A DNA stretch of 64,000 bases, taken from positions 868,001 to 932,000 of the forward strand of contig JANHCV010000001.1 in assembly GCA_025594325.1 (NCBI GenBank), read 5' to 3'. The notes beneath the pieces are model-generated. The model made no database searches. It was not told where the DNA came from and worked only from the letters and a program-made list of their open reading frames with translations. The position numbers and the translations under genes are program-made. Source of the DNA: Blastocladiella emersonii ATCC 22665. Its lineage: Eukaryota > Fungi > Blastocladiomycota. This document shows, one piece after another, positions 1 to 64,000 of the stretch (positions are counted from its first letter, which is position 1; each line of letters starts with the position of its first letter).

Positions 1-586
1 CTCGAACATCTGGTGCAGCGCAAAGTCGTCTGCCGACAGCACGAGGCCCTTGGTGTGAAGAGGCAGGTTCGTCTGGGCGAGCGCGGCGGTGTACGCGAAA
101 TGAGCGGGCGACATGGCCGCGGCCGAGCCCTCCTGCTGCTGCTGGTGATCGTCGGGGCCGCCGCTGTTGTGCGGCGTGTCGGACTGGTCGAGCATGCGCT
201 GAATCTGGTCGAAGATGAGCGACATGTCCCCTTGGCGGCACGACGGGTCGCCCGGCGCCGTCGTCATGAGATGGCGCATGATATCTACACCCTGCGTCGA
301 GCTTCTGGGCAGGAACGTGTCTACCACTTCATCGATGCGCGCATGCATCCGGTCGCCCATCATGGTCGACTGGAACCACGGCGGGAGCACGGGCGTGTAG
401 CGCGCAGTCGCCGCCGGCTTGGTGGTCAGCGGCACCGTGCGGCGCGGAGTGGTTTTTTTGGTCGCCGTCTACACGACGAGGGCGTGACATGAGACCATCG
501 TCGCTCTCGACGCACGCGATGCACGCGCACGAGTGCCGCGTTCCGCGCTGAGCCCGGTCGTCGGATCGTACTCTGCGAGCGCCCAT
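1..586 (-). CDS. Hypothetical protein, 5' part (runs off the left edge)
   Basis: ATG at 586 (MGARR), GTACGA...GTGTAG intron 571-469, then an open frame 468-1 with host-like codon usage (TATKKTTPRR...DDFALHQMFE). No family recognised. Confidence 0.55.
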
Positions 587-2606
587 GGTTGCTATGAGTT
601 GATGATACAGTTGCGTCGTAGGATTGCTTCGTTGTGTTCAGTGATCAAGGGAGAGGAGCGGGGGCGCTTAGGCTGAGCAGAAACGCGTGGGACCCGCGAC
701 GCGCCCGCTGGTCGAGCGGAAGACGATCTGCGGCACGTGTTCATCAGGATGGTCGGATTCTCGTGCAAAATTGATGAGAATGCCTTGTAATGAAGGTATT
801 AGTCTTGCCGATGGTGGACTAATTGACGGACCATACGGCAGAAACATCTGACGCCAACTTTGCAAAGTTCGCGATAGTCGTCACGCGGGAACTTGCTCAC
901 CTCCGCCTCAGCACATGAACACTCGCGCCAACCCGCTAAGGTTTCTCAAGAATCAGCGCTTTGAGCGAAAGGCGAGCAGTTTATGCACGGAACAAATTCC
1001 TGTGTGGCGATGGCCAAAGAATCCGGACAGCGAGCCGTCGCGACCATGGCCATGATCGTCGTGATCTTGCAGTCCAGCGCGACTCGTCCTGATTGAATCG
1101 AGATGGATTCGCTTGCCCTGCTTGATCAATGAAATCCAGTCCGAGACGTGCAGTTTTGCGCGTACACCGCGTGAATCCATCATCGAAAGTAGCATCGCGA
1201 CCATGGCCGACCACGCGGCGTGCCTTGAGCACTGTGCTGCGTCTGGTCCGAGCAAAAATGTTTGATCGAGAGCGAAATAAGCTTTGAGGATCAGTTTGGG
1301 ACCATGGAACAGGCGAGAATGCGCGAGGACGTGAACTTGCTGCAAGTTGGCGACCTAGTCGAGCAGCGTGCGCGAGCTGAAACATGGCGACGCCCACGCG
1401 GGACTAATCCACATCAAGTTTAGCAGGTTGTGATTGAAAGCGGGCTTGGGCCCAACAAGGGCCGCGCACGGTAATTGTTGAAGCGCTCAGACTTGGACGT
1501 ACGGTTCGGAGCTATCGAGTAGCGTTCACCTGCTTCGTGCGGGCATTTCGAGCAACACGGAGCACAGCCACGGAAGCAACCTTTGATCTTTCCTCGGTCA
1601 AGAAAACACCCGACAGGGGATCAGGAGCCGCAAAGTTCCCGTTCGAGCGGAGCTGGGTCGCGGAAGCGATGTCACCAACGAGTATCCCGCGCAAGGCTCG
1701 CCATACAGCCCACGCTCGAGTCCGCTCGACGTTCACGAAGAACAGCAAGAACTTAGGTAGGGGAGCTTGAGTTTCAGAGCGTTCCGCCGACGATCTCGGT
1801 CCTGCTGCAGGATACCCAGAACAACGCGGTTTGTGCGCCAAAGCGGTCACGACTCGGTCTCGAAAGCTTAAGCCAGTACCTTAGAAGCAGGTAAAGCGAC
1901 TGATACGAGCACACGCGCCAGCTGTAGGTCTAGGCGACCAAGTGGACGAGGCACTGCGTCGAGCAGCGCGAGCTGGCCTCAGATTCGCCGCGAACCGGAA
2001 ATGAAGATGTCGACATGAAAAGGCTCATTTCTCACCGCAGACTGGGCAAGTACGTCCTCCCCAGCGCGAGGACGACGGGTATGAGAGCAGTTGGGCTCCG
2101 CCGACCGACGAGGGGCCTGAACTCGCTGGGAGACCCGAGCAACAAAATCAAGCAACCGAACCCACCAAGTTTCATGCGCTAACATCATTCATGGAGGTTT
2201 GGAAAGCTCTTGTCAAGGAGGCGAAGGGGGCGAAGGGTGAGCAGAGTCGAGGGCAGCGGGTGTGGCGTTCGACGTAGCAACGCCACATGTGACCCCAGCT
2301 GATGTTCGCGACGCACCTTCCGACTGCTCCCCCGGCTTGGTCGACAGCCCCACCTTAAAGCCTTGATCGGGGCTGCTCGCATGAAGTACTCAGTACCCAC
2401 CTGCAAGTTGCTACCTTCTGCCACGTTCACGAACGCGGCGCTGACGATACTCTCAAAATTCATTAACTTTCGTTCTTCCGAGTTGGATCCTGCGGATAGT
2501 AATTTCATCCGAGTCTGCGTCTCCCCTCCCTCCCTCCCTCGCACTCCTCCGTTGCTAGCCTTATCCCACACTTGCCCTCCGCTGCCTCGCCTCCCGACGA
2601 ATCCTG

Positions 2607-2960
2607 CCGCTGAAGAAGACTATGAAAGAAGTTAAACTTCTTTCCCCTTACAGCACCGACCATGTCGACTGTGAACCTTGCATCGACGTCCCCCAGGACG
2701 TTCGTAGCCAGTACTAGTCTGAGGCTTTTCATTTGCTCGCGCGACCAGCGTCGTTGCTACTTTGGCCCTCCTCATCCCACCGTTACCGCTGAAGAAGACT
2801 TCGAAAGAAGTTCAACTTCTTTCCCCTTACAGCACCGACCATGTCGACTGTGAATCTCGCATCGGCATCCCCCAGGATGTCCGTAGCCAGTACTAGTCTG
2901 AGGTAACTTGATGATCCACACACTCGGCTTCGGTCGCATGTTGCTACTTTGGCCCTCCTG
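2607..2960 (+). repeat. Imperfect tandem duplication, unit ~180 bp, containing a 9-bp-stem hairpin
   Basis: 2607-2724 and 2786-2903 are near-identical (CCGCTGAAGAAGAC...GTACTAGTCTGAGG). GTTGCTACTTTGGCCCTCCT also recurs at ~2753 and ~2940. Each unit holds GAAAGAAGT-NNN-ACTTCTTTC. Confidence 0.9.
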
Positions 2961-3852
2961 CGTCCTCGAACGCTCCTGCTTCCGGATGCTTCAGTTTGAG
3001 CTCCTGCGACATCTCGCGCCAGCACGCGTTGCAAGCTTCGCCTGTTCAACTTGCTTAACGAGTACTTCCGCGATGGACTGCAAGTCCTTGCGCGAAAAAC
3101 TCGACCCCGCGGCACTTCTTCCGGCGAGGCGGCTGCGTCTGAGTTCCTCGCTTCCTCGCTCTCAGTTCCTGTATCGCATCGAGCTCCGCCGCGTTGACGA
3201 GCTTGTCGCCGACGCGTACGTGATCCGGGAGGGGGGGGGAGTGACGAAACGAGGTCGGGTTCGTCGTGTTTGCGCTCACGGATCAAGCGTCGCTGGTCGA
3301 GCGCGCCTGTGACAAGAATAAGCTCGGGACTAGGTCCTGTCGCCTTCCGACAGGATCACTCCGTGCGCCTAGCGTGGCAGCACGACGTACGCGGCCCGCT
3401 ACTCCTTGAACATGCGGGCTGTGTCATCGAAGCAACAGCTGACGAGATCCTACTGCGTCATCCGCTCCTTCTGCCCGAACTCGACCCAGGCGAGCCCCTT
3501 GCGCTTCCCGTCATGGCCGCTGTTCTCGACGTGGTCCGGTCTTTGTACTCTCCTCTCTCTGACGGTTGCGACTTCCACGCCCCGCTTCTGAATCAAGCGG
3601 CTTCCTTGTCCCTCTGGCGCCCTCATGCACGTGGTGAGTGATACTCCATCTTCCAAGCCCACCTTGTACTTCGGCGGTGCGTGGATCCCGATCCGTGCCT
3701 GGCGTCTCCCGGCGACCGCGCGGCTCACGTCGGCGTGACGTGTGGGGTGGCTTCGCCGCGCTCTCTTCCCTCACCGACACCGACTCGGACCGCGGCCCCG
3801 CCCGCCCGCCCATGAATCTCGCCGCGACCCGCGACCAGCTGCAACCCGCGCC

Positions 3853-5076
3853 ATGCCGCCGTTCCGCCACGTCAGCGTCGACTTGCTGATGGAGGGCGAC
3901 GCCGGGTCGACGCCGCTCGTGTGCATGCCGGACCTCGCCTACGCCGGCGCGACGCCCGAGACGTGCGCCGTGTGGGTCACCCCGCCGCCGCCCGCCGCCG
4001 CTGCCGCGTCCTCCTCCGCCTCCGACACCAGCAAACCCCCTACCGTCGTCCTGCGCCTCACCAACCACCACTCGTTTGACCTGTACCAGGCGACCGCCGT
4101 GTTTGCCGGCGGCCGCTGCCGGACCACGGGCCACCTGTTCCCGAGCAAGTGCGAGACGCTGCGCCTCGGCCCGCTCGCCGACGCCGGGTTCCCGCTGCGC
4201 ATCGAGTGGCGCCGCGCCGAGCACTTTGGCATCCACGCGTACCGCGTCATCGACCGCGAGCCGCGCGTCGCGTTCGTCCTGCAGCTCCGCGGTGGGGTGC
4301 CGGCGCCCGCGCATTGGCCCTCGACGCGCTCGGGTTCCACTGCGGGTCGGACTCTCGGCGCGCCGCCCGCCCAGCGTGTCGCCCGCCCGCCACCACCACC
4401 AGCACCCGTCGCGTCCTCCTCGGGCAACGACATTGCCAGCAGCCGCAAGACGCGGCGGGGGCGGAAACAGTCGACCGGCGTCTCCGCGCACCTCTCGCAG
4501 ACCTCCACCCCGTACGCCCGACCCAGCGCACCGTCGTCGTCGTCATCCTCCGCGACCCGCCTCCCGCCACAGCCCGCCGTCCGCCTGGGCGTCGCGGCGC
4601 CGCCGCCGGGCACGATCCCGCTCCCGCACCAAGTCCGCGCCGCCGACGTGTCGTCCGCGACCTCGTTCCGCGGCACCACCACCAGCTTCGTGTTCTCGTC
4701 GTTCCCGTCGGAGCGACAGGTCATCGACCTCGTATCGACCGACGAGGATGAGGGCATGGACGTGGACGACGTGCAGCCCGTGCCACCACCACCACCACCA
4801 CGCCCGGTACCGGGTCCGGCCCCGGCCCATCGCGGCGGGGGCGCGCGCGAGGACTCGATCATCGTGCTCAGCAGCAGCAGCGACGACGACGCGTCAACCG
4901 GCAACCGCAGCCGGGCGGCGCCGATGCCCGGTCTCCACACACGCCCGCGCGGCCCGCTCGCGCGCACACGGTCGGGCACCGCGGCGGCGCCGCGGCCGCA
5001 CGCGTTCGAGACCGAGGTCATATTCGTCGACGATGACGACGATGACGACGTTGGCGTGAGCCGCGCGGCCAACTGA
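3853..5076 (+). CDS. Hypothetical protein with N-terminal beta-rich domain and disordered C-terminus bearing three SIM-like motifs
   Basis: Intronless ORF with strong host codon bias. Motifs VIDLVSTDEDE, IIVLSSSSDDD and VIFVDDDDDDD. Confidence 0.75.
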   Translation: MPPFRHVSVDLLMEGDAGSTPLVCMPDLAYAGATPETCAVWVTPPPPAAAAASSSASDTSKPPTVVLRLTNHHSFDLYQATAVFAGGRCRTTGHLFPSKCETLRLGPLADAGFPLRIEWRRAEHFGIHAYRVIDREPRVAFVLQLRGGVPAPAHWPSTRSGSTAGRTLGAPPAQRVARPPPPPAPVASSSGNDIASSRKTRRGRKQSTGVSAHLSQTSTPYARPSAPSSSSSSATRLPPQPAVRLGVAAPPPGTIPLPHQVRAADVSSATSFRGTTTSFVFSSFPSERQVIDLVSTDEDEGMDVDDVQPVPPPPPPRPVPGPAPAHRGGGAREDSIIVLSSSSDDDASTGNRSRAAPMPGLHTRPRGPLARTRSGTAAAPRPHAFETEVIFVDDDDDDDVGVSRAAN

Positions 5077-5203
5077 GCGGACCCTCCGCGCGTGGTCGCT
5101 CGCTCGCTCGCTCGTCGCTGTAACCCATTCCACTCCCACTCGCACACACGCACTCTTATAAATCAATCAATTGCGCACATATATCTACTGGATCCCTTCG
5201 TCA

Positions 5204-6847
5204 CTAGCTCGCCGCGACCGCTGCACCAGCACGCGCCGCCGAGCCCGGGGATGGCGGCTCAGGGACCACGGGCGCCGCAGCGGTGGCCGCAGGGCGGCTC
5301 GGGTCCTCGATCCCGTGCTTCTCGACGTACACGTCCCACCCGTGGATGTAGTCGGGGTGCTCCATATCGAGCGTCGACGCGAGCACCGATGCCGTCTCGC
5401 CGGTGAGCGGCGTTGTGGACCCGGTCCCCCCCACGGCCACCGCGTCGAGCTCGAGCAAGTCGCGCGAGTAGTGCGGCGCGGCAACATCGACGCCGTGGCG
5501 GTGCATGAACTCGACCGCGAGCGCGTTGTTACGCAGCAGCGCGACGCGCGGGTCCGCGGGGCCGGCCATCCGGACGCGGCGCAGGAGACCGGGTAGGAGA
5601 AGCGGGAAGTCCGAGTGGTTCTGGTGCGCGGTGCCGCGCAGCGTGACGTGCGGGAACGCGAGGGTGCGGTCCCCCGCGGGCGAGGCGGCGTGCGACGTGC
5701 GGATCCACTGCGACAGCGCGGCCATGTTGGCGCGCCAGTGGAACGTCTCGGACGACGAGATGAGCGTCGCCACCGACACGGGTTTCGTCGGGTCGACGGG
5801 CAGCATCCACGGGTCCATGACGAACCCGCACTTGAAGTCGAACGCCGGCGAGTCCGCGTCGGCGGGCGCCGCGCGCGTTGTCTGCCGCTCGGCGTGCTGC
5901 GCCTGCAGCGTCGCGATCGCGGTCGCGCCGCCGAAGCTGTGGCCGGCCATGGCCATGCGGTTCAGGTCGAGCCGGCCCTGCAGGCCCTTGAGCGCGGCGA
6001 GGGCGGGCGCGTCGACGTGCGCCGCGGGCGGGAGCTCGCCGCGGGCGAGGCGGCGCGCGAATGCGACGGCCTTGCGGACCTCAGCGACGCGGTGGCGGAC
6101 CTGGTCGCGGCGGATCTGCACGTTCTCCTCGGCGACGGGGACCGTGACGGGGACGCGCCGGTAGACGTGCTCGCGGTGCTTCTTCGGCGGGGCGGCGGCC
6201 GACCGCTCGACCGAGATGCACGCGGACCGGTCGCGGTGCTCGACGGCCAAAACCACGGCGCCGCGCGACGCCAGGTCGCCGCAAAAGTACTGGTAGGTCC
6301 CCTTGCACCCGCCGAGCCCGTGCGAGAAGACGGCGACGGGGAGGTCGTGCGGGAGCGCCGGGTGGTCGTCGGCCGCGGGGGCCGCCGGCGCGGGTAGCGC
6401 GTCGGCGATGGCGGGCACCTTGGCGTGCGCGAAGATGGACCCGAACGCCGGCCGCGACACGAAGCGCGGCAGACCCAGAAAGTCGCCGTACCCGGCGCCC
6501 TCGTGCGCGGCGAGCCAGTCGATGCGCGCCTCGGCGTCGGCGGGCGTCACGGCGGCCGGGTAGAAGATGCGCACGAGCGCCGAGGTCGCGGGCGAGACCA
6601 GGTCGGCGTGCGACGCGGGGAACGCGCCGTCCCACTCGAAATCGACCACGCCCACGGCGAACGGGCCCGAGAACGCCGGGAAGTGCGGGAACGCGCGAGA
6701 GTACCACGCGGGCGCCGGGTGCGGCAGCGCGCGCGGGGACGGCGACGCCGAGGGGGTGCTGGTCATGGGGTTGGCCTTGGCCTTGGTGCGGAGGTGGCGG
6801 GCAGGCGAGACGGTCAGGGCGCGGATGCCGCGCTGGACAAGTTTCAT
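5204..6847 (-). CDS. Platelet-activating factor acetylhydrolase-like alpha/beta hydrolase (PAF-AH II family)
   Basis: GPFAVGVVDFEW, RIFYP, VFSHGLGG, LASRGAVVLAVEHRDRSA, nucleophile GHSFGGAT, MDPWMLP, HQNHSDF. Confidence 0.9.
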   Translation of the reverse strand: MKLVQRGIRALTVSPARHLRTKAKANPMTSTPSASPSPRALPHPAPAWYSRAFPHFPAFSGPFAVGVVDFEWDGAFPASHADLVSPATSALVRIFYPAAVTPADAEARIDWLAAHEGAGYGDFLGLPRFVSRPAFGSIFAHAKVPAIADALPAPAAPAADDHPALPHDLPVAVFSHGLGGCKGTYQYFCGDLASRGAVVLAVEHRDRSACISVERSAAAPPKKHREHVYRRVPVTVPVAEENVQIRRDQVRHRVAEVRKAVAFARRLARGELPPAAHVDAPALAALKGLQGRLDLNRMAMAGHSFGGATAIATLQAQHAERQTTRAAPADADSPAFDFKCGFVMDPWMLPVDPTKPVSVATLISSSETFHWRANMAALSQWIRTSHAASPAGDRTLAFPHVTLRGTAHQNHSDFPLLLPGLLRRVRMAGPADPRVALLRNNALAVEFMHRHGVDVAAPHYSRDLLELDAVAVGGTGSTTPLTGETASVLASTLDMEHPDYIHGWDVYVEKHGIEDPSRPAATAAAPVVPEPPSPGSAARAGAAVAAS

Positions 6848-6894
6848 GGAGTGGGGAGCGCGCAGGCGAGGGTTGCGCGGGGGACGGCGGACCC

Positions 6895-6900
6895 TTTATA
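6895..6900 (-). promoter_or_regulatory. TATA box of the PAF-AH gene
   Basis: TATAAA on the minus strand ~50 bp upstream of ATG 6847 in otherwise very GC-rich DNA. Confidence 0.55.
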
Positions 6901-7378
6901 CCGTGGCCATCGGCGCCAAGGGAGCCCGATGCCCCCGGTTCCCGTGGCGGCGGCGGAGGCGTGGAACCCGAGTGACGTCGATGGCGCGCCTGCCCGTGGC
7001 AATGTCCACGCGGTCGGTCGACGTGGCGGCGGCGGTCCTCGTCAGCGGGCACGTCGGGTCGCTCGGAAGCGGAGCGCGCGGCTGACCAGGCGGCTGACCA
7101 AGCCGCGAGACGCCGGTGCGAGACACGCCGCACGTGATTGTGCATCGCGTCGCGTCTCGTCTCGTCTCGCGTTTCCCACCGCGCTCTCGCACTTCGAGAA
7201 GACTCCGCGCACGGCGCTCTGGGCCCCGCCTGGCTTGCACTCCGACGCTCCGACCGACTCGGCGGATCGGATCGCACACACGCCGCGTGATACCCCCGTT
7301 GCGCTACCATGGAACAAGCGTCACGGAGCAAATGAATCCTTGTCGCCAACCCCGCCGTCGACCACACGCACCGCCGCC

Positions 7379-9043
7379 ATGGACCCGCACCAGCACGCCG
7401 TCTCGCCGGCCATCGCCTGGACCTTCGTCGGGCTCGTCGCCGCCACGCTCCCGCTGTGCCTGCTGTGGGGCGTGCGCTTCTTCCTCGCGTGGCGCCAGGC
7501 CCGCTACTCGCTCGGCAGCAACTCGTTCCCGCTCGTCGTGACGTGGGTCGGGTACACGCTCGGCCACCTCGCGCACCTCGCCTACGCCGTGCTGTGGGAC
7601 GCGTGCCCCGACGCCCCGGGCACGAGCAACGCCGAGGCGGGGCAGTTCGGCTGCTCCAACAAGCTGTGGATCCGGCTCGCCGTGTACATCGACCTCGTCG
7701 CCATGGCCACCTTCGTCACCAACAACTTCATGACCATCGTGCGCGTCTACTTCACCTCGCTGACGTCGGCGTCGCGCCGCCGCCTCTTCTACTTCTGCGT
7801 GGCCGTCGGCGTCAACTTCTTCGTGTCGCAGGCGCTCATGGACGTGGCCACGGCCGACGCCGACGTGTACCTCGCGTCGCCGCTCGCCCAGCTCTACTGC
7901 AACACGGTCGCGCCCGCCATCATGCTCTTCACCATCTTCCTGTACGGCGCCGTCGACATGGGCGCCATCGCCATCACCTCGTGGCTGCTCGACTTTTCGC
8001 CGTCGTTTGGCCGCTGGCGCGTCTCGTCGCCGCTCATGCGCATCCGGACCACGTCCAATGCGACCACGCACACGCAGGAAAGTAGCGGAGGTGGCGGGAA
8101 CGCGCGCCCGCTGCCGTCGCGGTCGGACCTCCTCGAGCCCATGTCGCTGTGGTCCGTGTCGCGCAAACCGCACCTCCGCGACTTGATGGCCGGCGGCGGC
8201 GGCCACTCGGGCGACCTCAAGCAGCAGCAGCACCTGCAGTCGACCGTGTCGCTCGCGCCTGCCGGTGCCGCGGCGGCCGCCATGGTCGCGTCGTCGTCGG
8301 TCCTCGCCTCGGCGCAGTCCGCCGCACACCTCCCGCATCTCAACACGACCGCGACCGACCTCCTCGCGCTGTCGCCGCCCGCGAGCCCCGTGTCCCCGCC
8401 CTCGGCGCGCCGCGGGCTCCTGCCGTTCCCGCTGTGGACCACCACCTCGCCGCCCGCGTCGCCCATCCCCGCCGCCTCCGCGCCGCCGACCCCGACAGCC
8501 GCGCACCCGATCGCGATCCGGTACGGCCGCGGTCTGTGGAAACTCCGGCTCGCCATGGCGAGCTCGCTGGTGCTGCACCTCGTGGCTCTCGTCAACACGA
8601 CGATCCACCCGCCGCCCGTCATAAAGAACTCGGCCGACGCGGCGCTGCTCAAGGTCATCTCGGCCCTGCACATGTATATCATGCATGAGCTCAAGCACCT
8701 GGTCCTCCTGCGCCGCCGGCTCCCGAACCTCGAGGCCGGGTCGTTTGCTAGCTCGTGGAGTCCCTCGGCCGAGGAGGCGAGGAGTCTCGAGGTGCTCAAG
8801 GAGGACGGCGGGCTGGCGCCAGCGGGGCCGGCGGGTACCGACGATGCCGCCGCGGGGACCGCCTCGACAGCGCCGATCGTCAAGGCGCGGTCCAAGCGCA
8901 AGAAGCGGAAGAAAAAGCGGCGAGCGGGCGATGCGCGCGACCCGGAGCGACGAGAGCGGTTCGTCGACTCGTTCGTGGAGCGCGAGCCCGCGCGGATAGC
9001 CAAGACGAAGCCGCCGTCAGTCCAGACTGGGCCCGTGGAATAG
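7379..9043 (+). CDS. Orphan seven-transmembrane (GPCR-like) protein with long third intracellular loop
   Basis: Intronless ORF from MDPHQHAV. Five hydrophobic helices, then a long Ser/Pro/Ala loop, then two more helices (LRLAMASSLVLHLVALV; ALLKVISALHMYIM). Cys pair in the first extracellular loop, R-x-Y at the end of TM3, basic C-tail. Confidence 0.65.
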   Translation: MDPHQHAVSPAIAWTFVGLVAATLPLCLLWGVRFFLAWRQARYSLGSNSFPLVVTWVGYTLGHLAHLAYAVLWDACPDAPGTSNAEAGQFGCSNKLWIRLAVYIDLVAMATFVTNNFMTIVRVYFTSLTSASRRRLFYFCVAVGVNFFVSQALMDVATADADVYLASPLAQLYCNTVAPAIMLFTIFLYGAVDMGAIAITSWLLDFSPSFGRWRVSSPLMRIRTTSNATTHTQESSGGGGNARPLPSRSDLLEPMSLWSVSRKPHLRDLMAGGGGHSGDLKQQQHLQSTVSLAPAGAAAAAMVASSSVLASAQSAAHLPHLNTTATDLLALSPPASPVSPPSARRGLLPFPLWTTTSPPASPIPAASAPPTPTAAHPIAIRYGRGLWKLRLAMASSLVLHLVALVNTTIHPPPVIKNSADAALLKVISALHMYIMHELKHLVLLRRRLPNLEAGSFASSWSPSAEEARSLEVLKEDGGLAPAGPAGTDDAAAGTASTAPIVKARSKRKKRKKKRRAGDARDPERRERFVDSFVEREPARIAKTKPPSVQTGPVE

Positions 9044-9061
9044 AATCTAGCACATGTATTA

Positions 9062-10949
9062 CTATGCGAGCACGATGCCGAGGAACTCGGTCGCCTCCTC
9101 CTCCTCCTCGTCATCCTCATCCTCATCGTCGCCCGACTCGACCTGCACGTTACGCAGCGCGACCATGCGCTCGCCCATCCACCGGTGCACGCGGCGGACG
9201 TGCGCCGCGTCGAACTTGAGCGGGGCGACCGCGTCGTCGGCCGTGAGCAGCGGGAGCATCAGCGGGTCGTCGTCGCCTTCGTCGTCGCCAAACTCGACGC
9301 CCTCGGGCAACCGGCCCTCGGCGTGCGCCCACAGCACGTACACGAGCGCCCAGTCGTCGACCTCCCACTCCTCGTCCGCCTGCTCGACGAGCGCCTCGAC
9401 CGCGGGCACCGCCCAGAACTCGGCGTCGGCCGCGAGGTCCGCGAACTTGAGGATCCCCGGGGCCGCTTCCGCCACGAGCGACGCGAACGTGCTGCGGGCG
9501 TGGTCGAGCGCCGCGTCGAGGACCGCCGCCTGCCCGTTGCGGTAGATGGCGGCCATGCGCGCCCGGAACGAGGCGTCGGGTTTGCCGGTGATGGGCGCGA
9601 CCGCGTCGCGCTTCGCGGCGAGCAGCGAGACCAGCGTGTCCCACAGGGTCAGCTCGTTGCGCGTCGAGACGGGCGCGCGCGGCGCCGCCGATTTGGCGGA
9701 TTCGAGCTCGCGCGGGTTTGCGACGATGATGCGCAGCGCCGCGATCAGGGCGGCGGGCGCCGGGTCCGTGTGGCGGATCAGGTACAGGTCCTTGTACGGG
9801 ACCAGGCCGTGGGCGTCGAGCACGGCGCGTTTCGCGGGATACGCGGGGTCCGCCGCGAAATTGGGTTTCAGCGGCACGTACTCGTCCGGGTTGTTGGGCA
9901 GGTCGAGGCAGAACCCGTACGACAGCAGCAGCTCGTCGTTGCCCTTGGGCCCGTAGCTGTTGAACACCTCCTCGCCCTCGGCCATGGCGGCGCCCGTGAT
10001 GAACGCCACGCCGTCGCCGCGCGTCGCGTCCCACGTCATGGACGACCCGCGCTGGTGGTTCAGCATGTCGAACAGCGGCCACAGCGCCAGGTGGCACTTG
10101 CACGGCGGAATCACCCCGTCCGCGCCGCGTGCGGCGACCGCCGCGTCGTGCGTGTCGTCGGCCGCGAGGACCGGGTCCGCCGCATCCGCCGAAACCGCGG
10201 CCTTGGCGCGGCCCTGCACCACGAGGTTCAGGTCCGACGGGAACGCGCGCGACGAGCACACGGTGCGCGCCCACAGGTAGTTGCTGAGCGTGAGCGCCTT
10301 GACCGCCTCCCCCATACCCCACACCTCGGGGAACCGGTCGAGCAGGACCCCCTGGGCGTGCGCGAAATCGCGCTCGAGCTCCGCGCGCTTCTCCTGCACC
10401 ACGAAATGCAGGTTGGTCCCCTGCAGCACCGCGAGCTCGTCGTCGGTCCAGAACAGCGGCGTGTCGAAGGTCCGCGGCAGCGCGCGCAGGTACGGCCACC
10501 ACCGCGAGCCCTCGCCGCGCACAAAGAACTCGTGCACGATAAACAGCCACAGGATCGTCTTGGTGCACACGTGCCCCGCCGCGTACTCGGCGACCGGCAC
10601 CGTCGCGTTGTAAGCCAGGAACGCGCGGCCGAGCGACGAGGCCAGCGCATCATGCTCGGACAGGATCACGTGCGACGGGATCGCCGCGACCGTCGTCCCC
10701 GGCGAGATCGCGTGCGCCGCGTAGATCCCGTAGCCCTCGGCTACACGGTGAGCAAGGCGGGGATGAGGCGGCGGGTCGTGGTACGGGACTGGCTGGCGTA
10801 CAGGTGGCCGACTTGCGGATCGTCACGTTGGACAGGTCGGCGCCCTCGCGGAGCAGCCACGCCTCCATGGCGCGGTAGTCCTCCTCGCGCGGCTCGCGGT
10901 CATAGTCGATGTGCGCCGTCTTGGCGCGCTTGGCGGAGGATGGATTCAT
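9062..10949 (-). CDS. SET-domain protein lysine methyltransferase (SETD3/4/6, Rubisco-LSMT/Rkm type)
   Basis: Exon 1 MNPSSAKR...VTIRKS, one intron, then EGYGIYAAHAI, WWPYLRALP, YLWARTVCSSRAF, FDMLNH, EEVFNSYG..NDELLLSYGF, followed by an LSMT substrate-binding-like region. Confidence 0.9.
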
Positions 10950-11279
10950 GGCTTTGTGTGGTGCTGTTGTGTCAAGGCAAGGAGGGAGGCCAGGGATCAC
11001 TCAACGAGCAGCGAGCGAGACGGCGCAGTCGCGCTTCGGTTTCGAGCATCAGGTGCGTTCACGTTGGCCGTTGCCGAGCGCTCCTTCAGCGTGGCCGTTC
11101 TCTCGAAACCGCGGGATCACGCACAGAGGGACATGATAGGGTTGAAAAATGTTCTTGCGGTGTGGTAAGGTAGGGGTGGGGTGGGGCGGTCAAAGCGAGA
11201 GGGACGGACAGCGGGGGAAGATCAAATACAAAACGCACGCGGCGGGCGCCGTCGTCGTTTTGGGCAGCAACGGCGAGAC

Positions 11280-11985
11280 TTAGGCCGACTCGGCCGTGTT
11301 GAGGTCCTTGTACAGGTCCCAGTTGACGCCCTGGTTGTGGTGGACAAAGTTGAACCACGGGAGCCACGCTACACACGCGGACGAGTTCAAGTCAGCGCGG
11401 GGTCCACGGGTGCTCGTTACAGCGACGTAGACGTACAGAACTTGAGGGCCGAGTAGCGCGAGTGGCGGGCCGAGACGCTCTGGAGGTAGCCCTCGAGGTC
11501 CGACTCGCCGAGGTGGTGCGGCTTGCCCTCGGCGCGCGCGGCCGCGTACTCGGCGCGGTCCTTTTCGACCTCGCGGGCGTTCTCCTCGAGGCCCCAGAAG
11601 CGGACTAGAGGTATCGGAGTGGCGGGGTCAGCGCGCGAGTCGTTGAGTCGCCGGGTCCTGCTCGACTTGGCGGCGGGTTCTCCTCCCACCGACCAAGAAA
11701 CCCGCCGCCAAGCCAGTGACCCAGTCCCACTCAAAGCGTACAAGAACTGCGCTGGTAGGCGAGCAGGAAGCCGCCAATGACGCCGATAGCGCCGGCGCCG
11801 CGGAGCCCGATGGCGAGGTTCCCGGCGGGCTGCTTGATGTCGACGGCGTAGTAGGCGGCGGGGGCGGCCGCGGCGGCGCCGGCCCACAGCGCCAGGTCCG
11901 ACGGGCGCATGAACCGCACCACGCGCGAGGCGTGCGGGTCCGCGTCGATGCGCGGGTAGTCGGCCTGGATGTCCCGGAACGGCAT
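11280..11985 (-). CDS. NUXM: Mitochondrial complex I ~21 kDa accessory subunit NUXM (3 exons)
   Basis: YPRIDADPHASRVVRFMRPSD, GGFLLAYQRSS, RFWGLEENAREV, SARHSRYSAL, PWFNFVHH match the fungal NUXM (Neurospora 20.9 kDa) subunit. Two GT-AG introns. Confidence 0.9.
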
Positions 11986-12255
11986 GGCGGGGTCGATGCG
12001 TGGGATTACGTTGCGTTGCGTCAAGTGACGAGTGCGATCGCAGCGGCGCGGGTGGAGGGGGTGAGGAGAAGGGCGAGAGGGTCGGCGGCGGCGAGGCCGA
12101 GGCGCAGGGAGGAAGGAAAAAAGCTGTCACTCAACATCGATCGAGCACACGTGCCAAGGGCTGACTGTCTCCGAACGCGTCTCGCGCCTCAACCTGGACG
12201 CGTTTTCTCCCCTCGCCTGAATGCACGGCACGTCGTGAAGTAAAGCTTTCTGAAT

Positions 12256-13420
12256 CTATTTGTGGCTCTTAGCTCCATCCCCGTCAGGCCGCAACAAGTG
12301 CGTGCTCCTGCTCGCCGGCGCGAGCTTGGCGGTACTCCCGTCGGCACGGTTCATAGACGGCGCGCGGTGCAGCAACGTCCCGAGCGCGGCCGTCGACTCC
12401 GTGAGATGCGACCCGTGCCCAATTCCGCTCGCCATGCTGGGGGCCTTGACCCGCAGCATCTGGTTGAGCGACACGAGGAAGATGCAGAACAGGCGCAGGC
12501 GGGCCGCCTCCGACACGTAGACGAAGGCCCACTGCGGGTCGAGGTCGGGCGCGGCGCGCACGAGGATGTTGGCGGCGATCACGAGCGTGCACTCGATGCC
12601 CAGCGTCCAGCTCACGCTCGTCAGCAGCTCGTTGAACCCGCGCCGCATCGTGCCGCCCGCGGACGTCCCGCCCATGCGACGCAGCAGCGCGATGAAGCTG
12701 AGCGAGATGAGCAGGTTGAGGATGCTGTCGTAGATGCTCCACGCTATGACGGTCGGGAGTGAGTTGGAACTTGGGTGGAGCGGGAGGAAGCGAGGCGAGC
12801 GTACCGTTGAAGGTTTCGTCCATGGCCATGGACAGCGACTTGTCGCCCGTGTTCGCCGCGATCACGTAGCTGACCACGTACGTGACGTTGTTGACGACGC
12901 AAAGCAGCACGCTCGCGCCCGCCAGCGCGACGAGCACCTTGGTCAGCACCGGCCGCCGCGTCGCACCGATCTTATAGAAGCTACACACCGCCGTACCCGA
13001 TGAGCCCTCCGCACCTCCACCCTGCCCGCCCACAGTGCGTACCTCGAGATATTCAGCAGCGTGAACCCGGTCCCGTTACACATGGCGCAGAAGATGGACA
13101 GGATCTTGAGCGCGAGCCGCGCGCCGGGCGCCACGCTCGACGACGACGGTCCCGTGTCGTCCTCGAACGTCTGCGACCAGTTTCCGAGGAAGAAATCGAT
13201 GACGTGCGTGACCGCGATGAACGCCAGCACCGCGTAGAACTGCGACCGCGCCTTGAACCACAGCTCCATGGCCGTCCGGAACGTCGACACGTTCAGGATC
13301 AGGACCAGGCCCATGGCGAAGCTCGGGAGCGACCACAGGAATGTTGGCTAGCGGGCATGCGCGTGTGAGTCTCCGCGTGGGGGTTGGCCGCCGAGGGAGG
13401 GTTACATTGGTCAGGCCCAT
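12256..13420 (-). CDS. Orphan seven-transmembrane (GPCR-like) protein (4 exons)
   Basis: The spliced model gives seven hydrophobic segments (FLWSLPSFAMGLVLILNV; FYAVLAFIAVTHVIDFFL; ILSIFCAMCNGTGFTLL; VLVALAGASVLLCVVNNV; IAWSIYDSILNLLISLSFIALL; VSWTLGIECTLVIAANIL; AFVYVSEAARLRLFCIFLV) and a hydrophilic tail. The start codon is uncertain. Confidence 0.65.
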
Positions 13421-13661
13421 GGTGATGTTGCCAGTGGTGTCATTCAGTTACGTTCGAGTCCAGCCCCGCGATGCGGGAGCGCGGACCTCGCGAGCCACAA
13501 TCGGTTCCGCGACCCAGGCTCAGATCCGAAGCTGCTGGTCGCGGGAGACGCGTCGCGTCGCCCGACGCGCGCGAAACATGTCTCCCTCCCTCCTTCGCCC
13601 TCCTCTGCGATCCCCGTGAGAGAAAACTACGATGTGTACTTCACCATCACCGGCCTCGGCC

Positions 13662-15933
13662 TCAATACCCGGCGCCGACCTCGGCAGGCGCGATGCTCGG
13701 GGCCGACATGCACGCGAGGCGGACGCGCTGGAAGAGCTGCGCGTGCTGGTCGGGCGACTGGCCGATGGCGTGGAACTGCGCGCGGACCGTCGGGTACGTC
13801 TCGAACACGTACACGAGGTGCAGGATCCGGTGCAGCTCCTTGTGCGTGAACACGGGCGTCGGGTCTACACCGACGAGCGAGCAGATGTCAGTCCCGCCCG
13901 AACTCGAGTGGTACAGCGATACGCACCTTCGAGGAACAGGAGGGCGACGTGCAAGAGGTTCGGGAGGAGGTAGATGGGGAGTTGCGGTGAATCGAACAGC
14001 TGGGCGAGGCACCGCGGCACCGCGGCTGACCGGGCGGCGCCCGCGGCGCGCGCGTCGGCGTCGGCGTCGAGGAACTGGAGGTACAGGCGCACGAGGTCGA
14101 GCAGCGACCCCTTGGCGTCGAGTGCCTGGAACTGCGCGAGGTGGTGCCGGTTCCCGTCGCGGGCAAACTGCAGGATGCTGGCGCCGACGACGCGGTCGAG
14201 CGCATCGGCGTCGCCGACCTGCAGGTACTGCCGCGCGGCAGCCGCGGGACGGCCCTCGGCCTCGGCGCGCGCCGCGGCTGCGAGCCTCAGCGGCCGCGCG
14301 GTCGCCGGGTCCATGGTCGCCCACAGGGCGCGCTGGCGGCGCGGGTTGTTCGGGTAGTCGCGTCGCGCGAGCGTGGCGCGGTGCAGGGCGGCGACGTGGT
14401 CGGGCGTTGGCGCACAGCCCCAGTACAGCTGGGCGCACTGCCAGTGGACGCCGCCGCGCGACGCGAGCACGATCCAGCCGTGGAACAGCGCGCAGTGGGC
14501 GGCGGTGCGTTCGGGGAGCACGTCCTTGGGTCCGGCCTGGTCGATGAGGGCGGCGAGGTGGGCGCCGAGCCACGGGTCGACGTCGAGCGCCGTGATCAGG
14601 GCGTGCGCGAGCGACCCGCGCACCAGGTGGAAGCAGATCTCGTCGGTCGAGTTGTCCTCGTCGTACTGGATGCCCTCGAAGCGGGAGTCGAGGTCCATGA
14701 GCTCGTTCCACAGCGCCGCGCGCGAGTTGATGGGACCGACGCGCAGGACCAAAGTCGCGGCGATGGCGGTCCGCCACGAGTCGGCGTGCGCCGTGATGGC
14801 GGCCACGTCGCCCGCGAGCAGGCGGTACAGGGTACGCAGCGACTCGTTGTCGCGCACGGCGCGCGCCCGGCTGGTGCACTGGGTGCGGCGCCATGCCGCG
14901 TCGGAGGGCGGCGAGTGCGCTTGTAGGGCGAGACCGCGGGTGAATTTCTAGACACGGTGGCTGTGAGTTGACGCTGGCGCGACGCGGTAGTGACTGGACG
15001 CGCACCAGGAGGGGCTCGACGTGGTCAAGGTACAGGCCCTGTTCGCGATGCCGCTCGAGCAGGGCAATGGCCTCGGGGAGCATCACGTTGAGGTACATGC
15101 TGTCGGATCGGATTGCGGGAAGGTGATGTTAGCATCGCGGTCGCGTCGTTCGCGTGGAATAGCGGCCGTACGTCTTGAGCGTTCCCCACAGGTCGGCCGC
15201 TTCGAGCGTGCCCGATGGCACGGTGACGGGGTCTGGATGTGATGCACAGTGTCAGTGACGCGTCGCGAGTTTGGCGAGTGATCGGCGTACCGGCGCCGGC
15301 GAGGAGCACGGCGGCGAGGATCTGGTCGAGGTTGCGCTCGTCGGGGCTGAGGAAGAGGACGCCGGCGAGGTCCCACACGTCGCTCATGAGGTAGGCGAGG
15401 CCCGTCTCCTGTACCACGGGGGAGCGGCACGCGTCAGTCGGATGCCGCGGGTCGGCGAACAACGAGCCAGCACGCACCAGCGACACGTCGGGATCAATCT
15501 CCTCGTTGGGATCTTCGGGCGACAGTCCGTTGAGGTACTCTGCGTGGCGGCGGATGAAGGTGCGCACGTTCTCAAAGAACTCGAAGATGGTCGAGTTGCC
15601 GCCCGTGAGCATGGCGAAGGCGGCGCCCGTCTTGTGGAGGAACTGGATCGGGTTGGCGGGATCAGCTGTCTCGTCCCCTCGCTCGGTGCTCGCGGTAACG
15701 GTAGCGCGTACCGAGAAGCGCAGCGGCGTGTACTGCAGCTCGGGGGCGAGCGGGGTGAAGAGGGACTCGAGCGAGACGCCGGACCGGTTGAGCGAGCTCG
15801 GGCGCAGGCGGTCGAAGGCGGCGCAGAACTGCGAAAAGTGCGGGTGCACGTAGCGGCCGGGCGCCACGATGTCGAGCGCCTCGGCCAGCTGCACCTCGGC
15901 GGCCGACGCGCCGGTGCCGGTCGAGAGGCTCAT
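13662..15933 (-). CDS. NUP85: Nucleoporin Nup85 (multi-exon)
   Basis: LMSDVWDLAGVLFL, DLWGTLK.MYLNVMLPEAIALLERH, DSWRTAIAATLVL, VDPWLGAHLAALI, HWQCAQLYW resemble Nup85 blocks. All-helical, several GT-AG introns. Confidence 0.75.
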
Positions 15934-16318
15934 GTCTCGGTCGCAGCAGCGTGTTCGGTAACGTTGCAGAGCGTGTGGAGGGTCCGCTCGAGCGGCGTGG
16001 AGGAGCAGACGCGGCGGGCGCAGCGGCGGGCGGCGATCGCGACGCGAGGAAAAAGAGCAAGACAAAATCTTCGCAAGCGGGTGCAGCGCACGTGACGGGT
16101 GATCTAATGCGCACGTGCAGGAAAACGCGGTGCCGCCGATCGTTGGCCCGCGCGTTTGCCCTCGGGACGGTGGCGGCGCCCCGGGTGCCCTCCCCCGCAC
16201 TCCCGCACAGTTGCCCTGACGCCCATAGCGACACCAACCCTCGCTCTCTCCCTCAACGGCCTGGCCGCCCATGCATCTCTGAGAACGCAACGCCACCCAA
16301 CCACTCCATCCATCGACC

Positions 16319-17925
16319 ATGTCCGCCGCGAGCAACCCGAGCACGCCCGGCTCCGAGCTCGCCGGGCCTATCCCGTTCCAGTTCCGCCTCAAGCAGGACG
16401 AGATCGACGACCTGCGCCGCCGCCTGCGCGCCACCCGCTGGCCCGACCAGCTCGACGGCGCCGAATGGGAGTACGGTACGGGATCCCATGCGTGTGCACC
16501 CGCTACGCGGCCATCGTCCCTGACCCCACCGCCGGGCACGGTAGGCGCCAACCTCGAGAAGACCAAGGAGCTCGCCGACTACTGGGCCAACCAGTACGAC
16601 TTCCAGAAGCACTTTGACCACATCAACTCGTACGTCCGCTCCCTGCCTCTCCCCCTCGCGCCACGCCGCCTCTCAAGTGTCGGACCGCTGATCCCGTCCC
16701 TCGCCCTCGCCGTCCAGGTTCCCACACTACGTCACGACCGCCGTCGGCACCCAGATCCACTTCATCCACGTCCCGTCGGAGCGGCCTGACGCCCTTCCGC
16801 TGCTGCTGATCCACGGGTGGCCGGGCTCCTTCACCGAGTTCCTGGACATCATCCCGCTGCTCACCAACCCGCCGACGGGCGAGCAGGCGTTCCACGTCGT
16901 GGTCCCGTCGCTGCCCGGCTACGGCTTCTCGCCCGCGCCCGCGCAAAAGGGGTTCGGCACCAAGCTCATGGCCCGCGTCTTCAACCAGCTCATGATCAAG
17001 CTCGGCTACATCAAGTACTTTGCCCAGGGCGGCGACTGGGGGTCCGTGATCGCCCGCGAGCTCGCCATCCACCACAACCTCAACTGCGTCGGCATCCACA
17101 TCAACATGGTCGCCGTCAAGCCGCCCATGACGCTCGGCTGGCTGCCGTCCATGGCCCTCACCTACGCCGGCCGCGGACAGTACGTCTACTCCAAGGAGGA
17201 GACACAGTGGCTCAAGGAGACCCAGGAGATGATCAGCAAGCACACGGGTATGCTTTCGCGTCCGTCACCTCCGCGACCTCGCGCTGACCCTCGCTCGCAT
17301 GGGACTGTAGCGTACATGCACATGCAGGCCGAGTCGCCGCAGACCCCCGCCTACGCGCTCAACGACTCACCCGTCGGCCTGCTCGCCTGGATCTACGAAA
17401 AGTTCATGATCTGGACCCACCACCAGGGCGACATCAAGCTCGCCGTCACCTACGACCAGCTGCTCACCAACATCTCGCTCTACTGGTTCACCCAGACCAT
17501 TGCCAGCTCCATGCGCCTCTACAAGGAGACGCTCAAGCTCGACAGCAACGGGTCGCCCGTCTCGGAGATCATGTCGAGTACGCCGTGCCTCGCTCGTCGT
17601 CGCGCAGCCGATCCTCCCACTGACTGCTACCGCCCGTCATCTAGAGTCCATCTCGATCCCCGTCGGGTGCGCCATCTTCCCCAAGGAGATTTACAAGGTG
17701 CCCAAATCGTGGGCCAAGCACTACGTACGCCGCCGACTCGGCTCACCTCCCTTGCCTGATCGCGTGCTGACCCTCGACCGTGACAACGCGTAGATGAACG
17801 TGCAGCACTGGACCGTGCTCAACCGCGGCGGCCACTTTGCGGCCCTCGAGGAGCCCGCCTTGCTCGCCGAGGACATTCGCGCGTGCTTTGGCGACTGGGT
17901 CAAGCGGCACGTCGTCCAGCTCTAG
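16319..17925 (+). CDS. Microsomal-type epoxide hydrolase (EHN + alpha/beta hydrolase, multi-exon)
   Basis: DLRRRLRATRWPD, IHFIHV, LLIHGWPGSFTEF, VVPSLPGYGFS, nucleophile QGGDWG, LNDSPVGLLAWIYEKF, GGHFAALEEP. Confidence 0.93.
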
Positions 17926-18215
17926 GCCACTCGCCTCGTCCTGTAGTAGTTAGTCTGTACCATTACACCTTGTCTCCACCTCGCCGCGGCTCTGAGAGGA
18001 TCCCGCGCTGCGCCACCACGGGGCCGAGCCGACTCGAAACGCGTTGCTTACGCGATCGGAATCGGCCGGCAGGACATGGGGCCCGTCGCCCTCGTGCGTC
18101 TTCCCATCCAATCGGCGACTGGCCAGGGGCTCACAAAGAGCGTGCCCGTGAGTGCTGACGTGGTCGCACGTTCGTTCGTTCCGACGGGTCCGATCGCATG
18201 CACCGCGCCCACGGG

Positions 18216-18222
18216 TATAAAA
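18216..18222 (+). promoter_or_regulatory. TATA box of the ADH gene
   Basis: TATAAAA ~95 bp upstream of ATG 18315. Confidence 0.6.
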
Positions 18223-18314
18223 GCAGCGCGTCGCCCCCTGGCCACCGCCCCTCTCTCCTTCCTTCCGATCGGCAACCTCCTCTCGCTCCTTGCAACGTAT
18301 CACTTCCACCAACA

Positions 18315-19494
18315 ATGTCGCCGCCCAAGACCGCCTCGCCCATCAAGTCGCCCGCCAAGGCCTCGCCCGTCACGGTGACGGCGGGCCCGCGCAAGATCAC
18401 CGGCTACGCGGCCAAGTCGCGCGGCGCGGCGCTCGAGAAGTGGACGTACGAGGCGCCGGCGCTCGGGCCCAACGACGTCGACATTGTCGTCGAGTGCTGC
18501 GGCGTGTGCCACTCGGACATCCACACGCTCGACGAGGGGTGGGGCGCCACCGAGTTCCCCGTGATTGTCGGCCACGAGGTTGTCGGTACGGCGATCGCGC
18601 TTTAGGGGAGTGGGAGAGCTCTGCGGCGGCTAACGCGATTTGTTCCCTGCAGGCAAGGTCGCGGCCATCGGGTCGAACGTCACGCACCTCAAGATCGGCG
18701 ACCGCGTGGGCGTCGGGGCGCAGTGCGGGTCGTGCAGCCGGTGCAGCCCGTGCCTGCACGGCAAGGACAACGTGTGCGCGAACGGCGTCTTCACGTACAA
18801 CAGCACGCACCCGAGCGGCCGCGTCGCGTACGGCGGGTACGCCGAGGGCATCCGCGTCCCGTCCGAGTTCGCGTTCGTCCTGCCCGCGGCCCTCGACAGC
18901 GCCGTCGCCGCGCCGCTCCTGTGCGCCGGCGTGACCGTCTACGCGCCGCTGAAGCGCCACATGTTCCCCGGCGCGCGCGTCGGTGTCGTCGGGATCGGCG
19001 GTCTGGGCCATCTCGCGGTGCAGTTCGCCAAGGCGCTCGGCGCGTCCGAGGTGGTCGCCCTGTCGACGTCGACGCGCAAGCAGAAGGACGCGGCGGCGCT
19101 CGGCGCGTCGCGGTTCGTGGTGCTCGACTCACCCGCCGCGTTCAAGGCCAACGCCGAGTCGCTCGACGTGATCCTGTGCACGGCGTGCTCGCACGAGATG
19201 CCGTGGGACTCGTACATCTCGCTCGTCGCCGCCGAGGGCAAGTTCATCGTCGTCGGCATCCCCGAGCAGCCCATCTCGGTCGATCTGTCCAGTCTCATCT
19301 TCCGGCAGCGCGCCCTGATCGGGTCCATCATTGGCAGTCGCGCTGAGGTCGAGGAGATGCTCTCGTTTGCCTCCAAGCACGGTGTCAAGCCCTGGATCGA
19401 GAAGATCCCCATGAAGGACGTCAACACGGCCATTGCCCGCCTGCGCAAGAACGACGTGACCTACCGCTTCGTCCTCGAGAACCCACGCCTCTAA
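18315..19494 (+). CDS. Zn-dependent NADP alcohol dehydrogenase (cinnamyl-alcohol dehydrogenase / Adh6-7 type), one intron
   Basis: CGVCHSD, GHEVVG, CGSCSRCSPC...C structural Zn site, APLLCAGVTVYAPL, GIGGLGH, C-terminal YRFVL. Confidence 0.95.
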
Positions 19495-19738
19495 GCCCGT
19501 CGCCCGCCCGTGTCGTGTCGCTGTCCTCGCTCGTGTCCGTGGTGGTGTGTGATTGGAGTGTCCCTCGCTTGTTGTCGTTGATGATCCTCGCTTAATTTAC
19601 CCTGCATGTTGCTTACCAAACCCGCCCGTGTCCGAATCTCGCTTCTCAGTGGCCATGACGGTGGCCACGGCGTCTCTGAGCTGCGCCTTGGTTCGAGTCA
19701 AGGTTGTGCAAGTGCATTCGGAATGCCATCGCCCACGC

Positions 19739-20579
19739 TCACTGCCCGCCGTCGTCGGCGCGGAACACGATCTGGCCGTCGAGGCGCTTGATCTGCGGGA
19801 AGGTCTTGGAGCACAGGTCGCGCCAGTTGCCCTCGCCCGTGTGCTTTTCCTCGAGCGGGTTGCCCGCGAGCAGCAGGTCCTCGAGCGCCGGGAGGTCTTT
19901 CTACACTCGCGACGATGATGGGGGTCAGCGCGATGGACGAGTGAGCAGAGCGGGTGTCGCGCGTACCAAGCAGTTGACGCCCTCCCACGCCTTGATCTTG
20001 TTGTTGCTGGCGTACACGACCTTGAGCTTCTTGCACACTTCGATGCCGTTGAGGCGCTCGATTTGGTTGTAGCTGATCCACAGCTCCTCGAGCGTGTCGG
20101 CCACGGCGTCGAGGCCCTCGATCTTCTTGATGTAGTTGCGCCCGAGCGAGAGCTTGCGGAGGCACGCTACACACGTACGTCCGGCGATCGTCAGGGGTCG
20201 CGATAACGACGAGGGAGAGCGGTGTGAGCGTACACAAGCCCTGCAGGTTGCTGATCTTCTCGATCATGTTGGTCGACATGCTGAGCTGCTCGCACTTGGT
20301 CAGCGTCGACAGCGACGCGTCCATCTTGGCGATGAACGGCTGGAACATGAGGAGCTTGACCACCTTCTCCTCGACCACCGGCCGCCCGTTCTTCTCCTCC
20401 TACACGTTTCCATGCCGGTGAGCAAGCGTGTCCCCCAAAAGTTGCCGGTGGGCCTCGCTCGTACCCACGCCTTGAGCGCCTCCTTGGTCGTCAATCCCTT
20501 GGACTAGACGACATCGGGCCGCGCGCGTCAGTCCGTCGCCGTTGGCCGGAGTGCATGCATGAGAGTTTCATCCGACCAT
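19739..20579 (-). CDS. DNAL1: Axonemal outer-arm dynein light chain 1 (LC1), multi-exon LRR protein
   Basis: M|[82 protein letters not shown] match Chlamydomonas LC1. Exon 1 is the ATG alone. Implies a flagellated stage. Confidence 0.93.
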
Positions 20580-20852
20580 TGCGATTAGCTAGCGTTTGCT
20601 TTTGGTGGCGAGAGAGGATCGGCGCGCCACTCGAACAAGCGGAGCGCGACGCGTCCGAACCTGCAAGACGCGTGCTCATGTGACTCGCACGCGACCCCGG
20701 ACCCCTGCGCGACGGGTCACGCGGCATCACCTGCGCGTGTCGCCCAAACTTTTTCTTCTCTCGACTTCCCTCGACTCTCGACTTGTCCGCGATCGCGCTG
20801 CTTCTCCTCTCCTGCAAGCAAACCAAGCAACACAACGCAACGCATCGACACC

Positions 20853-21559
20853 ATGGTCCGGCTGCTCACCCACAACATGCTGCAGTGCCACGTGCGCGAC
20901 TGCACCAACGGGTTCCCGCTGCGGTTCCAGAACGCCGAGGTCGAGCACGCCGAGCAGGAGATGAACACCGAGTTCCTCGTCAACATGCTGCCGCGCATCG
21001 ACTGGGCCGCGCTCCGCGCCACGGCGCACGAGGTACTTTTCCCTTTGCGCGGAACTCACCTCTCGCTTCGCGGCGTGCCCCCCTGCCGTTGGCGTTGATG
21101 ATGCCTTTATTATTTGCACGTCAGTCATACCCCCGCGGCCCCGCCCGCGCCTCTGCTGGACGCCCGCGTGCCACCGTCCCGGCGGGACACCGGCGCGCAC
21201 CTAGTCCGTGGAGGCGCGGGCGGGCGATTCCGCGGGGACTGCTGCTGAAGAACTCGCATACCTGAGCCAACGAACGAGCACGACCGCGAGGCGAGCGAGC
21301 GCGATGGGCGCGATCCTGACCGTCCTTGACCTGATCGCTGACCCTCGTCCACCGCTCCCCCCTCTAGCTCGGCATCGCCCAGCTCCCCGAGACCATGCCC
21401 GAGGACGCGGCCGAGAGCACGGAGCTGCTGCAGGTGCTGCACCGCGTGCTCATGGAGACGTCGGTCAAGGCCGGCGAGATGGTGTGCCCGTCGTGCGAGC
21501 ACGTCTACCCGATCCGCAACGGTATCCCCAACATGCTCCTCAACGAGGACGAGGTTTGA
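20853..21559 (+). CDS. TRM112: Trm112 methyltransferase activator (2 exons, 335-nt intron 21033-21367)
   Basis: MVRLLTHNMLQC...FPL, FLVNMLPRIDW.AL, LHRVLME..V..GEMVCPSCEHVYPIRNGIPNMLLNEDEV. Confidence 0.95.
21087..21272 (+). ncRNA. Intronic box C/D snoRNA, probable snR72-like guide for LSU rRNA Am876-equivalent, with a large internal hairpin
   Basis: 7-bp terminal stem CGTTGGC/GCCAACG. Box C TGATGA 21096-21101, box D CTGA 21262-21265, putative D' CATA 21126-21129, putative C' TGCTGA 21243-21248. ATTTGCACGTCAG is complementary to the conserved LSU rRNA CUGACGUGCAAAU. Confidence 0.8.
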
Positions 21560-21690
21560 GTCGGAGTTGTCGATCTAGAGTTACCTGTACATAGTAATTA
21601 TTATTCCATTCTGCGTGTCCGCCTCGCTCGTCTCGTCGCGTTCAAATATGCCAGTGTATCATCATCGTCTCGTCTCATCCGTCCATCAGT

Positions 21691-24600
21691 TCAGTTGCGA
21701 CGCGGGAGCGTCGGCCGGGGCCCCGGCGCCGGCGCACCACCGCCGGCGGCCTGCTGCTGCTTGATCTTCTGCTGCTCGAGGCGCGCGAGGAGCTGGCGCT
21801 TCCACTCGGGGATCGCGGGGTCGGCGCTCGCGGCCGCTGCCCCTATACCAGGCATCACGGCAACCGGCGCCGCAGCCGCCGCGACCTGGGGCGACGCCAC
21901 CGGCGCGGGACTCGCGCTGTTCGCCGTGCGCGACGCGGGCCGGGGCGGCGGCGCGGGCCGCGCGGGCGCCGCGACGACGACCTGCTCGAGGTAGTTCGCG
22001 GGGACCCACCCCTCTCCCCCACTGTTGTTGCGGGCGAGCCACCACCCGCCGTCCTCCTTGGTCACCACGTCGACCATCTCGCCCTGCGCGAGCGACAGCT
22101 CGCCCGCGTCCTGGCCCTGGAACGCGTACAGCGCCTTGAACATGGGCTTGGAGGGGACCGGGCGCGGCGGCGCGGGCGGGCGCGGGCGGACGGGCGGCGG
22201 GGTGGCCGAGCCGCCGTTCGCGGTGCCCGCGAGGTTCGTGCCGGACGTGCTGGGCGTCATGGGCCGCGAGCCCGGCGGCGTGGCTGCGGCCGCGGGCGTC
22301 GGCGTCTGCGCCGCGAGCTTGAACGGGGACGCGATCTGCGTGGGGGCAGGGCGGATCGCGGCCGTGGCTGCGGCGGCCGCGGGGCGGACCGTACCCGTCG
22401 TGTTGGGCGCCGGCTTGGGCTTGGGCGTCGGTTTCGGCTTGGGCGCCGACGAGGTGGTGGTGCGGAAGGTGGACGGGCGCGGCTTCTTGGGCACCGGCGG
22501 GTTGCTCACTACATTCCCACGCGCAAGTCAGCGAGGGCCGCGTCCCACAATGACACAAGAAAAACCGTACCCGAGTTGGCGGGGCTGCCCGTATTGACGA
22601 GGATCTTGTCCTTCTTGAACGCCCAGCGGCCGTTGACGACGGACTCGTCCTTGGCGGCCTTGAGCGTGTGGGCCTTGGCCTGCTTCTTGTTGGTGCACAC
22701 GAGGTCGTTTGCGACCTGGACCTGGAGCTTGAGCTGGTACGCGAGGTACGACGCGAACTCGGTCTTGAACGGCGTGGCGAGGACAATATCCTCGTCGGCG
22801 TCAATGGACAGCAGCATGAAGTCGTCCTGGTGCGGGGTGAGGGTGACGCCGCGGATCGCGCGCAGCGGGACCTTGCGGTCGATCCGCTGGACGACCTGGT
22901 TGTTCTCCATCTTGGTGACGACGAGGGCGAGGTGCTTGTCGGTCATGACGATCATGCGCGGCGACAGCTTGGAGCTGCGGAGCCACCGGAACACGGCCGT
23001 GTGTCCGCGGGCCGAGAAGATGATGAGCTCTTCGGGGGCGAGCGCGGCCGCGGTGCGGAGGAACGCGCCGCCGGCGCCCGCCACGTCCAGGTAGTCGCCG
23101 AGGTACCGGCGCATCGAGATGACCGAGAACCGGCGGCGCTCCTTGCGTCCCGCGAGCACCGTGTGGCCGTAGTCGCGCATCTGCACGTACACGTTGAGCC
23201 CCTTGTAGTTCTTCCACGCCTGCTGGATCAGGGCTGCGGCGGCGTTGCGGCGCGCCTGGTACCGGTGCCACGCGCGCTGGATGCGGATCGCCATGCGGTG
23301 CCAGTAGTGGTCGCGCATGGCCTCGAGCGTGAACAGGGTCTCGGGCGACTTGATGAACACCTTGGACTTGCCGAGCTGCCACTGCTCGGTCGGGATCCCG
23401 GACTGCGTCAGGATCACCTGCGCGGCCTGTGCGGGCGGGCCCGGCCACGTGCACTCGCCGGCGTAGCAGGTGCGCGCGCTGAGCATGTAGAAGCGCTCGA
23501 GGAACCGCTCGAACGTCTGGCGCGACGCGAACCCGGCGCGCCGCACCTTGACGTTCTGCAGCAGGCCGAGGTACTTGACCTGGTGCAGCGTCATGGCCGC
23601 ATCGTAGTCCTTGGCGGACCGCGCGTGATTGGGCTTGATGCACCGGATGTAGTTGGGCTGGCACGCCATGAGCGTGGTGACGAGTTCGCCGGCCGACTGC
23701 TTGATCTTGTCGGACGCGGTCGGTGGGCGCTGGCGGTTCTCGCGGTCCACGTCCTCGGGGAACAGGTCGAGCAGGAGCGGGAGCGACGACGCCTTGACGA
23801 GCTCGAGGAGGTCCTTGTTGGCGGCGTCGCGGTTCTTCTCCGACATGCCGGCCACGTTGTAGACCACGTCGCCCGCGTAGTGCTTGATGGTGAAGGTGCC
23901 CGTCTGCGCAAAGAAGCGCGTGTGCGAGATGCGGTTGAGGTCGCCCGCGAGCGTCGCGTCGGCCTTGTCCGGGTCCGCGTGCACGCGCGCGCCCGCGTCG
24001 TTCATCATGGCGAAGATGCCCGGCGTGGGCCGCTTCTCCTCGATCAGGTCGCACACCACCTTGTTGTTGAAGAAGTCGATCGGCGTCCACTGGATCCCCT
24101 CGGCCACGTAGTCCTCCTGCTCCGTCTTGATCGTCAGCTCGATGAAGATCTGCTGCAGCTTCTCGTTGACGTAGTTGCTACATCGTACGCGTGGCGTGAG
24201 TTCGTGGTCCGCATCGCCGTATCGCGCGGAACGTACATGCACAGCTGCTCGAAGCTGTTGTTATCAAACAGCTCGAACCCGTAGATATCGAGAATGCCAA
24301 TCGACCGGGCGACGGGCTCGACGGGCTGCATGGCGCGGTTGACGCGCTCGACGATCCAGTCGAAGAGCCGGTGGTAGATACTCTTCGCCAGCGCGTCCCG
24401 CACGCCGACAGCCTGGGCGACGTTGAGCGGCGACTGGAACCGCTCGAACTGGCCGCCGGCGCGCGGCGTGACGATGACGCGGCACAGGAGCGCGCGGCGC
24501 AGCGTGTCGGCGTCGACCTGCAGCAGGTACGCGACGCTGTCGAGGGCGTCCTGGGCGGTCGCGCTGCCGAGGATCGCGTCCTCGCCGTTGCCGTCGGGGT

Positions 24601-25866
24601 CGACGGCGAAGTCGACGTTGCCGAGCCACAGGATCGCGGCGAGGAGACGGTGGATGTCCGACTGCTCCTGCGCCGAGAGCCCGATGACGCGCATCGCCTC
24701 GAGCACGTCCGCGTACTCGGCCGCGTCGTCGATGCCGTCCACGGTCAGGCAGCCCGACAGGTTGGTGTAGTTGTAGCACTCGGGGCCCGAGATGCCAAAG
24801 TCTGGTCGTGGTGTGGACCGTGGTGAGCCGTCTGGGCGGGGAGGGCGGGTGCGACAGGTGAGAGTGAACGTACCACGGTACTCTGCCTTGGCGGCCTTGC
24901 AGATCTGGTAGAAGATGTGGAAATTGCGCTCGTTCTTGAGCTGCATGCCGACGCGGGTCTTCTCGAGGAGGTAGTTGGTGATGTGGGCGCCAATGGGCTC
25001 GCCGCGCGCGTTGAAGAAGATCTCGAGGTACTTGCCCTACACGCATACAGGTCAGCCGCGCGCGTCGACGACATCCCGAGCCGGAACACGTACGAATCGA
25101 CTCGAGTTGGTATTCTTGAGCGTCTTGGCGTTCCCGAAACTCTCGAGCAGCGGGTTGGTCGCGAGGACCATGTCCTTGACGTGCTGGATCTGGGTCGAGT
25201 CGGCGCCGCCCGAGACGTGCGCGATGTAGGCCATGATCTTCTTGGCGGCCTCGGTCTTGCCGGACCCGGACTCGCCCGAGATGATGACGCACTGGTTGTC
25301 GGCGTACGACTTCATGCGGTAGTAGGCGGCCTCGGCAATGGCAAAGACGTGCGGCGGCATCTCGATCAGGTTCCGGCCGATGTAGCTCTCGAGGATCGCG
25401 TCCGTGTAGATGCCCAGGTCGCGGAACGGGTTGACGGAGATGAGCACATGGCCGATGTACGTCTACGGCGAGGGGAAGCGCGCGTCAGTTTGACGGCGGG
25501 TGCAAGAGGCAGAGCAGCGCGGACGTACGTAGATCTCGCCCTTGCTGAACCGCTTGGCCAGGTTGTCGTTGATGGCGTCGTTGGAGAGCGTCGAGAGCAG
25601 CGTCATGTCTAATCGCCGCGCACGGTGTTAGACGCCCGATCGAGCAGCAGCGTGGGCCAGCAGCGAAGCGTACCGTCAACGCCGACCTGGTTCGGCTTGC
25701 GATCGCTGTTCCACGTCGCCTTCTTGACGGCGCCCGCGCCCTTGGGCCGGTTGGGCGTGTCGGCGCCCTGCTTCTTGCCGAGCTGGAACTAGATGCGGCG
25801 GCGGCGGCGGGTCAGCTCTCACGGTTGCCGCGTGTCGTCGAGGAGGCCGTCGTTCACCCATACCAT
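21691..25866 (-). CDS. MYO1: Class I myosin (motor, IQ, TH1, Pro/Ala-rich, SH3), multi-exon
   Basis: [55 protein letters not shown]1 ([17 protein letters not shown]), SH3 (KALYAFQG...GWWLA...GWVPANYL). Exon 1 is the ATG alone. Confidence 0.95.
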
Positions 25867-26254
25867 GCTGGTATGCGCCGTGGTGCCCGTCAGTCGTCGA
25901 GGTCGAGGTCGATGTGTTGTGCCCGAGGCGGGAGGCGTTCGCGGCGGTGGCGCACGGCGTGTGCGTGTCGGTGAAAGAGCGCCTGCCCAGTCGCCCGCTC
26001 GCTCACGCTGGTCTGCACGCAAGAGTCTAAGCGTGCTGCTACGCGTGCGTGTACTCGGTTCGCTCGCTTGGCGAACAGAGGGGAGAGAAAGCAATCCGTA
26101 GCAGGGGCGCGGTCGGGTCGGGAGAGAGAGAAGAAGCGGCGCGCGGGCGACCGCGGCGGTCAAGTCAAGTCTGCTTGGCGGTGCTCAGCCCTCTCTGGTC
26201 CCTTTGAACCGCCCTTCCATGAAAACTTGCCCTCGCGGCCGACTCGCTGCAACC

Positions 26255-27230
26255 ATGTCCGACAGCGACGACGACTACATGTCGGCCGCCTTCCTCGCGG
26301 ACCCCTCTCCCGCCGGGGGCGCCGCCGCGAAACCCGCACACCAGCTGACGTACGCGGAGCGGCGCAAGCAGGCCCTCCGTGCGCAAGAACGGACCCAGCT
26401 CTCGAAGCAGGAGCAGCTGGCGGCGGCGCAGAAGCGCAAACTCGACGAGTCGAACAAGGGGATGCAGCTGCTCAAGAAGCTCGGGTTCCGCGAGGGCGGC
26501 GGGCTCGGCAAGCAGGGGACCGGGATCGCCGAGCCGCTCGCCGTCACGATGCGCGACCGCCGGCTCGGGATCGGCGTTAAGACGGCCGAGGATTTGAAGG
26601 TCGAGCACGAGATGAAGCGCGCGCGTGTCCTGGAGGGGAAGCAGGACGAGTTTCGCGAGTGGCGCGCCAGCCGGTTTCTTGAGCAGCAGTACGGGGTCGC
26701 TTGGGTTTTCGGAAGAGTGCGAGAGAGCTAACGTACCGTGTAGACTCGAGGCCGACGTCCGCAAGGCGCGCAAGCTCGCGTTCGAGATGGACAGCAAGGC
26801 CGAGGCGCGCGACGCGACGCACCTGTGGCCGCTCGTCGCGCAGCCTAAGGCGCCGCCCGCCGAGGTCCCCGCGGGAGGCGGTGATAACCCCGAGGAACTG
26901 TTTCTGGCCGCCGACTCGGACAACGACGACGACGAGGACGACGCGCCGCGGCCGTTCCAGGTATCTGCTGCGCCGGAACCCGTGCCCGCAGTCGAGCCGG
27001 TGCTCGAACCACCAGAACCCGGTCACGACAACAACGAGGACGACGACGCGCCAAGGCCTTGGACCGAGTCGGCCATCGCGTTCGAGTCGCTGCCGCCGGC
27101 CGAGCAGCTCGCGGCCCTGATCGCGCGGCTGCGCGAGCGGTACCTGTACTGCATATACTGCGGGTGCGGCTTCGACACGGGCGAGGAGATGGCCGAGGCG
27201 TGTCCGGGGCCGGGACGCGACGATCACTGA
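26255..27230 (+). CDS. GPATCH11: G-patch domain protein 11-like (G-patch + C-terminal DUF4187-type Cys motif), one intron
   Basis: MSDSDDDYMS, SNKGMQLLKKLGFREGGGLGKQGTGIAEPL, LRERYLYCIYCG..F...EEM...CPG. Confidence 0.85.
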
Positions 27231-27442
27231 CGGGATGGGCAACAGAGATGATAAGAAAACTGACCACGCAGCTAAGGGGAGAGAGCAAATGAGGAGGGAG
27301 GGAGAGGAAAATGTAGACAAAAGACAACACGTCGCAGGAGGGGGAGGGGAGGGATGAAGATCAACTAGACGAGAGCGAAAGCGAGACACGGGCGGGTACG
27401 ACGGGCGCCATGACCGGGAGTGGAGGAGAGAGAGAGAACATC

Positions 27443-28433
<991 letters not shown>

Positions 28434-29557
28434 GGTGGTGGTGGTGGTGGTGGGATGAGGGTAGTGGTGGTAGAGCGGCAGCGAGGATCACGGACGCGAC
28501 GCGCGGCGGTCACAGAGGTCGGTCGAGCTGGGTCCTGCACGTCATGCAGCGGGCATCAGCGGGCATCAGCGGGCACAGCGACGACAGCGAGGAGAAGGCA
28601 CGCCATACACGAGACGAGAGGAAGGGGAGGGGTATGGAGAAGTTAGCGGTCCGGCAACGCGCGCGGTGGTGGTCGCTCGGTAAGCCACGCTGCGCTCGCT
28701 CGCTCGGTCGGCCGTTCCTCGAGGATCCCCACGCGACGGACATGCGTGGTAGATGACGCAGCGGCGGGATGAGTCGGTTGCTCGGCGGGCGTGAGCGGCG
28801 CTGCGCGCGACGCGTGCGCGGTGCCACCCGTCGTGTTAGTCGAGTGAAAGCTTGCCACCGAACGAGGCAAGTTGCCAGGCGGGCGCCCCGCACGGTCGGC
28901 GCGCGGCGGAGTTGATGTTGGTGGCGACGACGCGCGGGTGCTGGCAGTAGGCGCGAGTCGAGCGGCTCGGAGTCGACGAGCAGAGCCACCCCGACCACAG
29001 CGGCGCGCGGATGCTGCGGGCCGGACCACGCGTGGGAATGGCGACGCGATCGGCCGACCGGGGTCCTCGTGGAGCAAGCGAGGCGAGCGAGCGCAGCGCA
29101 GCGTGCAGTGACGAATGAGACATACGTCAGCGACGGGTGCGGTGGGGTGGAGGTCAAGGTTGGTGGCAGCGACGCGGCGGCGACGGCGACGGCGGCTCCA
29201 GAGCGGGTCGGGTGGGGAGAACGAGGGCGGTGGGGCGCGTCGCGCTGCAGGTCACCGGCGGATGCGTGGGATGAGATGTGGGGTTGACGGTGGTGGTGGC
29301 GAGCCCGGGCAAGGCGCGGCGGCGGGCGCTCCTCCAACGCCGAACAAGGCGCGCGCGCGTCGCTCTCCCCGCTGCCCGCCTCGACGAAAAGAATAAAAAA
29401 ACCGCGCACGTGACGCTCGGTGTCGCGCAGCCGGCCAGCTGATCTCACATGCCGACGCGCCGCGCGTCTCCCCTTCGTTTTTGGCCGTTGCCGATCGTCT
29501 CCTCTCTCCCGAAGCAGACCGCTGATCATGTAAATGTAACCGCATGCACTGAAAGAA

Positions 29558-31423
29558 ATGCCCGACGCCGTCACCGCCTGCTTCGACCTCGCCGCGAGCT
29601 ACGAGCACGGCGCCGCCACCAAGGCCGCCCTGCGCATCGTGCGCCTGCTGCCCTCCGCCAAGGGCAAGGCGAAATCCTCGCTGCGCTCCAGCACCGCCGC
29701 CGGCACGGGGTCCGCCGCCTCGCTCCGCAACCCCAGCGGCGCGCCCGCCTCCTTGGGCTACGGCTCCGACGGCCTCCCGCTGCCCCCAACCTCGCCCAAC
29801 GCCGACGCCGTCATGCAGGCCGCCGTCGACGCCCTGTCGCAGCTGCTCGCCCACGCCTTCCGCCTCGAGGCCATGTACACGAGCCTCGCCCTGTCGCGCC
29901 CGCGCCGCATGTTCGGCCGCGAGACGCTGGACGAGGCCTACCGCGTCCTCCAGTCCGACTGCGAGCGCGACCGGCCCGTCCTCGACGCCCTCGCGTCGCT
30001 CCCGCACCACCTCCTCAACTACCCGCTCGAGCGTACCGCGTCTACCCGCTCGCTCGGGTCCGCCTCGGGCGCCGCGGCGCAGCTCGATCTCAATGCCATG
30101 ATGTCGCTCACCAACCCCGTGCGTACGCTTTGCGGGAGCAACTCGCGCGTCATCACCGCTAACGCATGCCCCACCTCCAGCTCATCCACCTGTGCCAGGC
30201 CCGCGTCCTGCAGATCCAGATCTGGCGCCGGCTCGCCCAGTGCGCCGACGCCGAGGACCTCGTCTCCATCGTCCCGATTGTCGAGGGCGCCTACGCCGAG
30301 CTCGACTTTAGCCTGCTCGCCCGCCTCTCGCCCGCCTTTTCCGCCCTCATCCAGTACGCCCGCTTCCCTTCCCTCCCCCACCCGACCGACCCCATCAACT
30401 CACTCTTGACCATCTAGACGCGAAATGCACGTCCTCATCTCGCTGCTCCGCACCGAGCGCGGCATCTACTACCACCAGCTGCCCGACGCCCTGAGCAACC
30501 TGTACACGGCCCAGGCCCTGCTCGCCGAGTGGAAGGCCGCCGCCTTCCCCAACGACGGCGCCGCCTCCCTCGCCAAATCCTTCCTCTCCAGCAACGCCTC
30601 GGCGCTCCCCGCCCACCTCACCTTCTGGTGGGATTTCACCCACCACTACCTCGCCAAGATGTCGCTCCACTTCTCGCGCCTCCAGTTTCCTGGCCAGAAG
30701 GCGGGGACTGCGTTGACTACCATGTACGCCTTCGCCGCGCGATCGCTCCTCGCATACACTAACGACTTGATCCACAGGATCGAGGACTCGCTCAAACCCC
30801 TGCGCGGCGACGCCAGCTTCCACCTGATGTACCACGTCCCGTCCGACCGCATCGACTCGTTCGAGGTCTCGGGCTACGCCTTCCCGCGCACTCCCTCCGC
30901 CCCCGGCCACGAAAGTTCCCCATCTCCATCGCCACCCGGAACGGCCGCTTCGAGCGGCGTCGCGTCCAAGTTCCCTGTCCTGTACTCGTACCCGGCGGAC
31001 CTGGCCCCCGCCGACCGCGCCACCGTGTGCGCCGTCCTGCTCGCCCTCAACCGCCCGCCGGCCACCCCGCCACAGCAGCAGGCTGTCAACTACTCGCGGT
31101 CCACCGGCGGCACCGTCTCCTCGACGTCGTCGTCCGCCATGTCGCGGCCCATGACCCCCATCTCCGCCCTCGAGACCGCGTCCACCACGACCGCCGCGAC
31201 GACAACGCGGACGCACGCGCACCGCCCGCTCGAAGTCGGCGAGCTGCTGCCGTACGTCGACGCCAAGGTCGGCCGGTCGTACTACCTGGCGCGCCTCGGC
31301 GAGCATCTGTACGCGGTCGTGGTGCTGGCCGACCGCCGGCCGAGGGATACGGCCACGATTGATTTTTTGACCGCGTTCAAGGCGGCGATTTGGGGGCAGG
31401 CGTTGCTCAAGTCGATTCCGTGA
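29558..31423 (+). CDS. KICS2: KICSTOR subunit 2 (C12orf66/DUF2003) orthologue, multi-exon
   Basis: Colinear blocks recall human KICS2: HAFRLEAMYTSL (HLAAAEKVYHSL), HLCQARVLQIQIW (FFVQARMEIADFY), EMHVLISLLRTE...NLYTAQALLAEW (EVDVLCHLLKAQ...NLHSAHTKLQTW), HLTFWWDFTHHYLAKMSLHF ([21 protein letters not shown]), YVDAKVGRSYYLAR (FYDDKVQSTYFLTR). Confidence 0.8.
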
Positions 31424-31467
31424 GTCGCGAATGATAGATTTTGGGGTGTGTTAATACGTTTATTCAC

Positions 31468-33856
31468 TCACTCGTCGTCTTCATCATTCGCGAACCCCGC
31501 GGCATCGTCGTCGTCGTCGCCCGCGTCCAAGTCCATGGCGCCTTCCCCCTCGCCATCCGCGCTTGCTGGCTGCTCTTCTTCCACATCTTCTTGTCCCGCA
31601 CCACCCGCCGCGGCAGCCGCGGCAGCCTCCGCCGCCTTCTTGCGCTGCATCGCGAGCTTCCACTGCTGCGCCTTGGCGAGCAGCGTGAGGTTGGGCTTGT
31701 GCGCGTCGTCGTCGGGCCACAGGTAGTCGAGGAACTCCTCGGTGAGTGCGCCGCGCGCGTCCTCGCCGGCCGCGAGCGGGCGCGTGTCGCCGACGCGGCG
31801 CCGCCGCTTGACGATGCGCGGGAACATGCCGTCGACTTTCGAGGCGGACTCGCGGGAACCGAACTCGCGCTCAAAGTCGCGCCACGATTCGAGGAGGATG
31901 ACGCGCTACACGGCGAAGGGTGTCAGTGATAGGCCGGGAAAGGGTGAAGGACAAGGGATGTGGCCGCACCTCCTCGTTGGCGGCGCGCTCCTTGAGCTTC
32001 TTGTACGCGTTGTCGAATACGGCGCGGGCGCGGGTCGCGCGCGCGGCCACGTCGTCGAGCTCCTCGGCCTGCATCTCGAACTTGGCGAAGCTGATCCACA
32101 CCTTGACGTGCGCGGTCCGCTGCAGCAGCCGCTCGTACAGGTGCCGCGTCTTGGTCCACTCGCCCTCGTCCATTTCAAAGTCTACACCACGCAGCGTGTG
32201 TCAGAGACAGCCTAGTCAAAATGAACCCGACCCCGCATACCAATGTAGGCCTTCCACAGGACCTCGGGCATATCGAGGACGGGCTGGTCGACGGCGAGCT
32301 CGAACAGGGCGCGGGCGCGGTCGCGGTCGCCGAGCATGGTCTCGAGCTCGGCGTACTTGATCCACGCAAACACGTTGGCGGGGTTGAACTCGATGAACTT
32401 CTCGTACAGGGTGCGGACGCGGTCGAACTCGCGCAGCTGCAGCTCGAGGTCAATGTACCCCTTGAACAGCCGCGGTTTCGCGCACACGCCGAGCGCCATG
32501 CCGAGCGTGCGGCGCGCGCCCGGCAGATCGCGGTGACGGATCAGGAACCGCGCGAACGCGAGCCACAGTTTCGCGAACGTGAACTCGCGGTGCGGCACGA
32601 GCTGCAGGGCCGCCTCGTACACGGCGCGGGCGCGGTCGACGTCGCGGGCGCGCGCCTCCTCGAACACCGCGTACTGCAGCCACAGGTACACGTACCGGCG
32701 CCACAGGCGCTTCTCGTGGGCGGGCGGTATGTGGGCAACGGCGCGCTCGTACGCGTCGCGCGCGCGGTCGACATCCCCGGCGTCCTCCTCGAGCCGGATC
32801 AGGTCCAGCCACACGTCCACGTTGTGCGGGTTCGCCTTGACCTCGTCCTCGTACACCCACCGGCGCTTGGACGCCACCACCTGCTCGATGTCCGACCGAC
32901 CGCCCCACTGCTTCTCGAAGTTGGTGTAGGCGCGGTACACGTCGGCCGTCTGCGACTTAGGCAGGGTGGATAGCGCGTACTGGTAGATGGCGCGCGCGCG
33001 CTCGTACTCCTTTTGCCGGGTCTCGAACTTGGCGAACGCGGCGAGGAGCGTGGGCGTGACGTGGTCGTCGCCGAGGTACGCGACGGCCTCCTCGAAGACC
33101 TGGCGCGCGGCGGCGGGGTTCTGGTGGTCCTCCTCGAACTTGGCAAACGTGATCCAGTTGCGCGGGTCCGGGTGGCACTCGACGAGGCGGCGGTACAGGG
33201 CGCGTGCGCGGTCGAGCTCGCGGTACCGGAGCTCGAACGCGACGTACGCCTCCCACGCGTCCTCGTGCGGGCGCCAGTCCATCCACCGCTCGAAGATCTG
33301 GCGCGCCTTGGCCATGTTGTTGAGCATCTCCTCCATGTACGCGTACTTGTACCAGAACTGGTCGACGCGCGGGAGCTGCGTGACGGCGCGGTCCCACAGG
33401 TTGCGGGCCAGGTTCACGTTCTTGCCGCGCATCTCCATCTCGGCGTACTTGACCCAGATGGCCGGGTTGCGCGGGTCGATCTCGAGCACCCGCTCGTACA
33501 CGCTGCGCGCGCGGCCGAGGTCGCGCTGCGACTCCTCCCACGCCGCGTACTTGAGCCAGTGCGCGACATGGTGCTTGTTGCGCCGGATCGCGTTCTCGAA
33601 CGACTCGCGCTTGTGCCGCCGGTACTCGTTCAGCTCGTCGGCGTCCGCGATCTGCTGCTTCGGCACCGAGTACGCCGGCTCCGACCGGTCGTGCGCCTCG
33701 CGCAGCAGCTGCTCGGCCGTGATCTGCACCTCGGCCGGGTTCTTGTTCTTGACCTAGATTCGGGAGGGGGCGGGTCAGCGGTCCGGTCACTCAACAGCAA
33801 CCCGCGCGGCAAACAGCGCTCACCTTGGCGGTCCGCTGGTACGGCGTCGATTGCAT
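31468..33856 (-). CDS. CLF1: Pre-mRNA splicing factor Clf1/crooked neck (HAT repeats), multi-exon
   Basis: VKNKNPAEVQITAEQLLREA, WLKYAAWEESQ, RARSVYERVL, HAT repeats, MFPRIVKRRR...EEFLDYLWPDD...LLAKAQQWK. Confidence 0.96.
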
Positions 33857-34117
33857 GGTGTCTGGGTGGTGTATCGTTGGGTGCACGCGCGGCAGGGCAC
33901 GGCTATGGGGGGAGCGCGGATGGCTGCCGCGACCGGCGGCTTCAAAGTGGTCGGTCGCGAAGAAAGCGTCAGGTGATGCTCGCCGCGCCTCGCCACCTCG
34001 TCGCGTCGCTCTCCTCGCCTCCCCCTCTCTCTCTTGTTCCCTAGCAAGAAGCTCATGTAAATAACCGCCATGCCGCCGTCGTTTGGCCAGTCCCTCTCGC
34101 CCGAGTCCTCGAGCAGC

Positions 34118-34569
34118 ATGTTCTCGATCCCGCCGCTCGTATGGAGAGCGCGCACAGACATTCGCGAGGCCCGCGCTGACGCCGCAACTCGCGCGGACAG
34201 GACTTTGCCGGGCAGCACAAGGCTGAGAAGATCATGCACACGTCGATCGTCGGGTCCAGCGTACGCACCACCCGCCGTCCCTCTACCGGACTCGGCAGTG
34301 ACCACCACCGCCGTTGTAGGTCGTCGGCCTCGCGCTCGGCTTCTCGCTCGGCTCGCTGCGCCTCGTCTACACCTGCTTCTTCATCGGCGTCCTCATCGCG
34401 TCCGTGGTACGCCATCCCTTGTACCGCCTTGGACCGGCGCCCGCTCACGTCCCATACACAGGCCACGATCCCGCCATGGGGCTACCTGCGCATGAACCCC
34501 ATCAAGTTCGTCTCCGAGTCCGTCTTCGACGACGACGCTCCCGAAGAGGCGGAGAAGAAGACGCAGTAG
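34118..34569 (+). CDS. SPC1: Signal peptidase complex subunit 1 (SPC12), 4 exons
   Basis: Splicing 34139-34200, 34261-34319 and 34407-34461 gives MFSIPPL-DFAGQHKAEKIMH...VVGLALGF...TIPPWGYLRMNPIKF, matching DxxGQxxAE and LPPWP.Y...P.KW of SPCS1. Confidence 0.88.
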
Positions 34570-34617
34570 ACGATCGCACACACCTGTTCGCTATATACAC
34601 TCCACCCTCCTCGTTCA

Positions 34618-37600
34618 TCAAAAATCGTGCTGCTGGAACCCCGCCTTCCCGCCGGGCCCGTACCCGGGCGGGAACCCGAACGTGGCCGACGTCGGAGACT
34701 GCATCCCCGCCATCTCCTGCGCCGCCGCCCCCGCCCCGACTGGGTCCGCCGACGCGACCGCGGCCGCGTGCCTCGCGAGCCCGGACCCCGCCAGAATCGC
34801 GGCCGCTGCCGCCGCCGGCACCGCGGCGGGCGACGTGGCGACGTCGATCCGCGTGATCGAGTTGCTCCGCGACGCGTGCGCGCTGGTCCGTGGCGACGCG
34901 GGCCCGCTCGGCGGTAGACCCGGGGGCGCGGGCGCCGGTGCGGGCTCGACGCTGACGAGATCCGCCGCGGAATCAATCTCCTCGGCGAGCGCCGGCGGCA
35001 GCTGGCCCTCGCGCAGCTGCGTCGCGAGCTCGGCCCACAGCCCGCGCAGCGCGGCCGCGTCGCGGCAGAAGGCGAGGAACGCGCCGCGCAGGGTGTCGGC
35101 GTGGGTCGCGGCCGAGACGGCGGCAGCCGCCGGCGTCGCTGTTGCAGCAGCAGAGGTGATGCGCGTGGGCGGCGGGACCACGGTCGTCAGGTACACGGGG
35201 TTCGGGATCCACAGGAGCCCGTCGGCGTGCGGGCGGAGCACGACGAACGCGGCGCCCGACCGGTGGATGAACTGCGAGTACTTCGCGTCGCGCCGCTCGT
35301 ACGAGTACCGCGTCGACCCCGCGGGGAACTTGTCGTCGGCCTCGATATCGAGCACGAACCCGAACCGCTTGACGAGCGCGGCCTCGTAGAACAGCGGCGA
35401 CCCCGCGGGCGGCGGCGGGTCGGTCGGCGGCGCCGCGGCGATTCGGACGACCGTGGGCGCGTGGAACGGGTTGGCCTCGTCGCGCTCGCGCAGCAGCTTG
35501 ACCTGGTCGATGGGCGCCTGCACCAGCCGCAGCCCACACTTTTCGCCGATCCGCGACCACTGCGTCAGCGTCTCGGCGATCCGCCACGTCGTGCAGTTGA
35601 GCCAGTGGATCTGCACCGAGTACGTGTGGTGCGGGTTGTGGTGCAGGTCAATGTGCAGGGTGGCGACCTGCCGCCGCTCCGATTTCTGTGTCAGGTCCAG
35701 GTTGATCTGCACCCGGCGCGACATGTCGACCGTCAGCACGGGCGCGGGAGGGTCAGAGTGCTGCGGCTCGGCGCCCGCTGACGCGAAGTGGTACCGGCCC
35801 GGCGCACCGCTGCCACCGCTCGCGAGACCCGCGCCCGAGGTGCCCGGGACCGTCGCGGCCGGCGTGAGCGTCGGACCCATGAACCCGACAATGTGCTGCT
35901 GCTGCTGCTGCTGCTGGGTTGCCGTCGTCGCGACCGAGCTAGCCATCACGCCAGGTCCCGCCGCCGCTACGGCAACGGTCGCCGTGGTCGAAGTCGACGT
36001 GCCGAGCCCGAGCTGCTGCGCCGCCGACGACACGTCCTGCGAGAAGGCGAGGTGGTGCTGCTGCTGTTGCGAGTGCGGCCGCGACTGCGACTGCGAATGG
36101 CCGCCAACGATCGCGCTGCCCGTGCTGCCCACAAGCCCGAGCCCGATGCCGCTCGCGTTGCTCTTACCCGTGCTGGTGCCGTGGTGGTGCGCGTGGTGGT
36201 GGTGATGATGGTGGCTGTGCGACGACGGGCCCTGCTCGTCACCACCGTTCGCCGACGCCGCGGCAGTCGCGGTCGTGGCCGAGGTGCTGCCCGTCAGCTG
36301 GCGCGACCGGAACCACCCGCTGCTGCTCCCGCCCCCACCCCCGCCGGCCGTCGCGTTGGCCGCCGTCGCCGCAGCCGCGCCCGCAACAGGCACGGGCGCG
36401 GTCTGGGACGAGTTCTCCTCGCCGCCGGAGCGCAGGTAAAGGTCGGACCGCAGGCGGTAAAAGTAGTGTCCGTCGAGGAACCCGTGGCGCTTGAGGACGT
36501 GGATGAAGATGCCGGCCTTGAGCAGCGCGTTGCCGAACGCGACCGCGTCCTCGCGCGTCTCGACGTCGGGCAGCGCGCGGAGCATCCAGTCGACGGCCTC
36601 GCTCCCAATGAACACGCGCTCGTACAGCTTGAGGTGCCACCGCCGGTCGCTGAACTTGACGCCGTGCGCCGGGTGCTGCATCGCGTACGCGATCGCCGTC
36701 GGCTTGCTCTCGCGCGACGGGCGCTCCGGCTGAATCCCGGCACTGCTCGCGCGACGCAGCGACTGCAGCGCGCTGCCGCTCCCGCCGCCAGAGCTGGACC
36801 CGTTCCCGTGCGCGAACAGCCCGCGCGTCGACACGCTGGTGCCTGCGAGCGGGTACCCGGCGGGCACGCCGGGCGGGGCGGTGGCGGCTGCCGCCGCAGA
36901 ACCCGCCCCCTCCTCGAGCTCGCGCTCGCGCGCGGCAATCTCGCTGCGGATGTGCGCGGACCGCGTCAGCGACGTGATCTGGACGCGCAGCGGGGTGCCG
37001 TCTGTGACGTGCTTTTGCATGGTCTCCATGAGCTTCATGAACCCGGCGATGCGCAGCTCCTCCTCGTCGAGCGAGTCGTCCTTGGTCGTGTTGATGGACG
37101 CCGGGACGTGGTCCATGGGGATGAACACGAACCGCGCCCGGAACATGTGGTACGTGTCCATGTCGTCGTCGTCGTCGTCGTACCCCGAGATCAGGTGGTC
37201 GACAAAGTTCCAGTTGAACATGGCCTACACGCGAGTCGTCCAGTGTGAGCTGACGAGGCTCGCCAACCCCCCGAAAAAAGAGAAGCGTACCAGCTGCGGG
37301 TAGTTGAACGTGGTCGACCGGTTGACAAACTGCGCCTCGTCGCGCGACCACAGGCTCATCTTGTACTGGATCGACCGCGTGAGGTAGTCGAGCCGGCGCA
37401 CGTACCGCTTCACCTCGACGCAGTGGTCGGCGCTGAGCGACAGCTTGTGCAGGTGGTGGCCCATGCTCATGAACGTGTCGCGCGCGACGCCGCCGCCGAG
37501 CCCGCTCGCCCCCGGCGCGTGCGTCGGGCCCGACGACAGGACAATCTGGAACCCCTGCGCGAGCCGCAGCGAGATCATCTCGGCGAGCAGCGCCTCGGCC

Positions 37601-40600
37601 GCCGCGACGCCCGGCGCGCTCTGCCCCGTCGGATCCGCAACGCTGCTGTTGCCAATGCCAATGCCGATGCCGCCGGCGGGCGCGGCCGGGTCGCCAAACT
37701 CGTTGGGCGACACCGTGTACGTGTACTCCTGGTACAGGTCCATGAGCTCCTCGGCGGTCGGGAAGCTGTCGGTGGTGATGGGCAGGCACGCCGGCGTGCA
37801 CAGCGAGTTCCACAGCGGCGCCGCGACCCGGTACGCCGCCGTCTGCGGGTACACGTGGTGCCACCGCTGCAGGTGCGACGACAGCTTGACCACGTTGCGC
37901 TTCGGGCTCCACGGGCTGATCAGGTTCGGCCGCAGCTGGATCGCGTAGTGCGACGCCGGGACCGCCGCGGGTTGATGCGAGCACTGCGACAGCGGCGGCG
38001 CCGGGTACAGCTGGCTCGTTGGGTTGGTGCCCGCGAGCCCGCCCGTGGCGACACCGCTCCCGCTCGCGCCGAACGCGCTCCCGCGCTGGCTGCTGTCGTT
38101 CATCCCCGCCATGCGCGTCAGCTGCGATCCGGCGAGGAACTGGTTCGCGCGGCGCGGACTCTGGCCCATGGGACTCGTCGGCCCGACCCCAACGCCCGCG
38201 CCCGAACCGGGTAGCCCGCCGCGCGTGACCGAGACGGGCATCGAGTGGTCGTCGGCGTCCGGGATCGGCTCGAGGTGCGAGTGGTACCCGCCGCCGCCGC
38301 CGCCGCCGCCGCCCGCCGCGGGCCCGATGACGACGCCGGGACCGGGCGCGGACGCCATCCCGCTCATGGCAGCCGCCGCGCCGACGCCCGACTCGTACGA
38401 CTCGCGGAGCCCGAGCCGCGCGTGCATCGACTCGTTGGTGCGGCGCGACGCGGCCATCTCGGCCATGGTCTCGAGCCCCGTGCGGCGGAACGAGTGCGCG
38501 GCCGCGGCGCGCGCCATGTACGACGCGGACGCCGGGCTGGTGCTCATGATCGGGACGTGCTTGGACCGCACCACGGGGATCAGGAGCGACGAGTCGCTGC
38601 TGGCGCGCGGCAGGTTGCCGTGCGGGCTGGTCGTCATGGTGAAGCTGGTCGACAGGTGCGCCGACGCGTTCGGGCCCGCGGCGCCGCCCACCCCGGTCCC
38701 AGCACCGCCGCCGCCGCCGTCCTCGTCGCTCATGACCATGGTGAAGGCCGAGTGGCTCGGCGGCCGGGTCGACGCGTCGAGGGCGAACCGCAGGCGGTAC
38801 ATGTTCTGCTTGAGGGCGGCGCCGCCGGCGGGGGCCTCGGGACGGCTGAAGATGGCGTCGTCGTAGCCCTCGAGGTCGGCGGGGTCGAGGTACGGCACCA
38901 CGGGGTTGACGCGCAGCTGGTCGACCGTGTTGAGCGTGAGCGACGGCATGCGGGCGCGCACGTTGAAGGCGAGCGGATCCGCCGCGTAGTAGTACGACAC
39001 GTCGATCCAGTCGGGCACCGTGAAGAAGAGGTACTCGGGGTTGTCCTCCTTGTCGTCGTCGTAGTAGACGGGGTCCCACGACTCGGCGCGGCGGTCCTTG
39101 GCGATGGCGGACCGGCTGGTGCGCGGCTCCTCGCCGTGGTGTTCGGCGTACGGGAACTTGGACGTGATGAGGAACAGCGGCGTCGCGTGCAGCGGCGGCG
39201 GCGACATGCACACGAGGTCGAGCGCCACGCCGTTGTCGAGCATCCGCTGCGTCGTGAGCCGCAGCAGCCGCTTGTCGGTCTCGAGGTACCCCGTGCCGGC
39301 GGTCACGATCTGGATCGACAGGCCCGTGCGCACGAAGTCGAGCTTGCGGTCGACGTAGTGCTTGTCGTGCGGGTTGAGGGCGAGGTTGACGGCCTCGAGC
39401 AGGTTGCCGAGGTGCGCGGGCGCGAGCTCGCCGCGGACCACGGGGACGCCGCCCTCGTTGACGAGCAGCGCGTTCGAGATGAAGCGGTGGTACTCGGCCT
39501 TGAGGTGGCCGAGCACCGTGGTCCAGTCGGCGCGCGTCTCGGCGTCGATCAGGACCTTGTACACGTCGCGGTACCGCTGCCCGCTCGAGCTGATGCTGAG
39601 CGGCGTCGCCGTGTAGCTGCTGTTGATGGCCTCGGGGAAGATGCGCGGCACGCCGTCGAGCGACGAAAAGTCGTAGTGGCCAAACGACGCGGCGCCCGAG
39701 CGGCCGAACCCGGGCGGCATGGTGCTGCTGGCGTCGGCGGCCTCGGTGGCGCGCACGCTCGCGTCGTCGTAGAGCACGCGGCTGAACAGGACGATGGTGA
39801 CGAGGTGGTTGACCTTGAGCGCGGTCCAGCGGGCGAACAGGTCGGGCAGGAAGTCGTGCACGACCTTCTCGAAGCACAGGTCGCTGTCGCCGTTGACAAA
39901 CTCGGTCATCTCGCGCGACAGCTGGAGCAGGAGGTAGACGTGGGCCGACTCGGAGCGGAAGATGGTCTTGGTCTGGTGCGTGATGTAGCCGCACGCGGCC
40001 TTGCGGTGGCCGCGCACGATCTCGCGGATGTGGACGCGCAGGCCGCCGGGGAACGACATCTTCTTGCTCGCGTAGACGCACTGGCCGACCATGGCCTGCT
40101 TGATGCGCCACATGTCGCTGCGGCTCATGTACTGGTCGCGGATGGCGAGTTCGACGTAGTCGGCCTCGACCGTCTCGGGGTTGATCTGTGCGGGTGTGTC
40201 GGGCGTCAGTTTCGGAGTCGCGCGAGTGGCACGTGGGAGGGGTCGTACCGGCCGAATGTGCACGTCGGTGCGAGCCTGGAACGAAAAGAGCTGGGCAATG
40301 TGGTTTGCGACGGAAATCTGTACACGGTGGAGCGCAGTTAGATCTACCTTCGAGGTACCGAGGCAAGGCATGGCGTACCTGCAGCTGACCCTTGCCGGTC
40401 ACGTCGTAGTCGGCGACCTGCAGAACCAGCGCCTGGTCCGAGACCACGGGGCCCTCTCCAGCCGCGGATCCGCTCTGCCCAGCGGCGCCCGACGGGTGGT
40501 AGATCTCGACGAGCGAGCCGGGGCGCAGGTTCGGGAAGATCTCGTGGTTGAGGATCAGCTCGTGGCGCGAGAACCGCTCATCGTGCACCCACAGGTTGTA

Positions 40601-40789
40601 GCACTTGGGTTGCGGAACCGGTGGGGCCACAGGAGCGGCCGTTGGCGCGGGCGCTGTGTTACCCGCGGCCCCAGGTGCCGGGCTCGCCGCGCCCGCGCCG
40701 GCGGGAACGGTGGCGGAGGTCACGGCTGCGTCATCATAGTGCAGGCGGCCGTCCGTTGCAGCAGGTGGGGGCCCGCCGTATGCATGCAT
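34618..40789 (-). CDS. IML1: GATOR1/SEACIT subunit Iml1/DEPDC5, full length, multi-exon
   Basis: YNLWVHDERFSRHELILNHEIFP, ELAIRDQYMSRSDMWRI, TIFRSESAHVYLLLQLSREM, GNLLEAVNLALN, LWNSLCTPACLPITTD, RLAQGFQIV, DEP domain DRRWHLKLYERVFIGSEAVDW, C-terminal YIHRSG-like QFIHRSG. Confidence 0.95.
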
Positions 40790-40839
40790 GGGAGTGTGTG
40801 GGCTCGCGTGCGGGGGAAGCGCCAAGAGGCGAACGCGCT

Positions 40840-41287
40840 CGCCGCCAAATCGAGCAGCTCTCAGCCTCTCACGTGACCAAAACGCGTCACGCGTTATTCT
40901 TTTTTTCCTGTTTCGCGCCTCAACGTCGACGCGGCGCGCTCCGAACTCCCCCGAAGAAACTTCCAGTGTGCAGTACTTTGCCCAACGCGAAAATCAAACG
41001 TCAGTGTAACACCGCGGTCCACCAAGTTTAATGGTTGCAGAGGTTGTTCAGAGTCGGGGTACACGGTCGGCGAGACGGTTGCTGGGGTTGAGCTCAGAGC
41101 TCAGCGTGCGGCAGGCACCTGCTGAAAGCGTCGCGGCCTGAGCCCTAGTAAACGAGCCACTACGTGCGCAAACAGAATATGGACACAGTCTTGCATCTCC
41201 CTTCAGTCCGTCAGATGGGGTATGCTGCGCCGGACGTGATTGGGTGTGACGCGTGCACGAGCTTACAGGGTTTCGAGTCCCCTGCAC
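40840..41287 (+). repeat. Left arm of a diverged ~440-bp inverted repeat (also the IML1 upstream/promoter region)
   Basis: Aligns in blocks with the reverse complement of 47975-48407, e.g. CTCTCAGCCTCTCACGTGA.CAAAACGCGTCACGCGTT, GGTTGCAG.GGTTGTTCAGAG.CGGGG, CTACGTGCGCAAACAGAATATG, GGGTTTCG..TCCCC. Confidence 0.9.
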
Positions 41288-41630
41288 GCGGCTACACTCA
41301 ATCACGGATCGTACGTGGCCAATTCAACGTCTGCACAGATATTTTGTTTTCCTTCCGGGTACTACTGGACGCTAAAACGCTGTATTTTTCCCCTGACACG
41401 ATGTGTCATCTCTTTAGTCGGTTTGTGCATGTCGTTGCCTTTAGGCGGGCTCGAAAAGTGATGGGAGCACGCGCGGGATCAGCGACAGTTCACAGTTTCA
41501 TAGTAGGTCGCCACGTGTCGCCACGTATGAGGCGACAACGTGGCTGCTCTCGACCGCGCGCCCATTCACGACTTCGCTCGCGATCCCATCGTGCGGTGCT
41601 GCCGAATTCAGCGAGAATGCAAAGTCGACT

Positions 41631-43223
41631 CTATTCCTTGCTCCAGAGGTCGTCAACGACGATCACCACCATGCTCAGAACACGCTCGCGGAGCTTCAGG
41701 CTCAACCCTTCGAACAACATGTTGAGTACGTTTCTGGCCGACTCCACGACACTCGATCGAGCGGGCATCGCGTCCAGACGAGTCTGGATGGGCTTGAGGT
41801 CATAGAACACTCGGTGCTTGTTGGGCCGCCACTCCAACCGCGCCTCGCGCATGGCAGCGACGATGGTCTCGCCGAGTGCGTACGGGTGGAACATGAGCGG
41901 GCACGAGTCGCGCGGGTGGACGTGGCTGGACGGCGGGCACAGGTCGACGAATTTCTTGCAGAACCAGCACCCGCGTTTCCAGTCCGCTTCGACGTAGCCG
42001 CACGCCCTTGCTTCAAAGGCAACCTTGGACAAGAAGTTGCTCATGTGCGCGACCGTGCCGTCGGGGTGCCACAGGATGTTGTTGACACCGCGCGGGCTGG
42101 GGCTCAAGTAGTTGAGCAGACGTTCGGCAAAGCATAGGCGCAACGGCCACGTTTGCTCGAGTTTATCGGCTTCGCCAGGTGCGGCTTCTTCAAGCAGCGC
42201 GTGCCACTTGGCGTAGTATTCGGGGATCAACATGCCAGGCACCCGCGGCAAGTTGAGAAACCGCGCGGCCCAGTCGCGGCGACCTGGATCCGCCGGGTTG
42301 ACCGAGTCGAGGAAGACGCGCTCCGCCTGCTCGTCCGACATGCTGGTGCGGAGAAAGACGGCGTAGACGTGGTAGACGCGCCATGGAACGTTGGAGCTGC
42401 ATGCGAGAAGCGCGAGCGCCAGCGTGACGGGCCGCGGATAACAGTCGCGCGATGCTGCGGCACGGCGAAGCCATTTGATGAACTCGCGGGGGTCGGTGGT
42501 GGAGGGATGCGGCGAGGTTTCCTTTTGCCGGAAGGTGGGACCATGATCGCGCATGTAGTGAAAGAGCTCGCGCAAATCGTACAAGCGAAGCTCATGGCCT
42601 GGTCTTTTGCTCGGGGAGCGGTGCCGACGCGACGAGCGGGTACGGGAGCCGGAACGGGCACGAGACCGAGAGCGTGCGGGTGAGCGCGACCGTGAGCGCG
42701 ACCGTCTTCGGGGAGAGCGACGTGCGGACCGTGAGCGCGACCGTGAGCTCGGCCGTCTGCTGGACGAGTGACGCGCAGACCGAGAGCGCGACCGCGACCG
42801 CGAACGGCCGTCACGAGATGAATGCGATGGACGATCGCGGGTCAAAGATTGGGATCGAGCTCGATACTTTTGCAGGTCGTCCTTTGATTGCGCTGGAGAA
42901 TGGGATTGAGTTCGATCCAACGGAAGCTGCGTCCGATCAACCGGCGCAGATATGCGTGTAAGCTTGTTGTCATTGGCAATCGAAACATCACTGCTCCGTT
43001 TGGGGTAATCATTACCTGGATGATCCAAGGCGGCCACAGCGCATTCCAACTTCTCGACGTCACTCGTGAGTTGCGCATATCTCTGCTTCATAATTGCAAG
43101 TTCGTTGCCACCGGTAGGTAAGTCGCGCATTCGCAAGAGAAGTTGAATTGACTGAACGCGCAAGTCGAGAAGTTGCTTTAACGAGTTTTCGTGATGCTCG
43201 CGACTGCGGTTCGAAAGCGTCAT
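41631..43223 (-). CDS. Stand-alone retrotransposon Gag-like protein (coiled coil, RS-rich linker, capsid-like region, expanded Zn knuckle)
   Basis: Intronless 530-codon ORF (first ATG 43223) with codon usage unlike the flanking housekeeping genes. DPREFIKWLRRAA and NLPRVPGMLIPEYYAKWHALL resemble Gag capsid motifs. CWFC-x13-H-x4-C knuckle-like motif. No pol nearby. Confidence 0.55.
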   Translation of the reverse strand: MTLSNRSREHHENSLKQLLDLRVQSIQLLLRMRDLPTGGNELAIMKQRYAQLTSDVEKLECAVAALDHPGNDYPKRSSDVSIANDNKLTRISAPVDRTQLPLDRTQSHSPAQSKDDLQKYRARSQSLTRDRPSHSSRDGRSRSRSRSRSARHSSSRRPSSRSRSRSARRSPRRRSRSRSRSPARSRSRARSGSRTRSSRRHRSPSKRPGHELRLYDLRELFHYMRDHGPTFRQKETSPHPSTTDPREFIKWLRRAAASRDCYPRPVTLALALLACSSNVPWRVYHVYAVFLRTSMSDEQAERVFLDSVNPADPGRRDWAARFLNLPRVPGMLIPEYYAKWHALLEEAAPGEADKLEQTWPLRLCFAERLLNYLSPSPRGVNNILWHPDGTVAHMSNFLSKVAFEARACGYVEADWKRGCWFCKKFVDLCPPSSHVHPRDSCPLMFHPYALGETIVAAMREARLEWRPNKHRVFYDLKPIQTRLDAMPARSSVVESARNVLNMLFEGLSLKLRERVLSMVVIVVDDLWSKE

Positions 43224-43573
43224 GAACGGCCGCGAGCCGCCGCGGCCGTCCGCCAAAGCAGCTCAACTAGCGGATTGCATGGAGTTTCGTTGCGATACAT
43301 GGTCGTTCATCTATTGGCCTGGAAGCGAGCGCGCGCGACAGGGCGCGTCGCGCTTCTGGTCGAAGCAAGGCGGCTACCCTCACGTGATATCGAAACGCGT
43401 CGATCGAGCGCAGACAGGGGGGCTGGCGCAGATGTGATCCGCGTCGGAAGGCGAGCCGTGAGGCGCTGCTCTCGAGGCACAGTAATCAGCACTGCAGACG
43501 GTCTGAAGTCGTTAGGCGGCCAGTGTCACAAGTTCTCAAGTTGTGTATGGTTCACTCGCACTTCACAGCTCCA

Positions 43574-44827
43574 TCAAAGGTCGACCGACTCCTCGCTCAT
43601 AGACGTCCCGACCCAGTCCCAGATCCGGTTCGCGCCGAGGTTATGCGAAAAGTAGGGCCGCATCACGTCGGCGCCCACGACGGCCAGCTCCTGAGTCTCG
43701 GGGTTGACGACCTGGCCCGCGCCGTCATTCATGCCCAGGTACAGGAACATTTGCGGCGGGAGCCGCGTCCACGGCTTGAGTGGCGACCCCTGGATGTCGG
43801 CGACGACGTTGTCGAGCGCATGGCGGGCCTGGCCCCACGCGACGTATCCCATCTTCACGTCGGTCGTCTTGGCCACGTTGCCCACCGCGTACACGTTGCC
43901 GAACGTTGAGTCCTCGATCTGCAGCGTCTCGCGTACCTTGACGAACTTGGTCGCCTCGTCGACCGACTGCGGCGACAGCGTCGCGAGCGCGTCGCTGTTG
44001 GGCTTCATGCCCGTACACAGGAGCACGAGGTCGACGCCCGACGCGAGCACGCTACCGTCCGTCGCCTTGACCTCGATCGGCGCCTGCCCCACGTCGGCGA
44101 GTGACGCGGACTTGGCCCACTCGGGCACCGTGCTCAGGTCGACGCGCTTCTCCATGACACGGACCACGCCGAACTTGTCCAGGATCGCGCACGCGGCCTC
44201 GGCGAGCTCGGGCTTGTAGTCTGGGAGGTAGCTCGCGCGCGAGTGGACCAGCGTGACGGCCGTCGACGGATAGTGCTCGCGGATCTCAGCCGCCAGCTCG
44301 ATGCCTGCCGCACCGCCGCCAACGACCACGACCGACGTGGCCGCCGCGATGCGAGCCTGGTACGCGGACAGCGCCGCGAGGGCCTCGGTCTTGGTGTCGT
44401 GCGATGACAGCGTGCACGGCTCCGGGTGCGTCGTTCCCGCCGCATAGATGAGGTACGAGTACGGGATCTCAACGATCTCGGGCTCCGAAGCACCATCGCC
44501 CGCCACCACGACACGGATATGCGTGGCCGTGATCGACTCGGCCGTGCCCTGGACGAACACGCCGCGCGCCTCGTCGCCGCCGAAGATGTTGTTGTACGGC
44601 GCGAACAGCTCCTTTTCGAAGCCGGCCACCACGCTCGCCCGCGGGAACGTGTACATGTAGTGCATGTGCGAGTGCTTCTCGACCAGGACCACGCGGTAGG
44701 GCGACGGGAGCCCGCCCATGTCGCGCAGCTTGACGCAGAGTCCGACGCCGGCGCACGAGCCGCCGATCACGACCACGTTCTTGTACTGGGCGTCGACGGC
44801 GGGATGGTCACTGGTGGTGATGGTCAT
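43574..44827 (-). CDS. AIF/AMID(FSP1)-like FAD-dependent pyridine nucleotide-disulfide oxidoreductase
   Basis: Intronless. VVVIGGSCAG FAD site, YSYLIYAAGT, VVVVGGGAAGIELAAEI, VTLVHSR, LLCTGMKPNS, VKVRETLQI...NVYAVGNV. Confidence 0.88.
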   Translation of the reverse strand: MTITTSDHPAVDAQYKNVVVIGGSCAGVGLCVKLRDMGGLPSPYRVVLVEKHSHMHYMYTFPRASVVAGFEKELFAPYNNIFGGDEARGVFVQGTAESITATHIRVVVAGDGASEPEIVEIPYSYLIYAAGTTHPEPCTLSSHDTKTEALAALSAYQARIAAATSVVVVGGGAAGIELAAEIREHYPSTAVTLVHSRASYLPDYKPELAEAACAILDKFGVVRVMEKRVDLSTVPEWAKSASLADVGQAPIEVKATDGSVLASGVDLVLLCTGMKPNSDALATLSPQSVDEATKFVKVRETLQIEDSTFGNVYAVGNVAKTTDVKMGYVAWGQARHALDNVVADIQGSPLKPWTRLPPQMFLYLGMNDGAGQVVNPETQELAVVGADVMRPYFSHNLGANRIWDWVGTSMSEESVDL

Positions 44828-45302
44828 TGCGATGATGGGCGTTTGACTAGCCAGGTCACAGATGCGCGACACGGGGCCTTCTTGAGTGAACCCTCGTCAT
44901 CGCGCGTGTGCGCTCGCAGTGGTTATCGTGGGATCAGAAATGAAGCGGACACCGAGGGCGCGGACCTGACGGTGCACCACCTCGCACCGCGAGCCACATC
45001 GGGAGAATTCGAAAACAACGACGCGTCCGACGCGTTATGTTGGAACATCTGATCTACCCGTTTCTCTCCTCGAATCGGATACACGGAAAAAAATGCTCGG
45101 CCCTTGTGGCCTTGCTTGCTTGAAGCGATGTGGATGCTGTTGATGCAGCAAGTGGAGTTTGAAACGACCTTCACTCGATCGAAAGGAGCGCGCTTACATT
45201 TCCATCAGATGCGCGCGGCGGCCGATACAGTACAAAGCGCAGTTCTACCCTCTTAAACCCGGACGTGCTGCTCCTCTTTCATCCCGCCCAACGACTACCA
45301 CC

Positions 45303-47183
45303 ATGTCTCACGAAAAACATGCATCCGACACACGCACGGCCGCGGCCACGGTAGACGCCCCGGGCAGCGTGCGCCGCATGGCGGTCATGGTCAAGTCGTG
45401 GTCCAAGCGCGACCTCTATGTCGTCTTTGCCGGGATCTTTGCCGTCGCCCTGTTCCGGACGCTGGCCGGCAGCATGGAGGTCACGGCCGAGCCGTTTGTC
45501 CTCAGTTCGTTCGGCCAGCACGACATGACGGCCGTGCTGCCCGTGTTCTCGAGTATTCTCGGCACGCTCACGTATCCTATCGTGAGTAAACTGCTCGACG
45601 TCTTCGGCCGCCCCGAGGTCACTGTCGTCTGCATCCTCTCTTACGTCGCCGCGCGCCTGCTACGCGGGATCGCCGGCTCGGTCTGGGTCTTTGCTGTACG
45701 ATTCGGTCTTGTCTTTCTCGTCTTACTCTCCCTCGCTGACTCATGCTCACGCCTAGTCTTCGGTGTTCTTTGACACGTTTGCCGGCTCTGGCATGTACCT
45801 GGTCACGCAGATTCTCATCGCAGGTGCGGAACGTTCAGCTCGCCCGTATTGTGCGCGCTCCTGACTGACGCGTTTGTTCAACAGATTCATCGTCGCTCGT
45901 CAACCGTGGTCTCCTCTCCAACATCGTGAACCTGCCGTTCCTCTTCACGGTCTTCATCGGTCCTCCCATCGCCAGCGCGTTTCTGACTTTGTCGTGGCGC
46001 TACATCTACATTTTCTCGGCCATCATCGTCCCGATCTCGGCGGCGCCGCTGCTGTGGAAGATGTTCGCCACGGACGCGCGCCTTCGCAAGTCAGGCGAAA
46101 TCGACGAGACCATGACCTGGCGCCATGCTTACGATGGCTTGACGCTCGCCAAGACCCTCGTCCGCCAGCTTGATCTGCCCGGCGTCGTGCTTCTTGCCAT
46201 TGGTCTCATTCTCTTCTTTCTCCCGTTCCTCATTGGCAACAAGATCGGCGGCTTCAGCAACGGTACGCCTTTGCATACCATCTCCCGCAATCGTGTAATA
46301 GCTAACCTCCACGATCATCCCGTCATGAATAGGTGGCGTCATTGCCATGCTCGTCATTGGTCTCGCGTTCCTGGCCTGCTTCATGATCTGGGAGATCCGA
46401 CACGCGCCGACCCGCGGCTACACGCCCATCATGCCGATCGAGTTTCTCACGACCCGCACGGCCATCGGGTCCATGATCACCATCTTCTTCGTCTTCATCG
46501 ACTACTACCTGTACCACACGTTCCTGCTCAGCTACCTGCGCGTGACCCGCCAGATGCCGTACGCGACGGCCGGGATCATTGACCAGCTCTACAGTCTTTG
46601 CTCGTCCCTCGCCGCCGTCTTCACCGGGGTCCTGATCAAGTACACGAGGCGGCACCGCATCTTCACGTACATCGGCATCGCGCTTCACATCACGGGCGTG
46701 GGCATGATGATCGCGTATCGTGGCCCTGACTCGACCGACTTCCAGTACGTTCTCAGCCAGTCGATTGCGGGCGTGGGCGGCGGCTTCCTCGTGTGCTCCG
46801 TCATGGTCGGGCTGCACGCGTCGGTCCCGCGCGAGTACATTGCCTCGACCACCACGTTCTGGCTGCTCATGTCGGGCATCGGCGGGTCCGTGGGCGGCGC
46901 GATCGCGAGCGGGATCTGGAACAACATGTTGCCCGGGCAGCTCCGCGCGCTGGTGCCGAACATCACCGAGGACGAGCTGGCGCTGATTCTTGGCAGCATC
47001 GAGCACATTCTCGAGCTGCCCGTTCCGGTCAAGGCCAGCGTCATTGAGGCGTACGTTCAAGTGCAACGGTATCTCTCGATCGGCGCTATTGTCGCGCTGG
47101 TGCCCGCAGTTCTTGGCGTGTTCGCGATCAGTTCGCACAGCCTCGAGGAGACGAACTCAGAAGTGACGGAGAGCAAGGAGTGA
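45303..47183 (+). CDS. Siderophore-iron transporter (MFS, ARN/Sit1/MirB family), multi-exon
   Basis: SWSKRDLYVVF, PFVLSSFGQHDM, YPIVSKLLDVFGRPE, VFIGPPIA, LDLPGVVLLAIGLILFFLP, SIGGSVGGAIASGIWNN, VIEAYVQVQR, consistent with 14-TM fungal siderophore transporters. Confidence 0.85.
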
Positions 47184-47974
47184 TGTGTGTGCTGGTATTC
47201 ATATAGATTGTGCTGGAGCTCTCCGAACAAGTTGACAGTTGAGTTGCAGATCTCGATGGACCTTGTAGACCTGTACGCAAACTCACCGCTGGTACGAGAA
47301 GCTCCAGCCGGTCGCAACCGAGGACGCGTTCCGTCCCGTAAGACGTGCGGTAATGGAAGAAACCTTTCTCCAAACGCATTTGTTGCGGAAGAGATAGACG
47401 CCCCATGGGTGCGGCTCAGAGAGTGCTAAGATCTGCTTGATAGTTTTTACGAGTGAAGGAAATACGCTGTGGGCGCTCGGAACTTTGTGATCAAGTCAAG
47501 TTCTCGATCAAACGATGGCGGGGCACGGGTGGGTGCCTATGAGTTTGTGATTGCACGGCACGTCTCTTCATTAATCAACGCTCTAACCTGCTACCACGTG
47601 AAGAACGAGTTTCTCGCTCCAACCTTGCTGCAACAACGACGGAATAACGCGATCGACTCTGATCACGTGTGTGGCGCAACGCGTCTTCGACGCGTTTCCT
47701 CCGACCCACTCGCGAGCGATCAAAAATTTGAAGCTGGAGCAGAGTAGGTTTTTGCAAAACATCAAGAGCTAGCGAAGTAGAATTTGAATTAACAGGGCGG
47801 AGGAAAACGTATCAATCAAGCTGGTTTGACTGAGGGCCAAGCATGAAATCTCAAGGGCCAAGCATGGGAGTTCAAAGCAACGTGACGTCAAGATGCCGGG
47901 GGAAAAAATAGATCACCCCGGGGCAAAATTATCTGCCTCGCGGTGAGCAGTGACCACGTCAGTCCGACTAATTT

Positions 47975-48407
47975 AGTTGGAAGAATGCAGGGGGATCCGA
48001 AACCCAGTGTTGGTCTGCACTCATCAACCATTTCATCGTCCTACGGAGTGTACTCCACCTTGCAGACTGCTCATAGGTACATATTCTGTTTGCGCACGTA
48101 GCGCTGTCACGCTCGCAAGCGCTCAGGCAGCGACGCCTTCAGCCTGCCGCATGCTGAGTTCAAACCCAGCAGCAGTCTCGCTGACCAAGTGCCCCGGCTC
48201 TGAACAACCACTGCAACCGCCGAATGTGGTGGACCGATGATTACGATTAAGTTTTTTCCTATTGACAAACTGCCGCACGCTGTGGAGTCAAACTGAGACG
48301 TTTGGGGGTTCGGAGCGGGCCGCGTCAATGTCGAGACACGAGACAAGAAGGAACGCGTGACGCGTTTTGCTCACGTGAGAGGCTGAGAGCCGTTTAATTT
48401 GGCGGCG
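47975..48407 (-). repeat. Right arm of the diverged ~440-bp inverted repeat (inverted copy of the IML1 upstream region)
   Basis: Reverse complement aligns with 40840-41287 with many substitutions and indels (roughly 65-75% identity by eye). Confidence 0.9.
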
Positions 48408-49705
48408 CGTCCCTGAGGTTTTGATTATACTTGAGGCACCTAGACGCATCGCGTCTGGTTTTCAATCGAGGGCTAAAGTCCGCGCCACGTTGAGCGCTTG
48501 CGCCGTTTCGCACGTCGCAGCTTTGCACGTCGCAGCTTTGCGGGTCACAGCACAGCGCGTTCCCTCAAAAACCAGTCCTTGCGCATCAAGGAGTGGCGGC
48601 GGCGGTGGCCGCGGGTCGAGGGTCGCGGCGTATCATGAGTAATACATTGATATCATTCTATTAAACCAATCGGGATACCTATCAGGGGGGGGGCATGAGC
48701 TATCTGGGAGCGCGCCGCGGACCAAACCCGACCCTTGCGTCAAACCTTGCGTTGATTGCGGCGTCAGGCATGGCACCAGGTCCAACGTCCAACCGAGACG
48801 TCCATCCTGCCCAAACCTGGCGTCAGCCCTCGCGTCGCGACCCTCGCGTTGGACCTGACGTCACGCACGGCGCCAGACCCCTCAAGCTGGAAGCCGTTTT
48901 GGCGATACCATGATGACCTGCTTTGCAACTTCCGTGTCCACGCACCAACACCTTCATGAATGCAGGCGTGATGACGCCCCTGCTCCAACTTCACCAATTC
49001 TGGCCCAGCACATGTTCCATAGGAACGTCATGGCGGATCCACTTTGTCCACTCTCACATCATAGCACCATACCTGGGCTACCCAAAAGCCTAGATTGTCA
49101 ACTCCCGTGGGTCTGCTGTGTCATGGCACATGTGTTTTAGTCCACTCTCGCTTCCCTTCTTCACATACACGACAGAAACGGGGATCTTGTCCGCTGTAAA
49201 GAATTCAATTCAAGTTATGTAACTTGTCATATGCTTTGCCGCTCAAAACCCTCCATATTGTGTTCCTGATGGGCCGTTAATGGGTCGCTTGATGCTGATG
49301 AGACTTGAAGTGTTTGAGGTCGGACATTTGAGCCCGCGGGCTATGACTTCACTTTCGTACAGTGAGCAGGACCCTGATAACCTACTTCAAACTTTCGGTC
49401 TAGCCACACAGGTACTTATTCAAAGTTTGTTACTTATAACCAGTCCGCCAGGTGGAGCACACCACGGTGCTCGATTGCGGGACCAGCATGCGCTTTGATA
49501 GACCGGGTTTCGAATCCGCGTGCGCGCTCTGGTGCCGACAGATCGTTCAGCGTGGCCAATGCTCACCAACGGGGGATACATTTTTCTTACATTCACCTTT
49601 TTTTCTCTCCTCCCCATCCCGCCCCTAAATCAAAACATCGTCCACAATTAATCCAACGTGCTGCACGTGTCAGGGGAGGTCCGAGTGGGTCTCATTGCCA
49701 GTATT

Positions 49706-52700
49706 AGGCTCGCACCGACGTGCACATTCGGCCGGTACGACCCCTCCCACGTGCCACTCGCGCGACTCCGAAACTGACGCCCGACACACCCGCACAGATC
49801 AACCCCGAGACGGTCGAGGCCGACTACGTCGAACTCGCCATCCGCGACCAGTACATGAGCCGCAGCGACATGTGGCGCATCAAGCAGGCCATGGTCGGCC
49901 AGTGCGTCTACGCGAGCAAGAAGATGTCGTTCCCCGGCGGCCTGCGCGTCCACATCCGCGAGATCGTGCGCGGCCACCGCAAGGCCGCGTGCGGCTACAT
50001 CACGCACCAGACCAAGACCATCTTCCGCTCCGAGTCGGCCCACGTCTACCTCCTGCTCCAGCTGTCGCGCGAGATGACCGAGTTTGTCAACGGCGACAGC
50101 GACCTGTGCTTCGAGAAGGTCGTGCACGACTTCCTGCCCGACCTGTTCGCCCGCTGGACCGCGCTCAAGGTCAACCACCTCGTCACCATCGTCCTGTTCA
50201 GCCGCGTGCTCTACGACGACGCGAGCGTGCGCGCCACCGAGGCCGCCGACGCCAGCAGCACCATGCCGCCCGGGTTCGGCCGCTCGGGCGCCGCGTCGTT
50301 TGGCCACTACGACTTTTCGTCGCTCGACGGCGTGCCGCGCATCTTCCCCGAGGCCATCAACAGCAGCTACACGGCGACGCCGCTCAGCATCAGCTCGAGC
50401 GGGCAGCGGTACCGCGACGTGTACAAGGTCCTGATCGACGCCGAGACGCGCGCCGACTGGACCACGGTGCTCGGCCACCTCAAGGCCGAGTACCACCGCT
50501 TCATCTCGAACGCGCTGCTCGTCAACGAGGGCGGCGTCCCCGTGGTCCGCGGCGAGCTCGCGCCCGCGCACCTCGGCAACCTGCTCGAGGCCGTCAACCT
50601 CGCCCTCAACCCGCACGACAAGCACTACGTCGACCGCAAGCTCGACTTCGTGCGCACGGGCCTGTCGATCCAGATCGTGACCGCCGGCACGGGGTACCTC
50701 GAGACCGACAAGCGGCTGCTGCGGCTCACGACGCAGCGGATGCTCGACAACGGCGTGGCGCTCGACCTCGTGTGCATGTCGCCGCCGCCGCTGCACGCGA
50801 CGCCGCTGTTCCTCATCACGTCCAAGTTCCCGTACGCCGAACACCACGGCGAGGAGCCGCGCACCAGCCGGTCCGCCATCGCCAAGGACCGCCGCGCCGA
50901 GTCGTGGGACCCCGTCTACTACGACGACGACAAGGAGGACAACCCCGAGTACCTCTTCTTCACGGTGCCCGACTGGATCGACGTGTCGTACTACTACGCG
51001 GCGGATCCGCTCGCCTTCAACGTGCGCGCCCGCATGCCGTCGCTCACGCTCAACACGGTCGACCAGCTGCGCGTCAACCCCGTGGTGCCGTACCTCGACC
51101 CCGCCGACCTCGAGGGCTACGACGACGCCATCTTCAGCCGTCCCGAGGCCCCCGCCGGCGGCGCCGCCCTCAAGCAGAACATGTACCGCCTGCGGTTCGC
51201 CCTCGACGCGTCGACCCGGCCGCCGAGCCACTCGGCCTTCACCATGGTCATGAGCGACGAGGACGGCGGCGGCGGCGGTGCTGGGACCGGGGTGGGCGGC
51301 GCCGCGGGCCCGAACGCGTCGGCGCACCTGTCGACCAGCTTCACCATGACGACCAGCCCGCACGGCAACCTGCCGCGCGCCAGCAGCGACTCGTCGCTCC
51401 TGATCCCCGTGGTGCGGTCCAAGCACGTCCCGATCATGAGCACCAGCCCGGCGTCCGCGTCGTACATGGCGCGCGCCGCGGCCGCGCACTCGTTCCGCCG
51501 CACGGGGCTCGAGACCATGGCCGAGATGGCCGCGTCACGCCGCACCAACGAGTCGATGCACGCGCGGCTCGGGCTCCGCGAGTCGTACGAGTCGGGCGTC
51601 GGCGCGGCGGCTGCCATGAGCGGGATGGCGTCCGCGCCCGGTCCCGGCGTCGTCATCGGGCCCGCGGCGGGCGGCGGCGGCGGCGGCGGCGGCGGGTACC
51701 ACTCGCACCTCGAGCCGATCCCGGACGCCGACGACCACTCGATGCCCGTCTCGGTCACGCGCGGCGGGCTACCCGGTTCGGGCGCGGGCGTTGGGGTCGG
51801 GCCGACGAGTCCCATGGGCCAGAGTCCGCGCCGCGCGAACCAGTTCCTCGCCGGATCGCAGCTGACGCGCATGGCGGGGATGAACGACAGCAGCCAGCGC
51901 GGGAGCGCGTTCGGCGCGAGCGGGAGCGGTGTCGCCACGGGCGGGCTCGCGGGCACCAACCCAACGAGCCAGCTGTACCCGGCGCCGCCGCTGTCGCAGT
52001 GCTCGCATCAACCCGCGGCGGTCCCGGCGTCGCACTACGCGATCCAGCTGCGGCCGAACCTGATCAGCCCGTGGAGCCCGAAGCGCAACGTGGTCAAGCT
52101 GTCGTCGCACCTGCAGCGGTGGCACCACGTGTACCCGCAGACGGCGGCGTACCGGGTCGCGGCGCCGCTGTGGAACTCGCTGTGCACGCCGGCGTGCCTG
52201 CCCATCACCACCGACAGCTTCCCGACCGCCGAGGAGCTCATGGACCTGTACCAGGAGTACACGTACACGGTGTCGCCCAACGAGTTTGGCGACCCGGCCG
52301 CGCCCGCCGGCGGCATCGGCATTGGCATTGGCAACAGCAGCGTTGCGGATCCGACGGGGCAGAGCGCGCCGGGCGTCGCGGCGGCCGAGGCGCTGCTCGC
52401 CGAGATGATCTCGCTGCGGCTCGCGCAGGGGTTCCAGATTGTCCTGTCGTCGGGCCCGACGCACGCGCCGGGGGCGAGCGGGCTCGGCGGCGGCGTCGCG
52501 CGCGACACGTTCATGAGCATGGGCCACCACCTGCACAAGCTGTCGCTCAGCGCCGACCACTGCGTCGAGGTGAAGCGGTACGTGCGCCGGCTCGACTACC
52601 TCACGCGGTCGATCCAGTACAAGATGAGCCTGTGGTCGCGCGACGAGGCGCAGTTTGTCAACCGGTCGACCACGTTCAACTACCCGCAGCTGGTACGCTT

Positions 52701-53506
52701 CTCTTTTTTCGGGGGGTTGGCGAGCCTCGTCAGCTCACACTGGACGACTCGCGTGTAGGCCATGTTCAACTGGAACTTTGTCGACCACCTGATCTCGGGG
52801 TACGACGACGACGACGACGACATGGACACGTACCACATGTTCCGGGCGCGGTTCGTGTTCATCCCCATGGACCACGTCCCGGCGTCCATCAACACGACCA
52901 AGGACGACTCGCTCGACGAGGAGGAGCTGCGCATCGCCGGGTTCATGAAGCTCATGGAGACCATGCAAAAGCACGTCACAGACGGCACCCCGCTGCGCGT
53001 CCAGATCACGTCGCTGACGCGGTCCGCGCACATCCGCAGCGAGATTGCCGCGCGCGAGCGCGAGCTCGAGGAGGGGGCGGGTTCTGCGGCGGCAGCCGCC
53101 ACCGCCCCGCCCGGCGTGCCCGCCGGGTACCCGCTCGCAGGCACCAGCGTGTCGACGCGCGGGCTGTTCGCGCACGGGAACGGGTCCAGCTCTGGCGGCG
53201 GGAGCGGCAGCGCGCTGCAGTCGCTGCGTCGCGCGAGCAGTGCCGGGATTCAGCCGGAGCGCCCGTCGCGCGAGAGCAAGCCGACGGCGATCGCGTACGC
53301 GATGCAGCACCCGGCGCACGGCGTCAAGTTCAGCGACCGGCGGTGGCACCTCAAGCTGTACGAGCGCGTGTTCATTGGGAGCGAGGCCGTCGACTGGATG
53401 CTCCGCGCGCTGCCCGACGTCGAGACGCGCGAGGACGCGGTCGCGTTCGGCAACGCGCTGCTCAAGGCCGGCATCTTCATCCACGTCCTCAAGCGCCACG
53501 GGTTCC
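49706..53506 (+). pseudogene. IML1: Inverted, 5'- and 3'-truncated genomic copy of IML1/DEPDC5 (mid-exon 2 to the end of the DEP domain, introns retained)
   Basis: Reverse complement of 36477-40277; the coordinate sum is 89983 at both ends, so there is no net indel over 3801 bp. The only difference I found is the synonymous TCG/TCA at 38446/51537. No native start; the frame ends in a novel 35-aa tail with stop at 53613. Confidence 0.93.
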
Positions 53507-54768
53507 CCGCCGTGATTTTCCCTGCTACATATACTTTATCTTGTTGCTTAACTCGTAATGTGACTCGGGAAGCGCGACGGGTGGGCAGTTGGTGCGCTGG
53601 TTGCCAAGGTTAGTCGGCGGTGGGGTGATCAGCCGCAAGCTAGCGCCGCCGCGTGTCGATCTGAAACGATCTGTGTTCGAGTACCCGCTGATCGCGTCAC
53701 TCATCAGCGGCGACGCGACGCCCACAAATCACTGGCTTCTACCGCGTCGAGACAACGATCCAATTGTACAATTCAACTCTTATGATCAAGTCTACGGCAT
53801 GCGGATCTGTGCGGTAATAGCGATCATCTCACAGTCCCACTTGGTGACCTTCACGCTCGCGCCGCGCGGACAGCGAAGGACATGGAGCTTGCACATGCTC
53901 TCTCGAGCAAACCGACTCATGATCTATGTTGCGTCCGGCCGCCGCGATGGAGACGACGAGAACGACGAGGGTCAAACGTTTGCGCAGCGGATCGCGTTGG
54001 CCATGAGCCTCCCACGCGATGGTGCGATTGAGGTCGTTGAGCACAGCGCCGCCAGATAAGCTTACTGGTGCAGCTCGAGTGGCTAGCCCCGGTCGCGGAC
54101 CCTCTGATGAAGTTGAAGGGAAGAGTGACACCCGCCTGCGTGTAACCGAGACGCAAAATTCCCGAGAGGCAGCGGGCGCCGCTAGCCGGCGGGCGCCTCG
54201 AGCGAACAGACGTGTATACGGTGGTGGCTGAAACGCTGCTGATGTAGACGTCGTCGTCCGCTGAGGCAACGATCCCGCGCGTGTTGGCAAAGCGTGGGCC
54301 GAACGTATGCCACGAGGGGTCGGCCGTGGCCTTGGGTGGTCCGTGCTGGGTCGCGAAGCGGTCCCACTCGGCCGAACCTAGAAGCGCGTCGGAGCCTTCG
54401 CCTGATGCTACCAGCCCGACCAGATGCAGCGCGGTCGTGTAAGCCATAGCATGCACCCGTGGATGAGCGCGTCGCGCGGGAGCGGGTCGTTTGCCAGGAC
54501 CGTCGCGCGGGCGTGCTCAAGCGACTACCGGATCACGTCGCCGTCCACCACAACCGATTTACTACTGCGGATCGAGCATCTCGCTGTGTGGTGCGCCTGC
54601 TGGAGGTACGCGGCCGCAGCAGCGAGCGGTGCTTACGGAAGAACAAGATCATTTAGGAAACTCAGCGAACTGTTTATAGCGGGACAACAGTCTCACAATC
54701 TCCATGCGCGATAACGCGCGCCGTCATCGTCGGGAGCAGGTGGATTCTCCAGGAGATGATCTGGGCCA

Positions 54769-56800
54769 TCATGTTGCCGCGGCTCCTGCGACTGGCGCGG
54801 CTGATGGCAATGTTGGGTGCGGGCCCGGCTCTGCGGGCGGTTCTGGGCCTCGTCTCGGCGGCCCCCGGCGCGTGGGCGCAAGCGGGCGCACACGTTCGGC
54901 ACGGCGGCGGCGGTACCGAGCGTTGCGGTGCGGCGTCAGGACCCGGGCGTCGGCCCGGGACTGGACGAACGGCGCCCACGCGCGCGAGTGCAGCAGCGAC
55001 GCGGCGATGTCGTACAGCTGAGCGGCGGGGCGGCTCGGGGACGAGAGCGGGTGGGTGGTGCGCGGTCGCAGCGGCGGCGGCCGGACTGCGCAGAAACTCG
55101 CGCACGTGTGCGCCGCGCCGCGCCGCGCCGCGCGTGATGACGCAGGCGGACAAACGGGGCGCGGTGGCGTCGGGCAGGTCGAGAAGCGGCGGGAAGTTGT
55201 CCTCGGGGACGGGCAGGTCTGCCCTCCTTGCGTCGCGGCGTGCGATTGCTCAGTCGGTGAGCCCCGCGACGGGGGCCGCAAACGATGCGTCGCGGTCGGC
55301 GCGCAGCGTGTTGATGTCGAGGTGCACGGCGTGCAGCAGGTCGGGGCCGAGCAGCGCGTCGACCAGCGCGCCGGCGGCGGGAGACCAGTGCGGCGTTGTT
55401 CTTGGCCGCGTCGACGGATGTGAGCTGGCTGGGCCACGACTCGGCGATCTGGTCGAGCGTGTTGATGCGCTGCTCGTCCGTGGTCGTGCACTGGAACCAG
55501 TGGAACGGCGTGTCGAGCAGGCCGCACGAGCACCGAAACGGCTTGAAGTTGGCGTCCCAGCACGCAGGGCAGCGGTCCTCGGGGTTCTCGAGCGGGGCGC
55601 ACTCGGCCCTGCCGCAGGAGGGCACAGCGATGCGGCCGACCGAGTGCAGCGACTCGCGGCACGGCAGCTCGCGAGGTGCGGCGCGCGAGCGGGCGCGACC
55701 CGCCGTGGAGCGCGAGCGCGGTCGCCTCCCAGTCGAGCTCCTCGGCCTGGGCGGCGGCGGCGTTCGCGGCTGCTACAGCGGCGGCTGCGCGAGCTTGAGG
55801 TGCGCCATGTCCTCGGCGATCACCGCGTAGCGGCACTCGGCCTGCGCGAGGTCGCACGTGAAGTTGCGCGGGTCGCCGCAGATCTCGTGCCTGGAGAAGG
55901 CGAGGACGTGGTGGAGGTCCGACTCGGTGCGCGTGCGTTAGGAAAAGTACGCGTCGGACGGCAGGTTCGCCGCGGCCGTGGCGGCGCGGCCGACGACCTT
56001 GTCGGGCGTGGTTCGGTTGTCGGCGTGGCTGCGGACCCACGAGAAGGTGACCCGTGATGCTGCGGTCGCGCAGCGCGCAACGCGAGGCGGAGCGCGGACC
56101 ACAGGTCGCTCGACGCGCACCGGACGCGCTGGCGCACCGTCGCGGTCGGCGAGAGCTGCGTGCGCGCGGCCTTGATGGTGGCCTCGATGGCGTCCTGCGA
56201 GTCCGAGTAGATGTGCAGCGCGGTCCCGGCGGGGACCTGCGACACGGCGAGGACGAACGCGTGGGTCTCGGCGCGCGTCGACGAGAGCGGGCCGGGCGGT
56301 AGCTCGGCGGCAGCGATGTGGCCCATGTCGTCGTCCATGACGCCGTTGGCGGCCGCGCGGCACTCGGCAGCAAAGCGCGTGGCCGTGTCGTAGCCGTCGG
56401 GCAGCGGGAACACGGCGGCGAAGCCTGCGCGCGCGCGACGCCCTCGGGGCCCGGGCGGTCTGTGTAGTACGAGCCGTCCGTTTACGCGACGACGACGTTG
56501 CCCGGGGTGGGCGGGATCTCGAACCCGACGGCTTAAGGGACCCACTGGTGCATCACCGCCGATCCGCGCGGCGTCCGAGTTGGCGTGGCGCAGCGCCAGC
56601 GCGACGACGCTGACAATGTGCGTGATGCTCGGCAGCGGTTGCTGGCCGGGCCCGAGCTCGCCGCGCACGACTGGTTGTTCATTTCGAGGCGCCACCGCGG
56701 CGGCGAGGGTCGCATCGTGAGCACACTGCTCCACTTGTCGGCACGACCGACCTGCATCATCATACAGCCCGACGACAGATGCACGTCTTAGCTCCATGTC
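54769..56800 (-). mobile_element. Decayed, 5'-truncated non-LTR retrotransposon (RNase H + C-terminal zinc finger of ORF2)
   Basis: VVVA*TDGS (YTDGS with TAC>TAA), AGFAAVF, SSTRAETHAFVLAV, LHIYSDSQDAI, FSWVRSHAD, then CPAC...DTPFHWFQC. Several stops and frameshifts. No RT domain seen. Confidence 0.8.
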
Positions 56801-57600
56801 GCCTGTCGACCATGGCGCGCGTGTCTCGGCTTGGCGTTGGCGGGGAGCACCGGCGCGACGACTCGCCGCACGCCGGTTGCGCGGCGCGACCGCGAGCGGG
56901 TCCTCGGCGACGACGACGGCGACTGCGTGAGGAGCCGGGGGAGTTTGGTGTTGACGCCGTGGACGTGTGCGAGCAGCATTACATTGGAATGATCGTGTTC
57001 CGCGATGAGCGAGGAGCGAGGACCGGTTGGGCCGCTCCCCCGACTGGAATGTGTATCAAGCGCAACCACGCGTCCGAGAGAGGAAAGCAGCCGCGCCGCA
57101 CGCGCCACCGTCCGCGTGGCCGCGTTGCGCCACTCCTTTCACTCTTCGCCGCGACAGGCGCCGGGCAGGGCGCCGGGCGATTTCAGCTGCCCACTCTCTG
57201 CTCCTTCCTGCCTCTCGCAAACTTCATTGGCGCGCACGACGCTGCCACCGCCACTATCTGCAACGTAATCTCGCACCAACATGAACCACGACAACGTACG
57301 AATGCGCCGGTGCGGCGCGCGTGCTACGAGGAAACCTGTGATTTCGGGCGATCCGCTGATACACCGGCGGCTGCGTAGCCGGCGCAGGACATGCACCAGG
57401 CGCCCGCCCCGACGGCGGCAACGCACCTCGAGATGCACGTGGCGGCGCACCACGAGCCCGCACCAGTTGCACCTCAACACGCGCACCGCGTCTTCCCGGA
57501 CCCGGCCGTCACCGACTGCGTCCTATGCACCAAAACCGCCCTCGCCTAAGCCACCGACCGGACCGACCTGCACCCGCCGACACACCCGAGACTCGAGAAC

Positions 57601-59006
57601 ATGTACAAGGCGGCGACGCGCTCCGCCGTCACCGGGTACCGCGATGGGGGAGCCTTCCGCCGCGTACTCGAGGCCGCGTGCTCCACCCTCGACACCGACG
57701 ATGACGGGTCGCCGCTACCGCCCGACGTTCGGATGCACGGGCTGCAGCTGCTCGCGCACGCGGCGTCTACGGACGCGATCTGCGCCGCTGAGCCCGACAT
57801 GGACGGGGTCCCGGTACCCACGGCCACGGCCGTCGCCGCCGGCGAGAGCTTCATCGTCAACGCCGAGGCCCGCATGCTCGCGCTCAAGCGCGGCAAGAAC
57901 AAGCAGCTGTTCGCGGACGTGGTTCACGTCTCGCACCTGCTGACCACGTCGCCGGCGGACCGCAACGCGTGGCCGGTCGACGTGCCTGGGACGGTGGCCG
58001 CGATCACGCGGCTGGTCAACCTGCCCCCCAGCATCAAGTTTCAGCCCGAGATGCTCGCCATCTTCGCCTACTTCGTGGAGCTGTCGCGCACCCACGAGAC
58101 GCTGCACGCCGCCGGCATCGTGGTGTCGCTCAGCAAACACTCGTACATGCAGCTGTACACGAAGCTCGCGTCCGGGTGCACCTGGGCGGTGCAGGCGCGG
58201 GCCGCGACGGCCACGGAGCCGCCCAACCAGCTGCTGCGCCGGGCCCTGCAGCTCCAGTTCAAGGTCGACGGCAACACTGCGGTGCGGGCGCTGCGCGAGG
58301 TGAGCTTCGCCGCCATGATCGGCCAGAGTATGCTCAACGCCATGGCCAAGATGATCCGCATGTGCTACAAGCTGGCCATCGCGCACCCGCAGGTTCCGGC
58401 GCACAAGCGCATGTCCGTGCTCTACCTCCTCGACGGCGACAACTGCCTCGCGACGGCGGCCGAGCTCGACGCGCTCAATCAGCCACGGAACACGGTGCAC
58501 ATCTACGCGGTCGCCAGGAGTTTCGACGGGGTACGCGACACTGTATCGACGAGCCAATGAGACTCCATGGGACACTGACACGCGTGCTTACGGATGCGTA
58601 GTGGGCGAAAGCGCTGGCCAAGCCACGCAGCTCGATCACGCCTCACCCGCTCGAGTTCGAGACCAAGAAGACGGCCAACGCCCACGTGCAGGAGCACCTC
58701 TCGTCGGTGCGCGCGGACATGTGCGCACGGCCGTGGCCCCTGTTCGTCGTGCTGGTGTCGAAGGACAAGTCCTTCGACGTGATGACGCGCATCGCGCACA
58801 AGCACCTCGGGCTGGTGGGTGATGGCGACGGGTGTAACGGCGAGGGCATCGACCCGGGATGCTGGCTTGTCGACGTCCACACCGTGCAGGAGGCGGCGGC
58901 GCTCGCGGCCTGGACGGAGATGTGTGCCACGGCGGGCGGCGTCCGCGCGGGCGCAGCAGCCCCGGCGGCCGGCTCGCAGCAGCAGCTCGCGCCGACGACC
59001 GAGTAA
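57601..59006 (+). CDS. Protein with C-terminal PIN/NYN-like domain (5' end uncertain; may start at 57281)
   Basis: ORF 57601-58530, intron 58531-58601, last exon to 59006. VLYLLDGDN, KKTANAHV and VVLVSKDKSFD resemble PIN-like/NYN cores (DxxN ... SxDxxF). A possible upstream exon 57281-57295 plus intron leads to an in-frame TAA at 57547. Confidence 0.55.
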
Positions 59007-59371
59007 GCGGGAGTCGCAAGCGGGAGCTCTCAGCCGTGGCGTAATGAGGCGATGAGGTGATGCGGTGATGAGGTGGTGAGGTGATGCGGTGGGACAATAA
59101 CATGGAATTGCATTTGCTTGAACAACGAGTCTTTTCCGAAGTCGAAGCGGCACCAGCGCAACGTGGCGCAACGCGATCAGCCGGAGGGTCAGCTGAGCGC
59201 CAGGTGATCGCTCAGCCGGGTCCGCTTTCCTCCAGGTGCTTCCCACTTTCCACCGTTGGCGGCCGCCCGCGTGGCGGCGGCGGCGACGCACACGCTCCCT
59301 CGCCTTGTCGCACGTCCTCTCAACGCGGGAGCAGGATCATACCGCCTCACGACTAGTTGCACTCCCTGCAA

Positions 59372-60629
59372 ATGCATCAACCACCATCGCCCGAAACAAT
59401 CCCGGGTTCGCCGCTCCCCTCGGCGTCACCCGGCGCAGCGCCCTTCGCGCTCGCGCCGCTGCACCCAAACGCACCGTCGGTCCCGATTCACCCCATCTCT
59501 CGTGTCGCAACCACGTCGCTCCGCGGGCACCCTTACCAGCGACCGCCCGCACTGCTCCGAGCGCTCGCGGTCATGGTCCGCTCAATCGCTCTCCAATGGC
59601 GACCCGTTGGTGCGCGCCCTCCGCCCGTCTCGCTGCCGGGCGGCTCGCCGACCCTCACTTGGCCTGAGCCGCGCACGACCTGCGCCACGGTCGACGACGT
59701 TTTGCTGTACTTCACGAGCTTGCTCTGGGAGCTGACAGCGGTCGGCGCTGTTCCTACGCCTCGGGTGGACCCTGGGCTGGACGCCGTCGTTGCTGCCGGC
59801 CGCGCAGCTGGCGACACGACGCTGGTCAACTTCGTGCAGACTGCGTACGCATCGCATCTTTTCCGCTGTCGCAGCTATTCCTCCATCTCTCCTCCATGAC
59901 CATGACCATGACCACGGCCACACTCCCACTCCCACTACCACACCGCCATCACCCTGTCTTGCGCCCTGCGCTAACCACCTGCCTGTCCATGCGTGTAGAC
60001 TCGCGCTCGGCCTCAACCCGCGCCCGCTTCTCTTCGCCATGACCGCTCCGCCCCACCATTCCGGAAACCGCTTCCTCCCGCTGCGCGACAAAAACTTCCT
60101 CCATCTCCAAGAACTGCCCTCGGCGCTCTCCGTCTACACCGTCATCCCCGTCCACGTGATTGGCCGAATGTGGGACAAGGTCGTCGCGCGCATCCTGAAG
60201 CGCCCGTCGCCCCGTGGCTCTCCGTGGCTGTACTACAACATCCTCGTCGGGGCTAGCAGCCACGAGGAGGCTGAGGCGCTGCGCGAGCTCACGGCCGAAA
60301 TTCAGCGCGAGATGGACGCCGTCGACCACGACGACGATCCTGACGACCGTGCGTACGGGGACGCTGCCGCACAAGGCTACCGCTTCCGGCCCCATGTCCA
60401 CGTCCACGTCGAGAGCCCGCCCGTCAACCTGCTCTGCCCGCTACGTGCCGAAGGTCAAGCTGGTCGCGCAGCGTCGATCCGCAGCGAGAACTTGCTCGTG
60501 CCACCAGGGCCCGACTACGACGACCACAACGACGAGGAGTACACCAAGTACGACCACCTGGACGGACCCGGCACGATCACCGTCCTGGCGTTCCCGTGGC
60601 CGTCGCCGTTTGCGCCACGGCAGCAACTC

Positions 60630-60661
<32 letters not shown>

Positions 60662-61226
60662 CCTTCACCACCACCATCTACAGCCACCGCCGCTGCAGCC
60701 GCTGCAGCCGCAGCAGGCCCCCGTGGTCCACGCGGCGAGCAAGTTCTCGGGCGAGCAGGAGCGCAGGTACCTCGAGCTGAGCACTTCGTGGCGGATGTAC
60801 GGGTCGTCGTCGCTGCGCAGCCCGAACCTGCCGCGCCTACGCCAACGCTCGTGCCCGCCCTCGATCACGTCGTCGCGCTCGTCCTCGCGCTCGTCGTCGC
60901 GGTCCCGCTCGTCGTCGCAGTCCCGTTCGTCGTCGCGGTCTCGCTCGTCTTCGCGTTCCCGCAACTCGTCCTTCCCGCCCTCGCCCTCGCACATGCACGC
61001 GCACCCGCACTCTGCGGTGTCCGCGCCAGTGACCGTGGTCTTGACGGACTGCGTGCTGGCGGGAACCGACAACCTTCCCCACATCTTGCACGTCCCCAAC
61101 AACCAGGTGGTGCTGGTCACCCAGTCGAGCGGCGCGATCAAGTTCTTTGACGCTTGGTTCCGCACGTTCTGGCCGCGCCTGACGCCTCGGCCCGTCAGCG
61201 CGGGGTCGACCAGAACCTTGCTATAA
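59372..61226 (+). CDS. Hypothetical protein with poly-Q and Ser/Arg-rich tracts (3' end uncertain)
   Basis: Exon 59372-~59844, GTACGC...GTGTAG intron to ~59998, then a long ORF with host codon bias. No family recognised. Confidence 0.55.
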
Positions 61227-62006
61227 CTCCGTCATTGCGCCCCGACTTCCCTCTAATACACTCACAGTTCGTCGCGCCCGCCACCGTCTTGTCTTCTCTT
61301 CGAGTCGCGCGACATGGACGCGAACTGGTTGAGGGACTGGGATGGGACGCCCGCGAGCGACGAGACCGCCGACGCGTGATGCTCGCCGTGATCTCTCGCT
61401 GATCCGTGAACGTTCTCGTGTTCCCGCCGCGTTTCAAGGCCGCCTGGCCGCGAGTTCGAGACGCGGTTTCGACGCGTGATGGATCAGCGTGATTGCGGTG
61501 GCAGCGCCACCACGGGCGCCGCAGGTCGCGGTGAGAGCGGCGAGCGGCGCTCCACTCGCGGCTGTGCCGACGCCGCCCCCGCCGCCTCCGCCCGCTCTCA
61601 TCTCCTCCCTCCCCTCCCCCGAGACAGCGACCCAACCTCACTCCCACGCATCAACGCATCTTGCAACTCGCTCCGACTCGGCGCCGCGGCCGCCCTGCAC
61701 CACCTAGCGCACACGGCGGAACAGCGGACCTCGCTCCTCGCTTCGCCCACCCGCTCGACCTGCGTCTCCGCCTCCCGACCGCCACTCGCCGCCGCTGCCG
61801 ACTTCGGGCACCGCCTGGCTGTTAGCACCCGGTTTCGGCTTGTTTGGGTTGCGGCAAGGCTTCTCGTCTCCCCTCGCCGGCGCTCCCAGCCCTGCTCAGC
61901 CCGCGCCGACCCACGACGACGCCTGTTTGGGTTCTTTCCTCCCCTCCTCCTGTAAACCGTTCCCTCTCCCTTGACACTCCGCGCATCGCACCCGCACCCG
62001 ACTGCC

Positions 62007-64000
62007 ATGCCCTCGGCCATCGACGATGTCTCCGTGGCGGCGAGCGCCTCGGCCTCGGTCGCCAGCAGCCAGCCCGTGAGCTTCTCCATCGCCGGGAGCT
62101 CCAAGGCCAGCACGCGGCCCGCCAACCGCCAGCAGCCCTTCCTCGAGCTCGGCTACGAGCTCCGCGAGACGCTCGGTGAGGGCGAATTCGGTACGCTGCT
62201 CCCGCCTCGTTCGCGGCCTGCGAGCGTGTGGTCGCTGCCCGACGTGCGCGATTCGGTCGGCGGCGGTGACAAGGTTTACCTCGCCGCTCGCTGCCGTACT
62301 CTGGCCATGCGCGCTCGCGCGATGCTGCTCGAAATAGCGCACCTCGACTGACCTCCCCGCCATTCGCACGGCCGCCGTAGGCAAGGTCAAGCTCGCGTTC
62401 CACAGCGGCACCGGCAACAAGGTTGCCATCAAGGTGTTCAAGCGGTCGCGCCTCGACGACGAGGAGAAGCAGCTCAAGCTGATGCGCGAGATCTCCATCC
62501 TCAACTCGGTCGTCCACAAGTCGATTGTGCGCCTGTTCGAGGTCCTCGAGACGGACGAGCTCATCGGCCTCGTCATCGAGCTGCTCGACCAGGAGCTCTT
62601 CGACTACATCCTCAACAACAAGTTTCTGCCCGAGCCCGAGGCCGGCCGCCTCTTCGCCCAGCTCGTCGACGGCGTCAACTACCTGCACGCCAAGGGCGTC
62701 GTGCACCGCGACCTCAAGCTCGAGAACCTGCTGCTGTCGAGCGAGAACAACCTCGTCATCATCGACTTTGGGTTTGCCAACCAGTTCCCGAGCCGCGCCC
62801 CGGACGCCCACGACGCCATGCAGTTCGCGACGCCCGAGCGCGCCCTCGCCGTGCCCGACCGCCACTTCCTCATGGCCACGTCGTGCGGCTCGCCGTGCTA
62901 CGCCGCGCCCGAGCTCGTGGTCGCCGACGGCTACGTCGGCACCTGCGCCGACGTGTGGTCTTGCGGCGTGATCCTGTTCGCCATGCTCGCCGGCTACCTG
63001 CCGTTCGACGACGACCCGGAGAACCCGCACGGCGACAACATCACGCTGCTGTACAAGTACATTCTGTCGGACCCGACGCCGCTGCACCTCCCGCCGCACC
63101 TCTCGCCCGACGCGCAGGACCTGCTCTCGCGCATGCTCGTCCCCGACCCGGAGCTCCGCCTCACCATGCGCGAGGTCATGGACCACGCCTGGCTCGCGCC
63201 CTTCCGCGCCGTCTTCAACGTCGACTACTCGCTCCCGCCGCCCGTCCCGCAAAAGGATCCGCACCGCCGCCGCTCGCGCACACCGACGTCGTCGGTCGGG
63301 TCCCCGCGATCGCCCGCCCCGGGCAGCATCTACGCGCCCGAGTTCTCGCCGCAGATGCAGCCGCAGCAGCCCATGCCGCCGGTATCGTCGGCGACGAGCG
63401 CCGCGGTTGCCGCCGCGACGGCAGCTGTCCTCGCACCACCGCCATCGCTCACCGCGCCGCTCTCGGTCCCCGTCCTCAACGGCGCCGGGCCGACCGCCAT
63501 GGACGTGGACGCGCAGCCGCCAGCACGCGCCGCGACCACCTCGCCCACCATGTACGCCTACGACATGGTCCTCCCCGCTGCCGAGACGGGCAGCGAGCGC
63601 GGCAGCAGCAGCAGCAGCGGCAACAGCATGCAGATCGACGGACCCGCCGGCTTCTCCGGCGCGCCAGCCGACGTGGTCATGTCGGACGCCCATCACCCGC
63701 ACCGCGGCATGACCCCGCCGCCGCGGCCCTTTTCGGTCGACAACTCGCAGTTGTCGCCGATCCGGACACGCACCGACCTCGACGGGTCGCCGCTCGCCGC
63801 GGGCCCGACCTTGGGGCTCGCCAACAGCGCGTCGGCCAACGGCATGAACGGCAACTACGCCTCGTCCACGACGCACGCCACCGCGTCGTCCTCGAAGCGC
63901 AACACGTTCACGGGCTTCTTCCAGAAGCCCAAGGGCGACTTCCTCGAGCTGCTCAAGTCGTCCATCTCGAAGCGCCGCTGGATGAAGCGCAAGGACCTGC
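62007..64000 (+). CDS. KIN4: CAMK/AMPK-related Ser/Thr kinase, Kin4/Ppk1 type (partial, runs off the right edge)
   Basis: ETLGEGEFG|KVKL (intron 62191-62380), VAIK, HRDLKLEN, DFGFAN, TSCGSPCYAAPEL and the family signature GYLPFDDDPENPHGDNITLLYKYI. Confidence 0.88.

Follow-up and report, generated by a model that had tools for sequence, protein, structure and literature searches.

The locus described here raises the question of why a mirror-image copy of the middle 3.8 kb of IML1 is sited 9.4 kb upstream of the original, and whether recombination between both copies inverts the DNA that separates them. The window, i.e., the whole stretch of DNA that was analyzed, comprises 64,000 nucleotides of Blastocladiella emersonii ATCC 22665 and contains the sole GATOR1 Iml1 gene of this model zoosporic fungus, a gene that a single crossover would break.

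The intact, single-copy IML1/DEPDC5 gene is located on the reverse strand (34618..40789) and corresponds to GenBank entry KAI9188891.1 of 1993 aa. Its exons occupy positions 40789-40379, 40317-40249, 40185-37291, and 37224-34621, followed by the stop codon, and are separated by introns of 61, 63, and 66 nt of the form GTACG...YAG, the third of which contains an in-frame TAG at 37225-37227. The gene had been identified as IML1/DEPDC5 from the DNA alone, an assignment that is supported by the Pfam domains IML1_N, IML1, DEP, and DEPDC5_CTD and by the matches of the full-length protein to the DEPDC5/Iml1 chains 9xzy_H (E value 1e-188), 8adl_W (yeast Iml1, 1.6e-106), and 6ces_D (1.6e-99) of the PDB. 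Residues 62-159 match the N-terminal double-psi beta-barrel domain (PF23013/PF24438, E values of 1.6e-12 and 2.2e-14), the PF12257 IML1 domain scored 311 bits in both copies (cut-off 26.2), the DEP domain is found at residues 1313-1383 (84 bits), and the DEPDC5 C-terminal domain reached 28.3 bits at a cut-off of 27. Database proteins or single ORFs served as queries in the domain and structure searches, and exons were joined in a local script only for the frame check and the GC3 count. No further IML1 paralogue was found in the genome, in which the Pfam IML1 domain is present only at these two places.

A base-by-base comparison showed that positions 36477-40277 pair with positions 53506-49706 as reverse complements over 3801 bp, of which 3800 are identical (99.97%), and that both arms enclose a unique spacer of 9428 bp, referred to below as the core. 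The sequence-only reading, which had reported 3.8-kb reverse-complement arms with one synonymous difference around a 9.4-kb core, was accurate on both counts. The repeat search of the window returned a single inverted pair at the locus (36471-40277 / 49706-53512), and a DNA search of the whole 32.6-Mb genome detected the IML1 arm in two copies only. The lone mismatch (position 38446, read on the reverse strand; partner 51537) is a CpG transition in the third base of codon Ser740, which is TCG on the left and TCA on the right and therefore synonymous. At both arm ends similarity falls abruptly to random level, microhomology past them amounts to 4 of 6 bases at most, and no residual homology beyond the outer ends was found by sensitive blastn and tblastn searches. 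The left arm (36477..40277, reverse strand) extends from the second base of codon 151 to codon 1374 of IML1, introns 2 and 3 included,; the part of the protein that it encodes comprises the PF12257 IML1 domain (171-498), the long central portion, and positions 1-62 of the 72 DEP profile positions. The right arm (49706..53506, forward strand), its reverse complement but for the one difference, is devoid of exon 1 and of the C-terminal 619 codons.

The right copy, spanning residues 151-1374 of IML1, possesses introns 2 and 3, both identical to those of the left copy; it is therefore a DNA-level duplicate, and an origin as a processed retrocopy is ruled out. Capture by a transposon of the Pack-MULE or Helitron type was equally ruled out, as the junctions carry neither direct or inverted terminal repeats nor a target-site duplication and as there are only two copies. 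The N-terminal double-psi beta-barrel domain and the C-terminal domain are absent from the right copy, and its DEP domain breaks off at position 62 of the 72 profile positions. Its reading frame is intact across 1216 codons, which follows from its identity to the parent. However, a TAG at 49705-49707 (forward strand), created at the border between spacer and arm in the IML1 frame where the original has CAG (Gln151), shuts this frame from upstream. At the other end, the unique right flank (53507..53613, forward strand) is in frame with the right arm and supplies all but the first base of a 35-aa tail (PAVIF...CQG), with the stop codon at 53611-53613. Headless and with its frame closed, the right copy is probably a non-functional (dead) fragment.

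The core (40278..49705) carries the 5' end and the upstream region of IML1 at its left end. The claim that exon 1 and the start of exon 2 are located there agrees with the coordinates, since that end includes exon 1 (40789-40379) as well as the initial 40 nt of exon 2 (40317-40278). Next to them are a gag-like ORF (41631-43256, reverse strand), a gene for a pyridine-nucleotide-disulphide oxidoreductase (43574-44872, reverse strand), an MFS transporter gene (about 45159-47183, forward strand), and non-coding DNA of lower G+C content (47184-49705). To the right of the arm, 1.3 kb of unique local DNA precede a dispersed LINE-like repeat (54788..56532) that has a weak RNase H match and at least 15 copies of 77-87% identity. 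Beyond IML1, Pfam scans of the long ORFs of the core and flanks retrieved only the oxidoreductase, the MFS transporter, and this weak RNase H match, and no recombinase gene was found by these scans in or beside the core.

The sequence-only reading had placed the only IML1 promoter at the left end of the core. The upstream region is indeed found there (40840..41184, reverse strand, 52-396 bp before the ATG), but it is not strictly the only one, because a diverged inverted copy of 72% identity is located at the right end of the core (48077..48407, forward strand, E value 1e-47). This 345-bp homology is colinear and inverted, precedes the right arm by 1.3 kb, and has the same order and orientation relative to that arm as the original; no further copies were found in the genome, so that the pair occurs at this locus alone. 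The matching bases group into blocks, among them exact runs of 20, 20, and 16, and the blocks include CACGTG and ACGCGT motifs; the clustering exceeds that of shuffled sequences but is inflated by indel columns. Between this copy and the right arm, a spacer of 1299 bp (48408..49705, forward strand) stands in place of the 563 bp of the original, which hold the 5' UTR, exon 1, intron 1, and the start of exon 2. Dispersed repeats occupy positions 48424-48565 (more than 40 copies) and 48606-48907 of this spacer, the former beginning 17 bp past the end of the upstream-region homology, and the remainder is unique; sensitive blastn and tblastn searches found no remnant of exon 1 in it. A tRNA-like sequence in the spacer, GGTTTCGAATCC, was considered as a tRNA or other RNA gene and discarded, since ARAGORN and Rfam were both blank.

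The IML1 repeat is not isolated. In the 264 kb that surround the locus, the repeats with a length of 1 kb or more and an identity of 95% or more amount to three pairs, all of them inverted and 99.8-99.97% identical, and no high-identity direct repeats of at least 1 kb were found in these 264 kb of contig. The other repeats in this DNA are at most 80% identical, with nothing between 81% and 99.7%, and the distribution of repeat identity, based on the three repeats sampled, is therefore bimodal. A neighbouring inverted pair is likewise extended, immediately beyond its perfect arms, by homology that is colinear but diverged, which brings the pairs with such an extension to two of the three. Since these nearby near-perfect inverted duplications cover sequence unrelated to IML1, a genome-wide process appears to underlie the structure at IML1. 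The wider point of the locus is that near-perfect inverted duplications are frequent in the sampled DNA, at three per 264 kb.

Two histories may be considered for this arrangement. The 345-bp remnant of 72% identity suggests an older and larger duplication, the arms of which were later made identical by gene conversion. The duplication probably extended originally beyond the 3.8-kb arms and included the IML1 upstream region, which would since have diverged to 72% identity. In the copy, 1.3 kb of other DNA with small dispersed repeats would have taken the place of the exon 1 region, and the resulting break in homology may have cut off the upstream remnant from the arms, while gene conversion from arm to arm would have kept the arms identical or recently made them so. 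An occasional crossover during homologous recombination of the arms would flip the 9.4-kb core and leave IML1 in two pieces, a gene truncated at its C-terminal end (1374 aa plus the 35-aa tail) and a headless 3' part. We read such flipping as a passive liability of the structure and not as an evolved switch. The locus as a whole would thus be an inverted segmental duplication, or palindrome with a spacer, of an internal piece of IML1 that is older and was once larger, has homogenized arms, and flips only passively, an interpretation to which we give about an even chance. It needs an extra replacement event, since the spacer has no remnant of exon 1.

Alternatively, and this we consider possible although rather unlikely, the 3.8-kb piece of IML1 was copied in inverted orientation in one recent step into the intergenic site 49705/53507, by a replication template switch or by break repair. 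The 345-bp pair of 72% identity would then be a separate older inverted repeat, which may have juxtaposed the two sites. Several observations are in keeping with such an event: at either arm end identity goes abruptly from 100% down to random, with very little microhomology; the arms differ once in 3801 bp; the spacer lacks an exon 1 remnant; and unique local DNA occupies part of the spacer as well as the initial 1.3 kb of the right flank. However, the piece would have had to land by coincidence at a distance of 1.3 kb from an older duplicate of the upstream region that belongs to it, and in the same order and orientation, and the neighbouring pair repeats the pattern of perfect arms with a diverged extension. 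Furthermore, three sampled pairs that all exceed 99.8% identity, with a gap from 81% to 99.7%, would be odd for independent events of random age. Of the simpler readings that had been offered before, a very recent dead duplication fits best as far as the dead duplication is concerned; that it is very recent is doubtful, because the colinear upstream remnant points to an older event that was later homogenized.

The sequence-only reading had also proposed a phase-variation-like switch of nutrient signalling, in which recombination of the arms would flip the core frequently and beneficially, as a bet-hedging toggle between an intact Iml1, with TORC1 repressible, and truncated forms that alter TORC1 control, for example in starvation-induced sporulation. 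The premise that recombination between inverted repeats inverts the intervening DNA is established (PMC6895784), and such inversions by crossover are real. The geometry also permits it: the exon content of the core agrees with the earlier deduction that a crossover between the arms would split IML1 and deprive the left arm of its start. In the flipped state, codons 1-1374 plus the 35-aa tail would be expressed from the promoter and exon 1, just as predicted, and 619 codons would be lost, since the arm ends at codon 1374/1375 of 1993. The 3' part would come to lie behind the diverged copy of the upstream region, and a flip should show a phenotype because IML1 is single-copy. However, the switch itself found no support. 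A site-specific recombinase and short recognition repeats are absent, the arms are ordinary coding DNA, the right fragment is headless with its frame closed by the TAG, and the flipped state would destroy the only IML1. Sequence immediately around the arm ends would be alike in both states. In addition, the assembly shows an unbroken contig with a single orientation, similar inverted duplications recur nearby over unrelated sequence, and assembly of the 5.1-Mb contig one way with arm-spanning 5001-mers argues against a near-equal mix of orientations. We therefore regard a frequent and beneficial switch as highly improbable, and it is just as hard to credit that the core flips measurably in the multinucleate thallus with nuclei toggling between intact Iml1 and the split pair. 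If true, this would amount to heritable and reversible variation in TORC1 repression, and hence in the decision to sporulate upon starvation, and to a eukaryotic, recombinase-free analogue of phase variation.

The known inversion systems place the locus in context. Hin/Gin, fimS, the invertons of Bacteroides, and FLP of the 2-micron plasmid rely on short, specific repeats together with a dedicated site-specific recombinase, the gene of which usually lies nearby, and both orientations are functional. As in these programmed switches, the inverted repeats at IML1 bound a segment whose orientation decides expression; in contrast to them, the repeats are 3.8 kb long and coding, a recombinase is absent, and one orientation would destroy a gene of an essential pathway. 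In plastid genomes, general homologous recombination between the large, identical inverted repeats turns the single-copy region around, and because this splits no gene, both isomers occur in near-equimolar amounts and are neutral. The IML1 arms, unlike plastid repeats, cut through a gene, and the unbroken assembly speaks against both orientations being equally common. In Candida albicans, dispersed long repeats, many of them inverted, give rise to inversions and other rearrangements by homologous recombination (PMC6895784). These inversions were seen directly between isolates, whereas the IML1 locus is known in one orientation.

Two further explanations concern the right copy itself. It might be an expressed paralogue, a truncated Iml1 driven by the diverged upstream-region copy, whose product would consist of the PF12257 domain, the middle, and most of the DEP domain, without the N-terminal barrel and the C-terminal domain, and might be a decoy that engages the binding partners of this part of Iml1. 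The human orthologue, DEPDC5, binds NPRL2 through its SABA domain and makes contact with RagA through its SHEN domain (PMC8534245). The upstream-region copy retains exact blocks including both motifs, the frame is open over the 1216 codons, and GenBank has a gene model for it (KAI9188895.1; 49123..53664, forward strand, 1225 aa). However, this model was, like that of the left copy, annotated ab initio (funannotate), and it begins with an exon of only 9 nt, ATGGCACAT (49123-49131), and an intron of 666 nt, as compared to the parent's introns of 61-66 nt, before continuing with exons at 49798-52692 and 52759-53511 and a last exon at 53644-53661 followed by TGA. With the junction TAG shutting the frame, an open frame that is explained by identity alone, given that the introns are identical too, and a block clustering inflated by indel columns, an expressed paralogue appears improbable. 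The second 'iml1' entry of GenBank would accordingly be a dead fragment that could mislead gene counts.

The other explanation is that the second arm or its linkage was made by the assembler or by chimeric molecules, in line with the earlier mention of a misassembly. The assembly was heavily post-processed, with 247 contigs reduced to 21 by purge_dups and manual removal and subsequent Pilon polishing with 65-bp reads, and the unusual frequency of near-perfect inverted repeats in it might have a systematic cause. However, the underlying data are 190x PacBio HiFi with a mean read of 10.5 kb as compared to arms of 3.8 kb, and LJA uses 5001-mers from reads, which span a whole arm, and removes low-coverage paths. 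Fold-back chimeras yield palindromes without a 9.4-kb unique spacer, a simple heterozygous inversion cannot make the junction between spacer and arm, and the arms were not simply copied by the assembler, because one base differs. Misassembly is therefore unlikely, and the chance that we allow it is very small.

The locus also resembles the palindromes of primate sex chromosomes, such as palindrome P6 of the human Y, which likewise have inverted arms of more than 99.9% identity and a unique spacer. The identity of primate arms has been explained by gene conversion between the arms, which is GC-biased and proceeds in tracts of several kilobases, and inversions of the spacer are known, though rare (PMC3723533, PMC8981503). 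Primate arms measure tens to hundreds of kb, as compared to 3.8 kb at IML1, and hold whole testis-expressed genes on sex chromosomes, whereas the IML1 arm is a gene fragment in an ordinary gene-dense fungal contig. If reads confirm the repeats, B. emersonii would offer a compact system for palindrome formation and the upkeep of identity outside sex chromosomes. Two other observations at IML1 may point in the same direction: the diverged remnant outside the arms could mean that the duplication is older than the divergence of the arms suggests, and the GC3 of the arm is raised. GC3 is 96.5% inside the arm and 88.4% in the remaining IML1 (Fisher p 7e-12), a difference in the direction that GC-biased conversion would give but confounded by position in the gene. 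In the neighbouring genes, GC3 spans 82-96%, and two of them reach 95.5-95.7%.

A repeat search across the whole 64-kb window detected a single inverted pair. Base-by-base comparison aligned 36477-40277 (left arm, within the intact IML1 gene on the minus strand) with 53506-49706 (right arm, plus strand) over 3801 bp with one mismatch, at 38446/51537, and the core between the arms measures 9428 bp. Past either arm end, similarity falls at once to chance level, four of the next six bases matching at the outer end. The single difference lies within a CpG, at the third position of codon Ser740, which reads TCG in the left arm and TCA in the right arm. A DNA search of the organism's own genome (32.65 Mb, 21 contigs) returned exactly two copies of the arm. 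The near-perfect inverted repeat claimed in the sequence-only reading is real in the assembly, and its anatomy had been given correctly.

The long minus-strand ORFs contain the Pfam domains IML1_N, IML1, DEP, and DEPDC5_CTD. A word search retrieved a protein of Blastocladiella emersonii ATCC 22665 with 99% identity, and its cluster comprises two GenBank proteins, KAI9188891.1 (1993 aa) and KAI9188895.1 (1225 aa), both encoded on one contig of 5,142,960 bp. The former maps exactly onto the left copy in four minus-strand exons (40789-40379, 40317-40249, 40185-37291, and 37224-34621), separated by introns of 61, 63, and 66 nt that all read GTACG...YAG; the in-frame stop at 37225-37227 of the left copy falls within the third intron. 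This protein matched solved DEPDC5 and yeast Iml1 chains with E-values from 1e-188 to 1e-99, and a search of the genome found no IML1 domain outside these two sites. Given the domains, the structure matches, and the absence of the IML1 domain elsewhere in the genome, the locus comprises the sole GATOR1/SEACIT Iml1 gene and a single partial copy of it; the earlier assignment to IML1/DEPDC5 is thus borne out by Pfam domains and solved chains alike.

The arm begins within exon 2, at the second base of codon 151, and ends with codon 1374, at position 62 of the 72 in the DEP profile. Since it includes introns 2 and 3, it was copied at the DNA level, and a retrocopy was ruled out. At the inner junction the right copy has TAG (49705-49707) where the original has CAG (Gln151), so that its frame is closed from upstream. 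At the outer junction it runs into a 35-aa tail (PAVIF...CQG, stop at 53611-53613), the original reading LDGHYFY... at the corresponding point; the previous count of 619 codons lost and 35 new residues was correct. The duplicated fragment is covered by the GenBank model of KAI9188895.1 (49123-53664), annotated as 'vacuolar membrane-associated protein iml1', in which the first exon has 9 nt (ATGGCACAT at 49123), the following intron 666 nt, and the last exon 6 codons. The genome was annotated by funannotate with ab initio predictors (PMC9730499), and this model is taken as no evidence of expression of the right copy. It raises the apparent IML1 copy number.

Similar repeats occur in the genomic context. 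Positions 668001-932000 of contig 1, which contains the window, were compared with themselves (264 kb). Only three repeats were both 1 kb or longer and 95% identical or more, all of them inverted pairs (99.8-99.97%); direct repeats of this length all stayed below 95%. The remaining repeats, mostly direct tandem gene families, were at most 80% identical, and the distribution is bimodal. One inverted pair lies outside the window at 733717-742036/757971-766289 of this contig (99.95%, 8.3-kb arms, 15.9-kb spacer); each of its arms contains two tandem paralogues that are just 72% alike, so that identity between arms far exceeds identity within an arm. Another, at 804942-813496/858163-866717 (99.9%, 8.6-kb arms, 44.7-kb spacer), ends 1.3 kb before the window, and the inverted partner of the stretch directly left of the window is 100% identical to it and lies at a distance of 44.7 kb. 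Diverged colinear homology (71-80%) is located 30-600 bp beyond the outer arm ends of this pair. GC3 reaches 96.5% in the portion of IML1 within the arm versus 88.4% in the rest of the gene (p 7e-12), which is only suggestive of GC-biased conversion, because neighbouring genes span 82-96%. Together, the three high-identity inverted pairs, the diverged edges, and GC3 speak for a genome-wide process that generates inverted duplications, the IML1 pair being one product, and that probably also keeps them identical.

Information on the origin of the IML1 pair comes from the region that precedes the IML1 ATG by 52-396 bp (40840-41184), which has an inverted partner at 48077-48407 (72% identity, E 1e-47); neither has further genomic copies. 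This partner lies ahead of the right arm, its order and orientation matching those of the original upstream region ahead of the left arm. The intervening sequence comprises 563 bp in the left copy (5' UTR, exon 1, intron 1, and the start of exon 2) and 1299 bp of unrelated spacer in the right copy, where the first dispersed repeat begins 17 bp past the end of the upstream-region homology. Exact blocks common to both upstream copies include CACGTG and ACGCGT motifs; they may be conserved promoter elements or conversion patches. In the simplest account, an inverted duplication that happened long ago would have spanned at least 4.7 kb and included the upstream region. The exon 1 part of the copy would later have been replaced, and gene conversion would have rendered the arms identical, the break in homology keeping conversion off the upstream remnant. 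Alternatively, the arm may have been inserted recently in one step beside an unrelated older repeat, for which the sharp ends of both arms speak, as does the spacer, where no exon 1 remnant was found.

An assembly artefact is improbable. The assembly was generated from 190x PacBio HiFi data (mean read 10.5 kb) by LJA, followed by purge_dups and Pilon polishing. LJA employs 5001-mers from the reads and drops low-coverage paths, and one such 5001-mer bridges an entire arm plus 1.2 kb of flank. Nor can the spacer/arm junction come from a heterozygous simple inversion, since the right end of the core would then meet only the right flank in one haplotype or the reverse-complemented left flank in the other, never an arm. 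Had the two orientations been present in near-equal proportion, the assembly would show a tangle or a broken contig; error correction would have removed a rare flipped state. The favoured reading is that of an inverted partial segmental duplication of IML1 that could flip only passively; it is probably old, and gene conversion has probably homogenised it.

The sequence-only reading had proposed an invertible switch between full-length and truncated Iml1. Its geometry holds: a crossover between inverted repeats flips the intervening DNA (PMC6895784), and in the flipped state the promoter and exon 1 would lie on the right arm, with the 3' part behind the spacer. However, the locus bears no mark of an evolved switch. 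No recombinase was found in the core, short specific repeats are absent, the stop at the 5' junction closes the right copy, IML1 would be lost as the sole gene of its kind in one of the two states, and comparable repeats nearby extend over unrelated sequence. The four local junctions are identical in both orientations, so the states can be separated only by molecules spanning a whole arm, and an LKRHGF-PAVIF join in RNA-seq, the read-out suggested earlier, cannot distinguish them. In human DEPDC5, the SABA domain, which binds NPRL2, and the SHEN domain, which contacts RagA, are located between the N-terminal domain and DEP (PMC8534245). Judged by this human domain order, the arm should hold their equivalents; a truncated product could therefore, speculatively and in principle, interfere with the complex.

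The core (40278-49705) contains a gag-like ORF, an oxidoreductase, and an MFS transporter, followed by 2.5 kb of non-coding DNA of lower G+C content. The 541-aa ORF (41631-43256, minus strand) owes its gag-like label to the sequence-only reading and had no match in a Pfam search; its paralogues (66-73% identity) are mostly located on contig C20. The final 1.3 kb before the right arm harbours two dispersed repeats, 48424-48565 and 48606-48907. The former, about 137 bp long, occurs more than 40 times with identities of 85-98% and at several other sites is followed by tandem sub-repeats spaced at 30-45 bp. The surroundings contain neither tRNA genes nor Rfam families. A LINE-like dispersed repeat with a weak RNase H match (54788-56532) is situated 1.3 kb beyond the right arm and occurs at least 15 times, with identities of 77-87%. 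Several of these copies are less than 10 kb from contig ends (C2:5241, C21:6423, and C6:7451), so this repeat may be associated with chromosome ends.
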